Made by a program: the position numbers and the translations under genes. Under the pieces are notes generated by a model, which saw only the letters and a program-made list of their open reading frames with translations, was not told the DNA's origin and searched no databases. DNA of 64,000 bases from an uncultured Commensalibacter sp. (lineage in GTDB: Bacteria; Pseudomonadota; Alphaproteobacteria; Acetobacterales; Acetobacteraceae): the NCBI GenBank assembly GCA_946699565.1, contig CAMPDW010000005.1:20978-84977 (forward strand), written 5' to 3'. Below are positions 1 through 64,000 of this stretch, piece after piece. Numbering within the stretch: the first letter of the stretch is position 1; the number at the start of each line of letters is the position of its first letter.

Positions 1-767
1 CCCATTCCTTTTTGTCCATCATTGGAACCATGACTAAAACTTACACCTGTACAAGTTAAAATCAACAATAAACGAATAGGCCAAGGTGGAGGTTTCCCTT
101 CTTCTGGAACTTTATGAAATGATGGAATAGGTAAAAAATTTTTTAATAAAAACATACCTAAAAAAGCTATGGTAAAACCCGCTAAAGGACTGAAAACTAG
201 TGCCTTAAAAACTTGAATAGCCTGCCCCCAATCAACACCACTTGCTCTATTATTTCCCATCAGGATCTGATTCATAACACCAACACCTAATATAGAACCA
301 ATTAATGTATGTGATGAAGAATTAGGAATGCCAAAAAACCATGTTACTAAATTCCAAATTACTGCTGCAAGCAACAAAGCAAAAACCATGGAAAACCCTG
401 CTTCACTTCCAACCTTAAGAACTAATTCAACGGGAAGCAAAGATACAATCGTAAAAGCCACTGCCCCGCTCGAACATAATACACCCAGAAAGTTCCACAA
501 ACCAGACCAAATAACAGCAACAATTGGCGGTAAAGAATTGCTATAGATCACAGTTGCAACAGCATTTGCTGTATCGTGAAAACCATTAATAAATTCAAAA
601 CCCAAAGCGATAACAAGAGCCAGAGCTAGTAAAACAAAAGCTATAAAAGAAGGATTAGTAACACCTATAATATCTTCTCGAAGATGAAGAATAATATATA
701 CGATACTGCCTAATAAAACTAAGATAAAAGCAGCTTTATTAAAATGCAAATTCTTAGATAGGATCAT
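1..767 (-). CDS. pitA: Inorganic phosphate transporter, PiT/PHO4 family (N-terminal part; gene continues beyond window start)
   Basis: Absent from the ORF track because it runs off the window. Manual minus-strand translation from the ATG (complement at 765-767) gives MILSKNLHFNKAAF...FEFINGFHDTANAVATVIYS...GIPNSSSHTLIGSILGVG...SFSHGSNDGQKGM. GFHDTANAV and SHGSNDGQK are the paired PHO4 signatures. Confidence 0.85.
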   Translation of the reverse strand, partial: MILSKNLHFNKAAFILVLLGSIVYIILHLREDIIGVTNPSFIAFVLLALALVIALGFEFINGFHDTANAVATVIYSNSLPPIVAVIWSGLWNFLGVLCSSGAVAFTIVSLLPVELVLKVGSEAGFSMVFALLLAAVIWNLVTWFFGIPNSSSHTLIGSILGVGVMNQILMGNNRASGVDWGQAIQVFKALVFSPLAGFTIAFLGMFLLKNFLPIPSFHKVPEEGKPPPWPIRLLLILTCTGVSFSHGSNDGQKGM

Positions 768-1264
768 ATTAAAGGCTTTTTCCCTTAACGATAAAATTCG
801 TTTCTGGCATCATCAAATTGATCATGAAATTTACTTTTTTAAAAAACGCTACAATTTAATTAAATAGAATTATCATAAATAGACCAATTTTTTACAACAG
901 CTTGACCCCTTATATAGTCTATATATAATAGTAGGTCATTATAGTTATCCAAACCTTTATTTACGTTTTTATCATTATCAACTTGATTTTACAAAAGAAA
1001 AATAACTTCTCAAGTCATGAAATTAATATCTTAAAAAAATTTTTTATATTTTTTTACAACGTTATTATTAAGATACATTTTATCTTATGTTTACACATCT
1101 AGATTCTGTCTAAATATTTAATGTCCATTTTTCAGTTTTAAGATTAAGAACTATTTTTTAACGTATTTTTTTTATTTTTTCTTTATTTTAACAAAAATAG
1201 TGTTTAAATAAACATTATCTTTCTAAATTGCCTTATCTTCCCTAATGATTGTTTCTAACCTATC

Positions 1265-2665
1265 ATGACAGACAAATTAATTCATCCTATTTCCCATTCT
1301 TATTTTCCCATTACCTTACGAGTTGACGAGAGAAGATTAATTATTATTGGTGGAGGTAAAATAGCAGCACGTAAAATACGACTTCTTTTAAATAAAAATG
1401 CTCAAATTGAGGTTTATGCTGATCAAGTTAACAAAGAATTACAAAATTATTTAAAGCAGAATCAAATCACGCTTTATCCCCCTCTTCAAAACGAACAAGA
1501 ATTTATTCAAATCATATCAGGGGCAGCATTCATTTTTATTACAACAAACAATCAAAATTATAATATCAAAATAGCTCAATGGGCTAGAAAAATTAATATT
1601 CCTGTTTGTACTGTAGATAATGCTGAATTTTCAACTTTTATTACCCCTTCCATTATTGATCGAAATCCTGTCCAGATTGCAATTTCCACAAGTGGACTGG
1701 CTCCTGTATTAGGTCGTCGTATACGACAAAAAATTGAATCCTTATTTGGACAAAACATTCGCCCTCTGGCTCAATTTATCGGAAAATACAGAAATTGGGC
1801 AAAATCAACCTTATCATCTTATCAAGAAAGGCAAAGATTATGGGAAACTTTTATTGATAGTTATGGCGCATCTTTAATTGAAAAAAAAGATGAAAGTAAA
1901 GCGTTCGATTATCTTGAAAAAATTGCTCAGCAACCTGATCTAAAAAAAGGAGAAGTATGGCTGGTTGGTGCTGGACCTGGGGATCCTGATTTATTAACAC
2001 TCAAAGCTCTTCATTATTTACAAAATGCTGATGTTATTTTATACGATAATTTATTATCACCAGAAATTTTGAATTATATTCGTCGTGATGCTTTACTTAT
2101 TTTTGTGGGTAAACAAAAAAATAAACATACTTTTAAACAAGAAGAAATTAATCAAAAACTTATTTATTATGCCCAATTTGGAAAACGTGTGTTACGTCTT
2201 AAAGGAGGTGATCCTTTCATCTTTGGACGAGGTGGAGAGGAAGCTGAAGCCTTAGTAAATGCTAATATTCCTTTTAAAATTATACCTGGAGTCTCTGCTG
2301 CCAATGGATGCGCATCTTATGCTGGTATTCCTTTAACGCATCGAAATTGCGCGCAATCATGTCTGTTTTTAACTGGATATACAAAAAACCCAGAAAAATT
2401 AAATTTGCCCTGGGATACTATGTTAGCAGAAAATCAGACACTAGTCATTTATATGGGTCTTTCTTCCTTATCCATTTTATGCCAAACCCTTATTCATAAA
2501 GGAATGAAATCATCATGGCCAGCTGCCGCTATTGAAAAAGGCACCCTAAAAAACCAACAAGTAATTATAGGAACTTTAAACAGCTTACCTGATTTAGTAA
2601 AACAAAAAAAGTTAAGCAGCCCTGTTTTAATCATAATCGGACAGGTTATTAATTACAGAGTTTGA
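1265..2665 (+). CDS. cysG: Siroheme synthase (precorrin-2 dehydrogenase/ferrochelatase fused to uroporphyrinogen-III C-methyltransferase)
   Basis: 466 aa. N-terminal Rossmann-like IIIGGGKIAARK. C-terminal SUMT domain with VGAGPGDPDLLTLKA and LKGGDPFIFGRGGEE motifs. Confidence 0.9.
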   Translation: MTDKLIHPISHSYFPITLRVDERRLIIIGGGKIAARKIRLLLNKNAQIEVYADQVNKELQNYLKQNQITLYPPLQNEQEFIQIISGAAFIFITTNNQNYNIKIAQWARKINIPVCTVDNAEFSTFITPSIIDRNPVQIAISTSGLAPVLGRRIRQKIESLFGQNIRPLAQFIGKYRNWAKSTLSSYQERQRLWETFIDSYGASLIEKKDESKAFDYLEKIAQQPDLKKGEVWLVGAGPGDPDLLTLKALHYLQNADVILYDNLLSPEILNYIRRDALLIFVGKQKNKHTFKQEEINQKLIYYAQFGKRVLRLKGGDPFIFGRGGEEAEALVNANIPFKIIPGVSAANGCASYAGIPLTHRNCAQSCLFLTGYTKNPEKLNLPWDTMLAENQTLVIYMGLSSLSILCQTLIHKGMKSSWPAAAIEKGTLKNQQVIIGTLNSLPDLVKQKKLSSPVLIIIGQVINYRV

Positions 2666-2673
2666 TAATAATA

Positions 2674-3324
2674 TTAATTAGCATATTTATCATTTAACGC
2701 TATGAAACAAATTTCAGCGGTTTTCTTTCTCCATTGATCAACAAAAGAACCATAACTCAACCCTTTGATAATTGAAAGAGAATGAAGTTGGCCAAAAAGT
2801 ACGAAATCACTCCAGGATAACGAACGGTTCAAATCTAATAAAGGATAATCCTTTATTAGATTTTCCAAACTATCAAGCGCTCTTTGCGCCCGACGAATTA
2901 GGCTAGGATCAGCTAAATCAGAAATAAACCCCCCACCTGATGGATCTTTATTTTGATGAAAATACTTTTTAGCTTCATCCGTCGAAAATTCTGGAAAAGG
3001 CGCATTGATCCATCGAGGATAAGTTAATCGATAAATAAAACGATTAAGTTTATTTGCCCATTCGGTAATTGTTTTAAATTCAGGAAGGTTAATTTTAGGC
3101 GTACCAACTAATTTATCCACATACTGAATAATATCATAGCTCTCTGGCATAAATCGATTTGGTTGATATTCTAATATAGGTAATTGTTTACGACCAATCA
3201 TCTGCATTGGAGTATGAATATCGTCATATAGTAAATAAGATATTTCAATAGAGTAATTTTTTAAAACAAAAATCATTTTTGTCATTACACAAAATGGACA
3301 ATGTTCATAAACATAAAGTTTCAT
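2674..3324 (-). CDS. grxB: Glutaredoxin 2 (GST-like glutaredoxin)
   Basis: 216 aa. N-terminus MKLYVYEHCPFCVMTKMIF carries the CPFC active site. Length and C-terminal GST-like region match Grx2. Confidence 0.85.
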   Translation of the reverse strand: MKLYVYEHCPFCVMTKMIFVLKNYSIEISYLLYDDIHTPMQMIGRKQLPILEYQPNRFMPESYDIIQYVDKLVGTPKINLPEFKTITEWANKLNRFIYRLTYPRWINAPFPEFSTDEAKKYFHQNKDPSGGGFISDLADPSLIRRAQRALDSLENLIKDYPLLDLNRSLSWSDFVLFGQLHSLSIIKGLSYGSFVDQWRKKTAEICFIALNDKYAN

Positions 3325-3486
3325 AATATTTTAATTAGCACCTTTATAAATCATTATTTTTTATTTATTATGTAAGTTAAAAATTAAGGTATATTATATT
3401 TTAATAAAAATTTCTTTAATCATATTAAATAATTTTATAATCATAACCTATAATTAATTATAAATTATCAGTGATGGAAACAAAAA

Positions 3487-3972
3487 ATGTTTTTTAAGAA
3501 AAGATTTCTTTTTCTCATTTCTTTTTTATCTACATTTCCTTTATTACATCCTCTGGCTCAAAATTCAAAAAAAAACCTACAAATCTGGCCAAAAGCTGAA
3601 AAGGGATATCAGAGATTTATTATCCAACTTTCCACCCTTGCCAATGAAGATGCTGCACGAATTGAACTAATTCCGCAAAAAAAGATACTTGTTGATTGTA
3701 ATACCATTTTAATTCATGGAAATATGCAAAGCAAAACAATTCAAGGGTGGGGATATAATTATTATCGTCTAGACTCAATAAGCCTACCTGCTTCTACTCT
3801 TATGGCTTGTCCTAATCAGACAAAACAAAATAAATTAATCTCAATTTCAACCAATTTACCTTTTATAAAATATAACAGTAAATTGCCAATCGTTATTTAT
3901 GTTCCAAAAGATATCAATTTATCATATCGTGTATGGTCTGCTTCAGATTTATATCAAGGAACTTCAAAATAA
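3487..3972 (+). CDS. eco: Ecotin, periplasmic serine-protease inhibitor
   Basis: 161 aa with an N-terminal signal peptide. Colinear with E. coli ecotin as I recall it: PKAEKGYQRFIIQL, VDCN, GWGYNYY, reactive loop ASTLMACP (E. coli VSTMMACP), YNSKLPIVIY, YRVW. Confidence 0.9.
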   Translation: MFFKKRFLFLISFLSTFPLLHPLAQNSKKNLQIWPKAEKGYQRFIIQLSTLANEDAARIELIPQKKILVDCNTILIHGNMQSKTIQGWGYNYYRLDSISLPASTLMACPNQTKQNKLISISTNLPFIKYNSKLPIVIYVPKDINLSYRVWSASDLYQGTSK

Positions 3973-4010
3973 AATTTTTTACCCTTTCATCTAATTTATA
4001 AAAATTTATT

Positions 4011-4775
4011 ATGCAACCGATTTATTTAATTAATCTTCCTAACCATAAAGAGAAGCTACTTAAATTTAAAAAGCAAAATTCATTTTTGCTAAATCATGTC
4101 TATGTTTTTGAAGCCTATAATGGGCAATCTTTATCTCGTCGCCAACTTATATTAAACAAATATATTACTGAAAGAAACAATTATGATCCCCGTTCACTTG
4201 GCATCATGATGTCTCATGTAGAATTATGGAAAATTGCCGCCAAAAGCAAACATGGTATTATTATAGCGGAAGATGATGTTATTATTCATAGTGATTTTAT
4301 TGAACAATCAAAACAAATTATTAAAAATTATCCCACATATGATCTAATTGCATGGTCATATAATTTGGATTGGCCAATTCAAATGAATGTAGCCAAAGGT
4401 TTACCAACCGTTTTAACATCATATAAAATTAAAGTTGGAGACCCTCAATTTAACCCCGATGGACAAATTGGTTTTTATGGTGATAAAATTAATCAGAAAG
4501 AATATTTTAATTCCATCATTCACCCTAAACTTACAAAAGTTTTAATGTTTACAGGATTATCTTTTTATAGCATTTCACCAAAAGGTGCCAAATATTTACT
4601 AAACCAACTTCCTATTGATAATGAAAATCTTTATTTTATTAGTTATGAAAGATTTTATTTTAATCAATCCGGAATAGATATGTCACTAGCAAAATTTTAT
4701 CCAAATATGGAAGCTTATATTTGTTCACCTTTTCTGGCTTTTTCACCAAATGAAAAACAATGGTTAAAAGATTAA
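4011..4775 (+). CDS. Glycosyltransferase family 25 (LPS/LOS core glycosyltransferase-like)
   Basis: 254 aa. N-terminus IYLINLPNHKEK, plus GIMMSHVELWK and IIAEDDVIIHSDF (SH..LW and EDD motifs typical of GT25). Confidence 0.75.
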   Translation: MQPIYLINLPNHKEKLLKFKKQNSFLLNHVYVFEAYNGQSLSRRQLILNKYITERNNYDPRSLGIMMSHVELWKIAAKSKHGIIIAEDDVIIHSDFIEQSKQIIKNYPTYDLIAWSYNLDWPIQMNVAKGLPTVLTSYKIKVGDPQFNPDGQIGFYGDKINQKEYFNSIIHPKLTKVLMFTGLSFYSISPKGAKYLLNQLPIDNENLYFISYERFYFNQSGIDMSLAKFYPNMEAYICSPFLAFSPNEKQWLKD

Positions 4776-6521
4776 TAATTCAATAAATAATTTTTTTATT
4801 TTTAAACTTAAATTTTTATTCAAAGAATATGATTGATGTAAATAAACAGCTTCAAAACAAATCTTATCTTTTTGTTGTATTGGATAGCTATATGAAAATG
4901 TTAGTTTAGGACTAGCGCAAACAGTGTTTGTAACATCATTTACATAAGGGACAAGAGGGAATTCCATTTCATAAATCGGTTGAGAATTTATATTTTTATT
5001 TGACTTCAAGATTTTCATAACAAGTTGGTCACCTGCATGATAAGAAATAGGTCCTGATAAATCAATTTCTTCTTCTTCAAATATAAACCACCCATTTAAT
5101 TGCAATAAACCATTTTGTGGAACACTCCAGCTTTCATTACTTCTTTTCCATTCACCCGATATGTATTGTAATGACGGTGATTGATCCAATATTAATTTAT
5201 GTGCCATCATCATTTTCTCATTTGATGCAGGAATACCAAAATTTTCCTTGAATATCTCAAAATGGTGATAATAATGATTTGTTTCTAATTTATACGATGA
5301 CGAATCATTACCATTCCTAGGTATTTTTTTTGTGATTGATGGTCTTATCTCAACAATCTTATCATCATCTGAATATGAATAATCTGAAGAAATCACTGAT
5401 AAATTTGGTTTTCCAGAAGGAATATTATTCTCTTTTTCTAAAGAAAAAGCATTGTTCAAAGAATGATCATTTAAAAGGTACCAATCATCAATAGATTGTG
5501 GCTTTTCCTTGATTGAACAAAGTAAAACAGGGCTAGTTTTAGAATTATAATTTTGACACAAAATAAGTACGCCCATTGGAACATTTTTTGGGAGTTCTTC
5601 AACAGTAAATAAAGCTAATTGAAGAAAATCTGATGAAAGATGTTTAGTGGAAACGACCCCATCACATCCAATATACATATTCTTGGGTTTATTTCCCAAT
5701 GATGCAATATAAAGACTTTGCCCAGAAATCATTCCATCTGTAATAATTGAAATTCCTTTCCCTAAGGGTTTGCCTGAAATACAAGCATTTGTATGTACTG
5801 TTTTTACTTTTAAATTTCCTTGAATAGACAAATCTCCTTTTTTATTGGATTGAATTTTACCCTCATCAGCATATAAATTTTCTAAAGTTTTGGATGAACT
5901 AGTCTGATCATGTATTCTATAATTAATATTAACGGGTGCAACTAGACCCTGTAATGCCAATATTCCGTTCCATTTTTCATCTATATTAGGATTATATTGC
6001 CAAAGTTGAAAATTATTTTCATTTAAAATCAAATCACCTTCAATCCAACGGGAACCAAATTCCTGTTGATAATTGTTCTTAGGGTCTGAATCCAACACCC
6101 ATAATTCGGGTTGCCTTATATTTTTTTTATATTCATATTCTGCTTTTGCTTGACTTATAACATCCAACAAAATTGTATAAACCTGTTCCAATCCAGAATC
6201 TGAAATAATTTTGAATAAAATAGTTGATTTGGTATTTGCTTTTCCTCCTGTTATAGTAACAAGAAATTTTCGTTTAGAAAAAACAAAATCATTTAAAATA
6301 ACAGTCGAATCTCCACATTGATAAGCAACGTTTTTAATATAAAAATTTGGATGTAAAACATAGGACAAATCTATTTGATAAGTTAAAGGATTTCCTTCAA
6401 CCAGTCGAATAAAATCAATTCGATAACCTTTTTGTAAAACAGGCAATATGGTTAATTTACTTTGTGAAAAATAAGGCATCATCAATCGTTTACAGCCTTT
6501 TTTGAACACATTTAAAATCAT
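4764..6521 (-). CDS. Hypothetical protein, 585 aa, no domain recognised
   Basis: Long uninterrupted ORF in an AT-rich genome where random frames close quickly. No signal peptide, TM segment or known motif seen. Its 3' end overlaps the convergent GT25 gene by 12 nt. Confidence 0.6.
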   Translation of the reverse strand: MILNVFKKGCKRLMMPYFSQSKLTILPVLQKGYRIDFIRLVEGNPLTYQIDLSYVLHPNFYIKNVAYQCGDSTVILNDFVFSKRKFLVTITGGKANTKSTILFKIISDSGLEQVYTILLDVISQAKAEYEYKKNIRQPELWVLDSDPKNNYQQEFGSRWIEGDLILNENNFQLWQYNPNIDEKWNGILALQGLVAPVNINYRIHDQTSSSKTLENLYADEGKIQSNKKGDLSIQGNLKVKTVHTNACISGKPLGKGISIITDGMISGQSLYIASLGNKPKNMYIGCDGVVSTKHLSSDFLQLALFTVEELPKNVPMGVLILCQNYNSKTSPVLLCSIKEKPQSIDDWYLLNDHSLNNAFSLEKENNIPSGKPNLSVISSDYSYSDDDKIVEIRPSITKKIPRNGNDSSSYKLETNHYYHHFEIFKENFGIPASNEKMMMAHKLILDQSPSLQYISGEWKRSNESWSVPQNGLLQLNGWFIFEEEEIDLSGPISYHAGDQLVMKILKSNKNINSQPIYEMEFPLVPYVNDVTNTVCASPKLTFSYSYPIQQKDKICFEAVYLHQSYSLNKNLSLKIKKLFIELLIF

Positions 6522-6714
6522 CTATCCTGCCTTTACTTTTAAAATAACAATATAATATTCATTTTAATTTATAAAAAAATAGTATATTAAATGAAATTAA
6601 AATATGAAATATTGACAAACAAATATAATTTAATTTTATAAATGTCTGTTTGTATTATAATACATTTTTTACAACTTACTTTTTAAGATTTTTATTTTTT
6701 TCTTATGTTTAAAC

Positions 6715-7776
6715 TTGTCATCAGCAACCTTGACATATAGAAAAACGGACAAAACCAATTTAATGCACAAAACGAATCATTCCTTTATTCAAGAAAAAAA
6801 ACATATTCTTATTATTACAACAGGCGGAACGATTGCAGGTACCACAATCAAAAACTTGGAATATAAAGCAGGCAATACAAAAGGCGAAGAACTTATTGCT
6901 TCCATACCTACATTAAAACAAATTGCAACTCTTAAAATTGATCCCATATCCCAAATCGGATCACAAGATATGAACGATGCAGTGTTATTAAAAATTGCAA
7001 AACGTATTCAAATGGCTGAAAAAGATCCTACTTTATCTGGAATTGTTATAACGCATGGTACTGATACGATGGAGGAAACAGCTTTTTTCCTTGATAAAGT
7101 TATAACATCAACCAAACCTATTATATTAACAGGTGCAATAAGGCCCCCAAATTTCATAAGCGCTGACGGAGCATCGAACCTTATCAGCGCTATAACTCTT
7201 GCCACTAAATCGAAGGCCTATCATTATCCTGTCATGATTGTTATGAATGATACGATTTTTGATGCACGTAACGTGCAAAAAAACAATACAACAAATTTAC
7301 AAACTTTTCAGGCTCCTAATACTGGTCCAATAGGTATCATCAATAATAATCATGTTTATTTTTATCATGCTCCTAATCATACGAACACACATTCCTACAA
7401 ACTACCTAAGAAAGCACCTTTTCCCCGCGTAGATATTATTTACGCTCATATTCAGATGGATGGCAAACTTATCCGTGATGCTATTCATAGAGGTGCAAAA
7501 GGTATTGTATTGGCTGGCGTTGGTAACGGGAATAGTTCGACTGAAGCTTTAAAAACTTTAAAAGAAGCCACGCAACAAGGAATTATCGTTGTTCGATCAA
7601 GTCGTACAGGAAGCGGATTTGTCAATCGCAATATTGAGATCAATGACGATGAAAACCGATTTATCGTTGCTGCAGATCTAAACCCTCAAAAAGCAAGAAT
7701 ATTGTTACAAATTCTTTTAGCTAATCAAATTCATGATCTGCATCAAATTCAACAGGCTTTTTATAAATTGAATTAA
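6715..7776 (+). CDS. ansB: L-asparaginase, type II fold, no obvious signal peptide
   Basis: Motifs ILIITTGGTIAG, ITHGTDTMEETAFFL and IVLAGVGNGN. The track start is TTG at 6715; an ATG at 6763 (MHKTNHS...) is an alternative start. Confidence 0.9.
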   Translation: MSSATLTYRKTDKTNLMHKTNHSFIQEKKHILIITTGGTIAGTTIKNLEYKAGNTKGEELIASIPTLKQIATLKIDPISQIGSQDMNDAVLLKIAKRIQMAEKDPTLSGIVITHGTDTMEETAFFLDKVITSTKPIILTGAIRPPNFISADGASNLISAITLATKSKAYHYPVMIVMNDTIFDARNVQKNNTTNLQTFQAPNTGPIGIINNNHVYFYHAPNHTNTHSYKLPKKAPFPRVDIIYAHIQMDGKLIRDAIHRGAKGIVLAGVGNGNSSTEALKTLKEATQQGIIVVRSSRTGSGFVNRNIEINDDENRFIVAADLNPQKARILLQILLANQIHDLHQIQQAFYKLN

Positions 7777-7950
7777 TATTGATTATTCCACTTTTTAAAT
7801 TAATCTCAACGTTACATATGATTTTTGCTAAATTTTATACTATCTGCGCTAAAATATATTGATCTTGAGCTTGATAATCAAAAACAAATACGTTTATCTT
7901 AAAAAATATTTCCATTAAATAACTATAACCCGTCAATTAGGAATTCTAGA

Positions 7951-8466
7951 TTGATAAAAAATTTTGTAAAAACATCTCTTTTTTTTATTAGTGCAATGCT
8001 TATCTTAACGCATATTGTTGATGGAAAGCCAATTCATCATTTACGGAATCAAAAAGAAAATTCTCAAAAAAAACAAACTTTTTTTCCCTATCAATTAGAA
8101 ATTTTCGAAAATCATAACGACTTGAATAAAAATTATATCATCACCATGGATACTCATCATTTAGGAACAACTTTGCTAACCTTTAATTCTCCAACCTGTC
8201 AAGCAAATGCTCAAGGAACAACAAAACTTATTTCTGAAAACCCTACGAAACTAGAATTTACATCTAAAGAAGATCCTTATTGTAAAATAACCATGCAAGT
8301 TACAAGACAAAATCAATTAAAAATATTAAAGGAAACAATACCCTGCAGTACATGGCATGGAGATTTTTGTTCATTTACGACGTTATCAACCTTAAATCAT
8401 GTATATCCTTCCTCAACAAAGGAAAAAACATCTATAGATCTTAACAAAAAGGATGTTTCACCATGA
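7951..8466 (+). CDS. Secreted 4-cysteine protein (paralog A)
   Basis: 171 aa with a hydrophobic N-terminal signal-like segment. Shares its Cys pattern with the next ORF. TTG start per the track. Confidence 0.6.
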   Translation: MIKNFVKTSLFFISAMLILTHIVDGKPIHHLRNQKENSQKKQTFFPYQLEIFENHNDLNKNYIITMDTHHLGTTLLTFNSPTCQANAQGTTKLISENPTKLEFTSKEDPYCKITMQVTRQNQLKILKETIPCSTWHGDFCSFTTLSTLNHVYPSSTKEKTSIDLNKKDVSP

Positions 8467-8909
8467 AATTATTATCCTTTTTAATGCAAGAAACCATTCT
8501 TTTAAATATTTCTTTTTTACTATTCTTTCCTATCAATGATTATGCTCAAGAGCCTTCGCAATCAATTACAGAACAAACGATAAAAAAGAATCCGATTAAT
8601 CTTATCCTTTATGAATCAAGAACAAAAAAAAGTTATGCATATGTGACTTATATGCCTTATTATCCTGCTTATGGCATGATTCACTATAATACTGCACATT
8701 GCAAAATTGAAATGACAGGATTTATTGACCCTTTCGAACTGAAAAAAAACAAATTAATTATCAGCTATAAAAAATGTAAAGTGTCTTTTGATCAAAAAGG
8801 AAAAATACTTGCGAATCCTTCAGAAACAGAATCTTGTCAAAATCTACATTCAGATAAATGCAATTTTACCGCTATTCCTGATTTGACAGAAACGCATCTT
8901 CACTTTTAA
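8463..8909 (+). CDS. Secreted 4-cysteine protein (paralog B)
   Basis: 148 aa. Its start overlaps the stop of the preceding ORF (ATGA at 8463-8466). Same motif: C-x24-CKV-x17-C-x3-H-x-D-x-C-x-FT. Confidence 0.6.
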   Translation: MKLLSFLMQETILLNISFLLFFPINDYAQEPSQSITEQTIKKNPINLILYESRTKKSYAYVTYMPYYPAYGMIHYNTAHCKIEMTGFIDPFELKKNKLIISYKKCKVSFDQKGKILANPSETESCQNLHSDKCNFTAIPDLTETHLHF

Positions 8910-8928
8910 ACTTTAAATACAGATTGAT

Positions 8929-8967
8929 AAAATCATACGCAAACGATTTTATTACGTATGATTTTTT
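8929..8967. terminator. Hairpin terminator between convergent genes
   Basis: AAAATCATACG (8929-8939) pairs with CGTATGATTTT (8955-8965) and is followed by a T-run. It lies between the + gene ending at 8909 and gldA ending at 8971. Confidence 0.6.
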
Positions 8968-8970
8968 ATA

Positions 8971-10092
8971 TTATAATACGATACTATTACTTTTTAGCCA
9001 TTGATGACCAATATGATCTGCTGTCATGATTGCTGCAAAAACGAGATCTTCGGTAACCTCAAAAGGCATATTATGTATTGTATCTTCTTTTGCACAACTT
9101 GCCTTAGCAACTTTCTTAATTTTTTCCTCAAAATTAACGCCTTTTTTTATCTTTAATTGACTCAATGTTACAGGAAGTCCCATTTGAACACAAAAATCCA
9201 AAACGGTTTCCAATTCTTTCTGTTTTGCATTTTCAAGAATCAATTGAGATAATGTTCCAAACGCAACTTTCTCGCCATGCAACATAGAATGACATTCTTC
9301 AAGTACAGTTAAACCATTATGAATTGCATGAGCAGCGGCTAAACCAGAACTTTCAAATCCAATTCCACTTAAATAGGTATTCGCTTCAATAATATGATCA
9401 ACAGCCTTTATCGCTACACCTGTTTCAACAGCAGCTTTTGCCTTTAAACCCTCCTTCAATAAAGTTTCATAACAAAGTCTAGCTAAATTTAAAGCCGCCA
9501 ACGTAGATTGTCCACCTGCCATAGAAATTGCTCTTGCTTCGTAACAGGCCCTTGCTTCAAAATAAGTTGATAATGCATCACCCATCCCTGAAATTAACAA
9601 ACGAATAGGTGCTTTGGCAATAATTGTACTATCCATAATAACCATTTCAGGATTTGTTGGATACATCAAATATTCTTCAAAAGCCCCTTCTTCAGTATAA
9701 ATAACAGATAAAGCACTTGTAGGCGCATCATTCGAAGCAGCCGTTGGAACAATTAAGACAGGAACTTTATTATAAAATGCAACGGCTTTAGCTGTATCAA
9801 GAGCTTTACCACCTCCAATACCAATAATTCCCTTGCACTGTTGCGCTTTTAAAACTGCACCCAGACGATTAATTTCTTTTTTACTACATTCACCGTTAAA
9901 AATTTCAAAATATGATTGAACAGATGCTGTTTGCATTGCTTGTTTTACAATAGCCTTTGTCAAATTCATAACAAAGTTATCAGCAATAATTATATAGCTA
10001 TCTGTTAACATTTTTGCATATTTTCCAAGATCTTCTAGTGCATTTGGACCCTGAATATATTTAGAAGGAGATTGGATAATTGTTAGCATCAT
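8971..10092 (-). CDS. gldA: Glycerol dehydrogenase (iron-containing ADH family)
   Basis: 373 aa, near-colinear with E. coli GldA as recalled: IIQSPSKYIQG, GIGGGKALDTAKA, NDAPTSALSVIYTEEG, IEANTYLSGIGFESSGLAAAHAIHNGL, HGEKVAFGTL. Confidence 0.92.
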   Translation of the reverse strand: MMLTIIQSPSKYIQGPNALEDLGKYAKMLTDSYIIIADNFVMNLTKAIVKQAMQTASVQSYFEIFNGECSKKEINRLGAVLKAQQCKGIIGIGGGKALDTAKAVAFYNKVPVLIVPTAASNDAPTSALSVIYTEEGAFEEYLMYPTNPEMVIMDSTIIAKAPIRLLISGMGDALSTYFEARACYEARAISMAGGQSTLAALNLARLCYETLLKEGLKAKAAVETGVAIKAVDHIIEANTYLSGIGFESSGLAAAHAIHNGLTVLEECHSMLHGEKVAFGTLSQLILENAKQKELETVLDFCVQMGLPVTLSQLKIKKGVNFEEKIKKVAKASCAKEDTIHNMPFEVTEDLVFAAIMTADHIGHQWLKSNSIVL

Positions 10093-10604
10093 AAAATCCT
10101 TGTCTTAATTATGTTTTTCCTGTTTCATATCAGAATAACATTTTTATTAACGCTTACTTACTATACATAAGAAAGAATATTTATTTTACAATTAATTTCA
10201 CAATAATTGAAAAAACAAAAAGAACATATATACTTGCGGAAATTTTATCAATTTTACATTTAATAATGCAGATTAAATTTTTTGGATTTTTGAATAAGAA
10301 AAAACTAGTCTAAGAAAAAGAAACCAAATAAATATTTCAAATATTATTATTACAAAAATTAATAAAGCTATTTAGGGATTTTTTTTCAAAAGAAATAATG
10401 AAAAATATACTTAGGACATAATAATGTCGTTCTAGACACAACTTGTACAACGACCTTTTTATTGCCTGTCATACCAGTTCTGGAATTTAATAAAAAATTT
10501 AACCAAGAAACAATTAAAACACATAAATGAAAAAGAAAATACTGATAAAAACCATAAGATTCTTAAGATTAATTTAAAAATTAAATTTTTAATAAAATAT
10601 GATC

Positions 10605-11333
10605 TTAATAACGATTAGGTTTCGGTAATAAAAATTTGATTTCCTTAATTTCACGAGATAACGCAGGAAAAGGATCTATACCTGTTTTTTGAATAAAAAA
10701 AGCAACACTCATTCGATAGCATATAGGTTCCAAAGTATTTTTACAAAAATATACGCCCGCTCTATTCAATGTTGGTATATAAACTGATTTCCACACCGCA
10801 AAAGGTACCCAAATACCATCATATCCAATTTTAGAAACAGGTTCTTGAAAATAAGAACCAGTTACAACAAATATTTGATTATATAAAATGGCCATCGATC
10901 TCACTTTATTTTCAATCCAATTCCATTTTCCACTATTTAATTTCTTAGTTTGCGGAATAATATTACTTGATGTAAAGGTTTGAATTTGCGACTGATAATC
11001 TGGCATATCACCACTTGGTACCATATGTCCCCGATCATAACCAGAATTACGATAATCTAAAATGACAGGATCATGACTATCAAAATGTCCATATCGTTTC
11101 ATTTTCCTACTAGCTATTACTTGATCTTTTGATAAAAATTCCGCAGCGTAAATATTTCCTAGGGTAACATCTGAAAAAGATGCTGAATAGTTTTTATAAC
11201 ATACTATTTTAACAGGCCAGTTTACAATTGGAATTTGACCAGACATATAAAATTGTGGACATGGAACTCGAGCTACTACATGAATAATTAAACAACATAG
11301 ATTAAGAATAAAGAAAAATAAAATTTTTCTCAT
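10605..11333 (-). CDS. Secreted DNA/RNA non-specific endonuclease (NucA/EndoG family)
   Basis: 242 aa with an N-terminal signal peptide (MRKILFFFILNLCCLIIHVVA). Catalytic motif YDRGHMVPSGD (DRGH). Confidence 0.85.
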   Translation of the reverse strand: MRKILFFFILNLCCLIIHVVARVPCPQFYMSGQIPIVNWPVKIVCYKNYSASFSDVTLGNIYAAEFLSKDQVIASRKMKRYGHFDSHDPVILDYRNSGYDRGHMVPSGDMPDYQSQIQTFTSSNIIPQTKKLNSGKWNWIENKVRSMAILYNQIFVVTGSYFQEPVSKIGYDGIWVPFAVWKSVYIPTLNRAGVYFCKNTLEPICYRMSVAFFIQKTGIDPFPALSREIKEIKFLLPKPNRY

Positions 11334-11721
11334 AATTTAATAACTTATACTTTTCAATTGAGAAACATAACCGACTGCAAAAAACCTTAAACATAATGAT
11401 TACCATAAAGCATTTACATTAGGATTATATAAATCTATTCTTGAAAACAAATTAAATTTTAAGTTATAAAATCAGAAAAAATCTTATTTTTTGAAAACAA
11501 TTTTGGCCATGATAAAAAACAAATATTAACAATTTGAGATGTATAAACTATTTTTTAAAAATAAGATCATCCATTCGCTATTCAAACTCAACATTTAATA
11601 ACATCAATTCGAAGAGGATTAATATAATTTCAATTAAATAAAACACACCAAAATTAAAAGGAATTTTAAAAATATGATTTTTTTTATTCTTACAGTATTT
11701 CCAATTTTATAAAAAAGAATT

Positions 11722-11796
11722 TGGAGCGGGCGATGGGATTCGAACCCACGACCCCAACCTTGGCAAGGTTGTGCTCTACCCCTGAGCTACGCCCGC
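11722..11796 (-). tRNA. tRNA-Gly (anticodon GCC), CCA encoded
   Basis: Reverse complement is GCGGGCGTAGCTCAGGGGTAGAGCACAACCTTGCCAAGGTTGGGGTCGTGGGTTCGAATCCCATCGCCCGCTCCA. It folds as a cloverleaf: 7-bp acceptor stem, anticodon loop TTGCCAA, T-loop TTCGAAT. Confidence 0.95.
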
Positions 11797-11968
11797 TCTG
11801 ATGAACGTAAAAGCCTTGTATGATATTTTTTTTAAAGATGCAAGCAGAAAAAATAAAAAACAAAAAATTATTTTCATTTCCTCTTCTTCATCTATTATAA
11901 TAGCAATGAAAACCAAATTCTATGAACTAGAAATAGCATAATAAATTATCTAATTAATTTTCATTGAA

Positions 11969-12973
11969 ATGACACAGGATCTGAACTTTATGGCACTTTT
12001 TAATACGCCTCCTAAACCTGCAAAAGGACAGCTTTTAACCGAACATGGAACGGTTGTCCAAACTCAAACAAAAGGATCTTCGAAAGCCAATATTATTGAG
12101 GGAAATCAGCAAAATTTCGTCCAAGAAGTTATTGAATCAAGCCAGAAAATTCCTGTTTTGGTTGATTTTTGGGCATCATGGTGTAATCCTTGTAAACAAT
12201 TAGCACCTATCTTGGAAAAAGTTGCAACTGCTACCCAAGGACGCGTAAAACTAGTTAAACTCGATATTGATGCCAATCAAGCACTTGTTCAACAATTAAT
12301 GCAAATCGGCTTACCTATCCAATCCATTCCTCTAGTTGCTGCTTTCTGGCAAGGTCAAATTGTAGATTTATTTCAAGGATCCCAAACAGAAAATACAATT
12401 CAGCAATTTATCAGCCAATTATTAAAAAAAGCTGGCAGTGCAATGCCAAGTACCGATTTAATCGAACAAGGTCAAGCTCTGATGGAGGATAAAAATTTTG
12501 ATGAAGCCATGAATATTTTTTCTCAAGCTTTAGAACTTGAACCTGAAAAACCAGAAGCATGGGCAGGATTGATCCGTGCCATTCTAGCTTCCTCTGGTGC
12601 CAAAGCCGCTCAAGAAAGTCTGGAACAAGTTCCTAAAACATTACGTAATAATGCTGAAATTATTAGCGCAAAAGCTGCGATTGATCTTGCGCTTGAAGGA
12701 AAGAAATCAATCAATGAGATGCAAGTTTTGGAAGTAAAAATCAAAGCCAATCCAGATAATTATCAAGCACGATATGACCTTGCAGCCGCTTTAAATAGTG
12801 CAGGTAAAAGAAAAGAAGCAGCTCAAGAATTACTTGAAATTATGAAACGTAATAAAAATTGGAATGATGAAGCTGCCAAAAAACAACTTTTACGTCTCTT
12901 TGAAGCGTGGGGTTTCGATGATCCTGCAACTTTACAAGCACGTCGACATTTATCGACCCTATTATTTTCGTAA
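11969..12973 (+). CDS. Thioredoxin-domain protein with C-terminal TPR-like region (YbbN/CnoX-like)
   Basis: 334 aa. Thioredoxin motif VDFWASWCNPCKQLAPILE, followed by a helical TPR-like C-terminal half. Confidence 0.8.
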   Translation: MTQDLNFMALFNTPPKPAKGQLLTEHGTVVQTQTKGSSKANIIEGNQQNFVQEVIESSQKIPVLVDFWASWCNPCKQLAPILEKVATATQGRVKLVKLDIDANQALVQQLMQIGLPIQSIPLVAAFWQGQIVDLFQGSQTENTIQQFISQLLKKAGSAMPSTDLIEQGQALMEDKNFDEAMNIFSQALELEPEKPEAWAGLIRAILASSGAKAAQESLEQVPKTLRNNAEIISAKAAIDLALEGKKSINEMQVLEVKIKANPDNYQARYDLAAALNSAGKRKEAAQELLEIMKRNKNWNDEAAKKQLLRLFEAWGFDDPATLQARRHLSTLLFS

Positions 12974-13015
12974 AAAATTAGATACTATGTTTACAAACTA
13001 TCTAAGGTTATAATA

Positions 13016-13234
13016 ATGAAACTAGATTCTCCTCCTATTGATCCGAAATTATTATCCGCTCTCGTTTGCCCAGTATCCAAAGGTCCACTGCTATATGATC
13101 GTGAAGCAAATGAACTGATCAGCTGTAATGCTGCTCTGGCTTACCCTGTAAGGGATGGCATTCCTATTATGATTGCTAATGAGGCTAGAGCTTTAACCGA
13201 AGAAGAAATTGAACATTATAAACGATCTTTATAA
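13016..13234 (+). CDS. Trm112/YcaR (UPF0434) family small protein
   Basis: 72 aa. [17 protein letters not shown]...[18 protein letters not shown] matches the family pattern. Confidence 0.8.
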
Positions 13235-13250
13235 TTATAACCGGTCTTAA

Positions 13251-13445
13251 CTAAAAATATTTTACTGTAAATATATCATATCCGCGTTTAAAATCATTAT
13301 ATAAAGCTTGTAATGTAAATTGAATAATGGAAGGGCAAGATTTATTTGCTTCTTCCATCACGTTTTTGATAATTTCATCAAAATCAATCTTGATTTCTAA
13401 CTGTCGTTTTGATTTTTTACCATAAGCCTGACGAACAGACTGCAT
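13251..13445 (-). CDS. Possible small hypothetical protein (64 aa)
   Basis: The only support is an ORF filling the gap downstream of the FUSC-like gene. No motif found. Confidence 0.25.
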   Translation of the reverse strand: MQSVRQAYGKKSKRQLEIKIDFDEIIKNVMEEANKSCPSIIQFTLQALYNDFKRGYDIFTVKYF

Positions 13446-13511
13446 CCTGAAAAAATAAAATACTTCCTTTAAAGCAATTTCAAGGACTTTTTCCGTTTCA
13501 TGATGAAGTTT

Positions 13512-14237
13512 TTAATTATAAGCATCCATAGCACGTGCAACAAAAATACTATCACTTTGTAACCGTCTTAAGAGAGGAAATAATTGAAGTAAAATTGGAT
13601 CAGTTTCTTCCAATATTGAAGTTGGGCGTTCCATACGTGCTTCTTCAATGTCACTGGCCAGCTCACGTAATTCAGTTATAATTTCATTATTCATGGACTC
13701 TACAACATCCCATGATATTCCAAGAATTAAAATCGCATGTAATAATTTATATAACTTGTTAAATATTTCTTCAGCATGTAAAAAAGCATGATAACGTGCT
13801 TGAGGACGTAATATACAATAACTCGATACTAACGAAGCCAACACCCCCACAACAATGGAAAAAATACGATCAAATGGTCGCTCAAATATCCTGCCGCCCG
13901 GCGAAGGAAATAAAAAAACCACCGCTAGGGTTACAACACCAAGTCTCATTGTCGGACGCCATGAAACCAACATAACCATTGGTATCATAACAATCGTAAA
14001 AACAATGATAGAAGACCAGCTAAAATAAATCTGTAAGGCAATCGCAATAATACCTCCAATACCACCAATAATTGATCCAATAATTTGATCACGGCTGGTT
14101 TGCAAAGTTTGCATTATACGACTTTGTGTAACGATTATAGCCGTTATTAAGGCCCAATAAGGTTCATTTAATCTACATAAATGCGCAAGTAAACTTGCAA
14201 ACGCGATAGCTAGCAATAAACGTACAGTTTGAGTCAA
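13512..14237 (-). CDS. FUSC/aromatic-acid-exporter-like inner membrane protein
   Basis: 241 aa. N-terminus NEPYWALITAIIVTQS...RDQIIGSIIGGIGGI is the typical FUSC-family core. Multiple TM helices. Confidence 0.55.
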   Translation of the reverse strand: MTQTVRLLLAIAFASLLAHLCRLNEPYWALITAIIVTQSRIMQTLQTSRDQIIGSIIGGIGGIIAIALQIYFSWSSIIVFTIVMIPMVMLVSWRPTMRLGVVTLAVVFLFPSPGGRIFERPFDRIFSIVVGVLASLVSSYCILRPQARYHAFLHAEEIFNKLYKLLHAILILGISWDVVESMNNEIITELRELASDIEEARMERPTSILEETDPILLQLFPLLRRLQSDSIFVARAMDAYN

Positions 14238-14305
14238 TGCCGGATATAAATTAAGTTTTTTAATCCCGAATTACATTCATTTTCGCAAATATTAAATCAT
14301 TATTT

Positions 14306-15859
14306 TTATTTCTTTTTTTCAGATATGAATGGAACAGCAACCCAATGCATAATGGATCCGCTTTGGATAAGCAAAAGCATTGATGTATGTTTTTTTCCGT
14401 CTTTCTTAATTAATTTTATAGCTTCCAGCAGTGTTTCAATATCATTCACCGTTTTCGTATTTGTCCCAACAATAACATCACCAGGTTTTAAACGCTGCAT
14501 AATATTTTTTTCTTTATGATTAACAGCAGTGATTACAATACCTTGTTGTTTCTCAGCAAGATTATATTTTTGCCGTAATAAATTGGTAATTGAACTAACA
14601 GTAATATTCAAATCCTTTATATCAAAAACTCTGACATTCACGGATTGATTATCGCTATCTTTATTTTCATTATTTTCTTCTAAATTTTGCACCCATAAAG
14701 ATAATATAATTGGTTTACCCCGCCGAATAACCGTTAAATTAACTTGAGTATGAATTGGCGTCGCAGCAATTAATCTTGGCATTGTATGAGCAGTAATGAT
14801 TTTGTCATTTAATTTTTGTATAATATCACCAGCACGCAGACCTGCTTTTTGTGCAGGACTATCTTTTTCAACTTTAACAATTAATGCTCCCTCAAAAGGT
14901 TTAATCGTTAAACTTTTTGCAATACTTTCATTAATATCTTGTATTTTTACACCAATCCAACCACGGGTTACTTTACCCTTAATTCGTAATTGATCAATAA
15001 TATTTTTCGCTTCATTGGATGGAATAGCAAACGCAATCCCTATCGAACCACCAGAGGGTGAAAAAATAGCTGTATTAATACCAATAATTTCCCCTTTAAT
15101 ATTAAATAACGGTCCACCGGAATTACCTTTATTAATAGGTGCATCAGTCTGAATAAAATCATCATAAGGTCCCTGTTCAATATCTCTTCCCCGTGAAGAA
15201 ATAATTCCAAAAGTAACAGTACCCGATAATCCATAAGGATTACCTATTGCTAAAACCCAATCCCCAATTCTTGATAAATCACTATTACCAAAATGGACAA
15301 TATTTAAGGATTCTTTAACATTGATTTTGAGTAAAGCGATATCCGTTCTTTCATCATATCCTTTTAACGTTGCCTTGACTGTTTGATTATTTTGTAAGGT
15401 AATTAAAATTTCATCAGCATCTTTAATGACATGATAATTAGTAACAATTAGCCCTGAAGAATCAATAATAAAACCGGACCCCAACGCTTGTAAATGATCT
15501 TGTCCATCATCAGGACCCGATTTACCATTCATATAATTATGAAAAAATTTTTCAAAGGGTGAATCTGGATCACTGTTTGAAGTATCCTCTGTACTTTCAT
15601 CATCATCGTCTTGTTGACCTGGTTTGAGAACACGACTAGTTGAAATATTTACGACAGTAGGAAGCAATTTTTCAGCAACATTTGCAAAACTACCAGAAGA
15701 ACATTGAGAATCTAATTTATCTGGAAATATTATATGTCCTAATAAAGGAAATTTAAAGAAGGCCTGTGCATGAACCTGTTGTATTGAAAATAAACCCATC
15801 ATTCCCATTGTTAGGATCCAATGATGTGTTGAAACCCTTTGAAAAAGATTTTTTAACAT
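14306..15859 (-). CDS. degP: Periplasmic serine endoprotease DegP/HtrA (Do family), two PDZ domains
   Basis: 517 aa with a signal peptide. Catalytic-triad context TNYHVI, DIALLK, GNSGGPLF. Two PDZ-like C-terminal regions. Confidence 0.92.
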   Translation of the reverse strand: MLKNLFQRVSTHHWILTMGMMGLFSIQQVHAQAFFKFPLLGHIIFPDKLDSQCSSGSFANVAEKLLPTVVNISTSRVLKPGQQDDDDESTEDTSNSDPDSPFEKFFHNYMNGKSGPDDGQDHLQALGSGFIIDSSGLIVTNYHVIKDADEILITLQNNQTVKATLKGYDERTDIALLKINVKESLNIVHFGNSDLSRIGDWVLAIGNPYGLSGTVTFGIISSRGRDIEQGPYDDFIQTDAPINKGNSGGPLFNIKGEIIGINTAIFSPSGGSIGIAFAIPSNEAKNIIDQLRIKGKVTRGWIGVKIQDINESIAKSLTIKPFEGALIVKVEKDSPAQKAGLRAGDIIQKLNDKIITAHTMPRLIAATPIHTQVNLTVIRRGKPIILSLWVQNLEENNENKDSDNQSVNVRVFDIKDLNITVSSITNLLRQKYNLAEKQQGIVITAVNHKEKNIMQRLKPGDVIVGTNTKTVNDIETLLEAIKLIKKDGKKHTSMLLLIQSGSIMHWVAVPFISEKKK

Positions 15860-16058
15860 ATTTATTCTTAATTCGTTATAAATAATATTATTTATTTTGA
15901 TTATATCAGATTCATTTTATTTAATTTGTTAATTTAAACTTAAAATCACATAAAAATAAACATAAATTTATCGGACATGATGTTTTTATCTTTAAACTGT
16001 CTTCAAATAAAACAATCATGATGTCCGTTCATTTTTTTAATTCAAATTCATTATAAAT

Positions 16059-17120
16059 TTAATTTTTATTTGCAATTAAAGCACGTAATTTAGCTCTTTT
16101 TTTATCCAAATATAACGATAAAAGATAAAGTAGATAAATAGCAATGCAATTCACACCAACCTGTAACAAAATGGATTGTCCCCAGCTTGCAAACATTAAT
16201 CGACCCCATAAGTCAAACAATGTGCTCAAAGAAAAAACTTCTAATGAATGTCGTCCCAACAAAGCCAAAATCTGACCAATTTTATTTTCTGAAAAACGCT
16301 TTGTCCATTGCGATGATTGAACCAAATAAAAAATAGCAATTACATCCATTAGACGTAAGGGAGACAAATATGTTTTGGCAGGTGTACGTAATTCAATAAC
16401 TCTTAAATCCGGAAGCCCCCAATATATCCACGGAAAAGCCTCCAAAAATGAAAAAAATAAATAAAGAATTGCTAGACTTTGTATCCATCGATTGGCAGGA
16501 AAATTTCCTTCATACTTACTTGCAAAAATTGAACCATAAATACCAATCACAAATAAAAACTGCCAAGCCAGAGGATTAAAAAACCATCCATCAGGATCAA
16601 GCCAGTTTGGAAAATTAAACCATGGATCCAAATTAACCCAACTCCATAAAAGACAACTTATGCTAAGTGCCAACCACCGACGATAGTTCATAATTAAATA
16701 AAAAACGGGAAAAAATGCCAATAAAATAATATATAGTGGTAAAATATTCAAATTACTTGGCAAGGCATCTAATAATAATAATCGCCAAAAAACTCGCACG
16801 ATACTGTGACCATGAGCAAGTTCCGGTTCTAAAAAGTCAACTGGCAAAACCCAAATGCGACGCCATTGGTAAATACTGAATAATGTAATCGCCACCAAAC
16901 TTATTTGATAAAGATATATTTTCCAACATCGGGCAAATATCCTCTTACATACATTATTAAACCCATCCCCTGGAATACGGCGACCATAGGCCAACCAAGA
17001 AGCATAACCTGCTAATAAAACAAAAATCTCTGCTGCATCTGCAAAACCGATATTACGCATTGTAAATCGATTTAAAAGATTTTCAGGAATATGATCAATA
17101 TACATCATAATCAATGCCAA
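16059..17120 (-). CDS. opgC: OpgC family acyltransferase-like membrane protein (track coordinates; the true start is probably upstream at 17177 or 17180)
   Basis: Polytopic membrane protein. The in-frame upstream sequence (LSTLPKKSKRDHRIDALRGLALIMMYIDHIP) carries the conserved OpgC N-terminus but has no ATG/GTG/TTG. CTG (17175-17177) or ATT (17178-17180) follows an AAGGA Shine-Dalgarno. Confidence 0.8.
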   Translation of the reverse strand: MALIMMYIDHIPENLLNRFTMRNIGFADAAEIFVLLAGYASWLAYGRRIPGDGFNNVCKRIFARCWKIYLYQISLVAITLFSIYQWRRIWVLPVDFLEPELAHGHSIVRVFWRLLLLDALPSNLNILPLYIILLAFFPVFYLIMNYRRWLALSISCLLWSWVNLDPWFNFPNWLDPDGWFFNPLAWQFLFVIGIYGSIFASKYEGNFPANRWIQSLAILYLFFSFLEAFPWIYWGLPDLRVIELRTPAKTYLSPLRLMDVIAIFYLVQSSQWTKRFSENKIGQILALLGRHSLEVFSLSTLFDLWGRLMFASWGQSILLQVGVNCIAIYLLYLLSLYLDKKRAKLRALIANKN

Positions 17121-17332
17121 GCCTCTTAACGCATCAATTCGATGATCCCTTTTAGATTTTTTTGGTAAGGTAGACAGAATTTTATTCCTTATTAATCATT
17201 TATTTAACCTTTGAATATGGAATATCCAACAAAAAATAAATTTAAAGCTTTATTAAAACTTTACAAAACAGTTATATCTTTTTTAAAATAAATAAATAAT
17301 TTTTTTTATAATTATTTTTATCAAGGTTTTAT

Positions 17333-18493
17333 ATGAATAACTCTTTTTCAATTAATCAGGAAACCATTAAAGAAGCTTTGGCGAATTTGATGATTCCGTG
17401 GTCGCCTAAAACTCGATTATTGGATACAGATTTAATTGAAACTATACATATAGATCAAAATAAAATCCATATCATGTTAAAGATTCAAAATATTGATCCG
17501 ACTCAGGCAGAACCTTTTCGAGCTAAAATCGAACAATGTTTAAGTCATTTACAAGGAGTTGAACAAGCCCGTGTTTTTATGAATGCCCTATCCTTGGATA
17601 AAAAAGATCTTACTTTATCAAAACACTTGGTTTTTCCACCAAAAAAATCAAACAATTCAGAATCAACCGTTTTATCTTTAAAGAAAAAGTACCTAGATAC
17701 AAATAAACCCATCGAAACTCTTAATACAGTCAAATGTATCATAGCTATTGCCTCTGGCAAAGGAGGAGTTGGTAAATCTTCAACGACTATAAATCTTGCA
17801 ATTACACTAGCACAAAAAGGATTAAAAGTTGGTATTATGGATGCTGACATTTATGGTCCATCCGTACCACATATGCTGGGTTTAAAAGGAAAAATTGAAG
17901 TAAGAAATCACAAGCTTATTCCCATGATAGCATGGGGAATTTCTGCCATATCCATTGGCATGCTCGTTCCCAAAGATCAAGCCGTTGTTTGGCGTGGTCC
18001 TATGGTCATGAGAGCAATTAAACAACTATTATCTGATGTTGAATGGGGAAAGTTGGATATATTACTAGTTGATATGCCACCCGGAACTGGTGATGTACAA
18101 ATTACACTCAGCCAATCCATTAAACTAGATGGAGCACTTATTGTATCTACTCCACAGGATATCGCATTACTAGATACAAAAAAAGGAATATATCTTTTTC
18201 AAAAAACTCAAATACCTGTTTTAGGAATTATAGAAAATATGTCTTATTTTTTATGTCCTCATTGCCAAGAAAAAACCTATATTTTTGGTAAAGATGGAGC
18301 AAAAAATGAAGCCTCAAAACTGCATATTCCATTTCTAGGAGAGATACCTATTTTACCTGCAATTCGTTCAGGGGCGGATGAAGGAATTCCCGTAACGGCC
18401 TTCAATCCAGAAGGACCAGAAAGTCAGGCGTATCAATCCATTGTGAGTCTTCTTTATCCTGTAATTAAAAAAATAAAAATAAAAAAGCAATAG
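17333..18493 (+). CDS. apbC: Fe-S cluster carrier ATPase Mrp/ApbC
   Basis: 386 aa. N-terminal DUF59-like region, deviant Walker A IAIASGKGGVGKSS, and the CPHC motif (LCPHCQEK). Confidence 0.9.
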   Translation: MNNSFSINQETIKEALANLMIPWSPKTRLLDTDLIETIHIDQNKIHIMLKIQNIDPTQAEPFRAKIEQCLSHLQGVEQARVFMNALSLDKKDLTLSKHLVFPPKKSNNSESTVLSLKKKYLDTNKPIETLNTVKCIIAIASGKGGVGKSSTTINLAITLAQKGLKVGIMDADIYGPSVPHMLGLKGKIEVRNHKLIPMIAWGISAISIGMLVPKDQAVVWRGPMVMRAIKQLLSDVEWGKLDILLVDMPPGTGDVQITLSQSIKLDGALIVSTPQDIALLDTKKGIYLFQKTQIPVLGIIENMSYFLCPHCQEKTYIFGKDGAKNEASKLHIPFLGEIPILPAIRSGADEGIPVTAFNPEGPESQAYQSIVSLLYPVIKKIKIKKQ

Positions 18494-18541
18494 ATTCTTA
18501 TATTAATATAAAGAAAGTTAGTTTTATCATGCTTATAATTT

Positions 18542-18883
18542 TCATTTTTTCACTTTTGGAGCAGGTCCAGCCAAAACATAACAAACTTGATTTTTAGGTA
18601 AATAATTACATAAAAAACCTTGTTTACCATCTTTACCTAAAATACCAAATTCAAATATTAATCCTAAAATCACAACAACGGCACATGCAATATACCAAGG
18701 TCGAAAAGCTTTCATATCCAATTTTTCATAAGGATCAGTGGGTTTAATATCTGCCAGAATATTAGAAGGATGTGTAAAGAAACTTTCTCCAAGAGATTCA
18801 TCTGTAGATGAACGCGTAGAATTACTAGGTAATTCATATTCATAACTATCTGACATCGAACTATTATTTTCTTTAGGATTCAT
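18542..18883 (-). CDS. Hypothetical single-pass membrane protein (113 aa)
   Basis: One clear TM helix (WYIACAVVVILGLIFEFGIL). Co-directional with thyX. No known motif. Confidence 0.5.
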   Translation of the reverse strand: MNPKENNSSMSDSYEYELPSNSTRSSTDESLGESFFTHPSNILADIKPTDPYEKLDMKAFRPWYIACAVVVILGLIFEFGILGKDGKQGFLCNYLPKNQVCYVLAGPAPKVKK

Positions 18884-18915
18884 AATAAGATAAGATAACT
18901 TTTATTTTTAAAGAT

Positions 18916-19098
18916 TTATTTCTTTTTATTATAATATGTTTCATGTAAATATTGGTTATCTGCATCCAAATTACGTCCAAAGGGAATAAACCACATTGAT
19001 GCAATAATTGCTATGAATAATAAAATAATCCCACCAACATATAAAAATTTTTCCATATTTAATCTTCTCATGAAGCTTGCAATTATTTTATTATTCAT
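18916..19098 (-). CDS. Small membrane protein (60 aa), translationally coupled to thyX
   Basis: Its start overlaps the thyX stop (ATGA, 19095-19098). One TM helix ([22 protein letters not shown]). Confidence 0.45.
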
Positions 19099-20024
19099 TT
19101 TTCTAATTTATATTGATCTAAAACTTGCATCATTTCTTTCCATTCCCGTTTACTCAAACCACTATCAGCCTGTTTGACAGATTCCCCTCGCAAAAGTTTA
19201 CCAATAATTTTCATCATAGTAGAGGAAAATGTTACCGCATCTCTTCGATAATCTTCAAAAGCTTCGCATGCCAATGGAACCCATACACGAACTATTTTTA
19301 ACATTGCTTCAGCATAGACACGAATTTCATATTGAGCATGCATATCTATACGTAGTTGTAAGAAATGAAATAAATTATGTAAATTTACTTTCCAATACCA
19401 TTGACTGTAACTATTCAATGTAAGATTTATTCTTGCAAGTTCACGAGCCAACCCATATCCATTTTCTTTAGGTGACCGTAACATTTTTTCATAATCATCA
19501 TAACAATTTTGCGCATCATTACGTAAAAGAGTTAAAACCACTTCCGCTTGTTCAGCAGAAAGAACCTCTCCTCGACCTTGATGATTTATATTACTTTGAG
19601 CGGCTAAGACATGCGGATCAGGAAGATAAAATTCACGATCCATAATTGAATAACGTGCGGAATACTCATTTACACTTGCGGTACGATGACGAATCCATTG
19701 TCGTGCAACAAAAATAGGTAATTTTACGTGAAATTTAATTTCACACATTTCAAAAGGCGTTGTATGATAATGCCGCATTAGATATCGAATTAAACCTCGA
19801 TCTTCAGATACTTTTTTCGTTCCTGTTCCATAAGATACACGGGCAGCTTGAACAATAGCTGAATCATTTCCCATATAATCAATAACCCGGATAAAACCAT
19901 GATCCAATACAGGAAAAACATTAAAAAGCATTTCCTCTAAACCTGGTGAAATAGGACGTTTTGTATATAATTGTTGGCTAGATTGGGATTCTATCTCTGC
20001 TTTTTGTTCTTCTGTAAGTGTCAT
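19095..20024 (-). CDS. thyX: FAD-dependent thymidylate synthase
   Basis: 309 aa. ThyX signature [14 protein letters not shown] (RHRxxS) plus TPFE and WIRHR context. Confidence 0.92.
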
Positions 20025-20109
20025 AATATTTTATTTACTCACCTAAAGTATGACTAAAAGATAATTTATCTTAATTAAACTAAAACTCGTTTTACTAACC
20101 TATACGAAA

Positions 20110-21510
20110 TTATTGATTTTTAATAGCTGTGATTTGCATATTTCCTTGATTAGCGAGTTTAAAAAGCTCAAGAAAATTACTATTTACAAAATGTTCAAGA
20201 CTTACCTTTTGAGGAAAATCAAAGGCAACTTTAATTTTCCGGTTAGGATCTTTTACTGATTGTGCCAAACTTTTATAAAATTGATAATCAAGATTAAAAT
20301 CTTTTCCTTGTTCCGAAGAATCCAAATTATGCAAGATATTATTCTGTGCTTCAGATTGCGAAATTTGAAGTTTGTCACTTCTTTCTTTTAAAAAATGTTT
20401 TTTAAACCCTTTATCTGAAACGACTATATTACCAGACTTTATAAATATTTTTCTTAGAAAAATATTATGTTCATCCCTCGTGGCCACATCAAAATAAACT
20501 TGACCTACGAATTTGATATCAACAAAATCTTTTCCTTCATATTTTATCGAATTTAAATTCAAAATAGATCGGTTTAAATCATAAGCGTAATTACAATGTA
20601 AATGTCCTTTTAAAGAAGAATATTCTAATTTTTGCAAATATTTAGCAAAATTATTGTTTTCCTTAGACAAATTATAACTAAAATTATTTAAAATACAATT
20701 TCCGTTTATAACCTTATTTTCAGCAGGAAAACTCTCAAATTTAGCTTCTGAAACAGACCATATTGGATAAGAAAAGCTATATCCACTCACTTTGGAAAAG
20801 GTATAAAATATCTTTTTCTGTTTAAATAAAATAGGAAGAGAATTTAATTTTATCTGCCCATACTTATCTTTGATTAAAATCATAAAATGGTTGATATAAA
20901 CATGATTGACTAAATTTTTTATAATTGTTGTAGAACTATCTATATAATCTATTATATTTAGTTGAATAATAAGTGATGGATCTTGCTTATAAATATGTTT
21001 TACTTGTCCATTGACAATGTTAATGTTACCCATAGCAAAGTGAAACTTACCCGTTCCAAAAATTGCTTTTTGAAAAGAAGTTTCTAATAACCCTTTAATA
21101 GGATTATCAGCTTGCTTCACTTTTTTAGATAGCAAGACCTCATATAAGGATAATCTTTTTAAAAAAATCGAATTATCACCCTTACTCCAGATAACATTTT
21201 TTGCAATAATCTTTGCTATTTTTCGTCCTGATGACGGAATAAGACGTAAATTCTTAATTTTAAGATGACTTCCATCTTGTAAAGAAAGATCTATTCCTTC
21301 AACAAAGACAGTTTGTGAAACTTTAAGCACCAATGCTTTAGAATAGGAAAACTTTCCTTTTTCACCAGCAACTTGTATTAAAATATTTTGTGTATATTTT
21401 AATACAAGCAATGCTTCTTTATAACGGATAAGATATAAATTCCACCCTAAAAAAAGCACAAAAGCGAAACAAACTGAAAATACAATACCTTTTTTTTGAA
21501 ATCTATTCAT
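20110..21510 (-). CDS. Membrane-anchored hypothetical protein (466 aa), distant paralog of the upstream gene
   Basis: N-terminal TM anchor (IVFSVCFAFVLFLGWNLYLI). Weak colinear similarity to the 21529-22959 product in the C-terminal third. Confidence 0.6.
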   Translation of the reverse strand: MNRFQKKGIVFSVCFAFVLFLGWNLYLIRYKEALLVLKYTQNILIQVAGEKGKFSYSKALVLKVSQTVFVEGIDLSLQDGSHLKIKNLRLIPSSGRKIAKIIAKNVIWSKGDNSIFLKRLSLYEVLLSKKVKQADNPIKGLLETSFQKAIFGTGKFHFAMGNINIVNGQVKHIYKQDPSLIIQLNIIDYIDSSTTIIKNLVNHVYINHFMILIKDKYGQIKLNSLPILFKQKKIFYTFSKVSGYSFSYPIWSVSEAKFESFPAENKVINGNCILNNFSYNLSKENNNFAKYLQKLEYSSLKGHLHCNYAYDLNRSILNLNSIKYEGKDFVDIKFVGQVYFDVATRDEHNIFLRKIFIKSGNIVVSDKGFKKHFLKERSDKLQISQSEAQNNILHNLDSSEQGKDFNLDYQFYKSLAQSVKDPNRKIKVAFDFPQKVSLEHFVNSNFLELFKLANQGNMQITAIKNQ

Positions 21511-21528
21511 TACGCTCTTAAAACTTGA

Positions 21529-22959
21529 TCATTGTACTAGTTTGTGGCTTGAATCGCTATCAACTTGAATATTTAGACGATCAATAATTTCTTTTTCATT
21601 CAATGAACTTAAATCCAAAAAGGAATAAGGTTGATTAGGACTAATACTCAATATAAGATCATGATCAGGATGATTAATAACATCAATAACAGCTTTACCT
21701 ACTTGACTTAAAAGTTCAGGATAATCGTCAGATGGCTGTTTTAACTCTTCGATCCATTTCTGTTTTATTTGATTAACAGTTTCATTCTTAACTTTACTTT
21801 GTGTCTCAGCTAAATGTTGAATCAATCCACCATCATGAAAGCGAATTTTGAAAGACACAATTTTATAATCACGAAGTAAAGCCAATTCATCGCTATTATA
21901 AATTGTTTCAGGGCCCTTCATTTGCATTTCTACATTAAAAGTCCCAATATCTTTCGATGTAAATTGGAATGGATTAAAATTCCATTGTTGTTTATCATAC
22001 TGATATTGTGCATTTATTTTACCAGATAAATCCAATTTATCATAACCATATTGTTTTAAAAGATATAACCGTGGATCACTATCTGTTTGAATTTGTAAAT
22101 TACTAAATATATTGGATTTATTTAGACTTTTATTATTTTCTTTATTTGCTGAAGCTTGAACGTTTCCAAGAAAATAATGAACTGAACCAATATCTAAACA
22201 TACATTTTTAATCGTTAAAGAAGTAGGTTCATTATTATTAAATTTAATTTGTTTCCCATTTTCTATATCTTGAAATAAATTTGCAAAACTTAATCCATTC
22301 ATTTGTAAGAATTCAACTTTAACACCATCCTTCCTATTATTCGTAATATTAGAATCTTTTATGTCATGAAAATTTAAATTTTTTAGAATTTGATCTGATT
22401 TGCGATTTAAACCATAATTTTTAACTTGATACTGGGCTATTTCCAATTGGTCTTTATCTTGAGGGGAAGTAATTTTTACTCGCTCAAGATTTAACAAATT
22501 AAATTCAACCTTTGAAGCATAAATTGTTTTGATTTTTCCTGTTGAATCAATTTCAATAAGATCTTTGTTTGGTTTAAAATCATTTAGATCTATATGATCA
22601 ACATGAACTACCATAGTATTCATAACATCTTGACTATCGATTTTTGTATTAAAATTATCAATGGAAACACTAACTAAATCTTTGTTTGAACCAGATTTAA
22701 TATTTAATTTATCCATTGTATAAAGCTGGCCTGATTGGCCCTTAATTTTAACCTTATCTAAAAGAGCACTACGTGAAAATATACTTGTTTTACTATGTTC
22801 GTAAGCAATTTTTGAACTAGGAAATGTTTTTTCCAACATTTGAATTCCTGCATCTAATTGATGTTGTATTTGATGTTGCATATAAACATAGCCACTACCA
22901 ACACCTCCGCCTAATATAACGATAAGTGCTGTTGTTCCTAAAATTACTGAATTTTTCAT
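21529..22959 (-). CDS. Membrane-anchored hypothetical protein (476 aa), YdgA/DUF945-like N-terminus
   Basis: N-terminal anchor followed by KIAYEHSKTSIFSRSALLDKVKIK. This resembles E. coli YdgA (VSYQNYHRGVFSSQLQLLVK) as I recall it. Assignment is tentative. Confidence 0.6.
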   Translation of the reverse strand: MKNSVILGTTALIVILGGGVGSGYVYMQHQIQHQLDAGIQMLEKTFPSSKIAYEHSKTSIFSRSALLDKVKIKGQSGQLYTMDKLNIKSGSNKDLVSVSIDNFNTKIDSQDVMNTMVVHVDHIDLNDFKPNKDLIEIDSTGKIKTIYASKVEFNLLNLERVKITSPQDKDQLEIAQYQVKNYGLNRKSDQILKNLNFHDIKDSNITNNRKDGVKVEFLQMNGLSFANLFQDIENGKQIKFNNNEPTSLTIKNVCLDIGSVHYFLGNVQASANKENNKSLNKSNIFSNLQIQTDSDPRLYLLKQYGYDKLDLSGKINAQYQYDKQQWNFNPFQFTSKDIGTFNVEMQMKGPETIYNSDELALLRDYKIVSFKIRFHDGGLIQHLAETQSKVKNETVNQIKQKWIEELKQPSDDYPELLSQVGKAVIDVINHPDHDLILSISPNQPYSFLDLSSLNEKEIIDRLNIQVDSDSSHKLVQ

Positions 22960-23159
22960 AATTTAATTCCTAAAAAATAAAAGTTAAATTATAAATAAAT
23001 ATTAAGCAATAACAATAATAAATTATTTCATCAAATTAACTATGTTTTTATCCTGTCTTATTTTATATAAATTTTAATTGTTTATTTACTTAATTTAAAA
23101 AAAACTCTTTTTTTATTAAAAAATTATTATATATTAAAAATGTTAGTTTTACTAACTAT

Positions 23160-23412
23160 GGCAATAAACGATATATGGAATAGGCGTAGTGGACCCGGGG
23201 GCGGTACCCGGCGTTTCCACCATTATATGGGGACGAAATAGGATCGACACGCGTAATAAAGATGTATTTTTTGCTCGGTATTGTACCACCGTTATCGGAC
23301 TATTTTTTACAAATGCCAACGATAATTTCGAGGCACACGCTATCGCGGCCTAATAAGCCAATGTGACAAGCGCGGCTTGGGGAGTGCCGGGCAACAGAAA
23401 CTCCTCATTTTT
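23160..23412 (+). ncRNA. ssrA: tmRNA, circularly permuted two-piece type (acceptor piece, short intervening segment, coding piece). The 5' boundary is approximate.
   Basis: GGAC-CCGGG-GGCGGTA-CCCGG-CGTTTCC-ACCA ends at 23222. A 6-nt spacer follows, then GGGGACGAAATAGGATCGAC starts at 23229. The acceptor stem GGGGACG/CGUUUCC has a G3:U pair. Tag ORF 23315-23350 is GCC AAC GAT AAT TTC GAG GCA CAC GCT ATC GCG GCC TAA TAA, giving ANDNFEAHAIAA. A terminal hairpin GGGGAGT...ACTCCTC plus T-run lies at about 23380-23412. Confidence 0.85.
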
Positions 23413-23442
23413 ATGATATTCAAATTTTAAAGACACTAAGTA

Positions 23443-24015
23443 ATGACATATTCAGATAATTCTGGTTCTGATGGAAGTAATCCTTCTCTTTTACCTTACG
23501 ATGAATGGTTTGAAGAAGCTCATCGTGAAGTAATGCTTAAAGCACTTGAAACGGTTGCAAAAGACGGTTTACCTGGCGATCATAATTTTTACATTCAATT
23601 TAAAACCGACTATCCAGAAGTAATTATTCCTTCATGTCTAAAAGCAAAATATCCAAAGGAGATAACAATTGTTTTACAGCATCAATTCTGGGATTTAAAT
23701 GTTAATAGAAAACGAAATCAAGTTTCAGTCGGACTTTCTTTTGGTGGAATTGGTAGTATTTTATATATTCCATTTGGTGCCATTATAGGTTTTGCTGATC
23801 CTTCAATTAATTTAGCTTTCCAGTTTAAACCCACAAAACATCTACTTTCAGTTGTTCAATCCCCTGCAGAAGGTTTAGTAAAAACTTTATATCCTAAACC
23901 TAAAAATAAAGAAAAACTTGAACAAGCACAACATGAATTAAAAGACAGTAAAAATAATGGAGAAAATTCACAAGTTGTCAGTTTGGATGCTTTTAGAAAG
24001 AAAACTGAAGAATAA
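23443..24015 (+). CDS. sspB: ClpXP adaptor SspB (alphaproteobacterial type)
   Basis: 190 aa. LPYDEWFEEAHREVMLKALETVAKDGLPGDHNFYIQFKT...ITIVLQHQFWDL matches the SspB substrate-binding domain. It has a disordered tail ending in VVSLDAFRKK (ClpX-binding-like). Confidence 0.8.
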   Translation: MTYSDNSGSDGSNPSLLPYDEWFEEAHREVMLKALETVAKDGLPGDHNFYIQFKTDYPEVIIPSCLKAKYPKEITIVLQHQFWDLNVNRKRNQVSVGLSFGGIGSILYIPFGAIIGFADPSINLAFQFKPTKHLLSVVQSPAEGLVKTLYPKPKNKEKLEQAQHELKDSKNNGENSQVVSLDAFRKKTEE

Positions 24016-24591
24016 TCCAGAGGTTATTTAATAAATAAATAGATGATAAGTCTATATATTTTTTATGCTTAATCTTTATAAAATAAGCTTAAAAAGTAAT
24101 TTATAATGTACTTTTATTCCAGAAAGATTAATTATTTTTTATACGCTATCCGATAATTTTTTTTGATGATAATTTAAATAAAAACATTCGATTTAAAAAA
24201 TAATTCAATAATCTAAGTTAGTTTTTTTAAAAATATTTTGTCATTTATATATATATTGGAAAATAAAAAATTTAAATATTACTTTTATATTTACTTTAAA
24301 TACTCTATATAAAAGTGTTTCACATCCAATTTATAGAAAATAATTATAGAATAACAACGATCATCTACTTTAACTATTTTGAGTATTTTTTAATTTGCAA
24401 ACCATAATGAAAATGTAACATTTATGTCGTTATTAATGATAATTTAGTGCTTAATCATCATTTATCTAGATTAGGAGAACTATTCTTTTAATTAAAATTT
24501 TATTATAAATAATAGTTTTTTTAAAAAACTTTTCAAATTTGAAATAATATTTCATCAATTTGATTTATTTTCATAGTATGAATGAATAATA

Positions 24592-26007
24592 ATGTTTTTA
24601 CACTTCTATAAAAAAATTTATATAATAATATTATTTATTTTAATCGTTGTTTTCTTTTATACCCTTTTTTATCATATCACTTTTACTCAATTCGATAACT
24701 TAGATGAAAGCCGTCATGGTGTAAGTTCAATTGAAATGATTGCCAATAAAAATTGGATTATTAATACTTGGATGAATAAAGCTGACATGTGGAATCTCAA
24801 ACCCATTCTCAGTTTTTTACCAACATGTATAATGATCTCATTATTTGGAAAATCAATTCTTACTATTAGATTATTTTCTATTATTTCAGCAATGCTATTA
24901 TGCAGCATTAGTTGTTTTTTTATCTATAAAAAATATAATATCTACGGTTCCATTCTTTTCATTTCTTTATTACTAACTGCATCCTTGCTAATTAAAACAC
25001 ATAGTTTTCGCTCAGGTGATGCGGATTCTATTTTTATTCTTTGTCAAATTTTAGTAGTCCTCACCTTAGCTTATAAGAATGATACAAAACATATTGCAAT
25101 TGCGGCTTTCTTTTCAGCCTTAGCTTTTTTATCAAAAAGCTGGCATGCACTTTTTCTCGGAGTACCCTATTTTATTACCTATGGTTATTTAATAAAAAAT
25201 AAAAAATTCTCTTTTAACTCTTTATTATTACCTATTATAAGCTTTTTTTTCCCAATTCTATTTTGGATGGCTTTACGTTATCCTTATGATGGTTTTGCTT
25301 TTATTAAGGAAATGTATCGCTATGATCTTGTTGAAAGATCAGCAAATCGTATTGCAGGTCATTATCATTCAGGATGGTATTTTTTTCATCAGCTAATTAA
25401 TCATTTCTGTTTAATAACTATTACTTTTATCTTTGCTCTTTTCTATTCCTTTTTACATAGAAAATTGAAGATGTTTTCTTATGACATCATTATTATTTTA
25501 TCCGCTATTGTAACAAGCATTACAATATTTAGTCTCGCCAAAACTAGACTTTCCCATTACAGCTATACCCATATTATTTTGATGTGTATATTCAGTGCTA
25601 TTTTGATTGCACGTGATATCAATAAATATACAAAATCACTAACCTTGGTAATTGCAACTATCGCATTATTATATAATTTTAATACTTTGCATAAATTCTC
25701 AAAAAATCGGTTACCCGCCTATTATACTTTACTTAAAAAGAATGCCTATCCTTCTACTAACGCTATTTACGTCCCTAAAGAAATAACCCAAGCTGAAAGG
25801 CTTGCTTTTATGGTAATGGGGAATTTTAATAATGATACAATTAAACAAGGTAACCCAGAAAAAAATTCTTTAGCCTACTATCGCGTAGGAGCAAATAATA
25901 ATCCTAATATAACAACTTGTCATCTTTTATCTGAAGAAAAAATATCAAGTGATATCAAAAATGAAGATGATACAATTCGCTTATATACTTGCCATAATAA
26001 CAAATAA
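24592..26007 (+). CDS. GT-C fold glycosyltransferase, family 39 / ArnT-PMT-like
   Basis: 471 aa polytopic membrane protein. First-loop motif LDESRHGVSSIEM (the DExR..EM motif of ArnT/PMT_2 enzymes). Confidence 0.7.
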   Translation: MFLHFYKKIYIIILFILIVVFFYTLFYHITFTQFDNLDESRHGVSSIEMIANKNWIINTWMNKADMWNLKPILSFLPTCIMISLFGKSILTIRLFSIISAMLLCSISCFFIYKKYNIYGSILFISLLLTASLLIKTHSFRSGDADSIFILCQILVVLTLAYKNDTKHIAIAAFFSALAFLSKSWHALFLGVPYFITYGYLIKNKKFSFNSLLLPIISFFFPILFWMALRYPYDGFAFIKEMYRYDLVERSANRIAGHYHSGWYFFHQLINHFCLITITFIFALFYSFLHRKLKMFSYDIIIILSAIVTSITIFSLAKTRLSHYSYTHIILMCIFSAILIARDINKYTKSLTLVIATIALLYNFNTLHKFSKNRLPAYYTLLKKNAYPSTNAIYVPKEITQAERLAFMVMGNFNNDTIKQGNPEKNSLAYYRVGANNNPNITTCHLLSEEKISSDIKNEDDTIRLYTCHNNK

Positions 26008-26118
26008 AGCATATCTCTTAACTTCAAGAACTTACCGCACACTTCATTAAATTTGACTTTAAAGAAATGTGCAGTTTTTTGACCATCGAACTTCAATCTT
26101 ATTCACCCCATATTTTCC

Positions 26119-27171
26119 ATGACTGACTTAACTTCTGATTTTGATTTTTCTCTTCCTGAGCATTGTATAGCCCAACATCCAATATATCCTAGAGATAAGG
26201 CTCGCCTTCTTTATATTTCAACAAGATCAGATCAATTTGAGGATAAATTCATAAGGGATCTACCTTCTTTTTTCCACAAGGGTGATATTTTAATTGCCAA
26301 CAATACCAAAGTTATTCCAGCTAAACTATTTGCGCAGAAAGGACAAGCACATATCGGTATTACCCTTGATCGGCCAATATGGAATGGAACATGGCATGTT
26401 TTGGTTAAAAATAGCAAGCGTTTAAAAGAAAAAGATCAACTTGATTTTTCTGATGGACAATGTTTCGCTATTGTTGAAAAATTGGAAACAGGAGGAAGTG
26501 CTTTTATCCGTTTTAATCTAGAAGGAAAAGAATTTAATAACTGGCTTAAAAAAGCTGGACAATTGGCACTACCCCCTTATATTCATCGTCCTCATGGACC
26601 AACCGAACAAGATGAACAAGACTATCATACAATTTTTTCACAAAAACCAGGAGCAATCGCTGCCCCCACGGCAGGATTACATTTTACAGATGAATTATTG
26701 ACACAGCTTGATTATAAAGGCGTTGAACGTCTGACCTTAACTCTGCATGTTGGTGCGGGGACTTTTTTACCCGTACGAAGTGAAAATATTCATGATCATC
26801 ACATGCACGCAGAATATGGTATTATAACACCTAAAGTTGCTGAACGTTTAAATCAAGCTAAAACCGAAAAAAGACGTATTATTGCTATTGGAACCACAAC
26901 TCTACGCTTATTGGAAAGTGCAACAGATAAACACGGGACTATCCATCCGTTTCATCAAGAAACTTCAATCTTTATTCACCCAGGATATCAATTTAAAGCT
27001 GTTGATGTCTTAATGACAAATTTTCACCTTCCTCGTTCAACATTATTTATGTTAGTTTGTGCTTTTGGTGGAACGAAAAAAATAAAGCAAGCCTATCATT
27101 ATGCAATTCAAAATAAATATCGTTTTTATTCTTATGGAGACGCCTGTTTAATTGAAAAAGCTTCCGTTTGA
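26119..27171 (+). CDS. queA: S-adenosylmethionine:tRNA ribosyltransferase-isomerase
   Basis: 350 aa. FDFSLPEHCIAQHP, LPPYI, APTAGLHFT, IAIGTTTLRLLES and YRFYSYGDA motifs. Confidence 0.93.
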   Translation: MTDLTSDFDFSLPEHCIAQHPIYPRDKARLLYISTRSDQFEDKFIRDLPSFFHKGDILIANNTKVIPAKLFAQKGQAHIGITLDRPIWNGTWHVLVKNSKRLKEKDQLDFSDGQCFAIVEKLETGGSAFIRFNLEGKEFNNWLKKAGQLALPPYIHRPHGPTEQDEQDYHTIFSQKPGAIAAPTAGLHFTDELLTQLDYKGVERLTLTLHVGAGTFLPVRSENIHDHHMHAEYGIITPKVAERLNQAKTEKRRIIAIGTTTLRLLESATDKHGTIHPFHQETSIFIHPGYQFKAVDVLMTNFHLPRSTLFMLVCAFGGTKKIKQAYHYAIQNKYRFYSYGDACLIEKASV

Positions 27172-28625
27172 TAAATAACTCATTCAATATTCTAAAACTT
27201 TAGCATTCCCGTTGTTCTAAATAAAACTAAATCTAAAACTTAAAATGCCAATCAATTTATAATAATCGCAACATCTATCATTTTGACCCATATGTTGAAT
27301 TTGCAACAATTGATTCTTTTATTTAATTAAAACATCAACAAATTAATCCTCAAAAACATATTGAATCATTTCTTGATGTTTATTCATTAAAGCTATTTCA
27401 GCATTCATAAATTAAAGAAATAAAATGAAAAAAATCTTTTTTTCATTTTATCCCTTATCTTTTTTACTATTTAATTATTGTTTTTCACCACTTGATAAAA
27501 CCATTAAACTTTCTAACTTATTTCTAATTGTAATTTAACTTAAATATTATTTTAATTTATCTAGATTAAGACAATGTGATTCATCTAAAGATCCTAAAAT
27601 TTGAAATTCTAAATTTTCGGTTATTTGTTCCATTTTTTTCCCTACTACGAACTAAATTTAAAAAAAGAAGGATATTTCGACATTTTTAATTGAATATTCT
27701 CAGCTACATAATAGATAAATTACCATAAGGATCATCTTAACCATTGCTAAAAAATTGTTTTTGTCTGTTCTTAATACCTTCAACTACAACTATATCTTCC
27801 ACAATACATTGATTAATAAGTTTATGATTGCTATTTTCATCTGCTTTTTTAACAATTTTTATCACTTTAGACAAATCATTATTGTAGTAAGAAGGTTTTA
27901 ATTCTTGTATAGTTTAAGGTCAAAACAATGATCATGAACTGGTATATAAACAACTTTCATTGTATCATTATAAATCTTTGTTTTCTTGCTATAATCGAAG
28001 ATTGATTTTACATAAGTGTAAGAATTTTTATATTGTATTGAATGCATTTGTAATTTATTAGGTTCTACAAAATTAATATTTGCATATAGATCTGTCTTAG
28101 AATTAACCACCGCTTTTTTTTACGTTGTACATTTGTCAGGCTATTTACAATAAAACCTTCTAATACACACTAATTTGCTTTATCTATTACAAGCGTTGAC
28201 TTATTAATACTCGCTTAACAATGTTAAGCTATAAGGATCGCTTGTCTAAGATTATTTTTACATAAAATAGGTTTTAAATCATCAACTATATTTTAAATTA
28301 CTTTCCCAAAAACTTCAGTTTGAGCAAAAAGATGCAATAAAATAAAAATTCTCATCAAAATAATAAATAAAATCTCTCATAAATGATACTATAATCAATT
28401 TTAAAGTTAATCAAACAACATAATTCTGCTATTTACTTATTTATCCTTGAACAGTTTAAATATGTTAATAAATTCTGATACATTTTTGTATTACAATCTT
28501 TATTTTAACCTCATAAATACAAATTATATAGATTTTCTTAATTAGAAACCTTGAAATCAATTTAGATAAAAATATAAATTTCTCGCCTGTTATACCCTTT
28601 CTTTTTTAAAAATAAATTTATATAA

Positions 28626-29807
<1,182 letters not shown>

Positions 29808-29873
29808 ACAAAATCACTAATTTAAAAATTCAAAATAAATATTTTTTAAAATAATGTTCTTCCTAATTAATAA

Positions 29874-29905
29874 AAATCAGTATTATAAAATTATAATACT
29901 GATTT
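29874..29905. terminator. Perfect 14-bp hairpin, likely bidirectional terminator
   Basis: AAATCAGTATTATA (29874-29887), loop AAAT, TATAATACTGATTT (29892-29905). A-run upstream and T-run downstream. Lies between convergent tgt and pdxT. Confidence 0.6.
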
Positions 29906-29935
29906 AAAGTAAAGTAATTTTATTTGCTTTAAAAA

Positions 29936-30511
29936 TTACACCGAAATTTTATTCATAAAATAACGCATAACATGATCATCATTCGTTAATTCTGGGTGAA
30001 AAGAACAAACAAGAATATTCCCTTGTTCCGCCATAACGATTTTTTTATCAAATTCCGCTAGTACATTAACATCCTTACCAACCGACGCAATATAAGGAGC
30101 ACGAATAAAAACGGAAGGAATATTTTTTCCTATATTTTTTATATCTAAATCCACTTCAAAACTGTCAATCTGACGACCAAAACCATTTCGAGTTACAGCA
30201 ATATCAATCAAATGTAATGATTTCAATTTCTTACCTCCATCCGTAATTGATGAACCACATAAAATTAACCCAGCACAAGTACCAAAAACAGGGTGATTTT
30301 TGGCAAATTCACGAATAGGATCATATAAATAAATCTCTTGAATTAAACGACTAATCGCCGTTGATTCACCTCCCGGAATAATCAATCCGTGTATGGTCGA
30401 TAAATCCTCTGGAATTTTAACCTCTATCGCATTCCCACCTAGTTTTTTAATTTGATCAATATGTTCACTGACAGCTCCTTGTAAGGCAAGAACACCTATT
30501 TTTTTTCGCAT
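29936..30511 (-). CDS. pdxT: PLP synthase glutaminase subunit
   Basis: 191 aa. IGVLALQGAVSEH, the GTCAG nucleophile context (VFGTCAGLIL) and FHPELT. Confidence 0.92.
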   Translation of the reverse strand: MRKKIGVLALQGAVSEHIDQIKKLGGNAIEVKIPEDLSTIHGLIIPGGESTAISRLIQEIYLYDPIREFAKNHPVFGTCAGLILCGSSITDGGKKLKSLHLIDIAVTRNGFGRQIDSFEVDLDIKNIGKNIPSVFIRAPYIASVGKDVNVLAEFDKKIVMAEQGNILVCSFHPELTNDDHVMRYFMNKISV

Positions 30512-30583
30512 GACCGTATCATTTCCCTAATCTATAATAAAAACACTCACCCTAAAGCAAATATCCTTATCTTTAATTGATGA

Positions 30584-31474
30584 TTATCTTGAACGATCTT
30601 GCATACGATCTTCGGTATGTAAATGACTCATCTCAATACCTTTCATCGGAACACCCAATCCTTTAGATAATTTAACAATCATTTCATAGTCTTCATAATG
30701 GGTTGTGGATTGTACTATTGCACGTGCAAATCTTTCCGGATGTTCTGATTTAAAAATACCAGAACCTACAAAAATACCATCAGCTCCCAAGGACATCATT
30801 AATGCAGCATCAGCAGGTGTTGCAACGCCACCAGCTGCAAAATTAACAACAGGAAGTTTACCAAGTTCTTTGACTTGTTTAATTAATTCATAAGGTGCCC
30901 CAAGATCACGAGCATAAACCATTAATTCATCATTTTTTAAACCCATTACATGATGAATCTGAGCCTGTACTTTACGCATATGACGTACAGCCTCGACAAT
31001 ATTTCCTGTACCGGGCTCACCTTTAGTTCTTAACATCGAAGCCCCCTCCCCAATGCGACGTAAGGCTTCACCTAAATCACGACACCCGCAAACAAAAGGA
31101 ACCGTATATTCACTTTTCAACAAATGATATTCATCATCTGCAGGTGTTAGGACTTCACTTTCATCAATGTAATCCACACCCATTGCCTCAAGTAATCGTG
31201 CTTCAGCAATATGACCAATTCTAGCTTTTGCCATTACAGGAATGGTCACTGCTTTCATGACAGCTTCGACAATTGTAGGATCTGCCATACGGGCAACACC
31301 ACCCGCTGCACGAATATCAGATGGTACCCGCTCCAAAGCCATTACGGCAACAGCCCCCGCTGCTTCTGCAACTTTTGCTTGTTCAGCATTCACAACATCC
31401 ATAATGACCCCGCCTTTTTGCATTTGGGCCATACCTCGTTTTACTCTTTCAGATCCTAATTTTTTATTCATCAT
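30584..31474 (-). CDS. pdxS: PLP synthase lyase subunit
   Basis: 296 aa. [52 protein letters not shown], and [15 protein letters not shown]. Confidence 0.95.
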
Positions 31475-31531
31475 TTATTCTCCAGTTTAAAAAATTAAAA
31501 TCATCATGCATAAACATATGAAATAATAAAA

Positions 31532-31564
31532 CATCCAATTGGATTGATTTTTAATCATCCAATT
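31532..31564. promoter_or_regulatory. Candidate PdxR operator (repeated CATCCAATT boxes)
   Basis: CATCCAATT occurs at 31532-31540 and again at 31556-31564 (24-bp spacing). The first box is part of a perfect 12-bp palindrome, ATCCAATTGGAT (31533-31544). It lies in the divergent pdxS/pdxR intergenic region. MocR regulators bind spaced direct or inverted repeats. Confidence 0.35.
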
Positions 31565-31754
31565 TAAATATTAATTAATTGCAAGTTCACAAAAAATTAT
31601 CTATTTATTTTACACATCCCCAAATATTATTTGATTTAATGAAAATTAAATTTAATAGTCAATGGCATCTCTAAAATATTCTAACCCTCGAAAAAAAGTG
31701 ATATAATAAATGTTATTTTGTCATTATATGACGCTTTAACCATGGTTTTTAGTT

Positions 31755-33185
31755 ATGTGGAATTTACCTCTTACTTCAAATAAACCATTATATCAACAAC
31801 TTATTGATTTAATTGAACAAGGAATCATAAACGGACAATTAAATCCTGGAGAACGATTGCCATCAGAACGTCAATTAAGCAACCTATTACATATCAACCG
31901 TTCCACAGTGATTCATGCATTTAACGAGCTTACTGACCGTGGTATATTAATTCGTAAAATAGGTAGTGGTTCTTATATCAATATCATTAAAGAAAAACTA
32001 CAAAGTAATCCTTTAATTAATTGGTACCCTTCACCCTCCGCCTATTTGCAAAAACATCAAGATTCCTATCAACTTCATATTCAAGAATTACGTAAAAAAA
32101 CTCGAGACAAACATTTTACACTTTTCGATATGGCAACGGGGGATTTAGCTCCAACATTGCTCCCCAAGATTGATTTAACCGATTTACCTTGGCATCATAT
32201 CTTATCCTTAGAACAAGATGAGGAAACAACGCTTTTAGGCTTGTATACGTTACGTCAAGCTATTCAATATCATATAAAAAAACGTATTGGCATTTCGATT
32301 GAGCTCTCAGAAATACTTATCACGACAGGAACTCAGCAAGCTTTGTTCCTTTTAGCCCAAACCTTGTTAAAACCAGGTGATCATATAGGGGTTGAACTAC
32401 CATCTTCCTTTTATAGATTACCAATTTTTGAAGCTTCAAGTTTACGCATCCATACCATTCCTGTGGATCAATATGGTCTCAATCCAGAAGAACTGCATAA
32501 AACCATTCGTAAATATCCGTTGAAAATGATTTTTTTAAATCCTTTATTTCAAAATCCAACGGGATCAGTCCTATCCTCTTATCGAAAAAAAGAAGTTCTA
32601 CGAATTTGCAATGATAATCATATAGCGTTAATTGAAGATGATGCATATAGCCTTCTTTCGTTTAGTGAAACGGTTAATTGTACTCCTATTAAGACATATG
32701 ACACCCATAATCAAATTATTTATCTTGGCTCTTTATCAAAATATATAGGCAGAACGATTCGTGTAGGATGGATTGTTGCCCCTACCCCTATTATTCAAAA
32801 ACTTGCTACTGTTAGACGCCAAATAGATGGGGGGATTAGTGTGTTACCACAACTTTTGGCTCAATATTATTTAACTCAACAATTCAATCATCATGTTAAT
32901 TGGCTTCAAAAAAAATTATCTAAAAAAGCTCAAAATCTTTGTATATGGTTAAAACAAAATTATCAGGATTTATTTCAATTTCATGAACCACAAGGGGGAC
33001 TTTATCTTTATACACATTCACCTCCTGAAAAAAATAAAGAACTTACGAATCTTGTACAAACTTGGTTAAAACAAAAAATTATTATAGCTAAAGGCGAAGA
33101 ATTTGGCGGTAAAACAAATGAAATACGCTTCAATTTTTCCCAATTTTCATCAAAATTAACCAAAAAGTCAAAATTATTCTCTTAA
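31755..33185 (+). CDS. pdxR: MocR/GntR-family regulator with aminotransferase-like domain (PdxR-like)
   Basis: 476 aa. N-terminal wHTH (LYQQLIDLIEQGIINGQLNPGERLPSERQLSNLLHINRSTV) plus a fold-type-I aminotransferase domain (SLSKYIGRTIRVGW, PLP-lysine context). Divergent from pdxST. Confidence 0.8.
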   Translation: MWNLPLTSNKPLYQQLIDLIEQGIINGQLNPGERLPSERQLSNLLHINRSTVIHAFNELTDRGILIRKIGSGSYINIIKEKLQSNPLINWYPSPSAYLQKHQDSYQLHIQELRKKTRDKHFTLFDMATGDLAPTLLPKIDLTDLPWHHILSLEQDEETTLLGLYTLRQAIQYHIKKRIGISIELSEILITTGTQQALFLLAQTLLKPGDHIGVELPSSFYRLPIFEASSLRIHTIPVDQYGLNPEELHKTIRKYPLKMIFLNPLFQNPTGSVLSSYRKKEVLRICNDNHIALIEDDAYSLLSFSETVNCTPIKTYDTHNQIIYLGSLSKYIGRTIRVGWIVAPTPIIQKLATVRRQIDGGISVLPQLLAQYYLTQQFNHHVNWLQKKLSKKAQNLCIWLKQNYQDLFQFHEPQGGLYLYTHSPPEKNKELTNLVQTWLKQKIIIAKGEEFGGKTNEIRFNFSQFSSKLTKKSKLFS

Positions 33186-33342
33186 GTCAATATTTCTTTT
33201 TAATTTAATGTTAAACTCTTTTAAAAAAATAAAGAGATGATTTATAATTTACATAAGATTTAAAATATTCCAAAATTTATAGTTAATGAAGGAAATTATT
33301 TAATCTTATCAAACTAAATATTTATAAATTACAAAGGATTAA

Positions 33343-33720
33343 ATGATGTTATTTCGTCATATTTGCGTTGCTTCAAATGATATAGAAAAATCAAAAAAAT
33401 TTTATGATGCTATTTTCAGAACTTTAAATTTATTATCTGAAATAGATCATAAAGGACGTCCTTATTATCTAAAAGATGGCCAAAGATTTGTAATCACCAA
33501 ACCTATTGATGGCAAACCTGCCACCTATTCAAATGGTGGAACCATTGGGTTTTCTATGAATTCGCCCCAACAAATCGATGAATGGCATAACGCAGGAGTA
33601 AAAAATGGCGGAATATCGATTGAAGATCCTCCAGGATTTCGTAAAGGGACAAATTTATATCTTGCCTATCTTCGTGATCCTGATGGCAATAAGCTTTGTG
33701 CCGTCTATGAGAAAAAATAA
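33343..33720 (+). CDS. VOC (glyoxalase/bleomycin-resistance/dioxygenase) family protein
   Basis: 125 aa. FRHICVASNDIEKSKKFY...AYLRDPDGNKL is the typical VOC beginning and end. Confidence 0.75.
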   Translation: MMLFRHICVASNDIEKSKKFYDAIFRTLNLLSEIDHKGRPYYLKDGQRFVITKPIDGKPATYSNGGTIGFSMNSPQQIDEWHNAGVKNGGISIEDPPGFRKGTNLYLAYLRDPDGNKLCAVYEKK

Positions 33721-33743
33721 TAAATATATTCCCTTTAGTATCA

Positions 33744-33794
33744 TTAATTTCTAATCAGCTCTCTTTCATTAAAAATCAGCTAATTAGAAATTAA
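33744..33794 (+). terminator. Long imperfect hairpin downstream of the VOC gene
   Basis: TTAATTTCTAATCAGCT (33744-33760) pairs with AGCTAATTAGAAATTAA (33778-33794) with one mismatch. Followed by TTTCATTTT. Confidence 0.45.
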
Positions 33795-33904
33795 TTTCAT
33801 TTTGAATAATATAAAAAAATATTTTTTAATAACCTATTCAAAAAATTAATTTTCAAACTATATGATTTCTTAAATGTTCAATTTTAAAAGGTAAAATTAT
33901 AACT

Positions 33905-34228
33905 ATGCATACTAATAATTTGACCCTTAACGAAATTAAACGCTTAATAAATATGGTAACTAATTTAAACATCAAAAACCGATCTCTAGTAATCGCTTTG
34001 ATACTTTGGTTTTTTTTTGGTTTCTTTGGTTTTCACCGTTTTTATATTCGAAAATTTTTTACTGGGTTTTGCATGGTCTTTTTAATGATTTTTGGACTCA
34101 TAACAAAATTCATTTTAATAGGTTATCTGTTTTGTGGTGTTGTTTGGTTATGGTGGATTTATGATTTATTCATGCTTTTAATCAATACGAAAAAAACATC
34201 CTCTATTCTTATCACTAAGATTAATTAG
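33905..34228 (+). CDS. TM2 domain-containing membrane protein
   Basis: 107 aa. ALILWFFFGFFGFHRFYIRK is the TM2-domain signature, followed by a second TM helix. Confidence 0.75.
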   Translation: MHTNNLTLNEIKRLINMVTNLNIKNRSLVIALILWFFFGFFGFHRFYIRKFFTGFCMVFLMIFGLITKFILIGYLFCGVVWLWWIYDLFMLLINTKKTSSILITKIN

Positions 34229-35442
34229 CAAGTTTTCTAAATTTATCAGCCAAAATAGCACTTAATACTCTCCAAAAACCTAAAATCCTGATCTGATGAA
34301 AACGATATAAAAATAAATGTGCTATTTTGGCTATCAAACTACTTATTGCAATATGATGTCCAAAAACACCAAAGGATTTGTATCTACCAATACTAACCAA
34401 AGATCCATAGTTTTAAATTTAAAATCCTCAACCTCTGAAAAATTTTGAATTAACTTTAAAAAGTTATGACTAAGATAAAAAGCTTGTTAGGTCGCCATTT
34501 GTGCCGTTGAAGGTACAGGATTATTTTGAATAGATGAACAATCCCCCATTGCAAAAACGTAAGAAAAGCCAAGTATTTGCAAACGAGGTGTAACGATAAG
34601 TTGAGACCTTTTCGAACATTGTACCCCTTCAATATTATTTAAAAAATCGGCCCCCTTAATTCCTGTTGTCCAAGCAACCTGATCGGCTAGAAGAAAATCT
34701 TTATTTTCCAAATGAACACTGCCCTTTTTAATTTCTTTCACCCATGCCGAAAGCAAAGTACGAATACCAATCTGATTCATCGTTTCTTTAACTGTATTAC
34801 TAATGCCAAGTTTAAAATTCAGAAGAATTTGATTACTTGACTGTACAACTGTCAAATGTAGATAATCTATAAAATCATATCCTACATATTGAGAAGATTG
34901 TCGTAATTGATAAATAATTTCTCCGCTTAATTCTATCCCAGTGGCTCCACCTCCAACAATAACAACATAATGTTTTTCTTTTAATATAGCAGCCTGAATA
35001 ATAGAATGATTTAAATCATCAATTGGATAAGCTTATTCCTTTACCCCTTTTGTATTAAAATCATTTGTTTTGCTTCCCATAGCCACAATTAAATAATCAA
35101 AATCAACTTGTCGTTCAGGTAGAATTTCTTTTCCGTCTTTATTTATATAGATTTTTAACTTAATTCTTTTCTGTTTCAGGTCAATTTCCGATACTTCACA
35201 GGGATTGAAAATATAACCATCTCTTTTTGCTTGATTAAAAAAATTAACACCTTGCTCTTCTGGAATGGAGCTGCCAGCAGCAAAAATAATAACATAGGTT
35301 TCCAAATATGATATTCATTTTTGTCAATAAGCATTAATTCATATTGATGATTGATCAAGGGTGATAATTGCGTTACGAATTCCATTCCTGCAATTCCGCC
35401 ACCCAATACTATAATGCGTTTTTTCTGCAAGCCATCCTCCAT
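34221..35442 (-). pseudogene. ndh: Type II NADH dehydrogenase (NDH-2) pseudogene with at least 4 inactivating lesions
   Basis: Colinear NDH-2 pieces are split across frames. KKRIIVLGGGIAGMEF...HIWKPML is followed by a frameshift near 35290. AAGSSIPEEQ...AMGSKTNDFNTKGVKE is followed by an in-frame TAA at 35033-35035. AYPIDDL...VVIVGGGATGIELSGE...AMGDCSS...AQMAT is followed by an in-frame TAA at 34487-34489. A further frameshift near 34410 precedes YGSLVSIGRYKSFGVFG...LYRFHQIRILGFW... Confidence 0.85.
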
Positions 35443-35653
35443 TTTTCTTAAATTATAATAAAGATATCATTTAATTTTTATAGTTATTGTGAAATTAAAC
35501 TAAAAAATATTTTTTTAATCATTGATATTAATATTTATAAAATCAAAATTGATAAATGAAATGGAAAATTATAAAGATAAATTTTTTTTGAAAATTAAAA
35601 ATAAGTTCTGTAAATCTTGAATATTAAAATCCATTATTCCTTTTAACACATTT

Positions 35654-36700
35654 ATGTTACCAAAAAAATTCAGCTCTATCATTCAAAAAAAAGCTTTTGA
35701 GATAGGATTTGACCAATTCGGGATATGTGAAGCAAAACTGCCTCCTGAAAAAGCCAAACTATTAAAAGAATTCATTACCCTAAATCATCATGGAACAATG
35801 AATTGGCTTAAAAACCGTATAGATCAACGATCAAGTCCACATATTCTTTGGCCTGAAGTCAAAACAGCAATTATTCTAGGTGTAAATTATAGATCCAAAG
35901 AAAATCCACTCGAAAATCTTGCTCATCCAGAATATGGAAATATTTCAATTTATGCCCGTAATCGTGATTATCATACAATTATCAAAGGATGGTTAAAACA
36001 TCTAGCCCAATATATTTTAAAAGAAGCCAAATTATTTACCCAGAATGAACAGGTTAAAGTTTTCATTGATACTGCTCCAATTATGGAAAAACCCCTAGCA
36101 CAGCAAGCAGGATTGGGTTGGCAAGGGAAACATACAAATCTGGTATCACGTCAATTTGGTAGTTGGTTATTTTTAGGAGAAATATTAACTACCCTAGAAA
36201 TTCCATCCTTTCAGATGGGAAGCAATCATTGTGGATCCTGTCAAAAATGTTTAACTATTTGTCCTACTCAAGCTTTCCCAAAACCTTTTCAACTCGATGC
36301 AAGACGATGTATTTCATATTTGACTATAGAATATCATGGTAGTATTCCAATTGAATTTCGTAAACCTATGCAAAATCGAATTTATGGATGTGATGACTGC
36401 TTATCCGTTTGTCCTTGGAATAGATTCGCAAGTCAGACACGACATGTCAAATTACAATCTAGACCAGAACTTATTGCACCTCCCCTTATGCGATTTCTTC
36501 AATTTACCGAAGATAATTTTAGAAGTTTTTTTTCAGGATCCCCTGTTAAACGTATAGGTCATTTAAGATTTATTCGAAATGTACTCATTGCTGCAGGAAA
36601 TTCCCATGAAATTACTTTATTACCTTTTGTTAAAAAATGGATTAATCACGAAAATGCTGTTATAAACGAAACTGCACAATGGGCTATCGATGAATTTTAA
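35654..36700 (+). CDS. queG: Epoxyqueuosine reductase
   Basis: 348 aa. Ferredoxin-like CGSCQKCLTICPTQAF and CDDCLSVCPWN, plus the QueG-type N-terminal domain and C-terminal HEAT-like region. Confidence 0.9.
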   Translation: MLPKKFSSIIQKKAFEIGFDQFGICEAKLPPEKAKLLKEFITLNHHGTMNWLKNRIDQRSSPHILWPEVKTAIILGVNYRSKENPLENLAHPEYGNISIYARNRDYHTIIKGWLKHLAQYILKEAKLFTQNEQVKVFIDTAPIMEKPLAQQAGLGWQGKHTNLVSRQFGSWLFLGEILTTLEIPSFQMGSNHCGSCQKCLTICPTQAFPKPFQLDARRCISYLTIEYHGSIPIEFRKPMQNRIYGCDDCLSVCPWNRFASQTRHVKLQSRPELIAPPLMRFLQFTEDNFRSFFSGSPVKRIGHLRFIRNVLIAAGNSHEITLLPFVKKWINHENAVINETAQWAIDEF

Positions 36701-36729
36701 CAAGTAAGCTTATTTCCTTTCAATACCTT

Positions 36730-36957
36730 ATGCCACATCATTACCTTAAAAAACGTAGCTTGCAAATTTCTGGACATCGAACCAGCATTGCCTTGGAACA
36801 AGAATTTTGGGATATTCTTAATCAAATGGCAAAAGCAAAAAATCAAACACTTATTCATTTAATAACCGAAATAGATACACATCGTTCTACAAATCATCCA
36901 TTATCTTCTTTATTAAGATTAAAAGCATTACAGTTTGTTTTAAATACAAAAGATTAA
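36730..36957 (+). CDS. Ribbon-helix-helix domain protein (RHH_4-like)
   Basis: 75 aa. RSLQISGHRTSIALEQEFWDILNQMA matches the conserved small alphaproteobacterial RHH family. Confidence 0.6.
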   Translation: MPHHYLKKRSLQISGHRTSIALEQEFWDILNQMAKAKNQTLIHLITEIDTHRSTNHPLSSLLRLKALQFVLNTKD

Positions 36958-37156
36958 GAATCTTGATGAAATTATATAATTATAACCTATATTTTAATTA
37001 TAGATGAATTTTCTGTTAAATACCCAACAAAAAATTAAATATCATCATTCTAAATAGCTTATAATGGACAAAAATAAATTTACCTTTTTACAAAAGAATA
37101 ATAAATTATTCTTCAACCTAGTTTATATATAATTTAAAGAATAATACTTTATAACA

Positions 37157-37987
37157 ATGCCTATTTTTGGAAAAATATTTGGAACAATCGCGGGGTTTGC
37201 AACAGGCGGACCCATGGGTGCTCTATTAGGGGCGGCTATCGGACATGCCGCTGATAAAAATACATTATTAGCTCCCCCTCCCGGTGGTTGGATTGAACAG
37301 TGGAAACGTAAGCTATCACCTGATATTATGGGAGCAAGTGCTTATATTGCGGTCCAAATAGCATCCTCAACGGGTAAAAAAGATCAAGTTTTGGCACTAT
37401 GTACAATTATTTTATCCGCCAAGCTAGCAAAATGTGACGGTCCTGTTAATCGAAAGGAAATTAATCATTTTAAACGTTATCTTCATATACCACCCCAACA
37501 GGAAAAACAAATCGGCATGTTATTTGATCATGCTCGTGTCAATGTAAATGATTACTCCAAATTTGCTGAAATTCTGGCCAAGGATTTTAAAGATGAAAAA
37601 ATAAAACTTGAAAATCTATTTACGCTCTTATTTCTATTAGCCCGTTCAGATCTTCAAAAATCCGAACCTCTTAATCCAGCTGAAGAAAAATTCTTACGCA
37701 CTGTTCACCATATATTCGGACTTTCAAAACAAGCTTGGGATTATGCTAAACAAGGAGGCACCCCTCGTTCCGTCACGGAGGAACCTGACGCCTATCTCAT
37801 TTTAGGCGTTAATCCAAAAACTACAACAGAAATTATTCGGTGTAAATGGCGTGAACTTGTAAGAACTTATCATCCAGATCTTATCGCCGCAAAAGGAGGA
37901 ACAGCTCAAGAAATCGAAGAAGCCAATCACAAAATAATTAAAATAAATGCTGCATGGGATTATATTAAACGCAATCGAGGATTATAA
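37157..37987 (+). CDS. djlA: DjlA-like co-chaperone (TerB-like domain plus C-terminal J domain)
   Basis: 276 aa. Gly-rich membrane-proximal N-terminus. J domain DAYLILGVNPKTTTEIIRCKWRELVRTYHPDL (HPD motif). Confidence 0.8.
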   Translation: MPIFGKIFGTIAGFATGGPMGALLGAAIGHAADKNTLLAPPPGGWIEQWKRKLSPDIMGASAYIAVQIASSTGKKDQVLALCTIILSAKLAKCDGPVNRKEINHFKRYLHIPPQQEKQIGMLFDHARVNVNDYSKFAEILAKDFKDEKIKLENLFTLLFLLARSDLQKSEPLNPAEEKFLRTVHHIFGLSKQAWDYAKQGGTPRSVTEEPDAYLILGVNPKTTTEIIRCKWRELVRTYHPDLIAAKGGTAQEIEEANHKIIKINAAWDYIKRNRGL

Positions 37988-38256
37988 TTTTAAAAAATAT
38001 TTATTCCAATTAATTTTGTGTTCTTGATTTATTCCATAAATCAATCTTTATTTGTTGTTTTATTACCACAATCTTTATGCCCACATCATAATTTTAACAA
38101 TCTCAAATTCTTTTTTCTGTTGTTTGATTATTAATCTGCTATGTTCTGAAAATGTTGATAACAAATATTATGATTAATTAATTTATTTAATTATTTTAAA
38201 ATATATGATCTAAATTTCTTATCGATAAAACAAAATAAAAGTTAATAAAGGTTGCC

Positions 38257-39078
38257 ATGAATTCCACCCTATTTTCTTTCTCAACTTTTTTAAAATCCAA
38301 TAAACTGAAAATAAAGAATCCCTTTATACCTTGCTTAACTTTTTTGGGTTGCCTTATTCTTTTATTAAATGGATGCAGTAACCCACCTCCAAAAGACCCT
38401 GAAGCTTTAGCAGAATATAAGCATAATAATGATAAATACGAACCAACTAATCGTAAAATGTATGGTTTTACCATGAAAATGGATAAATACACGCTTAAAC
38501 CTGTAGCAAAAGCTTATGTTTGGGCTGTTCCAAAAGTTCTTCGCAAATCTTTTAGTAATATGATTCGTACAATGGATGAACCTGTAGTTTTCTTTTCCGA
38601 TGTTGGAGCTGGAAAATCCAGACGTGCAGGTGATGCTTTTGCACGCTGGTGTATAAATATGGTTGCAGGTATCGGTGGTTTAATTGATGTTGCCGAAATG
38701 GCTGGTTACAAACATCACGATACTACTCCAGGCATGACTTTAGCAAGTTGGGGAGTAAAGTCTGGACCATATTTATTTGTACCTTTTATGGGTCCAACTT
38801 CTTTACGTGAAGGTGGAGGATCCATTATTGCCGTTGGTTTATCACCATGGAATTATGTTCCAAGAGGATATGGCTTGATAACTTTTAACTGGGCATATAA
38901 TATTTTAGGAGTAATTAGTTCAAGAGCAGATTACCTTGATGCAATGAAACAGTTACAACAAGATTCGTTAGACCCTTATGCTACAATCCGCAGTGCATAC
39001 CAACAACAACAAGATGCTGAAATTAAGGCACTTATTGATGATCATAGAGCAACGGTACCAGCATGGTATGTTAAATAA
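38257..39078 (+). CDS. mlaA: MlaA/VacJ outer-membrane lipoprotein
   Basis: 273 aa. Lipobox-like LLLNGC. DKYEPTNRKMYGFTMKMDKYTLKPVAKAY matches the MlaA core. Confidence 0.85.
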   Translation: MNSTLFSFSTFLKSNKLKIKNPFIPCLTFLGCLILLLNGCSNPPPKDPEALAEYKHNNDKYEPTNRKMYGFTMKMDKYTLKPVAKAYVWAVPKVLRKSFSNMIRTMDEPVVFFSDVGAGKSRRAGDAFARWCINMVAGIGGLIDVAEMAGYKHHDTTPGMTLASWGVKSGPYLFVPFMGPTSLREGGGSIIAVGLSPWNYVPRGYGLITFNWAYNILGVISSRADYLDAMKQLQQDSLDPYATIRSAYQQQQDAEIKALIDDHRATVPAWYVK

Positions 39079-39093
39079 TTTAGGAGGTATATC

Positions 39094-39756
39094 TTGAAAC
39101 GTCATATAAATAAATTTCTTCTTCCTGCACTTGCTGTGAGTGGTATAATTTTCGGTGGAAATATACCTTTACAATCTTCAATATTATGTTCTGAAGCTCA
39201 TGCATATTCAGCAGAAACAAACTATACGGATAGTCAATTAAAAGATTGGCTTGAAACGACCGGTAATCAAATGGTTGCCATTGTTAATGCTGATTATTCA
39301 AAAACACAGCAAAAAAAGAAATTTTTACCTATTTTAAACAAATATGTAGATGTTGACGGTATTGCCAAATTCTGTCTAGGTCGTTTTTGGCGTGTTGCCA
39401 CACCAGAACAGCAACAGGAATATAGCCAGTTATTTCATCAGGTTTTGGTTAATTCTATTACAAATCGTCTAGGTGAATATAAAGGCGTTTCTTTCACAAT
39501 TGGTGAAGTTTCATCCATTGAAGGAAACAAAAAGTCTATTCAAACAACATTAAAACGACCAAAACAACCAGACGTTGTTATACAATGGATTATCGAAATT
39601 AAAAATGGTAATCCAATGGTTGTAGATATTGTTGGTGAAAATGCCTCCCTAGCTGTGACCCAAAGAGGAGATTACACATCTTTTATTGCACGTCATCAGA
39701 ATAATGTTGGAGCTTTAATTGATGCCTTAAAACGTCAAATTCAAAATCATACCTAA
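39094..39756 (+). CDS. mlaC: Phospholipid-binding periplasmic protein MlaC/Ttg2D family
   Basis: 220 aa. TTG start preceded by AGGAGG (39082-39087). Signal peptide, plus FCLGRFWRVATPEQQQEY and LVNSIT family motifs. Confidence 0.8.
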   Translation: MKRHINKFLLPALAVSGIIFGGNIPLQSSILCSEAHAYSAETNYTDSQLKDWLETTGNQMVAIVNADYSKTQQKKKFLPILNKYVDVDGIAKFCLGRFWRVATPEQQQEYSQLFHQVLVNSITNRLGEYKGVSFTIGEVSSIEGNKKSIQTTLKRPKQPDVVIQWIIEIKNGNPMVVDIVGENASLAVTQRGDYTSFIARHQNNVGALIDALKRQIQNHT

Positions 39757-39761
39757 CGAAC

Positions 39762-39789
39762 ATCCATCATAATGTTTATTATGATGGAT
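39762..39789 (+). terminator. Perfect 12-bp hairpin after mlaC
   Basis: ATCCATCATAAT (39762-39773), loop GTTT, ATTATGATGGAT (39778-39789). The T-tail is weak. Confidence 0.45.
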
Positions 39790-39814
39790 TTCAGCATTAA
39801 ACATCTTTAAAATT

Positions 39815-40453
39815 ATGATTAAGAAACGTTTTACTACTGATTTTATAAAAGAACTTGAAGAATTATTTACATGGCGAAGAGATGTAAGGCACTTTAAACC
39901 TGACCCTGTTCCCCCAAAAATTTTAGATCATTTACTTTCTTTTGCCTGTAAAGCACCTTCTGTTGGATTAAGTGAACCTTGGCATTTTGTTCAAGTCAAT
40001 AATCTTGATTTACGTCACAAAATATATCTTAATTTTAAAGAAAATAATCAAAAAGCTTCCCAAAATTATAAATCTAAAGAACAAACATTATACCAATCTT
40101 TAAAGCTGTCAGGCTTAAATGATGCACCTCATCATATTGCTGTTTTTTCAGAATTTGATCCTAGTCAAGGTAAAGGATTAGGACGTCAAACTATACCACA
40201 AACAACAGCGTACTCAACTGTAATGGCTATTTTTAGTTTTTGGTTAGCTGCAAGGGCTTATGGTGTTGGTGTAGGCTGGGTTTCAATTTTATCTCCACCA
40301 GATATAATCCAACTTCTAGACATACCAAAAACATGGGAACTTATTGCCTATCTTTGTGTAGGATATCCAAAATTTTTTCAAAACATACCTGAGTTAGAAA
40401 TAAAAGGTTGGGAAAAACGTAACCCAGATAAACATAAATGGCTAATCAAATAA
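39815..40453 (+). CDS. bluB: Nitroreductase-fold protein, BluB-like (5,6-dimethylbenzimidazole synthase candidate)
   Basis: 212 aa. ELFTWRRDVRHFKPDPVP...APSVGLSEPWHFV matches the BluB/cob(II)yrinic diamide reductase subfamily. The subfamily call comes from motif memory only. Confidence 0.7.
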   Translation: MIKKRFTTDFIKELEELFTWRRDVRHFKPDPVPPKILDHLLSFACKAPSVGLSEPWHFVQVNNLDLRHKIYLNFKENNQKASQNYKSKEQTLYQSLKLSGLNDAPHHIAVFSEFDPSQGKGLGRQTIPQTTAYSTVMAIFSFWLAARAYGVGVGWVSILSPPDIIQLLDIPKTWELIAYLCVGYPKFFQNIPELEIKGWEKRNPDKHKWLIK

Positions 40454-40633
40454 ATATTAAAAAGTAACTAAATTTATTTTTGCCACAATTTATAAAAAAC
40501 TTTTTATCTCTTATTTTTTATGTTTTGCTATAAACTATAACTTATTATTTAATAAATATTAACTATATTATAATTTAGTTATCTGACTAACTTAACTATA
40601 AATACAACCCTAGCAAAAAAGGGAATCTAAGTT

Positions 40634-42304
40634 ATGAATAATTCTTCAAATAAAGCATCATCCATAACACAACAAGACAATAAATTTACCTATTATCCTA
40701 TTGCCTTAAGTGTTATCTCAATCGTTTTCTTCATGTGGGGTTTTTTAACCTGTCTCAATAATATTTTAATCCCACATCTCAAAACGGTCTTTAATCTTAA
40801 TTACACACAAGCGATGTTAGTGCAATTCACATTTTTTGGAGCATATTTCCTTATGTCCGTTCCAGGTGGAAAAGCTGTTTCAAAACTTGGTTATAAGAAA
40901 GGAATTATCACTGGATTAATCATTGCAGCAATTGGAACATTTTTATTTTGGCCAGCGGCTTCAATTGCAAATTATTACTTTTTCCTCCTTGCTTTATTTA
41001 TTCTAGCTACTGGAATTACGATTCTGCAAGTATCTGCCAATCCTTATGTCACACTTTTAGGTCCTCAAAAAACAAGCTCAAGCCGTCTTAATATGGCACA
41101 AGCTTTAAATGCCTTAGGAACAACAGTTGCTCCCTATCTTGGCAGTATTTTAATTCTTGCTGGTGCCTCTTATACAATCCCTAATACTGTTGCTTCGGAT
41201 TCACAAACAACCCAATTAATATATACCTTAAATAATAAAAATACTCATGATATAGAGCTATCTTTTGAACATAGTAAGAATGAAAACATTGCGTATGCGC
41301 TTAAAAATGTTCCACCTTATGTTTATGAAAAATTGCCAGATTCTTTCGTTGCGCAACAGTTAACTAAATTCTCTCCAGAGTTAATTGGAACAACTTTGAA
41401 AGATATCCCTGCCGAAAAAAAACTCAATATTTTAAGTCAGTTTACCTCTGAGCAAATTGATCAACTTCCTATCAATGCCTTAGTTGAATCCCTTGAAAGT
41501 TTTACAACTTTAAAACTGCAACCAAGTAATCAAAAACATCTTACACAACTTAAAAACCGCATTTCTGATGCAACCAACCAGAAAATTGATACTTATCGTA
41601 AGAATCAAGCAAAATCTGTTCAATTCCCCTATGCTATTCTTGGGATAATATTAATTTTATTGGCTGGATTTGTTGCGATATTTAAATTACCTACAAGCAA
41701 AGACGATAATCAAAATCAGCAACATTATAAACTTTCAGATGTTTTTAAATATCATCATGCATTACTAGGTGCCATTGGTATTTTCTGTTATGTTGGTGCT
41801 GAAGTCTCCTTGGGAAGCTTCATGATTAATTATTTAACTCTTCCAGAAATCGGCAGAATGTCAGAGCAGCAAGCTGCACAATATGTTACTTTATTCTGGG
41901 GCGGAACAATGATTGGTCGTATTATCGGCTCAGCAATTATGGTTAAAATTTCACCAAGCAAACTTTTAACATTATGTGCTTTCATTAATCTTTTACTCTT
42001 ATCTACATCAATGTTTAGCACAGGTGATATTGCTGTTTATTCCATTGTAGCCATTGGATTATTTAATTCGATTATGTTCCCAACCATTTTCTCACTCGGT
42101 ATTGCAGAACTCGGTCCTTTAACAGAACAAGCTTCAAGTCTTTTAGTAATGGCAATTGTCGGGGGTGCTGTTGTTCCATTTATTCAAGGAATGTTAAGCG
42201 ATTCTATTGGAATACAACATGCCTTCTTCTTAACTTTAATATGTTATGCCTTTATCCTATTCTACGGTGCTAAAGGATCAAAACCAAAACCTGTGCAATC
42301 ATAA
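40634..42304 (+). CDS. MFS sugar:H+ symporter of the FucP/GluP family with an expanded central loop
   Basis: 556 aa. N-terminal FFMWGFLTCLNNILIPHLK and ILQVSANPYV are FucP-family motifs. 12 TM helices, split by a hydrophilic loop of about 150 aa (aa 181-330). Confidence 0.85.
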   Translation: MNNSSNKASSITQQDNKFTYYPIALSVISIVFFMWGFLTCLNNILIPHLKTVFNLNYTQAMLVQFTFFGAYFLMSVPGGKAVSKLGYKKGIITGLIIAAIGTFLFWPAASIANYYFFLLALFILATGITILQVSANPYVTLLGPQKTSSSRLNMAQALNALGTTVAPYLGSILILAGASYTIPNTVASDSQTTQLIYTLNNKNTHDIELSFEHSKNENIAYALKNVPPYVYEKLPDSFVAQQLTKFSPELIGTTLKDIPAEKKLNILSQFTSEQIDQLPINALVESLESFTTLKLQPSNQKHLTQLKNRISDATNQKIDTYRKNQAKSVQFPYAILGIILILLAGFVAIFKLPTSKDDNQNQQHYKLSDVFKYHHALLGAIGIFCYVGAEVSLGSFMINYLTLPEIGRMSEQQAAQYVTLFWGGTMIGRIIGSAIMVKISPSKLLTLCAFINLLLLSTSMFSTGDIAVYSIVAIGLFNSIMFPTIFSLGIAELGPLTEQASSLLVMAIVGGAVVPFIQGMLSDSIGIQHAFFLTLICYAFILFYGAKGSKPKPVQS

Positions 42305-42453
42305 ACTATAAATAAAACTTTTTAATGAAGAACCTAGAATTCGTAAAATAAAACAATATGTTTTTAAAATATTTCATTGCTTTATTTAACTAAATTCTAG
42401 GTTTATTAAATTATTTATTATAGCAATTATTCAATTTATTTTTAATTATATAT

Positions 42454-42981
42454 TCAATTGATTCCAGAATGCGTGACATAACTTGCGAACGTTAACATAT
42501 GATTACCATGGCGTATAAATTCTTCTTCCACAACCATACCAATACTGCCTAAAATACGTCTGGATGCAATATTTCGTTTTTTAGTTACAGCAATTATCCG
42601 TTTATAACCGCGTTCATGCGCAGTTGATAAAACAGCATAAGCAGCTTCACGCGCATATCCCTTACCTTGAGCCCATTCCCATAAAGCAAATCTTAACGCG
42701 TGTCCTCTTCCATCATCTCGAAAATGAATTCCCGTTATTCCAAGAAATTGACCCGCTTTATTCTGAATACGCTCTCGAACAACATAAATACCTATACGAT
42801 GAGAACCCCAATAAAGAATATCTTCAGCCATTTCCTTTTGCACTTGCCAAGAGGTTCGAACACCACCCAACATACTGCTAAAAGTTAAAACATCCATTTT
42901 TAGAGATAGGATATCAGGCATATCCCGCCAGCTGACAGGTGATAATATTAACCGAGAAGTTCGTAAATCTAACCAGCTCAC
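42454..42981 (-). CDS. GNAT family N-acetyltransferase (RimJ/RimL-like)
   Basis: 175 aa. TSRLILSPVSWRD N-terminus. Acetyl-CoA motif region WAQGKGYAREAAYAVL. Confidence 0.8.
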   Translation of the reverse strand: MSWLDLRTSRLILSPVSWRDMPDILSLKMDVLTFSSMLGGVRTSWQVQKEMAEDILYWGSHRIGIYVVRERIQNKAGQFLGITGIHFRDDGRGHALRFALWEWAQGKGYAREAAYAVLSTAHERGYKRIIAVTKKRNIASRRILGSIGMVVEEEFIRHGNHMLTFASYVTHSGIN

Positions 42982-43060
42982 ATCTATTAAAACTTATATA
43001 AAAAGCTCAATATGAGGTAAATCATATGGGCTTTTATCATTTAAATCAATAAAAGAAATA

Positions 43061-44740
43061 TTATCGAGAAATTGGGCGGTATTTAATACGACTTGGTTCC
43101 GTAGCATCAGGCCCTAAACGACGACGTTTATCCTTTTCATAAGCTTCAAAATTACCTTCAAACCATTCGACACGGCTATCCCCTTCGAACGCAAGAATAT
43201 GAGTGGCAAGACGATCCAAGAACCAACGATCATGACTAATTACTACAGCACAACCTGGAAATTCCTCTAAAGCTTCTTCAAGTACGCGTAATGTATCCAG
43301 ATCAAGATCATTGGTTGGCTCATCCAGCAGGATCACGTTGCTTTCCTGTTTTAACATTTTAGCAAGATGCACGCGATTTCGTTCACCACCAGATAATACA
43401 CCAACCTTCTTTTGTTGATCAGAACCTTTAAAATTGAACGTTCCAACATAAGCACGGGAAGGAATAGCGCGTTTACCAAGATGAAGCACATCCGTTCCGC
43501 CAGAAATCTCCTCCCATACGGTTTTATTAGGATCCAATTCATGACGAGATTGATCAACATACCCCAATTTTACAGTATCACCAATACGGACTTCCCCTTC
43601 ATCAGGTTTAACGGCTCCAATGATCATCTTGAATAATGTAGATTTACCCGCACCATTTGGACCTATTACCCCAACAATTCCTCCAGGAGGTAATTTAAAG
43701 TTCAATTTATCAATTAATAACCGACCATCAAATCCTTTTCTCAAATTTTCCGCTTCAATAACAACATTACCTAAACGTGGACCAGGAGCAATATATATAT
43801 CTGCAACACCAGTTGCCTTTTCCTGACTTTGAGACAGCATTTCTTCATATTTGGCAATACGTGCCTGACTTTTAGCCTGACGTGCCTTTGGTGAAGAATT
43901 AATCCATTGCTGCTCTGCAGCTAGGGCCCGTTGACGTGTACTTTCTTCTTTTTCTTCTTGAACCAGACGTTTACGTTTTTGCTCTAACCATGAAGAATAA
44001 TTGCCTTCAAAAGGATAACCCCGCCCACGTTCAATTTCCAAAATCCAATTAGTTACATTATCTAAGAAATAACGGTCATGAGTGATAAGAATAACGGTTC
44101 CAGCATATTCCCGTAATGTTTGTTCCAACCAAGCTACACTTTCAGCATCCAAATGATTTGTTGGCTCATCCAATAAAAGAATATCTGGTTTTTCAAGCAA
44201 CAAACGGCATAAAGCAACACGACGTCGTTCCCCTCCTGATAATTTATTAACCTTTGTATCAGCTGAAGGACAACGCAGAGCATCAAGTGCAATTTCAATC
44301 TGACGATCAAGTTCCCAACCATTACCGGCATCTATTTTTTCTTGTAAATCAGCCTGTTCAACCAGTAAAGCATTCATGGTATTATCATCCATCGGTTCGG
44401 CAAATTTCATTGAAATTTCATTAAAACGATCAACAGCTCTTTTTAAAAGACCAAAACCTTCAGCAACATTTTCCCCAACTGTTTTTGTTTCATCCAATTG
44501 TGGTTCTTGTTCTAAATATCCAACCTTGATTCCATCAGCTGCCCAAGCTTCCCCACCAAATTCCTTATCCTTACCAGCCATAATGCGTAATAAAGTAGAT
44601 TTACCGGCACCATTAACCCCAAGAACACCAATTTTTACCCCTAGGAAAAAAGATAAAGTAATACCTTTAAATACTTCACGACCACCGGGATAAGCCTTTG
44701 TCAAATCTTTCATTACATATACATATTGAGGCCCAGCCAT
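43061..44740 (-). CDS. ettA: Energy-dependent translational throttle protein (ABC-F)
   Basis: 559 aa. [23 protein letters not shown]-terminus. Two ABC cassettes (GVNGAGKST and GPNGAGKST; LSGGERRR and LSGGERNR). EttA length and arm/linker. Confidence 0.93.
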
Positions 44741-44846
44741 CGTTGAATAGCTCCTTATATAATCTATTTTAATTCTTAAATGTTAGGGGGGAAAACCTGC
44801 GACAAATATCCTTATTTTTCGCCATCATGCCAAATAATAAAGCATC

Positions 44847-44920
44847 TGCGCCTGGCAGGACTCGAACCTGCAACCAGGCCGTTATGAGCGGTCGGCTCTA
44901 ACCAATTGAGCTACAGGCGC
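44847..44920 (-). tRNA. tRNA with CAU anticodon (elongator Met, or Ile2 if lysidinylated); CCA not encoded
   Basis: Reverse complement is GCGCCTGTAGCTCAATTGGTTAGAGCCGACCGCTCATAACGGCCTGGTTGCAGGTTCGAGTCCTGCCAGGCGCA. Anticodon loop CTCATAA, T-loop TTCGAGT. Not initiator-like, because the first acceptor pair is a normal G-C. Confidence 0.9.
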
Positions 44921-45259
44921 ATTGACGAAACCTTTATTTGCCGCAAAAATAATATTTTTGCAAGTATTTTCTTTAATACTCTATGAAAATTCTCCAATTA
45001 TTGCCCATGATAATAATTTCAATTTATCTTTAGTCTTAATTATTAACTTAAATATTCTAGGCATTTTATTTTTATTGATACAAGAATTAACTATAATTAA
45101 TAAGCCTTTAATTAAAATACTTCATAAATAATCTAAAAAATTTATCATAATTTATAAATAAACTATAATTTTCAATTAAACATTACCCATTATCAATATA
45201 TTGTAAAACTAATGATAATTCGATAATATTTTCGTTTTAAATTATAATGGAAAATAGTT

Positions 45260-45784
45260 ATGAATCTTTCTAAGATTACATCAGGCAAAGATGTGCCCAA
45301 CGATATTAATGTTATTATTGAAATTCCCAAAGGTTCAAAAGTAAAGTACGAAGTCGATAAAGATAGCGGCGCTATTTTTATTGATCGTGTTGTATTTACG
45401 CCTATGGCCTATCCAGCTGCCTATGGATTTGTTCCCAATACATTGGCTGCTGATGGTGATCCCATTGATATACTCGTTTTGATTCCTGAAACGGTTGTTC
45501 CAGGTTGTATTATCCGTGCACGTCCAATTGGCGTCTTAAAAATGGAAGATGAATCTGGCATGGATGAAAAAATAATCTGTGTTCCACATGATAAAATCCA
45601 TCCTCTATACTCAAGAATTCAAGAAGTATTCGATCTTCCAGAAATTACACGCCAAGAAATCGAACATTTCTTTACCCATTATAAAGATCTAGAAAAAGGT
45701 AAATGGGTTAAAATTCAAGGCTGGGATAACAAAGCGAAAGCTTGTGAATTAATTGAAACAGCGATTAAAAATTATAAAAAATAA
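45260..45784 (+). CDS. ppa: Inorganic pyrophosphatase (family I)
   Basis: 174 aa. IIEIPKGSKVKYEVDK, YGFVPNTLAADGDPIDILV, EDESGMDEKII. Confidence 0.95.
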   Translation: MNLSKITSGKDVPNDINVIIEIPKGSKVKYEVDKDSGAIFIDRVVFTPMAYPAAYGFVPNTLAADGDPIDILVLIPETVVPGCIIRARPIGVLKMEDESGMDEKIICVPHDKIHPLYSRIQEVFDLPEITRQEIEHFFTHYKDLEKGKWVKIQGWDNKAKACELIETAIKNYKK

Positions 45785-45791
45785 ATTAAAA

Positions 45792-45812
45792 AAAGGAGCT
45801 TTTTGCTCCTTT
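45792..45812. terminator. Hairpin between convergent ppa and the ABC ATPase gene
   Basis: AAAGGAGC (45792-45799), loop TTTTT, GCTCCTTT (45805-45812). A-run upstream, T-rich downstream. Confidence 0.55.
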
Positions 45813-45876
45813 TCTATAAAATTTTTACCCAATAAATTATAAATCCTTGATATTATTTTTAATTACGCTTTTACCA

Positions 45877-46638
45877 CTACCAATCCGATTGATGACCCAA
45901 AAGATGAAAAATATCCTTGCGGATTTTAATAAGTTCTTCCGAATCCCTATGCCTTGGATAACTCATATTAAGTCGAAATTCACCTATAATATGAGCTGGA
46001 CGTTGTCGCATGACAATAATACGAGTGGCCAATAACAAGGCTTCTTCAATATCGTGAGTTACCATAATTCCAGTAAATTGACGTTTCCGCCATAAATGAA
46101 CCAGTTCTTTTTGCATCGTAATGCGGGTCAAGCTGTCCAATTTTCCCAAGGGTTCATCTAGAATTAAAATACTTGGATCATTTACTAATGCACGTGCTAA
46201 AGCTACCCTTTGCGCCATTCCTCCTGATAATTGATGTGGATAAGCACTTTTAAAATTTTCCAATCCGATAAGTTCAAGCATTGATTGAACGGCTTGATCA
46301 TTTTTTTCCTTACGGATTTTATACCCTAAATTAACATTATCCCAAACCGTTAACCATGGATATAAAGTTGGATCTTGAAAAACAACTACTCTGGACGGAT
46401 CCGCCTTCGTAATTTCATGGCCATTTACTTGAATTGATCCGTTAGACGGTTGTTCAAGACCTGCAATCATTCGTAACAATGTTGACTTACCGCATCCTGA
46501 TGGTCCCAATATAATTACAAATTCTTGTGATTTAATGATTAGATTAATATTATCTAGAACTAGCAATTCATTATTATTTAAGTTATAATTATGGCTCAAA
46601 TGATTAATTTCAATTTTTTGTTTTTTGACCATACGCAC
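45877..46638 (-). CDS. ABC transporter ATP-binding protein (nitrate/sulfonate/taurine NitT family)
   Basis: 253 aa. Walker A GPSGCGKST, signature LSGGMAQRVALARA, Walker B ILILDEP. Confidence 0.9.
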   Translation of the reverse strand: MRMVKKQKIEINHLSHNYNLNNNELLVLDNINLIIKSQEFVIILGPSGCGKSTLLRMIAGLEQPSNGSIQVNGHEITKADPSRVVVFQDPTLYPWLTVWDNVNLGYKIRKEKNDQAVQSMLELIGLENFKSAYPHQLSGGMAQRVALARALVNDPSILILDEPLGKLDSLTRITMQKELVHLWRKRQFTGIMVTHDIEEALLLATRIIVMRQRPAHIIGEFRLNMSYPRHRDSEELIKIRKDIFHLLGHQSDW

Positions 46639-47574
46639 TTACCATTTGATGTTTTCTTTTTGCCAACGCAATAAATTATTTCTTACTTTGAACAGTAAGG
46701 TCATAAAACTTGTACACATTACAGCCATAATGATTAATGCCGCATACATATTTGGATAAGCTGCCCATCCTTGTGCCCACTGCATATAAAAACCAAGTCC
46801 AGCCTTTACCCCCAACATTTCAGCTACAACGAGCATATAAAAACAAGAACCCAAGGCCATAAACATTCCAACAAAAACAAAAGGTAAAGCTGCAGGAATA
46901 GCAACATGACGAATTAAAAAGAATGATTTTGCACCCATTGTACGCGCAACATCATAATAATTTGGATTAACCCCGGCAATTCCTGACCATGTTAATACTG
47001 CAACTGGAAATGCTGCAGCAAAAGCCATTAACAATTCCCCAGCTAACCAGCTAGAAGGTATAACAGCAAAAAGTAAGGGTAAGAACGCCACAGGAGGTAA
47101 TGGCCCAAAAAACCTTAATATAGGATGGGCCCAATACCCAAAATGTAATGACCATCCCATTCCTATACCAATTGAAAAGCCGATAAAACAACCAAGTATA
47201 TATCCACCTAACAATAACGTTAAGGAATGTAAAAGGGAATCTAATAGGCGATACCAATCTGTTATGAAAACATCTAGTAATTCTTGTGGTGCCCCAAAAA
47301 AAGGCCGTGGAAGCATGACAAATTTCGCTTGGATAAGTTCCCATCCACCCGCAAATAAAGCCAATGCAAGTAACCATGAACCATAATATCGAACTTTATT
47401 CGATGACAAGGTTAATGCACAAAAAATTGCTATACTAAAGCACAGATAAGCAAATTCAGTCGTTCGTGGAAAATCGTCTGCATTTTTAAAAAAATAAGTA
47501 AGACAGGCAGTTCCCAACCACATAATAAAAGCAACCACTTGCGGCCAATAAGCTATTTTCACTTTTGGATTCAT
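46639..47574 (-). CDS. ABC transporter permease (SsuC/TauC-like)
   Basis: 311 aa polytopic. Its stop abuts the ATPase start (46638/46639). EAA-like loop region DVARTMGAKSFFLIRHVAIPAALP. Confidence 0.88.
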   Translation of the reverse strand: MNPKVKIAYWPQVVAFIMWLGTACLTYFFKNADDFPRTTEFAYLCFSIAIFCALTLSSNKVRYYGSWLLALALFAGGWELIQAKFVMLPRPFFGAPQELLDVFITDWYRLLDSLLHSLTLLLGGYILGCFIGFSIGIGMGWSLHFGYWAHPILRFFGPLPPVAFLPLLFAVIPSSWLAGELLMAFAAAFPVAVLTWSGIAGVNPNYYDVARTMGAKSFFLIRHVAIPAALPFVFVGMFMALGSCFYMLVVAEMLGVKAGLGFYMQWAQGWAAYPNMYAALIIMAVMCTSFMTLLFKVRNNLLRWQKENIKW

Positions 47575-48638
47575 AAAGCAAAAATATCCTCTGTTACTTT
47601 ATTGGCATAAGCATTAACATCCATGGAAAGTGGAAATACATTAATCTGCTTCAATTGCTGAGCATAAAAAATTACATTTTTTTTAAGTATATTACCAACA
47701 ACTTGTTGATGAATTCCTTCCGTTTCAAGAATATCAGCTAACTGTTTAACAGTTGCTTTTGGTGCATAAGGTTTGAATATTTCTACCGCTTCTTGTTTAT
47801 TATAATAAATCCATTGGCCTGCTTCTAAAATGGCCTGTGTAAGGGCTTTACCCACCATTGGATCTTTACGCAATAATGAACCTCTCAAACCAATTACACA
47901 ACATGCAATTTTGGCCCAATCACCTGACATATTCGAATCAATAGAAACTAGATGATGTTCTTGTTGAAATAAATAAGCCAACGGATCATCCAACCCCGCT
48001 GCTTGAATCGCCTGACGTTTCAATGCCAACGGTAAAATATCAGAAGGAAATTGTCGCCAATTGACATCTTTTTCAGGATCAATACCAATTTCCTTGAAAC
48101 GCATACTGAAAAAGTTTTTAGCAGGACCGCCAATATCCCCCACACCAATGGTTTTACCTTTTAAATCAGTTAGATGTTTTATAGAACCTTTATCAGAAGT
48201 CAATAAATGTAAACAACCTGAATGTAACCCTGCAACAAGTTTAACATCAAAACCCTGTTGTAAAGGTTTTAACCACCGCAAGGCCATACCCGAAGCACCA
48301 TCTGCTTTACCTGTTGACATGGTTTCCAGCATTTGATCAACTGATCCAGCGAAATCAATAAAATTAACATCTAGATTATGTTTACTGAAAAAACCTTTTG
48401 ATTGAGCCACGGGAAAAGCCACTGTACATATCGAATCCGCGCTCCAAGCCAATGCAATCTTTCGAGGTGTACCTTCCAACTTAATATTTAAACCCAAATC
48501 GGGAAATAAGATATTTTTTTCCTGATTTTCATCTACTGCAAATGAATTACGTCCAAATTGATTTGCAACTAGCGTCATTCCAGACGCCATTAATAATAAA
48601 CGTGAAAATTTCCGACGACTGAATTGATTAGATTCCAT
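47571..48638 (-). CDS. ABC substrate-binding protein (NMT1/THI5-SsuA-like) with twin-arginine signal
   Basis: 355 aa. N-terminus SRRKFSRLLLMASGMTLVA is a Tat-type motif. Overlaps the permease start by 4 nt. Confidence 0.85.
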   Translation of the reverse strand: MESNQFSRRKFSRLLLMASGMTLVANQFGRNSFAVDENQEKNILFPDLGLNIKLEGTPRKIALAWSADSICTVAFPVAQSKGFFSKHNLDVNFIDFAGSVDQMLETMSTGKADGASGMALRWLKPLQQGFDVKLVAGLHSGCLHLLTSDKGSIKHLTDLKGKTIGVGDIGGPAKNFFSMRFKEIGIDPEKDVNWRQFPSDILPLALKRQAIQAAGLDDPLAYLFQQEHHLVSIDSNMSGDWAKIACCVIGLRGSLLRKDPMVGKALTQAILEAGQWIYYNKQEAVEIFKPYAPKATVKQLADILETEGIHQQVVGNILKKNVIFYAQQLKQINVFPLSMDVNAYANKVTEDIFAL

Positions 48639-48785
48639 AAGGTTTTTCCATATCTATAATCAAAGAATTAATTAACACTAATCTATGTATATTATATTAA
48701 TAATACAATTTTAACATATATTTTTATAAAAAATTAATTATATACTATATGAATTTGTATATTAATTTCTGATTATATAAGCTTA

Positions 48786-50057
48786 TCAATCTTCAATAAC
48801 ATCTACCGGTGATTTTCCTAAAAATAAAGGAGGATTATGTCCCATAATAAGATCATTAATTAAATTGTTATAATTTATTAAATATTCACTCATTGATAAA
48901 GAATGTTCAGCCTCTTTACGAACGTAATATTTAATTTTACTTGACAAATATTCATTCTCAAGAACTTCCAAGACATTATCAGCAAGTATATTTTGATCAA
49001 AGAATGGGGTTAGAATTCCAGTTTTTTTATGAACAATAAATTCTTTTACAGGTTCGGTATCACTTGCGATTATTGAACATCCAGAAGCCATTGCTTCTCG
49101 TAAAGACCATGATAAAACAAAAGGATATGTCATATAAATATGAGCATCTGACCGTTTCAATAAATCGCAAAATATTGTATAAGGAACAACACCAGCAAAA
49201 TATATTCTTGAAAAATCCAACTCATTACTCAACTGTTGAAGAAAATAATTTTTCCAAGTTACATTTCCCGGCAACTGAGCCCCATAACTTACCTGATCTG
49301 CACCCACAATCACAATTTTAGCATCTGGACGTTCTTTTAAAATTTTAGGAAGCGCGCGCATTACAATATGGAACCCCCGATAAGGTTCCAATCCGCGTGC
49401 TATATACGTAACCAGTTTTTCCATAGGTTTAATAACGAAATTATCAATTTGCACATCTTTTTTATGAATCTCTTCATCTGGACAACATAGATTTAAATCA
49501 ACTCCTTCTCGTAAAACACTTATTTTTTTTCTTGCCCATTCAGGATAGGTCTTCCACTGAAATAACGTTGGAGACTGTCCCCAACCAGGATTATTAGCAG
49601 AAATTAAATTAATTGTATTTTTAATTCTTACACGCGAAGACAATAATTCATCGCTAGTAAATTCAGGATCGAAATTAACATCCAATCCATTTGAATGATA
49701 AAAAAATTCACAATATTTTAAAGTTGGAACATCAGGATAAATATCCTGAAGATTAAGCATTTCTCCCCAACCTTGATGACCAATAATAATATCTGGTTTA
49801 AATCCTAATTGTTTTAATTTTTGAATAGCATGAAAAGCAGCTTCACCACGTTTAACAGCTTGATAAAGCTCATTCAATGAAGAATGGGATTCGTTAATTG
49901 GAGGTATTTTATTATAAAATAAATTACGAACACCATCTATTGATCGTTTTGTAGGTTGACTTACAAATACAATCTCATTATCAGGCTGCTTAGCTAAATT
50001 TTTTACAATATGCAAAAACTGCCCGGGAAAATTTTGATGAATAAATAAATATTTCAC
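48786..50057 (-). CDS. Glycosyltransferase family 4 (GT-B fold)
   Basis: 423 aa, GTG start. N-terminus MKYLFIHQNFPGQFLHI. C-terminal donor-binding region PFVLSWSLREAMASGCSIIASDTEPVKEFI. Confidence 0.8.
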   Translation of the reverse strand: MKYLFIHQNFPGQFLHIVKNLAKQPDNEIVFVSQPTKRSIDGVRNLFYNKIPPINESHSSLNELYQAVKRGEAAFHAIQKLKQLGFKPDIIIGHQGWGEMLNLQDIYPDVPTLKYCEFFYHSNGLDVNFDPEFTSDELLSSRVRIKNTINLISANNPGWGQSPTLFQWKTYPEWARKKISVLREGVDLNLCCPDEEIHKKDVQIDNFVIKPMEKLVTYIARGLEPYRGFHIVMRALPKILKERPDAKIVIVGADQVSYGAQLPGNVTWKNYFLQQLSNELDFSRIYFAGVVPYTIFCDLLKRSDAHIYMTYPFVLSWSLREAMASGCSIIASDTEPVKEFIVHKKTGILTPFFDQNILADNVLEVLENEYLSSKIKYYVRKEAEHSLSMSEYLINYNNLINDLIMGHNPPLFLGKSPVDVIED

Positions 50058-50117
50058 AACTTTAAACGGTCTTAAAAATTATTTTATTTCATAATATTTT
50101 TATAGTTCATCAAACCC

Positions 50118-51188
50118 TTATTTATTTTTGTTCGTTTCAGAAAGATTTTTATGAGTATGATGAGGTGTTTTTATATTCGTGCGAGGATTAGCATTTTTGT
50201 TAACATCGATTTTTGTTAAAAATACATCACTGTCATTATCTTTTTGATTATCTATTTCCTGAAGTGTTTCATTATTAACAGAATCTTTATCAACATCCTC
50301 TTTACCTTTTTCTTTCAATTCCAAACAAAAAGCTTCAAGTGGAGAAATTGTTTCAGAAGATAAGATTGTATCATCACTGACTGGACCTAATTTTGTACCA
50401 TCAATGAATGTAGCTTTTAAACTCATATCAAATTTTTTTGCAGCTTCACTCGTTAAACGAACACGTAACCCACATAAAGGTAATGCCATACCACGACTAC
50501 CACAAAATTCATTACCCTTATACCAAGGAGAAAACCATCCCTTACCCAGTACAGCTTGATATTCTATATCATCAGGTTGAATACGATTATCCAAAGATAA
50601 ACCAAATCCCTCAATCCAAGTTTTACTATCAGGTATACCTACCCAATCACCAAATTCAACAGCAATATCACCCAAACGCTGAACATGAGCAACAACACGC
50701 ATTTTTCCTTCTTTAGCAATTTCTTCTTTTTGCTGTTCAGCAGCACTCATAGATTGTTCCTGAATTTTTTTATTTAATTCAGACATTTGTTCTTGAGAAT
50801 AACTTTTAAAGCTTTCTATATCAGGTGCATCGTTAAGACGAAGAACTTGTAATTGTGGAGATGGATGATTATTTTTTGGATTTTGATATACTGTTGCCAA
50901 GATTAAACCTGGCTGACCAGAAATACGGACTAAAATAGCATTTTTTTCAGCACCTAACCATCCATCATTCTCAAATGTCTTAATTTCAACCAATGCATCT
51001 TGTTTGAATGGAGGAACAGAAATACGTACGCCTGGAAAACCATATTCATCAGCTGGAATTTGATTGGTAACGTGATAAATACAATATAACCCTGTATTTA
51101 AACTCATTAAATAACCATTAACATTTAAATCAATAATTCGTTGATTATATTGGTTGTTATCCATTTGATTATTAGAATCAGACATCAA
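50118..51188 (-). CDS. Hypothetical protein (356 aa) with three ChW-like repeats and low-complexity termini
   Basis: No signal peptide. Repeats at aa 164-291: VVAHVQRLGD..GDWVG....WIEGFGLSL; IEYQAVLGKGWFSPWYKGNEFCGSRGMALPLCGLRVRL; LKATFIDGTKLGPVSDD...PLEAFCLEL. Confidence 0.6.
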   Translation of the reverse strand: MMSDSNNQMDNNQYNQRIIDLNVNGYLMSLNTGLYCIYHVTNQIPADEYGFPGVRISVPPFKQDALVEIKTFENDGWLGAEKNAILVRISGQPGLILATVYQNPKNNHPSPQLQVLRLNDAPDIESFKSYSQEQMSELNKKIQEQSMSAAEQQKEEIAKEGKMRVVAHVQRLGDIAVEFGDWVGIPDSKTWIEGFGLSLDNRIQPDDIEYQAVLGKGWFSPWYKGNEFCGSRGMALPLCGLRVRLTSEAAKKFDMSLKATFIDGTKLGPVSDDTILSSETISPLEAFCLELKEKGKEDVDKDSVNNETLQEIDNQKDNDSDVFLTKIDVNKNANPRTNIKTPHHTHKNLSETNKNK

Positions 51189-51329
51189 GCTATATCCTTT
51201 TTTAAAAACTATAATAATTTAGTAACATTTAAATGAATAGAATTCATAACATTAAAAAAACAATTTGATAATATTATTTTATAAAACAAAAATTAAAACT
51301 TTATTAAAAATAACATATTTAAATTACTT

Positions 51330-54300
51330 TTAACTTAAATTATGTTTACATTTATTTAATAAAAAATCATTTTGTTTAGTAATTGGCAAATTCAATGGAA
51401 TAACTTCTCCTCTTTTAGTTCGAACAATTCGTTCTGCAATTGCCCCAATATCGTAACTCACTGTTTTCAACCCTGCACGCCAAGCAATACTTAAAGAATA
51501 ACACCAAGTTTCTGGACATATAGATGGAAAAAAAGCTAAATGAGCATTCTGTTTTATAACTAAAGACAAAGCTTCTTCTTCTTTATACTCTCCTGTTACA
51601 AAAATACGACTAGAACGCATCAATAATTCATCATCAACGGATCGACCAATCAAAATAAATTCAAGAGGTAAATTACGTTTATCGGCATCTTGAAGAAGCG
51701 ATAAAATATTATTAAATCCTTTTTCAATACCAATTGCCCCAATAATACAAATACGAAAATGATTTTCTGATTGTTGAAAAGCATTTTTACAATAATTAAA
51801 TGAACGTGTCTTTTTTGAGAAATACGATAATTTTGTTAACGATAAATCTGGACGGTCATCCTCTAACTCTTTTAATTGAAGTTGTTTTAATCCAGGAAAA
51901 TGTCTTGATATCCGTTGTAACGAATCCTTAGAAGGAACATATATAGTACGAGCATTTTGCAACTGGTAACACGATTTTTTAATCCAATCTTCCATAACAA
52001 TTAAATTATCATGATCATCAAAATTAATCATAGAATTAACACAACTTTGACAAACTTGTAAATCACACGGATCACCACAATATTGTTTTGCCTCATTTAA
52101 TAAAACTGTTCTAGGGCAAAAAATTAAATAATCGTGAATATAAATATCATAAGGTTTATGTAATTTTATTAATAAATCAAAAAGGGATTCATGATGTTTT
52201 TTCAAATGATGGATTTCGTAAAAATGAATAGAAAATGTATTTAAAAATTCAATGAATATGTTTTCTTCGTTTGGGAAATAAAAAGTTAAATTTGGAAAAT
52301 TATATTCTATATCTTGATTCAAGGATTCTAAAGATTTGAACTGTATTTCAATTTTACAACCATCCCCAAATAAGGTCGGTCTCAATAAAATAGGAATAAT
52401 ATTTTTTAAACGTAAATTATTAACTCTTTCTTGTACGGCACGTTCGACCCCACCACCAAATTGATGGGTAATAATAAGTGAAAAATGATATTCAACATTT
52501 TTACGTTTGGCTTCATCAATTAAAATCCTTAATCGTTCCATATCAATTTTACGACGTATAGAAAAAAGCGAATTTTCTTGTATAAAATCTTGAATCATCT
52601 CATCATAACCAGGATATAATCGATTCAAAATTTTTGTATTTCTTTCTCCAAGAAGTTTACTTGAACGCTTAAAGGAAATACTACCTTTATGACCTACTAA
52701 ACAATCTGTTGCCAATACATGTTTCCATCCCAAATGTCTTGCTCGGATACAAAATTCATTCTCTTCTCCATATCCTTGAGCAAACAAATCCTCTCTAAAC
52801 AATCCTGCTTGTTTTAAACAATCATGTCTAATAAACATACAAAACCCGTGTGCAGTAGGAATTTCAGTAGTTTGATGTGCATTAACATACTGACAAATTT
52901 TTGAAAGTTTCAAAATTGTTTTAAGGGACGATATTTTATTTTCCTTATCATGGAAAGGATATGAAAAAATGCTTGCATTATTCGAAAAGGGTGTAACAGT
53001 ACCTATTGTTTTTTCGCTATAAGCTGCTTGATTTAAAGATTCAATCCATCCTTTCGTAACCAATGTATCACTATTGAGTAAAATAATATCATAATCAGGC
53101 CAAGCTTTTATTCCACTATTAACAGCACCTGGATAACCTTTGTTTTTATGATGATGAATACAAAAAACTTGTTTATCATCAACAAATTCATTTAAAGCTT
53201 CAATAAGCTCTACATCAGGAGAGCAATCATTAACCAATTGAACAATAATAGTTTTATTAATCGTTTTCATAACAGTTTTCAAAGTTTCTAAAGTTTCCTC
53301 TTTACCTTTGAAAATAGGAATAACAATAACAATGCCTAGGGAAGATTTAAAACCTATCTTAGGTTTTCCACCTCTATAATCTGCTTTTATAGGTAAAAAC
53401 TTTGGAAAATTATTAATCTTAATAGATTTTGCTTGTAAGGATTTATTTTGTATATCAACTAGACAATCCATACCTTCTTGTTCAATATGTGGTGATAAAG
53501 GACTACCTATTAGATTACATAAATATTCATCTTGAAATGAAAAAAATCCTGATGGAAAATCACTTTTCTTTATTGAAAAAGCTTTTGCCTGAAATAATGG
53601 AACTTCTAAATTCACTGCTTCAAGTGGATCTTTAACTAATATTTGATGAAATATATTGTTTTTTTGATCTCTAATTGTTAAATTTGCTATACGCTCTGGT
53701 TCAGATGGAAACCATAACCAGCCAATTACATTTTCATTTTTTACTTCGACAAATCCAACTGATTTATTAATTGTTTTTAATGAAATCGGACTTCCAATCA
53801 ATGGTTGATTATCTTTTTCTATTTTTAATTCATTAAAATTATTTAGGAAATCAGGAGAAAGAACAATCCTTTTTTGATTAGTTTGAATAAAAAGTTGGTT
53901 ATCTAGATAAATATTAACTGGATAACCCATAAAGGATTCAATCCAAATTTCATTTAAAGACCCTACAAAACAACAGCAACCTAATAAATGACCATTTTGT
54001 TTTAAAAGATTGATAGCTAAATGCCATATATTTTGTGTAGGACTATAATGAGCTAATAAATAATTTAAACTATAAAATAGTTGTTCATTTTTTTTTTGAG
54101 AGGAAAATATAACTGCCTGTGCTATCCACCCTTCATAAAAATCATAATTTTTCATTAGGGGCTGTAATAAATGATAAGCATCATTGATTTTCTTGGTCTT
54201 TAAATATAAAACAACCAAATCAAAAATAATATTGGGATTATTTCGCGTCAAACGATATGCTCTGTTCATCCACCGAAGAGCATTTTCAAAATTACCATTC

Positions 54301-54428
54301 TTTTTTTCAAGTTGAGCTAATTGATATGCATGTTGGGCATTTTGTCGAATTCTTTCTAACCCTTTAGCTTTTTCTTTTGCATAGTCTAATAATTTATTAC
54401 GATTATTTTCTAACACATTGTTTCTCAA
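51330..54428 (-). CDS. Soluble multidomain glycosyltransferase: N-terminal TPR, unknown middle region, GT2 (GT-A) domain, C-terminal GT-B/GT4-like region
   Basis: 1032 aa with no TM helices. TPR-like helices at aa 30-140. GT2 core at aa 365-600 (IVIVIPIFKGKEETLETL, VNDCSPD, ILLNSDT, GFCMFIR). C-terminal ITHQFGGGVERAV ... FFPSICPETWCYSLSIAWRAGL. Confidence 0.8.
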   Translation of the reverse strand: MRNNVLENNRNKLLDYAKEKAKGLERIRQNAQHAYQLAQLEKKNGNFENALRWMNRAYRLTRNNPNIIFDLVVLYLKTKKINDAYHLLQPLMKNYDFYEGWIAQAVIFSSQKKNEQLFYSLNYLLAHYSPTQNIWHLAINLLKQNGHLLGCCCFVGSLNEIWIESFMGYPVNIYLDNQLFIQTNQKRIVLSPDFLNNFNELKIEKDNQPLIGSPISLKTINKSVGFVEVKNENVIGWLWFPSEPERIANLTIRDQKNNIFHQILVKDPLEAVNLEVPLFQAKAFSIKKSDFPSGFFSFQDEYLCNLIGSPLSPHIEQEGMDCLVDIQNKSLQAKSIKINNFPKFLPIKADYRGGKPKIGFKSSLGIVIVIPIFKGKEETLETLKTVMKTINKTIIVQLVNDCSPDVELIEALNEFVDDKQVFCIHHHKNKGYPGAVNSGIKAWPDYDIILLNSDTLVTKGWIESLNQAAYSEKTIGTVTPFSNNASIFSYPFHDKENKISSLKTILKLSKICQYVNAHQTTEIPTAHGFCMFIRHDCLKQAGLFREDLFAQGYGEENEFCIRARHLGWKHVLATDCLVGHKGSISFKRSSKLLGERNTKILNRLYPGYDEMIQDFIQENSLFSIRRKIDMERLRILIDEAKRKNVEYHFSLIITHQFGGGVERAVQERVNNLRLKNIIPILLRPTLFGDGCKIEIQFKSLESLNQDIEYNFPNLTFYFPNEENIFIEFLNTFSIHFYEIHHLKKHHESLFDLLIKLHKPYDIYIHDYLIFCPRTVLLNEAKQYCGDPCDLQVCQSCVNSMINFDDHDNLIVMEDWIKKSCYQLQNARTIYVPSKDSLQRISRHFPGLKQLQLKELEDDRPDLSLTKLSYFSKKTRSFNYCKNAFQQSENHFRICIIGAIGIEKGFNNILSLLQDADKRNLPLEFILIGRSVDDELLMRSSRIFVTGEYKEEEALSLVIKQNAHLAFFPSICPETWCYSLSIAWRAGLKTVSYDIGAIAERIVRTKRGEVIPLNLPITKQNDFLLNKCKHNLS
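54088..54097 (-). repeat. A10 homopolymer (T10 on + strand) inside the multidomain glycosyltransferase ORF
   Basis: Minus-strand codons are caa aaa aaa aat (QKKN, aa 111-114). It is the longest coding homopolymer I noticed in the window. Confidence 0.9.
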
Positions 54429-54451
54429 TTAAGAAAAATTAATAAATTTCA

Positions 54452-56341
54452 TCATTTTTCTTCAAAAATAAATAAACCTGGAGCGACTTCTACCTGACCA
54501 CTCTTTTGATTTTCTTCTTTATTATTTACCTGATTTGCAATATTTTTTTTATCTTCTGCTTGAAGTAAACCATTCAAAGCATTTAATTCAATTTCTGCTT
54601 CTTTTTCGCCTGCTTTTTTTGCTTTTATAAACCAGTAACATGCTTTATCAACATCTTTTTCACCCGCAAGACCTTTTGATAAATAACGACCTAACATTAA
54701 TTGAGCTTTTGAATTACCTAATTCCGCTGATTTTTTAAACCATTTTTGAGCTTCAACTCTATTCTCTTGCACATGATTACCCCCACCATAAATTGCTCCT
54801 AATGAAAACATCCCAGAAGCACTTCCCTGTTGAGCAGCTTTATAGAAAAAAGCTATAGCTTCATCAGCACATATCTTTCCTATGTCTGTTGCCCCTTCCA
54901 ATAATAAACTAGCCCATAATAATTGTGCTTCTACATACCCTTGTTCAGCTGAAAATTTAATCCACTTACAACCTTCTTTAAGATTTTTTTCCTTAGCAAT
55001 TTCCTGTATAAGCAATCGTCCATACCAGTATTGAGCAACTTTGTCTTCCTGAGAACAAATTTTAAGCCATTTTTTTGCTTCACTTAATCTTTCAATATTT
55101 TTGTTTAAGTTATAACACTGTAATAAAGACAATGCTAATTTTAACATTATCTCTTTATTTCCTTTTTCTGCTTGAGGTCTTAAATAGTCCTGAACAACCT
55201 TTTCAAGAGAAATAAGCTCAGGATGAGTAACTGCCAAATCTGTTAATAAAATTAAGGCTGGAAGATAATTCTTTTCAGCTGCAAAAATAAAAAGCTGAAT
55301 AGCTCTATCCCTTGATTTTATAACACCCAAACCATTTAAAAAAAAATTACCTAAAGCAACAGCTGCACCAACGTGTCCTCCCTTTTCAACAGCAAAGTGA
55401 TACCATTTCGCTGCTTCTATATAATTTGGTGATTTATTTTCATCACCAAAAGCAAGCATATCACCTAAAACAGATGCAGCCTCGATATCCCCGCGAATAG
55501 AAGCGCGTCGCAACCAAGTTGCTGCTTCATCAAAATTTTTTTCAACCCCATTTCCTTTTCTTAAGGAAACGCCATATAAAGCCTGAGCTGATCGAACACC
55601 TAGCTCCGCAGCCTGTTTATATAATTTTGCAGCTTTCTCTCTGTTAATTTCAACCCCATTTCCCATTTCATACATCAAAGCCAAAGTATAGGCGGCTGTT
55701 CCTAAATTATTTTCTGCTGCAAATCCTAACAATCTTGCAACTTCTTTAAAATCATCTTGAGTTTTACTTGATTTAAGTAACAATAAACCTTTACCCATAT
55801 AACCTTGGGGACAACCTTGATCAATAGATTTATCATACCATTTTATTACTTCATCTATCTTACTTTTATCCTGTGATGTTTCAAGTAAGAGATGCGCATA
55901 TAAAGCTTCCCCTTCCGCTGATCCAGATTCAGCAGCTTGCTTTGCCCAATAACACGCTTTTTTATTATCAATTTTCAAATCTTGAGCATCTGTTATAGGC
56001 TTTGAACTAAATAAATCATGACCCGTTACATTCTGAACTTCTGGAAGTCCACGCATATATAACAAAGCAAGTATATATTGTGCATCAATATAATTTGCTT
56101 GAGCTGCGCTTTCCATCCACATAGCACCTTCAGATAGGCTTAAAGCAACCCCATGACCATTTAAATAACACAACCCAAGATAATATTGCGCTTCAGGAGA
56201 TTTTAATGCTGCCCCTTGAGAAAAATAATTATAGGCTTCATTATATTCCTTTCCATCATAAAATTTCTTGCCTGTAATTAAAAGCTTTTGCAGCTTTTTT
56301 TCCTTAAATTTATTAAAAGGGTTAAATAAGCTAGACATCAA
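54452..56341 (-). CDS. Sel1-like repeat (SLR) protein, no signal peptide
   Basis: 629 aa. About 13-15 SLR units (e.g. AQYYLGLCYLNGHGV, AAYTLALMYEMGNGV, AQALYGVSLRKGNGV, GMFSLGAIYGGGNHV, AQLMLGRYLSKGLAG). N-terminus MMSSLFNPFNKFKEKK is hydrophilic. Confidence 0.88.
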   Translation of the reverse strand: MMSSLFNPFNKFKEKKLQKLLITGKKFYDGKEYNEAYNYFSQGAALKSPEAQYYLGLCYLNGHGVALSLSEGAMWMESAAQANYIDAQYILALLYMRGLPEVQNVTGHDLFSSKPITDAQDLKIDNKKACYWAKQAAESGSAEGEALYAHLLLETSQDKSKIDEVIKWYDKSIDQGCPQGYMGKGLLLLKSSKTQDDFKEVARLLGFAAENNLGTAAYTLALMYEMGNGVEINREKAAKLYKQAAELGVRSAQALYGVSLRKGNGVEKNFDEAATWLRRASIRGDIEAASVLGDMLAFGDENKSPNYIEAAKWYHFAVEKGGHVGAAVALGNFFLNGLGVIKSRDRAIQLFIFAAEKNYLPALILLTDLAVTHPELISLEKVVQDYLRPQAEKGNKEIMLKLALSLLQCYNLNKNIERLSEAKKWLKICSQEDKVAQYWYGRLLIQEIAKEKNLKEGCKWIKFSAEQGYVEAQLLWASLLLEGATDIGKICADEAIAFFYKAAQQGSASGMFSLGAIYGGGNHVQENRVEAQKWFKKSAELGNSKAQLMLGRYLSKGLAGEKDVDKACYWFIKAKKAGEKEAEIELNALNGLLQAEDKKNIANQVNNKEENQKSGQVEVAPGLFIFEEK

Positions 56342-56374
56342 ATTATTCCTTAACGCATTAATCTTAACTCATAA

Positions 56375-57937
56375 CTATTGAGGATCGCGCATGCCTTCCG
56401 TTAACTGAGGAACAACACCATTCATCAAATATTGAGCAGCTGTACGTTTACCAACATGAATATCTGCTACCACTGTTAACCCAGGTGTAGGATGGAAAAA
56501 ATTAGGAACACTATGTAATGTATATTTATTAATTTTCATCCGAACACGATAAAAAGGTTTTTCCCTGAATTGTAGAGGTGCAGAACCACGACGATTGGCT
56601 GCATCTTGAGCAGTATCTCCAGGTTGAAAAACATCAGCACTAACATTGGTTATAACCGCTTCGGCACCACCGTATTGCGTATAAGGAAATGTATCAAATT
56701 TGATAATTGCCTTATCACCCAACTTCATATAACCAACTTCCTGATCTTCAACTGCTGCCTCAACCTCTAAACCTGTTCCAACTGGGATAAGGGTCATAAA
56801 TGGAACACCTGAATTGATAATAGAACCGACCGAGCCTTTTGCAATCGTTAAAACAATAGCATCCTGTTCAGCACGCATTAAGACTTTTTTTCGCCTAAGT
56901 TGAGCTTTCGTATATTCTCCTAAATTTTTTGAATGTTCTTTATCTTTTTCTTCTAAATCTTTGTAAACCTGAGCTTTCCAACTTTCTACATATGCTTTTT
57001 TATCGGCTTCTAAAGAAGCTATTTTCTTTTGCGTTGAATTTGCCGACTGTTGAGAAGAAATTAATTTATCCTCAATTTCCATTAATGAATCTTGAGAGGT
57101 TAATGTTGATAAACGACTACCTACTTGTTGCTCTTGTAATTTTTTTCTCATCGTATGAATATCAGTAGCAACTTGTAACCTCCCCTTTAACACAGCGGCC
57201 GTAGCCATAAAATTTTTCAACTGAAAATTCTGTTCATTAATTTTTTGATTAAACCCATCTATTTTTGCATCATACTCTAATTTACGTTTTAAAAAATTTT
57301 CTCCCTGTCTCACAGAATAAGGATTGGATAGATCAACTGTATAATTTTTATTATTGGATTCAGCACGCAGTCGATTAAGCTCAGCCTCTGAACTATCAAG
57401 TTGTAATTTTAAATTTTCAATATCAGCTTGCTGAACTGTTGGATCCAAATGTGCTAATATCTGACCCTTCGAAACAAAATCACCTTCTTTCACGTCAATA
57501 GATTTAATAATACTTGCTTCATAAGGTTGAATTAATAAAGGAGGATCAATTGAAACCAATCTTCCTTGAGCAGAAACAACTTTATCTAAAGGAAACACAC
57601 ATAACGCAATAATTGAAAAAACTGCCAATGCCCCAATAACCCATGTGATATATTGAGCAGATGCAGTAGGAGGCATATTAATAACCGCTGCTGTTGGTGA
57701 TGTAAACTCCAATAAAGCAATCGGCATATCCGCTTGAGATTCCTCTTCATTATCTGCTGAAGGCAAATATCCATCCGGAACACTAGCAAGTTCATTTAAC
57801 TCAGGAGCTTTATTCTCTTTAAGATCTTTCTTGGGAACCTCTACAACTTTTTGAGAAGTTGAATCTTTCTTATCTACTTCAGAACCTGTTGAATTAATCT
57901 TTTTAGATAATTTATTTTGCTCATTATCATCTATCAT
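56375..57937 (-). CDS. Type I secretion membrane fusion protein, HlyD family
   Basis: 520 aa. Cytoplasmic N-terminus of about 95 aa, single TM helix (WVIGALAVFSIIALCVFPL), long coiled-coil, lipoyl/beta-barrel segments (GDFVSKGQILAHLD, GLTVVADIHVGKRT). Confidence 0.9.
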   Translation of the reverse strand: MIDDNEQNKLSKKINSTGSEVDKKDSTSQKVVEVPKKDLKENKAPELNELASVPDGYLPSADNEEESQADMPIALLEFTSPTAAVINMPPTASAQYITWVIGALAVFSIIALCVFPLDKVVSAQGRLVSIDPPLLIQPYEASIIKSIDVKEGDFVSKGQILAHLDPTVQQADIENLKLQLDSSEAELNRLRAESNNKNYTVDLSNPYSVRQGENFLKRKLEYDAKIDGFNQKINEQNFQLKNFMATAAVLKGRLQVATDIHTMRKKLQEQQVGSRLSTLTSQDSLMEIEDKLISSQQSANSTQKKIASLEADKKAYVESWKAQVYKDLEEKDKEHSKNLGEYTKAQLRRKKVLMRAEQDAIVLTIAKGSVGSIINSGVPFMTLIPVGTGLEVEAAVEDQEVGYMKLGDKAIIKFDTFPYTQYGGAEAVITNVSADVFQPGDTAQDAANRRGSAPLQFREKPFYRVRMKINKYTLHSVPNFFHPTPGLTVVADIHVGKRTAAQYLMNGVVPQLTEGMRDPQ

Positions 57938-57939
57938 AA

Positions 57940-60231
57940 TTATGTACCCTCAGGAATTAATGATTGAGCACCACAATCATCATTTTGACCATCCTTATTA
58001 TTTCTTGAATGAGAATGATCATTTACATGACGATTTTGTTGTAACCATAAGGTTCGATAGATTTCGCAATTTTCAAGTAATTCTTCATGTGGACCAATTG
58101 CTTGCATTTCCCCCTGATCCATTACTAAAATTTTATCACAATTAACCAGAGAAGATAAACGGTGTGAAACAATTACCATTGTTCTCCCTTTAGCAATATG
58201 CTCCAAATTGGCATTAACTAAAGCTTCACTTTCAGGATCCAAAGCAGAAGTAGCCTCATCAAGAATCATCAATTTTGGGTCAAGAATAACTGCACGAGCA
58301 ATTGCAAGACGTTGTCTTTGCCCTCCAGAAATATTGGTTGACCCTTCTTCAATAAAAGTATCATAACCAGCAGGCATACGTTCAATAAATTCTTCTGCCC
58401 CAGCCATTCTTGCTGCCCAAATAACTTTTTCCATTGTTAGGCCTGGACGACCCGCAGTAATATTATCTTTAATTGTCCCACGGAATAAAAAGTTGTCCTG
58501 TAAAACAACACCAAATGAACGCCTTAAATGAGTTAAATTAATTTCACGTAAATCAACTCCATCCAATCTCAAGAATCCTTCATAATTTCGACTGACTCCT
58601 TGTAATAAACGTGTTATCGTTGATTTACCAGAACCGCTTCGTCCAACTAATCCCAACATTGTTCCTGCAGGAATAGAAAAGGTTACATTTTTCAAAGCAC
58701 GACTAGTTCCGCCTGGATAAGTAAAATTAATATGTTCAAAAGATAAAGCGCCTATAATTTTTGGTCTTAACCCTGTTGTAAGAGCTTTTGTTTCCGTTGG
58801 ATTATTTAAAATTTCACCTGCCTGTCCTAAAGCTGTACCAACTTCTGTTATTGTAGTCATTAATTTTGCCAATCCAACTAGGGGTGAAGCTACTCTTCCA
58901 CCTAACATCATAAATGCAACAATTGCACCCGAATCTACCCCTGCTGTTGGATTGGTAATACATATAAAAGCACCAATCAAAATAACACCTCGATTGATAA
59001 AAAAATCTAGAGGCATAACCAAAGTTTCAGGCCAATTCTGCATACGTGATGTTGCCAATCTCCATTTAGAAACATCTGCTATAATAGTATCCCACTCTCG
59101 TCTACGTGCTGGTTCTAAAGCTAATGTTTTAACAGTTCGAATCCCAGCAACACTTTCATACATTGCTGATCCTCTGGTCATTTCGGCTTCTATACGACTA
59201 CCATAATAATACCCCAAAGGTTTAATAAAGATAACAACAATTAAACCAATCATTCCAGCTGCAGTAATAGTTAACCACGCTAAAATAATACTAATGTAAA
59301 ATAAAAAAGGTAAAATAACGACTAACGTAAAAAGATCAAGAAAAGTCATCATTAATCGCCCAGTAATAAAATCTCTTACTTGATAGATTTGGGCAACTTT
59401 TCCAATAACACGCCCCGCTTGTTGACGTTCAAAAAATTCTAGAGGCAAGGCAAGTAAACGATTATACGTATGAATGGAAATACGTGCATCTAAACGAGTT
59501 CCCATAACATTGGTCAATTCTCGTCTAGCATAACTCATTAAAACTTCATAAAAACTTAAAACAATCAAAAGACCAGTAATAGAAACTAATGTTGCCATGG
59601 ATTGGAACGCAACAACTCTATTAACAACCTGCATAACTATAAAAGCTGGAAAAATCTGTAAAACACTTATAATCATAGAACTGATCGAAATATCACGCAA
59701 AGATGTTCGTTCACGTAAGACCATACGGAAAAGCCATTTAAAATCTATCTTTTCTTCACTTTCAGATAGCTTTTTATTAGCTTTTACCAGTAAAATATCA
59801 CCTGTCCAAGCCTGTCTCAAACGAACTTCTTCAACGGCAATTGGTGGAGTACCTTCTTCTTTTAAGGGATCTCTTAAAAAAACTATTCTTTTTTGAGGAT
59901 TTACACCTACCATTAACCCCGCGGAACCGTCCTTAAACATTAACACAATAGGAGGTGAATTATACAAACGAATCAAATACCTCCACTTCAAACGCATTCC
60001 CTTGGCAATTAATCCTTGACTATTCAGCCATCGCGCTAAAGTAGCAGGTGAAGGTGAGGATTCCCCTGGCTCAGCTGCAAAATCACGTATATCAAGATCA
60101 ATACCGTGATATTTTGCAGCGGCCATTGTTGCGCGTAAACGGATCATCATTGGAGAAAGCTTATGGGGTTTCTCTTGATTATTGCTTTGTTCCGCTCCTG
60201 ATTGTATGGAGCCTTTATCTGGTTGATCCAC
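57940..60231 (-). CDS. Type I secretion ABC transporter (HlyB-like) with N-terminal C39-like domain lacking catalytic residues
   Basis: 763 aa. N-terminal domain AAAKYHGIDL...PPIVLMFKDG...GDILLVK, six-TM exporter core, Walker A GRSGSGKST, signature ISGGQRQRLAIARA, Walker B LMILDEATSALD. Its stop lies 2 nt from the HlyD start. Confidence 0.92.
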   Translation of the reverse strand: MDQPDKGSIQSGAEQSNNQEKPHKLSPMMIRLRATMAAAKYHGIDLDIRDFAAEPGESSPSPATLARWLNSQGLIAKGMRLKWRYLIRLYNSPPIVLMFKDGSAGLMVGVNPQKRIVFLRDPLKEEGTPPIAVEEVRLRQAWTGDILLVKANKKLSESEEKIDFKWLFRMVLRERTSLRDISISSMIISVLQIFPAFIVMQVVNRVVAFQSMATLVSITGLLIVLSFYEVLMSYARRELTNVMGTRLDARISIHTYNRLLALPLEFFERQQAGRVIGKVAQIYQVRDFITGRLMMTFLDLFTLVVILPFLFYISIILAWLTITAAGMIGLIVVIFIKPLGYYYGSRIEAEMTRGSAMYESVAGIRTVKTLALEPARRREWDTIIADVSKWRLATSRMQNWPETLVMPLDFFINRGVILIGAFICITNPTAGVDSGAIVAFMMLGGRVASPLVGLAKLMTTITEVGTALGQAGEILNNPTETKALTTGLRPKIIGALSFEHINFTYPGGTSRALKNVTFSIPAGTMLGLVGRSGSGKSTITRLLQGVSRNYEGFLRLDGVDLREINLTHLRRSFGVVLQDNFLFRGTIKDNITAGRPGLTMEKVIWAARMAGAEEFIERMPAGYDTFIEEGSTNISGGQRQRLAIARAVILDPKLMILDEATSALDPESEALVNANLEHIAKGRTMVIVSHRLSSLVNCDKILVMDQGEMQAIGPHEELLENCEIYRTLWLQQNRHVNDHSHSRNNKDGQNDDCGAQSLIPEGT

Positions 60232-60631
60232 CGATCATCCTTTATCAACTAAAGTTAACAAAATTACTTAAATTCTTTTATAGAATTATATCGACACATC
60301 GACTTTATATCATTTAAAAACTTAAAATTAGACATAAATATGAATTTTTATTTTAAATCAATCCAAATATTTTTCATTATATTTTTCATTTAAAATCTTT
60401 CTAGGTATTATCATATAATTAAAAAAAATTAAAGTCTTATATGTTACGAATTAGCAATAAATAAATCCAAAAAATATTCATATTTTTTACATAACTTACT
60501 TTTATAATGCAACATAAATAATTCTATAAATTTAATGATTTATTCGTAATAAATATCGAAAAAGAGTTTTTATTTTACTAAAATATGTTAAGTATTTCTG
60601 TAATTTTTTTCATCAACCATTAAGATTTCAA

Positions 60632-63600
60632 ATGTTTAAACAAAACCAACTTTTAAATCAGCTCCATGAACAAATTCTTTTGTGTGATGGAGGGATGGGG
60701 TCCATTATTCAAACCCTTGATCTTGATACTCAAAAAGATTTTTGGGGCAAAGAAAATTGTACTGAAATTCTTAATTTATCTAAACCTGAATTAATTAGAG
60801 ATATTCATAAACGTTATTTCTCAGCTGGTGCGGATATGGTGGAAACAAATTCTTTTGGAGGTTCGTCCATAACCCTTTCAGAATTTGATCTTCAGGACCA
60901 AACAAGGGAAATTAATAAACGTGCTGCTGAAATCGCTAATGAGGCAGCCAACACATTTGCGGATCATAAAAAAAGATATATTCTTGGATCCATTGGTCCA
61001 GGGACACGATTGCCTTCACTAGGCAATATTGATTACGATTCACTCGAGCAAGCAATTACCGAACAATGCCGAGGATTAATTGATGGTGGAGTACATGCAT
61101 TTTTAATTGAAACATGCCAAGATCCACTTCAAATTAAAGCTGCTGTTAATGCAGCAAGAATAGCTCAAAAAGAAGCAAGCATTTTTTTACCAATTTTCGT
61201 ACAAGTTACGATTGAAACAACGGGAACCCTTCTCGTTGGGAGTGACATTGCTGCTGCTGCCACGGTTATTGAAGCACTTGACGTTCAAATGATGGGAATG
61301 AATTGCGGAACTGGGCCCCGAGAAATGGCAGAAGGTATTAAATGGCTTTCCCAATACTGGCCACATTTAATTTCCATGCAACCTAATGCAGGGTTACCAG
61401 AATTGGTGAACGGAAAAACACATTATCCGCTTTCACCAGAAGAAATGGCTATTTGGATGGCGCGTTATATAAAAGAACAAAAAATCAATATGATTGGAGG
61501 ATGTTGTGGAACCAATCCAAATCATATCGCTGCCTTTGATCAAATGCTTAAAAAAGAAGCTGAACAAGGAGGGAGAGCCACAGATCGTCCTGCAAGCATT
61601 CCAAGAAGCTCCATTTGGATTCCCTCTGTTTCAAGCCTTTTTAGTCCGACACCGCTTCGGCAAGAAAATAGTTTGTTTTCGATTGGTGAACGGTGCAATG
61701 CAAATGGTTCAAAAAAATGGCGTGATTTACAAGATCAACAAGATTGGGATAGCTGTGTTACGGTAGGAAAAGAGCAATTAAAAGAAGGTTCCAATGCTTT
61801 GGATGTTTGTATGGCGTTTGTTGGTCATGATGAAAAAAAGGAAATGAGCAAGATTATTCCTCGCTTTACTTCATCAATTAATATCCCATTAGTCATAGAT
61901 TCTACGAGTACTGAAGTCATTGAAGCATGTCTAAAACTGCATGGCGGTAAACCAATTATTAATTCAATTAATTTTGAAGATGGTGAAACTATTGCGGCCC
62001 AAAGATTAGAGTTGGCCCGTAAATTTGGTGCTGCTGTTGTTGCCTTAACCATAGATGAAGAAGGAATGGCACGAACTCCAGAAGATAAATTACGAATTGC
62101 CCGTCGTTTAGTTGATTTTGCTTGTCATAAATATGGTTTACCCCAATCCGATCTAATGATTGATCCTTTAACCTTTACGATTGCTACTGGTGTTGAGAAT
62201 GATCGTAAATTAGGGCTATGGACATTACAAGGTATCAAAGCCATTCATGATGAATTTCCCGATATTCAAATTGTACTCGGATTATCCAATATTTCTTTCG
62301 GTCTTAATCCAGCAGCTAGAGCAGTTTTAAATTCTGTCTTTCTCTATCATGCTCAACAAATGGGTATGACTGCCGCTATTGTGCATGTATCAAAAATACG
62401 TCCGATACATCTACTTGATAAGGGAGAAGTAAAAATTATCGAAGATTTGATTTTTGATCAACGAACAAAAGAATATGACCCTTTAAAAAAAGTATTAGAA
62501 ATTTTTGCAGATCGTAAAACAACTCAAATCGCCACTCGTACAACTGCTACTACAATTGAAGAACAACTCCATGATCGTATTGTTGATGGCAATCGTAAAG
62601 GTTTAGAAGATGATCTAAAAAAAGCCATGAAAATTTATACCCCATTAGAAATCATCAATACATTATTACTCAATGGTATGAAAACGGTTGGTAAATTATT
62701 TGGATCAGGGAAAATGCAGCTTCCTTTCGTTCTCCAATCCGCTGAAACAATGAAGGCTGCTGTATCCTTTCTCGAGCCTTTTATGGAAAAGAAAAATAAT
62801 GAAACCAAAGGAACAATAGTTCTTGCCACAGTTAAAGGTGATGTCCATGACATAGGGAAAAACCTCGTTGATATCATACTAAGTAATAATGGTTTTAAGG
62901 TTGTTAATTTGGGTATTAAAGTTCCTGTTGCAGATATGATTCAAGCAGCTAGGGAACATCAAGCCGATGCGATTGGTATGTCAGGATTATTAGTCAAATC
63001 TACGGTTGTCATGAAAGAAAATCTTGAAGAAATGGCGCGACAAGGATTGAATATACCTGTCCTACTTGGGGGCGCAGCCTTGACACGGACTTATGTTGAG
63101 AAAGATTGCACTGACACGTACAAGAAAAATAATGGGCTAGTTGCTTATGCAAGGGATGCTTTTGATGGGTTAACCCTTATGGAAAAACTAACCGATGGTA
63201 ATTTAGAAAATTATCTTGAAGCACAAAAAATTAAAAATAAAAAACCGAAACGTCCCGAGAAAAAAGAAGTTCCAGTCATCCTCCCTTTTACTAAAGAAGA
63301 GGCAACAGCTCGAAGAAGGAAACTCATAATACAAGAACCTCCTCTTAATCCACCTTTCTGGGGGACAAGAAGACTTGAAACAAGTTTAAAAGCCATTCTA
63401 CCCTTTTTAAATAAACGTTCCCTATATCAATTACAATGGGGAATGAAAAAACAGGGTAAAACGCTGGAGGAATTCCTTCAAAGTGCCAAGAGTAATTTGC
63501 ATCCTATTTTAAATAAATTAATTCAGCAATGTGAAAAGGAAAAAATCTTACAGCCACAAGCTGTTTATGGTTACTGGAAAGCCGCTGCAAGTGCAGAAAA

Positions 63601-64000
63601 TTTAATTTTATTTAATGAAGATGGAAAAACTGAACTTTGTTGTTTTGCACTTCCAAGGCAACTAGAGAATAATCGTATCTGTATTACTGATTATATCCGA
63701 GATATTAATGATCCCATTCGTGATGTAATTGGCTTGCAAATAGTTACAGTTGGTCAACATGCTTCAGATATAGCCAGAATTTGGTTTGAAGAAAACCGTT
63801 ATCAAGATTATTTATATTTGCATGGATTATCTGTTGAAATGACGGAGGCAATGGCCGAATATACTCATCAAAAAATGAGGAATGAATTGGGATTTAGTCA
63901 TGAGGATGATCCCAATATCGATAATTTATTAATGCAGAATTATCGAGGATCTAGATATTCTTTTGGTTACCCAGCCTGTCCCAATCTTGAAGATCAAAAA
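60632..64000 (+). CDS. metH: Cobalamin-dependent methionine synthase (N-terminal 1123 codons; continues past window end)
   Basis: Absent from the ORF track because it stays open to the window end. ATG at 60632: MFKQNQLLNQLHEQILLCDGGMGS. Hcy domain with MNCGTGP and GGCCGTNP (about 61.5 kb). Pterin-binding domain. B12-binding GDVHDIGKN (DxHxxG, about 62.84 kb), then SGLL and GGA. Start of the AdoMet-activation domain. Confidence 0.93.
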   Translation, partial: MFKQNQLLNQLHEQILLCDGGMGSIIQTLDLDTQKDFWGKENCTEILNLSKPELIRDIHKRYFSAGADMVETNSFGGSSITLSEFDLQDQTREINKRAAEIANEAANTFADHKKRYILGSIGPGTRLPSLGNIDYDSLEQAITEQCRGLIDGGVHAFLIETCQDPLQIKAAVNAARIAQKEASIFLPIFVQVTIETTGTLLVGSDIAAAATVIEALDVQMMGMNCGTGPREMAEGIKWLSQYWPHLISMQPNAGLPELVNGKTHYPLSPEEMAIWMARYIKEQKINMIGGCCGTNPNHIAAFDQMLKKEAEQGGRATDRPASIPRSSIWIPSVSSLFSPTPLRQENSLFSIGERCNANGSKKWRDLQDQQDWDSCVTVGKEQLKEGSNALDVCMAFVGHDEKKEMSKIIPRFTSSINIPLVIDSTSTEVIEACLKLHGGKPIINSINFEDGETIAAQRLELARKFGAAVVALTIDEEGMARTPEDKLRIARRLVDFACHKYGLPQSDLMIDPLTFTIATGVENDRKLGLWTLQGIKAIHDEFPDIQIVLGLSNISFGLNPAARAVLNSVFLYHAQQMGMTAAIVHVSKIRPIHLLDKGEVKIIEDLIFDQRTKEYDPLKKVLEIFADRKTTQIATRTTATTIEEQLHDRIVDGNRKGLEDDLKKAMKIYTPLEIINTLLLNGMKTVGKLFGSGKMQLPFVLQSAETMKAAVSFLEPFMEKKNNETKGTIVLATVKGDVHDIGKNLVDIILSNNGFKVVNLGIKVPVADMIQAAREHQADAIGMSGLLVKSTVVMKENLEEMARQGLNIPVLLGGAALTRTYVEKDCTDTYKKNNGLVAYARDAFDGLTLMEKLTDGNLENYLEAQKIKNKKPKRPEKKEVPVILPFTKEEATARRRKLIIQEPPLNPPFWGTRRLETSLKAILPFLNKRSLYQLQWGMKKQGKTLEEFLQSAKSNLHPILNKLIQQCEKEKILQPQAVYGYWKAAASAENLILFNEDGKTELCCFALPRQLENNRICITDYIRDINDPIRDVIGLQIVTVGQHASDIARIWFEENRYQDYLYLHGLSVEMTEAMAEYTHQKMRNELGFSHEDDPNIDNLLMQNYRGSRYSFGYPACPNLEDQK

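Follow-up and report, generated by a model that had tools for sequence, protein, structure and literature searches.

A predicted six-gene operon of the Acetobacteraceae in which a type I secretion pump is linked to glycosyltransferase genes

What does a type I secretion system (T1SS) pump export when the genes beside it encode glycosyltransferases rather than an RTX protein? This question is raised by a 64,000-nucleotide stretch of a contig from an uncultured Commensalibacter sp. (hereafter the window). It carries six co-directional, intact minus-strand open reading frames (ORFs) that encode, in order, an ABC exporter, a HlyD-family membrane fusion protein (MFP), a Sel1-repeat protein, a large TPR-GT2-GT-B protein ("GTbig"), a ChW-like protein and a GT4 glycosyltransferase. 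The ORF list of the window bears out the gaps given in a preliminary description, namely 2, 33, 23, 141 and 60 nt counted from the ABC gene. ORF bounds take the start codon that gives the longest ORF, in several cases TTG or GTG, and the true starts may lie a few codons further downstream; the database copy of the ChW-like protein has 355 aa, against 356 aa in the longest-ORF call. Pfam and NCBIfam scans uphold the domain content claimed earlier (a T1SS pair, Sel1, TPR-GT2-GT-B and GT4, with three glycosyltransferase domains), and a literature search found no account of this six-gene composition, for which the preliminary description likewise knew of no described system and which is apparently unstudied. 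Our best reading, held only tentatively, is that the operon is an RTX-less Acetobacteraceae version, with a C39-like domain (CLD)-type exporter, of EPS II-like systems that couple a T1SS to a glycan. To our knowledge, the only studied relative of such systems is the EPS II cluster of Sinorhizobium meliloti.

Gene order and strand are identical in each of 57 complete loci across the Acetobacteraceae that hold the six families, which places the arrangement far beyond chance. The genera concerned are Commensalibacter, Acetobacter, Gluconobacter, Gluconacetobacter, Asaia, Acidomonas, Ameyamaea, Saccharibacter, Acidiphilium, Acidocella, Acidisoma and Lichenicoccus. As for co-occurrence, which the preliminary description had left to a neighbourhood search, the full set of six families is present in 52 of the 58 genome loci that have flanks of at least 7 kb on either side. 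The genes flanking the cluster vary from genus to genus. Upstream, a divergent metH-like ORF runs off the window end, and loci L001 and L002 have an annotated metH in the corresponding position; downstream lies an NMT1/ABC importer whose adjacency is not kept in Acetobacter. Between the ABC gene and the metH-like gene, the sequence reads as an AT-rich divergent intergenic region of 416 nt (60232..60647, no strand assigned), which is probably the promoter region of the operon; promoter-like matches within it do not exceed shuffle expectation, and we claim no specific promoter. The gene set recurs in shuffled order in a second, high-GC clade and in a metagenome contig, and the families are found together in other orders at loci L003 (with a TolC-like OEP gene), L103, L121, L123, L134, L153 and L163. 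The Azospirillum locus L081 keeps five of the six families, with no Sel1 match in the stretch examined. On comparative sequence grounds, the six genes are a real operon with an order conserved across the acetic-acid-bacteria family and, in our best reading, one functional unit.

All profiles place the pump itself, a CLD-type exporter with a HlyD partner, among polypeptide secretors (HlyB/LssB for the ABC protein, type_I_hlyD for the MFP), as had been claimed. The ABC exporter (763 aa; 57940..60231, minus strand) consists of an N-terminal C39-like domain, a six-helix TMD and an NBD, matches PF00664 (ABC_membrane) and PF00005 (ABC_tran), and carries a Walker A motif (GRSGSGKST), a signature (SGGQRQR) and a Walker B motif (ILDEATSALD). 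Its best NCBIfam model is the HlyB-type TIGR01846, aligned from residues 34-733 to model positions 4-693 of 694 with a score of 503.7 bits, which does not reach the cutoff (725.55). The C39-like domain (59752..60156, minus strand, about aa 26-160) scores a sub-threshold 15.1 bits on Peptidase_C39 (cutoff 22), whereas the orthologues from clade 2 and Azospirillum reach 29.9 and 30.4 bits. It lacks the catalytic cysteine, with no cysteine at all in the scanned stretch aa 26-162, and reads as a dead C39 domain; searched alone against the HlyB CLD, it matches only at E about 1. The domain is conserved in both clades, RTX-linked and RTX-less. The MFP (520 aa; 56375..57937, minus strand) matches PF13437 and scores 288.5 bits on TIGR01843, above the cutoff of 208.65; about 90 cytoplasmic residues at its N-terminus precede one TM helix (a single hydrophobic segment, 92-124). 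Where the Acetobacteraceae lack the RTX gene, no other part of the operon is packed as tightly as the pump genes. The polypeptide-secreting profiles and the retention of the CLD weigh against our best reading, and we know of no HlyB-type ABC exporter shown to move a polysaccharide.

The pump resembles CLD-containing HlyB/HlyD/TolC systems in having an ABC protein that aligns end to end with HlyB (PDB 7sgr, over 37-729, E 5.6e-107), an N-terminal C39-like domain that likewise lacks the catalytic cysteine, and a HlyD-type MFP above the family cutoff. In HlyB, the CLD binds the unfolded RTX substrate. However, the window ABC falls below the cutoffs of both curated T1SS subfamilies, its operon has no RTX substrate, acyltransferase or TolC gene, and its partners are glycosyltransferases and repeat scaffolds. 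The reported lack of an RTX substrate and a TolC-like gene was confirmed: no window ORF has at least two GGxGxD motifs or matches the RTX partner queries, and none of the 36 window proteins scanned against Pfam matches the OEP/TolC family. Glycocin systems (for sublancin, the GT2 enzyme SunS and the C39-ABC protein SunT) also pair a cytoplasmic glycosyltransferase with a C39-type ABC exporter, and there the C39 domain is an active peptidase that cleaves the leader of a small peptide cargo. The cysteine-less domain of the window differs from this, and the interval from the ABC start to the divergent metH-like gene contains no ORF of 30 aa or more.

Over 92% of its length, the ExpC-like GT4 enzyme (423 aa; 48786..50057, minus strand; PF12000, Glyco_trans_4_3, and PF00534, Glycos_transf_1) shares 38% identity with the product of the expC-position gene of S. 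meliloti 1021 (pSymB 984629-985795), a gene that carries PF12000, lies between a MarR gene and a DUF6212 gene, and adjoins T1SS genes. This match strengthens ExpD1/ExpD2, already named in the preliminary description, as the nearest precedent. Other GT4 homologues lie in rfb, polysaccharide or pyruvyl-transferase clusters of Azospirillum, Bradyrhizobium and Phaeobacter. By homology, the glycosyltransferase genes of the operon are of the polysaccharide type. The EPS II (galactoglucan) exp/wg cluster comprises the ExpD1/ExpD2 T1SS, the RTX protein ExpE1, ExpC and other glycosyltransferases; as in the window, an ABC-HlyD pair is embedded in a glycan-synthesis cluster, and genetic evidence shows that the glycan depends on the T1SS (PMC1403797). 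Like GTbig, an 893-aa bifunctional enzyme of that cluster has a GT2 domain followed by a GT4 domain, the order seen in S. meliloti WgaB. However, GTbig shares only generic glycosyltransferase-domain similarity with the EPS II enzymes (31-43 bits, 20% identity), and the S. meliloti ABC protein is shorter (589 aa), has no C39-like domain and scores 192 bits on the family HMM. The S. meliloti cluster has neither a Sel1 nor a ChW protein, and the window, in turn, has no RTX gene, dTDP-sugar genes, pyruvyl transferases, methyltransferase or MarR regulator. The operon is only distantly related to the EPS II cluster.

GTbig (1032 aa; 51330..54428, minus strand) has 1157 homologues. Pfam finds TPR, Glycos_transf_2 and a weak Glycos_transf_1 in it, and its AlphaFold model (pLDDT 90.9, pTM 0.89) arranges these as a TPR module, two beta-sandwich domains, a GT-A (GT2) domain, a helical linker and a GT-B domain. 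The TPR module (aa 1-145; 53994..54428, minus strand) shows helical repeats H2-H144 in the model and weak TPR_19 and ANAPC3 matches. The GT2 catalytic domain (aa 366-600; 52629..53333, minus strand) matches PF00535 at 368-539 and PF13641 at 366-581, and the GT-B domain (aa 648-1031; 51336..52487, minus strand) matches PF00534 and PF13692 at 887-1011 and has Rossmann-pair secondary structure in the model. In Foldseek, the former matches ppGalNAc-T and other GT-A enzymes, and the latter MshA/BshA. In alignments of 15 and of 66 sequences, D401, D454 and E555/E556 are invariant in GT-A, as are G897, K903 and PETW972-975 in GT-B. Four cysteines (771, 784, 793 and 796) are all invariant among the 15 sequences; among the 66, the first two remain invariant and the others are at least 90% conserved. 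We propose that GTbig is a bifunctional glycan polymerase. Across the GT2-GT-B core (aa 366-1022), GTbig shares 28% identity with a 1188-aa glycosyltransferase of an rfbBADC-GT2-wzm-wzt-GT cluster on E. coli plasmid CP099148, known from annotation only; that protein scores 497 bits on the family HMM and is likewise soluble with no TM segment. The HMM and tblastn matches cover the GT2-GT-B core only, and the exporter there is of the Wzm/Wzt type rather than HlyB/HlyD. In Azospirillum brasilense, too, the glycosyltransferase module stands beside Wzm/Wzt, and its glycan could leave by that ordinary route, an observation that speaks against our best reading.

The ChW-like "Hydrophobic W" protein (356 aa; 50118..51188, minus strand; PF07538, 22.2 bits at a cutoff of 22) had been described as an orphan; it has 1971 homologues, some of them named "Hydrophobic W protein", and is no orphan. 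It comprises an N-terminal beta-sandwich, a long helix, a ChW-repeat beta domain and a disordered tail (model pLDDT 78), and a fold search against the PDB gave no match at E <0.1. The whole protein (HMM 8-297 of 347) is fused to the C-terminus of GTbig in three independent loci (L003, L087 and L088) and throughout metagenomic clade 2. This fusion suggests an enzyme subunit and not a cargo, and we propose that the ChW-like protein is a non-catalytic subunit of GTbig. None of the four non-transporter proteins has a TM-like hydrophobic segment (HlyD has one), in keeping with the claim that the glycosyltransferases and repeat proteins are soluble.

Could the pump instead export a protein encoded elsewhere in the genome? 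Such a cargo, RTX-like or with another C-terminal signal, would be glycosylated by GTbig/GT4 or, like ExpE1, be needed outside the cell for the glycan, free glycan leaving otherwise. We consider this possible but doubtful. The option, which the preliminary description had not raised, arises because an RTX gene adjoins GTbig in relatives: directly upstream of GTbig::ChW (<400 bp), 24 of 28 fused-clade loci encode a small RTX protein whose C-terminal block is conserved and of the T1SS type. RTX-like ORFs also occur in L003, L081, L087 and L088, and beside GTbig paralogues in L052, L053 and L077. The EPS II order of RTX (ExpE1), GT2, methyltransferase and GT4 mirrors the fused-clade relatives, and ExpE1 secretion needs ExpD1/ExpD2. 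Also in favour are the CLD common to RTX-linked and RTX-less clades, the TPR module of GTbig, which would suit a protein acceptor, and Lichenicoccus roseus, where an RTX-GTbig pair occurs at a separate locus (L052) in addition to the six-gene operon (L027). Against it, RTX-like ORFs are absent from the window, as they are within 10 kb of every six-gene locus, and the best 120 matches to a profile of the RTX partners include no named protein from Commensalibacter, Acetobacter or Gluconobacter, which is weak evidence. An elsewhere-encoded cargo also leaves unexplained why pump and glycosyltransferases are linked exactly where the RTX gene is missing; that the pump is kept there suggests that it does more than export an RTX partner. 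In the sister clade, the RTX protein is the tightest partner of GTbig and the pump is within reach in only 3 of 12 loci. This counts against our best reading, and the ancestral role of the pump may have been plain RTX export.

The preliminary description had offered the Sel1 protein or the 356-aa protein as a T1SS cargo, and this proposal is weakened for both, by the place of Sel1 beside an RTX partner and by the ChW-GTbig fusion; that a possibly glycosylated Sel1 protein is exported now seems improbable. The protein (629 aa; 54452..56341, minus strand; PF08238, 165.6 bits) is soluble and built entirely of Sel1 repeats, in six stretches by Pfam. It forms an orthologous family of its own, linked to the pump genes: orthologues score 200-900 bits on the family HMM, against about 30 bits for unrelated Sel1 proteins, and the gene directly follows HlyD in both clades (in L003, L123, L134, L153 and L163 as well). 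That position, the lack of a signal peptide or TM segment, and the mildly acidic last 60 residues of the window protein (pI 5.1) would suit a cargo, and in Rickettsiales ankyrins, likewise proteins of helical repeats, are reported to be secreted by a T1SS. However, the repeats reach to about 10-40 residues from the C-terminus, leaving a short tail that is not conserved in length or charge (pI 4.3 to 11.9 among orthologues), the window protein has 8 Cys, and a solenoid should fold in the cytoplasm. In the fused clade, moreover, the RTX partner co-exists with a Sel1 protein that is merely longer, by repeat duplication. Retention beside an RTX partner makes Sel1 look like an accessory, and we propose that it is a cytoplasmic adaptor or scaffold.

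It is very improbable that the pump and glycosyltransferase genes are mere neighbours, inherited together with no shared function. Vertical inheritance could account for the conserved order within Acetobacteraceae, metH is also upstream in two genera, and the scarcity of the pump in fused-clade loci points the same way; yet the linkage recurs with other gene orders and strands in Azospirillum and on unrelated contigs, conservation does not extend to the downstream flank, and the pump, Sel1 and GTbig genes lie 2-33 nt apart. Export of the ChW-like protein is scarcely credible, for although ChW repeats are known from extracellular clostridial proteins and this one lies within the operon with no signal peptide, the whole protein is fused in several lineages to the C-terminus of a cytoplasmic 1000-aa enzyme, conservation covers its first 80% and not the C-terminus, and its variable, low-complexity tail, strongly basic in 37 of 39 orthologues (median pI 11.6), is unlike known T1SS signals.

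The other proposal of the preliminary description, export of a glycoconjugate with Sel1 and TPR modules as scaffolds, is a better fit, if unproven. A partial parallel exists in the S. meliloti BgsA/BgsB/TolC and cyanobacterial cellulose tripartite systems, in which a HlyD-family adaptor and TolC are proposed to export glucans across the envelope (PMC13438883); we claim no homology, and the inner-membrane partner there is a membrane-embedded synthase and not an ABC exporter, whereas the window glycosyltransferases are soluble. The operon has no initiating enzyme, sugar-nucleotide gene or TolC, which also tells against our best reading. Under that reading, of an RTX-less relative of EPS II-type systems, the ExpC-like GT4 and the bifunctional GTbig would build a repeating glycan in the cytoplasm; GTbig joins a GT2-type GT-A to a GT4-like GT-B, which would suit alternating linkages, and the ChW-like protein would serve it as a non-catalytic subunit. 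We infer that this enzyme complex docks at the cytoplasmic face of the CLD-ABC/HlyD pump through the all-Sel1 protein and the TPR module of GTbig. With a TolC-type channel whose gene lies elsewhere, the pump would then carry a glycan-bearing product across both membranes, and this product would be either a polymer free of lipid or a glycan attached to a carrier protein.

Six intact open reading frames occupy the minus strand at 48786-60231 and encode, in order, an ABC exporter (ABC), a membrane fusion protein (HlyD), a Sel1-repeat protein (Sel1), a 1032-aa TPR-GT2-GT-B glycosyltransferase (GTbig), a 356-aa protein (ChW) and a GT4 glycosyltransferase (GT4). The ORF list reproduces the intergenic gaps of the preliminary description (2, 33, 23, 141 and 60 nt), which are measured from longest-ORF starts, the true starts possibly lying a few codons downstream. 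None of these gaps contains a terminator-like hairpin, and a promoter and terminator scan gave counts no higher than shuffle expectation, a result that says nothing on operon structure. On the 5' side, a 416-nt AT-rich spacer separates the operon from a divergent metH-like gene (~60648-64000, plus strand, start MFKQNQLLNQLHEQILLCDGGMGS), which extends past the window end and so is absent from the ORF list; the gene-free look of this 3.7-kb stretch is only apparent. A metH gene is annotated in the same upstream place in Commensalibacter oyaizuii and Acetobacter ascendens. Downstream of the operon the window has an NMT1-type ABC importer, and because the downstream neighbours in Commensalibacter are unlike those in Acetobacter, we take the conserved unit to be the six genes.

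The window is AT-rich (GC ~31%), and its nearest proteins are from Commensalibacter (61-67% identity), followed by other Acetobacteraceae. A permuted two-piece tmRNA at 23104-23409 on the plus strand (RF01849, 252 bits, tag peptide ANDNFEAHAIAA) marks it as alphaproteobacterial. Elsewhere it holds three queuosine-pathway genes within 11 kb of the plus strand (QueA-type Queuosine_synth, 26119-27171; TGT, 28665-29807; QueG, 35654-36700) and several ORFs with no Pfam match at E <= 1e-5. These are a 585-aa ORF at 4764-6521 (minus strand), two adjacent minus-strand ORFs (20110-21510 and 21529-22959; ~470 aa apiece), perhaps paralogous envelope proteins, both bearing a hydrophobic anchor at the N-terminus, and a 471-aa protein rich in hydrophobic stretches (24592-26007, plus strand), which by eye resembles an ArnT/PMT-type membrane glycosyltransferase.

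A search of species-representative genomes with a GTbig alignment confirmed at least 571 loci, and we mapped the six families on 80 of the loci from this search together with the C. oyaizuii and A. ascendens loci. That the families belong together, as supposed earlier from a single genome, was borne out: all 57 complete loci carry ABC, HlyD, Sel1, GTbig, ChW and GT4 in this order on one strand, and of the 58 loci flanked by 7 kb or more on each side, 52 hold all six families. The operon occurs in Commensalibacter, Acetobacter, Gluconobacter, Gluconacetobacter, Asaia and Acidomonas, and also in Ameyamaea, Saccharibacter, Acidiphilium, Acidocella, Acidisoma and Lichenicoccus. A second clade of ~62% GC emerged when metagenomes were scanned from a distant member as seed; in it the same families are linked in changed orders and orientations (loci L103, L121, L123, L134, L153 and L163). 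At the Azospirillum doebereinerae locus the pump genes are divergent from RTX, GTbig, ChW and GT4, and no match to Sel1 was found in the sequence around it. Persistence of linkage through rearrangement argues that the families share a function. The data establish the six genes as a conserved functional module.

Two metagenome-assembled contigs appeared to carry the genes beyond the Alphaproteobacteria, but we rejected this spread since both look mis-binned. The contig labelled Janthinobacterium lividum has GTbig-ChW-GT4 between Acetobacteraceae-like flanks that are those of the window (pyrophosphatase, ABC-F, GNAT, MlaC, MlaA), and the contig labelled uncultured Bifidobacterium has the six-gene operon in the Acetobacteraceae order; both are probably mis-binned. 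Separately, the Acetobacter aceti plasmid pAAJCM20276_1 (NZ_AP023327.1, 25397-58569) bears a second, partly decayed copy of the glycosyltransferase part of the cluster, where an IS66 element splits GT2 and hypothetical genes from ChW and GT4, with a Hint-domain protein nearby.

The first two genes encode the pump. The ABC protein contains Pfam ABC_membrane (PF00664) and ABC_tran (PF00005) and aligns over its full length to TIGR01846, the HlyB-type model that is its best NCBIfam match (503.7 bits, cutoff 725.55), and to TIGR03375 (457.9 bits, cutoff 693.1), both scores lying below the cutoffs. Its best bacterial PDB match is HlyB (residues 37-729, E 5.6e-107). The N-terminal domain scores 15.1 bits against Peptidase_C39 in the window, below the cutoff of 22, and 29.9 and 30.4 bits, above it, in two orthologues; by itself it matches the C39-like domain (CLD) of HlyB in the PDB at E ~1. 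We base the CLD assignment on the full-length HlyB-type alignments and the Pfam matches in orthologues. The "dead C39" label given to this domain at the outset holds, as orthologues pass the Pfam cutoff, both clades keep the domain, and the scanned residues 26-162 of the window protein contain no cysteine. HlyD has a single TM helix and exceeds the cutoff of the T1SS adaptor model TIGR01843 (288.5 against 208.65 bits, covering 4-421 of 422 positions). These results indicate a pump of the polypeptide-secreting type with a dead C39 domain. No OEP/TolC family member was found among the 36 window proteins scanned, and a TolC-like OEP gene is linked to the cluster solely in one variant locus (L003). 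Because tolC genes are often unlinked to their T1SS, this does not exclude pump function.

The remaining four proteins, Sel1, GTbig, ChW and GT4, have no TM-like hydrophobic segment. The predicted model of GTbig (pLDDT 90.9, pTM 0.89) resolves into a TPR module and two beta-sandwich domains, then GT-A and GT-B domains with a helical linker between them. Its sequence has no PDB match at E <= 0.01, and the top Foldseek matches of the model are polypeptide GalNAc-transferases at 14-20% identity; we rejected these as a sign of protein glycosylation, as generic GT-A domains commonly match that PDB-rich family. The GT-B region has four cysteines in its first half (771, 784, 793 and 796). All are invariant in 15 homologues, and among 66 homologues the first two remain invariant and the last two are at least 90% conserved, which suggests a structural metal site. 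The family has the motif PETW(C/S)(Y/F) in place of the usual GT4 EX7E context. The GT2-GT-B core shares 28% identity with a 1188-aa glycosyltransferase of a plasmid cluster reading rfbBADC, GT2, wzm, wzt, GT.

GT4 contains the Pfam pair PF12000 and PF00534, and in the PDB its sequence finds generic GT4 enzymes only (PimA, BshA, MshA). Across 92% of its length it shares 38% identity with the product of Sinorhizobium meliloti pSymB 984629-985795, which scores 355 bits against the GT4 family HMM and has the same Pfam pair. That gene occupies the expC position in the EPS II cluster and adjoins a MarR regulator gene and T1SS genes, with an RTX gene further out. Other GT4 homologues lie within polysaccharide clusters of Azospirillum, Phaeobacter and Bradyrhizobium, the Phaeobacter one with an RTX gene and a T1SS ~4 kb away. 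The data thus establish that the glycosyltransferases of the operon derive from polysaccharide-building lineages.

ChW had been described as an orphan, a label that does not survive the 1971 homologues found at E <= 0.001, several of them named "Hydrophobic W protein" in UniRef. Its match to PF07538 is marginal (22.2 bits, cutoff 22; a single stretch at 215-246), and most homologues have a precomputed match to the same family. The predicted model has a long helix linking two beta domains, followed by a disordered tail. Since Foldseek gave no match at E < 0.1, and hence no solved relative of the predicted fold, we draw no function from it; the sequence itself gave chance matches only in the PDB. 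Conservation covers about the first 80% of the protein, whereas the tail varies, is of low complexity and in 37 of 39 orthologues is strongly basic (median pI 11.6). In three further loci (L003, L087 and the Azospirillum brasilense locus) and in all of the high-GC clade, the C-terminus of GTbig carries the whole ChW protein (HMM positions 8-297 of 347) as a fusion. Because it is joined there to a cytoplasmic enzyme of ~1000 residues, we propose that ChW is a subunit or domain of GTbig.

These fused relatives also have a partner that is absent from the window. In 24 of the 28 fused-clade loci with enough upstream sequence, a small RTX-like ORF ends less than 400 bp before the fused gene, and its product combines repeats of the GxGNDT type with a conserved C-terminal block of the kind usual in T1SS substrates. 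RTX and GTbig are likewise paired at the A. doebereinerae and A. brasilense loci and at L003 and L087, and RTX adjoins GTbig paralogues in the absence of the other operon genes at L052, L053 and L077. On plasmid p5 of the well-studied strain A. brasilense Sp7 (NZ_CP012919.1, 35920-43306) a calcium-binding protein, a 1396-aa GTbig::ChW, a methyltransferase and a GT4 sit amid wzm/wzt, rfb, gmhA and an M10 (serralysin-type) protease gene, and in S. meliloti the parallel gene order is ExpE1, GT2, methyltransferase, GT4. No window ORF contains more than one GGxGxD motif or is matched by the RTX partner queries, and none of the six-gene operon loci has an RTX-like ORF within 10 kb. The best 120 matches to an RTX-partner profile include no named Commensalibacter, Acetobacter or Gluconobacter protein, which does not in itself prove absence. 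In the Acetobacteraceae the adjacent RTX gene was either lost or never present.

Among known systems the operon stands closest to the S. meliloti EPS II cluster, whose galactoglucan was shown by genetics decades ago to need a T1SS and its RTX protein (PMC1403797). Both loci place a T1SS amid glycan genes and encode an ExpC-like PF12000 GT4 and a GT2-GT4 bifunctional enzyme. The S. meliloti enzyme with the GT2-then-GT4 order of GTbig is the product of an 893-aa ORF, taken by us to be WgaB, that lies downstream of the DUF6212 gene; orthology of GTbig to any S. meliloti Exp glycosyltransferase was rejected, since GTbig shares only generic domain similarity with WgeB, WgeD and WgaB. The pumps also differ: the window ABC has a CLD, whereas the ExpD1-type ABC of EPS II is PrtD-like with no N-terminal domain, and the 589-aa S. 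meliloti protein matches the ABC family HMM distantly (192 bits, positions 182-718 only). Sel1, ChW and GTbig set the window operon apart from EPS II, and the window cluster in turn lacks the RTX protein ExpE1, dTDP-sugar genes, pyruvyl transferases, the methyltransferase and the ExpA/ExpE glycosyltransferases. The ABC-2 exporter pair of the Wzm/Wzt O-antigen pathway is missing from the window cluster, although it stands beside homologues at the A. brasilense locus and at L089. Glycocin-type C39-ABC exporters have a catalytic Cys/His peptidase and a small precursor gene, whereas the C39-like domain of the window lacks the cysteine, and the spacer from the ABC start to the divergent metH-like gene contains no ORF of 30 aa or more. 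MFP-TolC glucan export is a functional analogy only (PMC13438883). Literature searches on T1SS with glycosyltransferase, Sel1, hydrophobic W or Acetobacter/Gluconobacter, and on pRhico, returned nothing relevant; the earlier impression that no system of this composition has been described stands, as no account of the operon was found.

We tentatively hypothesize that the operon encodes a coupled machine. GT4, GTbig and ChW would form a cytoplasmic complex, the Sel1 and TPR solenoids would tether it to the CLD-bearing ABC protein, and its glycan-bearing product would leave through HlyD and a TolC encoded elsewhere. We favour this reading because Acetobacteraceae with no adjacent RTX gene still keep pump, Sel1 and GTbig together with gaps of 2-33 nt. 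In the chief rival, which we consider possible though somewhat unlikely, the cargo of the pump is a protein whose gene lies elsewhere and which is glycosylated by, or cooperates with, the glycosyltransferase module, as ExpE1 does genetically in EPS II (PMC1403797). Lichenicoccus roseus, whose genome contains both the six-gene operon and a separate pair of RTX and GTbig paralogue, is a natural system in which to ask whether the operon pump serves an unlinked RTX partner.

It is unlikely that the HlyB-type ABC, HlyD and TolC directly extrude a glycan polymerised, lipid-free or protein-primed, by the soluble enzymes, with the cytoplasmic Sel1 and TPR solenoids passing the chain to the pump by way of its dead C39 domain. 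If true, direct extrusion would define a separate way of exporting polysaccharides, alongside the Wzx/Wzy, Wzm/Wzt and synthase-dependent pathways, and would account for the T1SS need of the EPS II cluster. The preliminary description had offered Sel1 or ChW as a glycosylated cargo. For Sel1, whose repeats span from about residue 30 almost to its end, we regard this as quite improbable. That the pump and glycosyltransferase genes are mere neighbours is very improbable given that their linkage recurs in changed gene orders. Export of ChW is scarcely credible: a protein fused to cytoplasmic GTbig, with a variable and strongly basic tail, is probably not a cargo.

Under the coupled-machine hypothesis a role can be offered for the "Hydrophobic W" protein, the Sel1 protein linked to the pump and the TPR-GT2-GT-B enzyme, three families so far uncharacterised. 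The operon is a compact relative of EPS II, with six genes and no RTX gene in one transcription-sized block, and its hosts are genetically tractable, industrially important acetic acid bacteria and insect-gut symbionts. It offers a simpler case in which to ask whether glycans or glycoconjugates can be the cargo of a T1SS. Even if the glycan turns out to be a normal surface polysaccharide, the operon would still represent a family-wide, so far unnamed envelope trait of the Acetobacteraceae.
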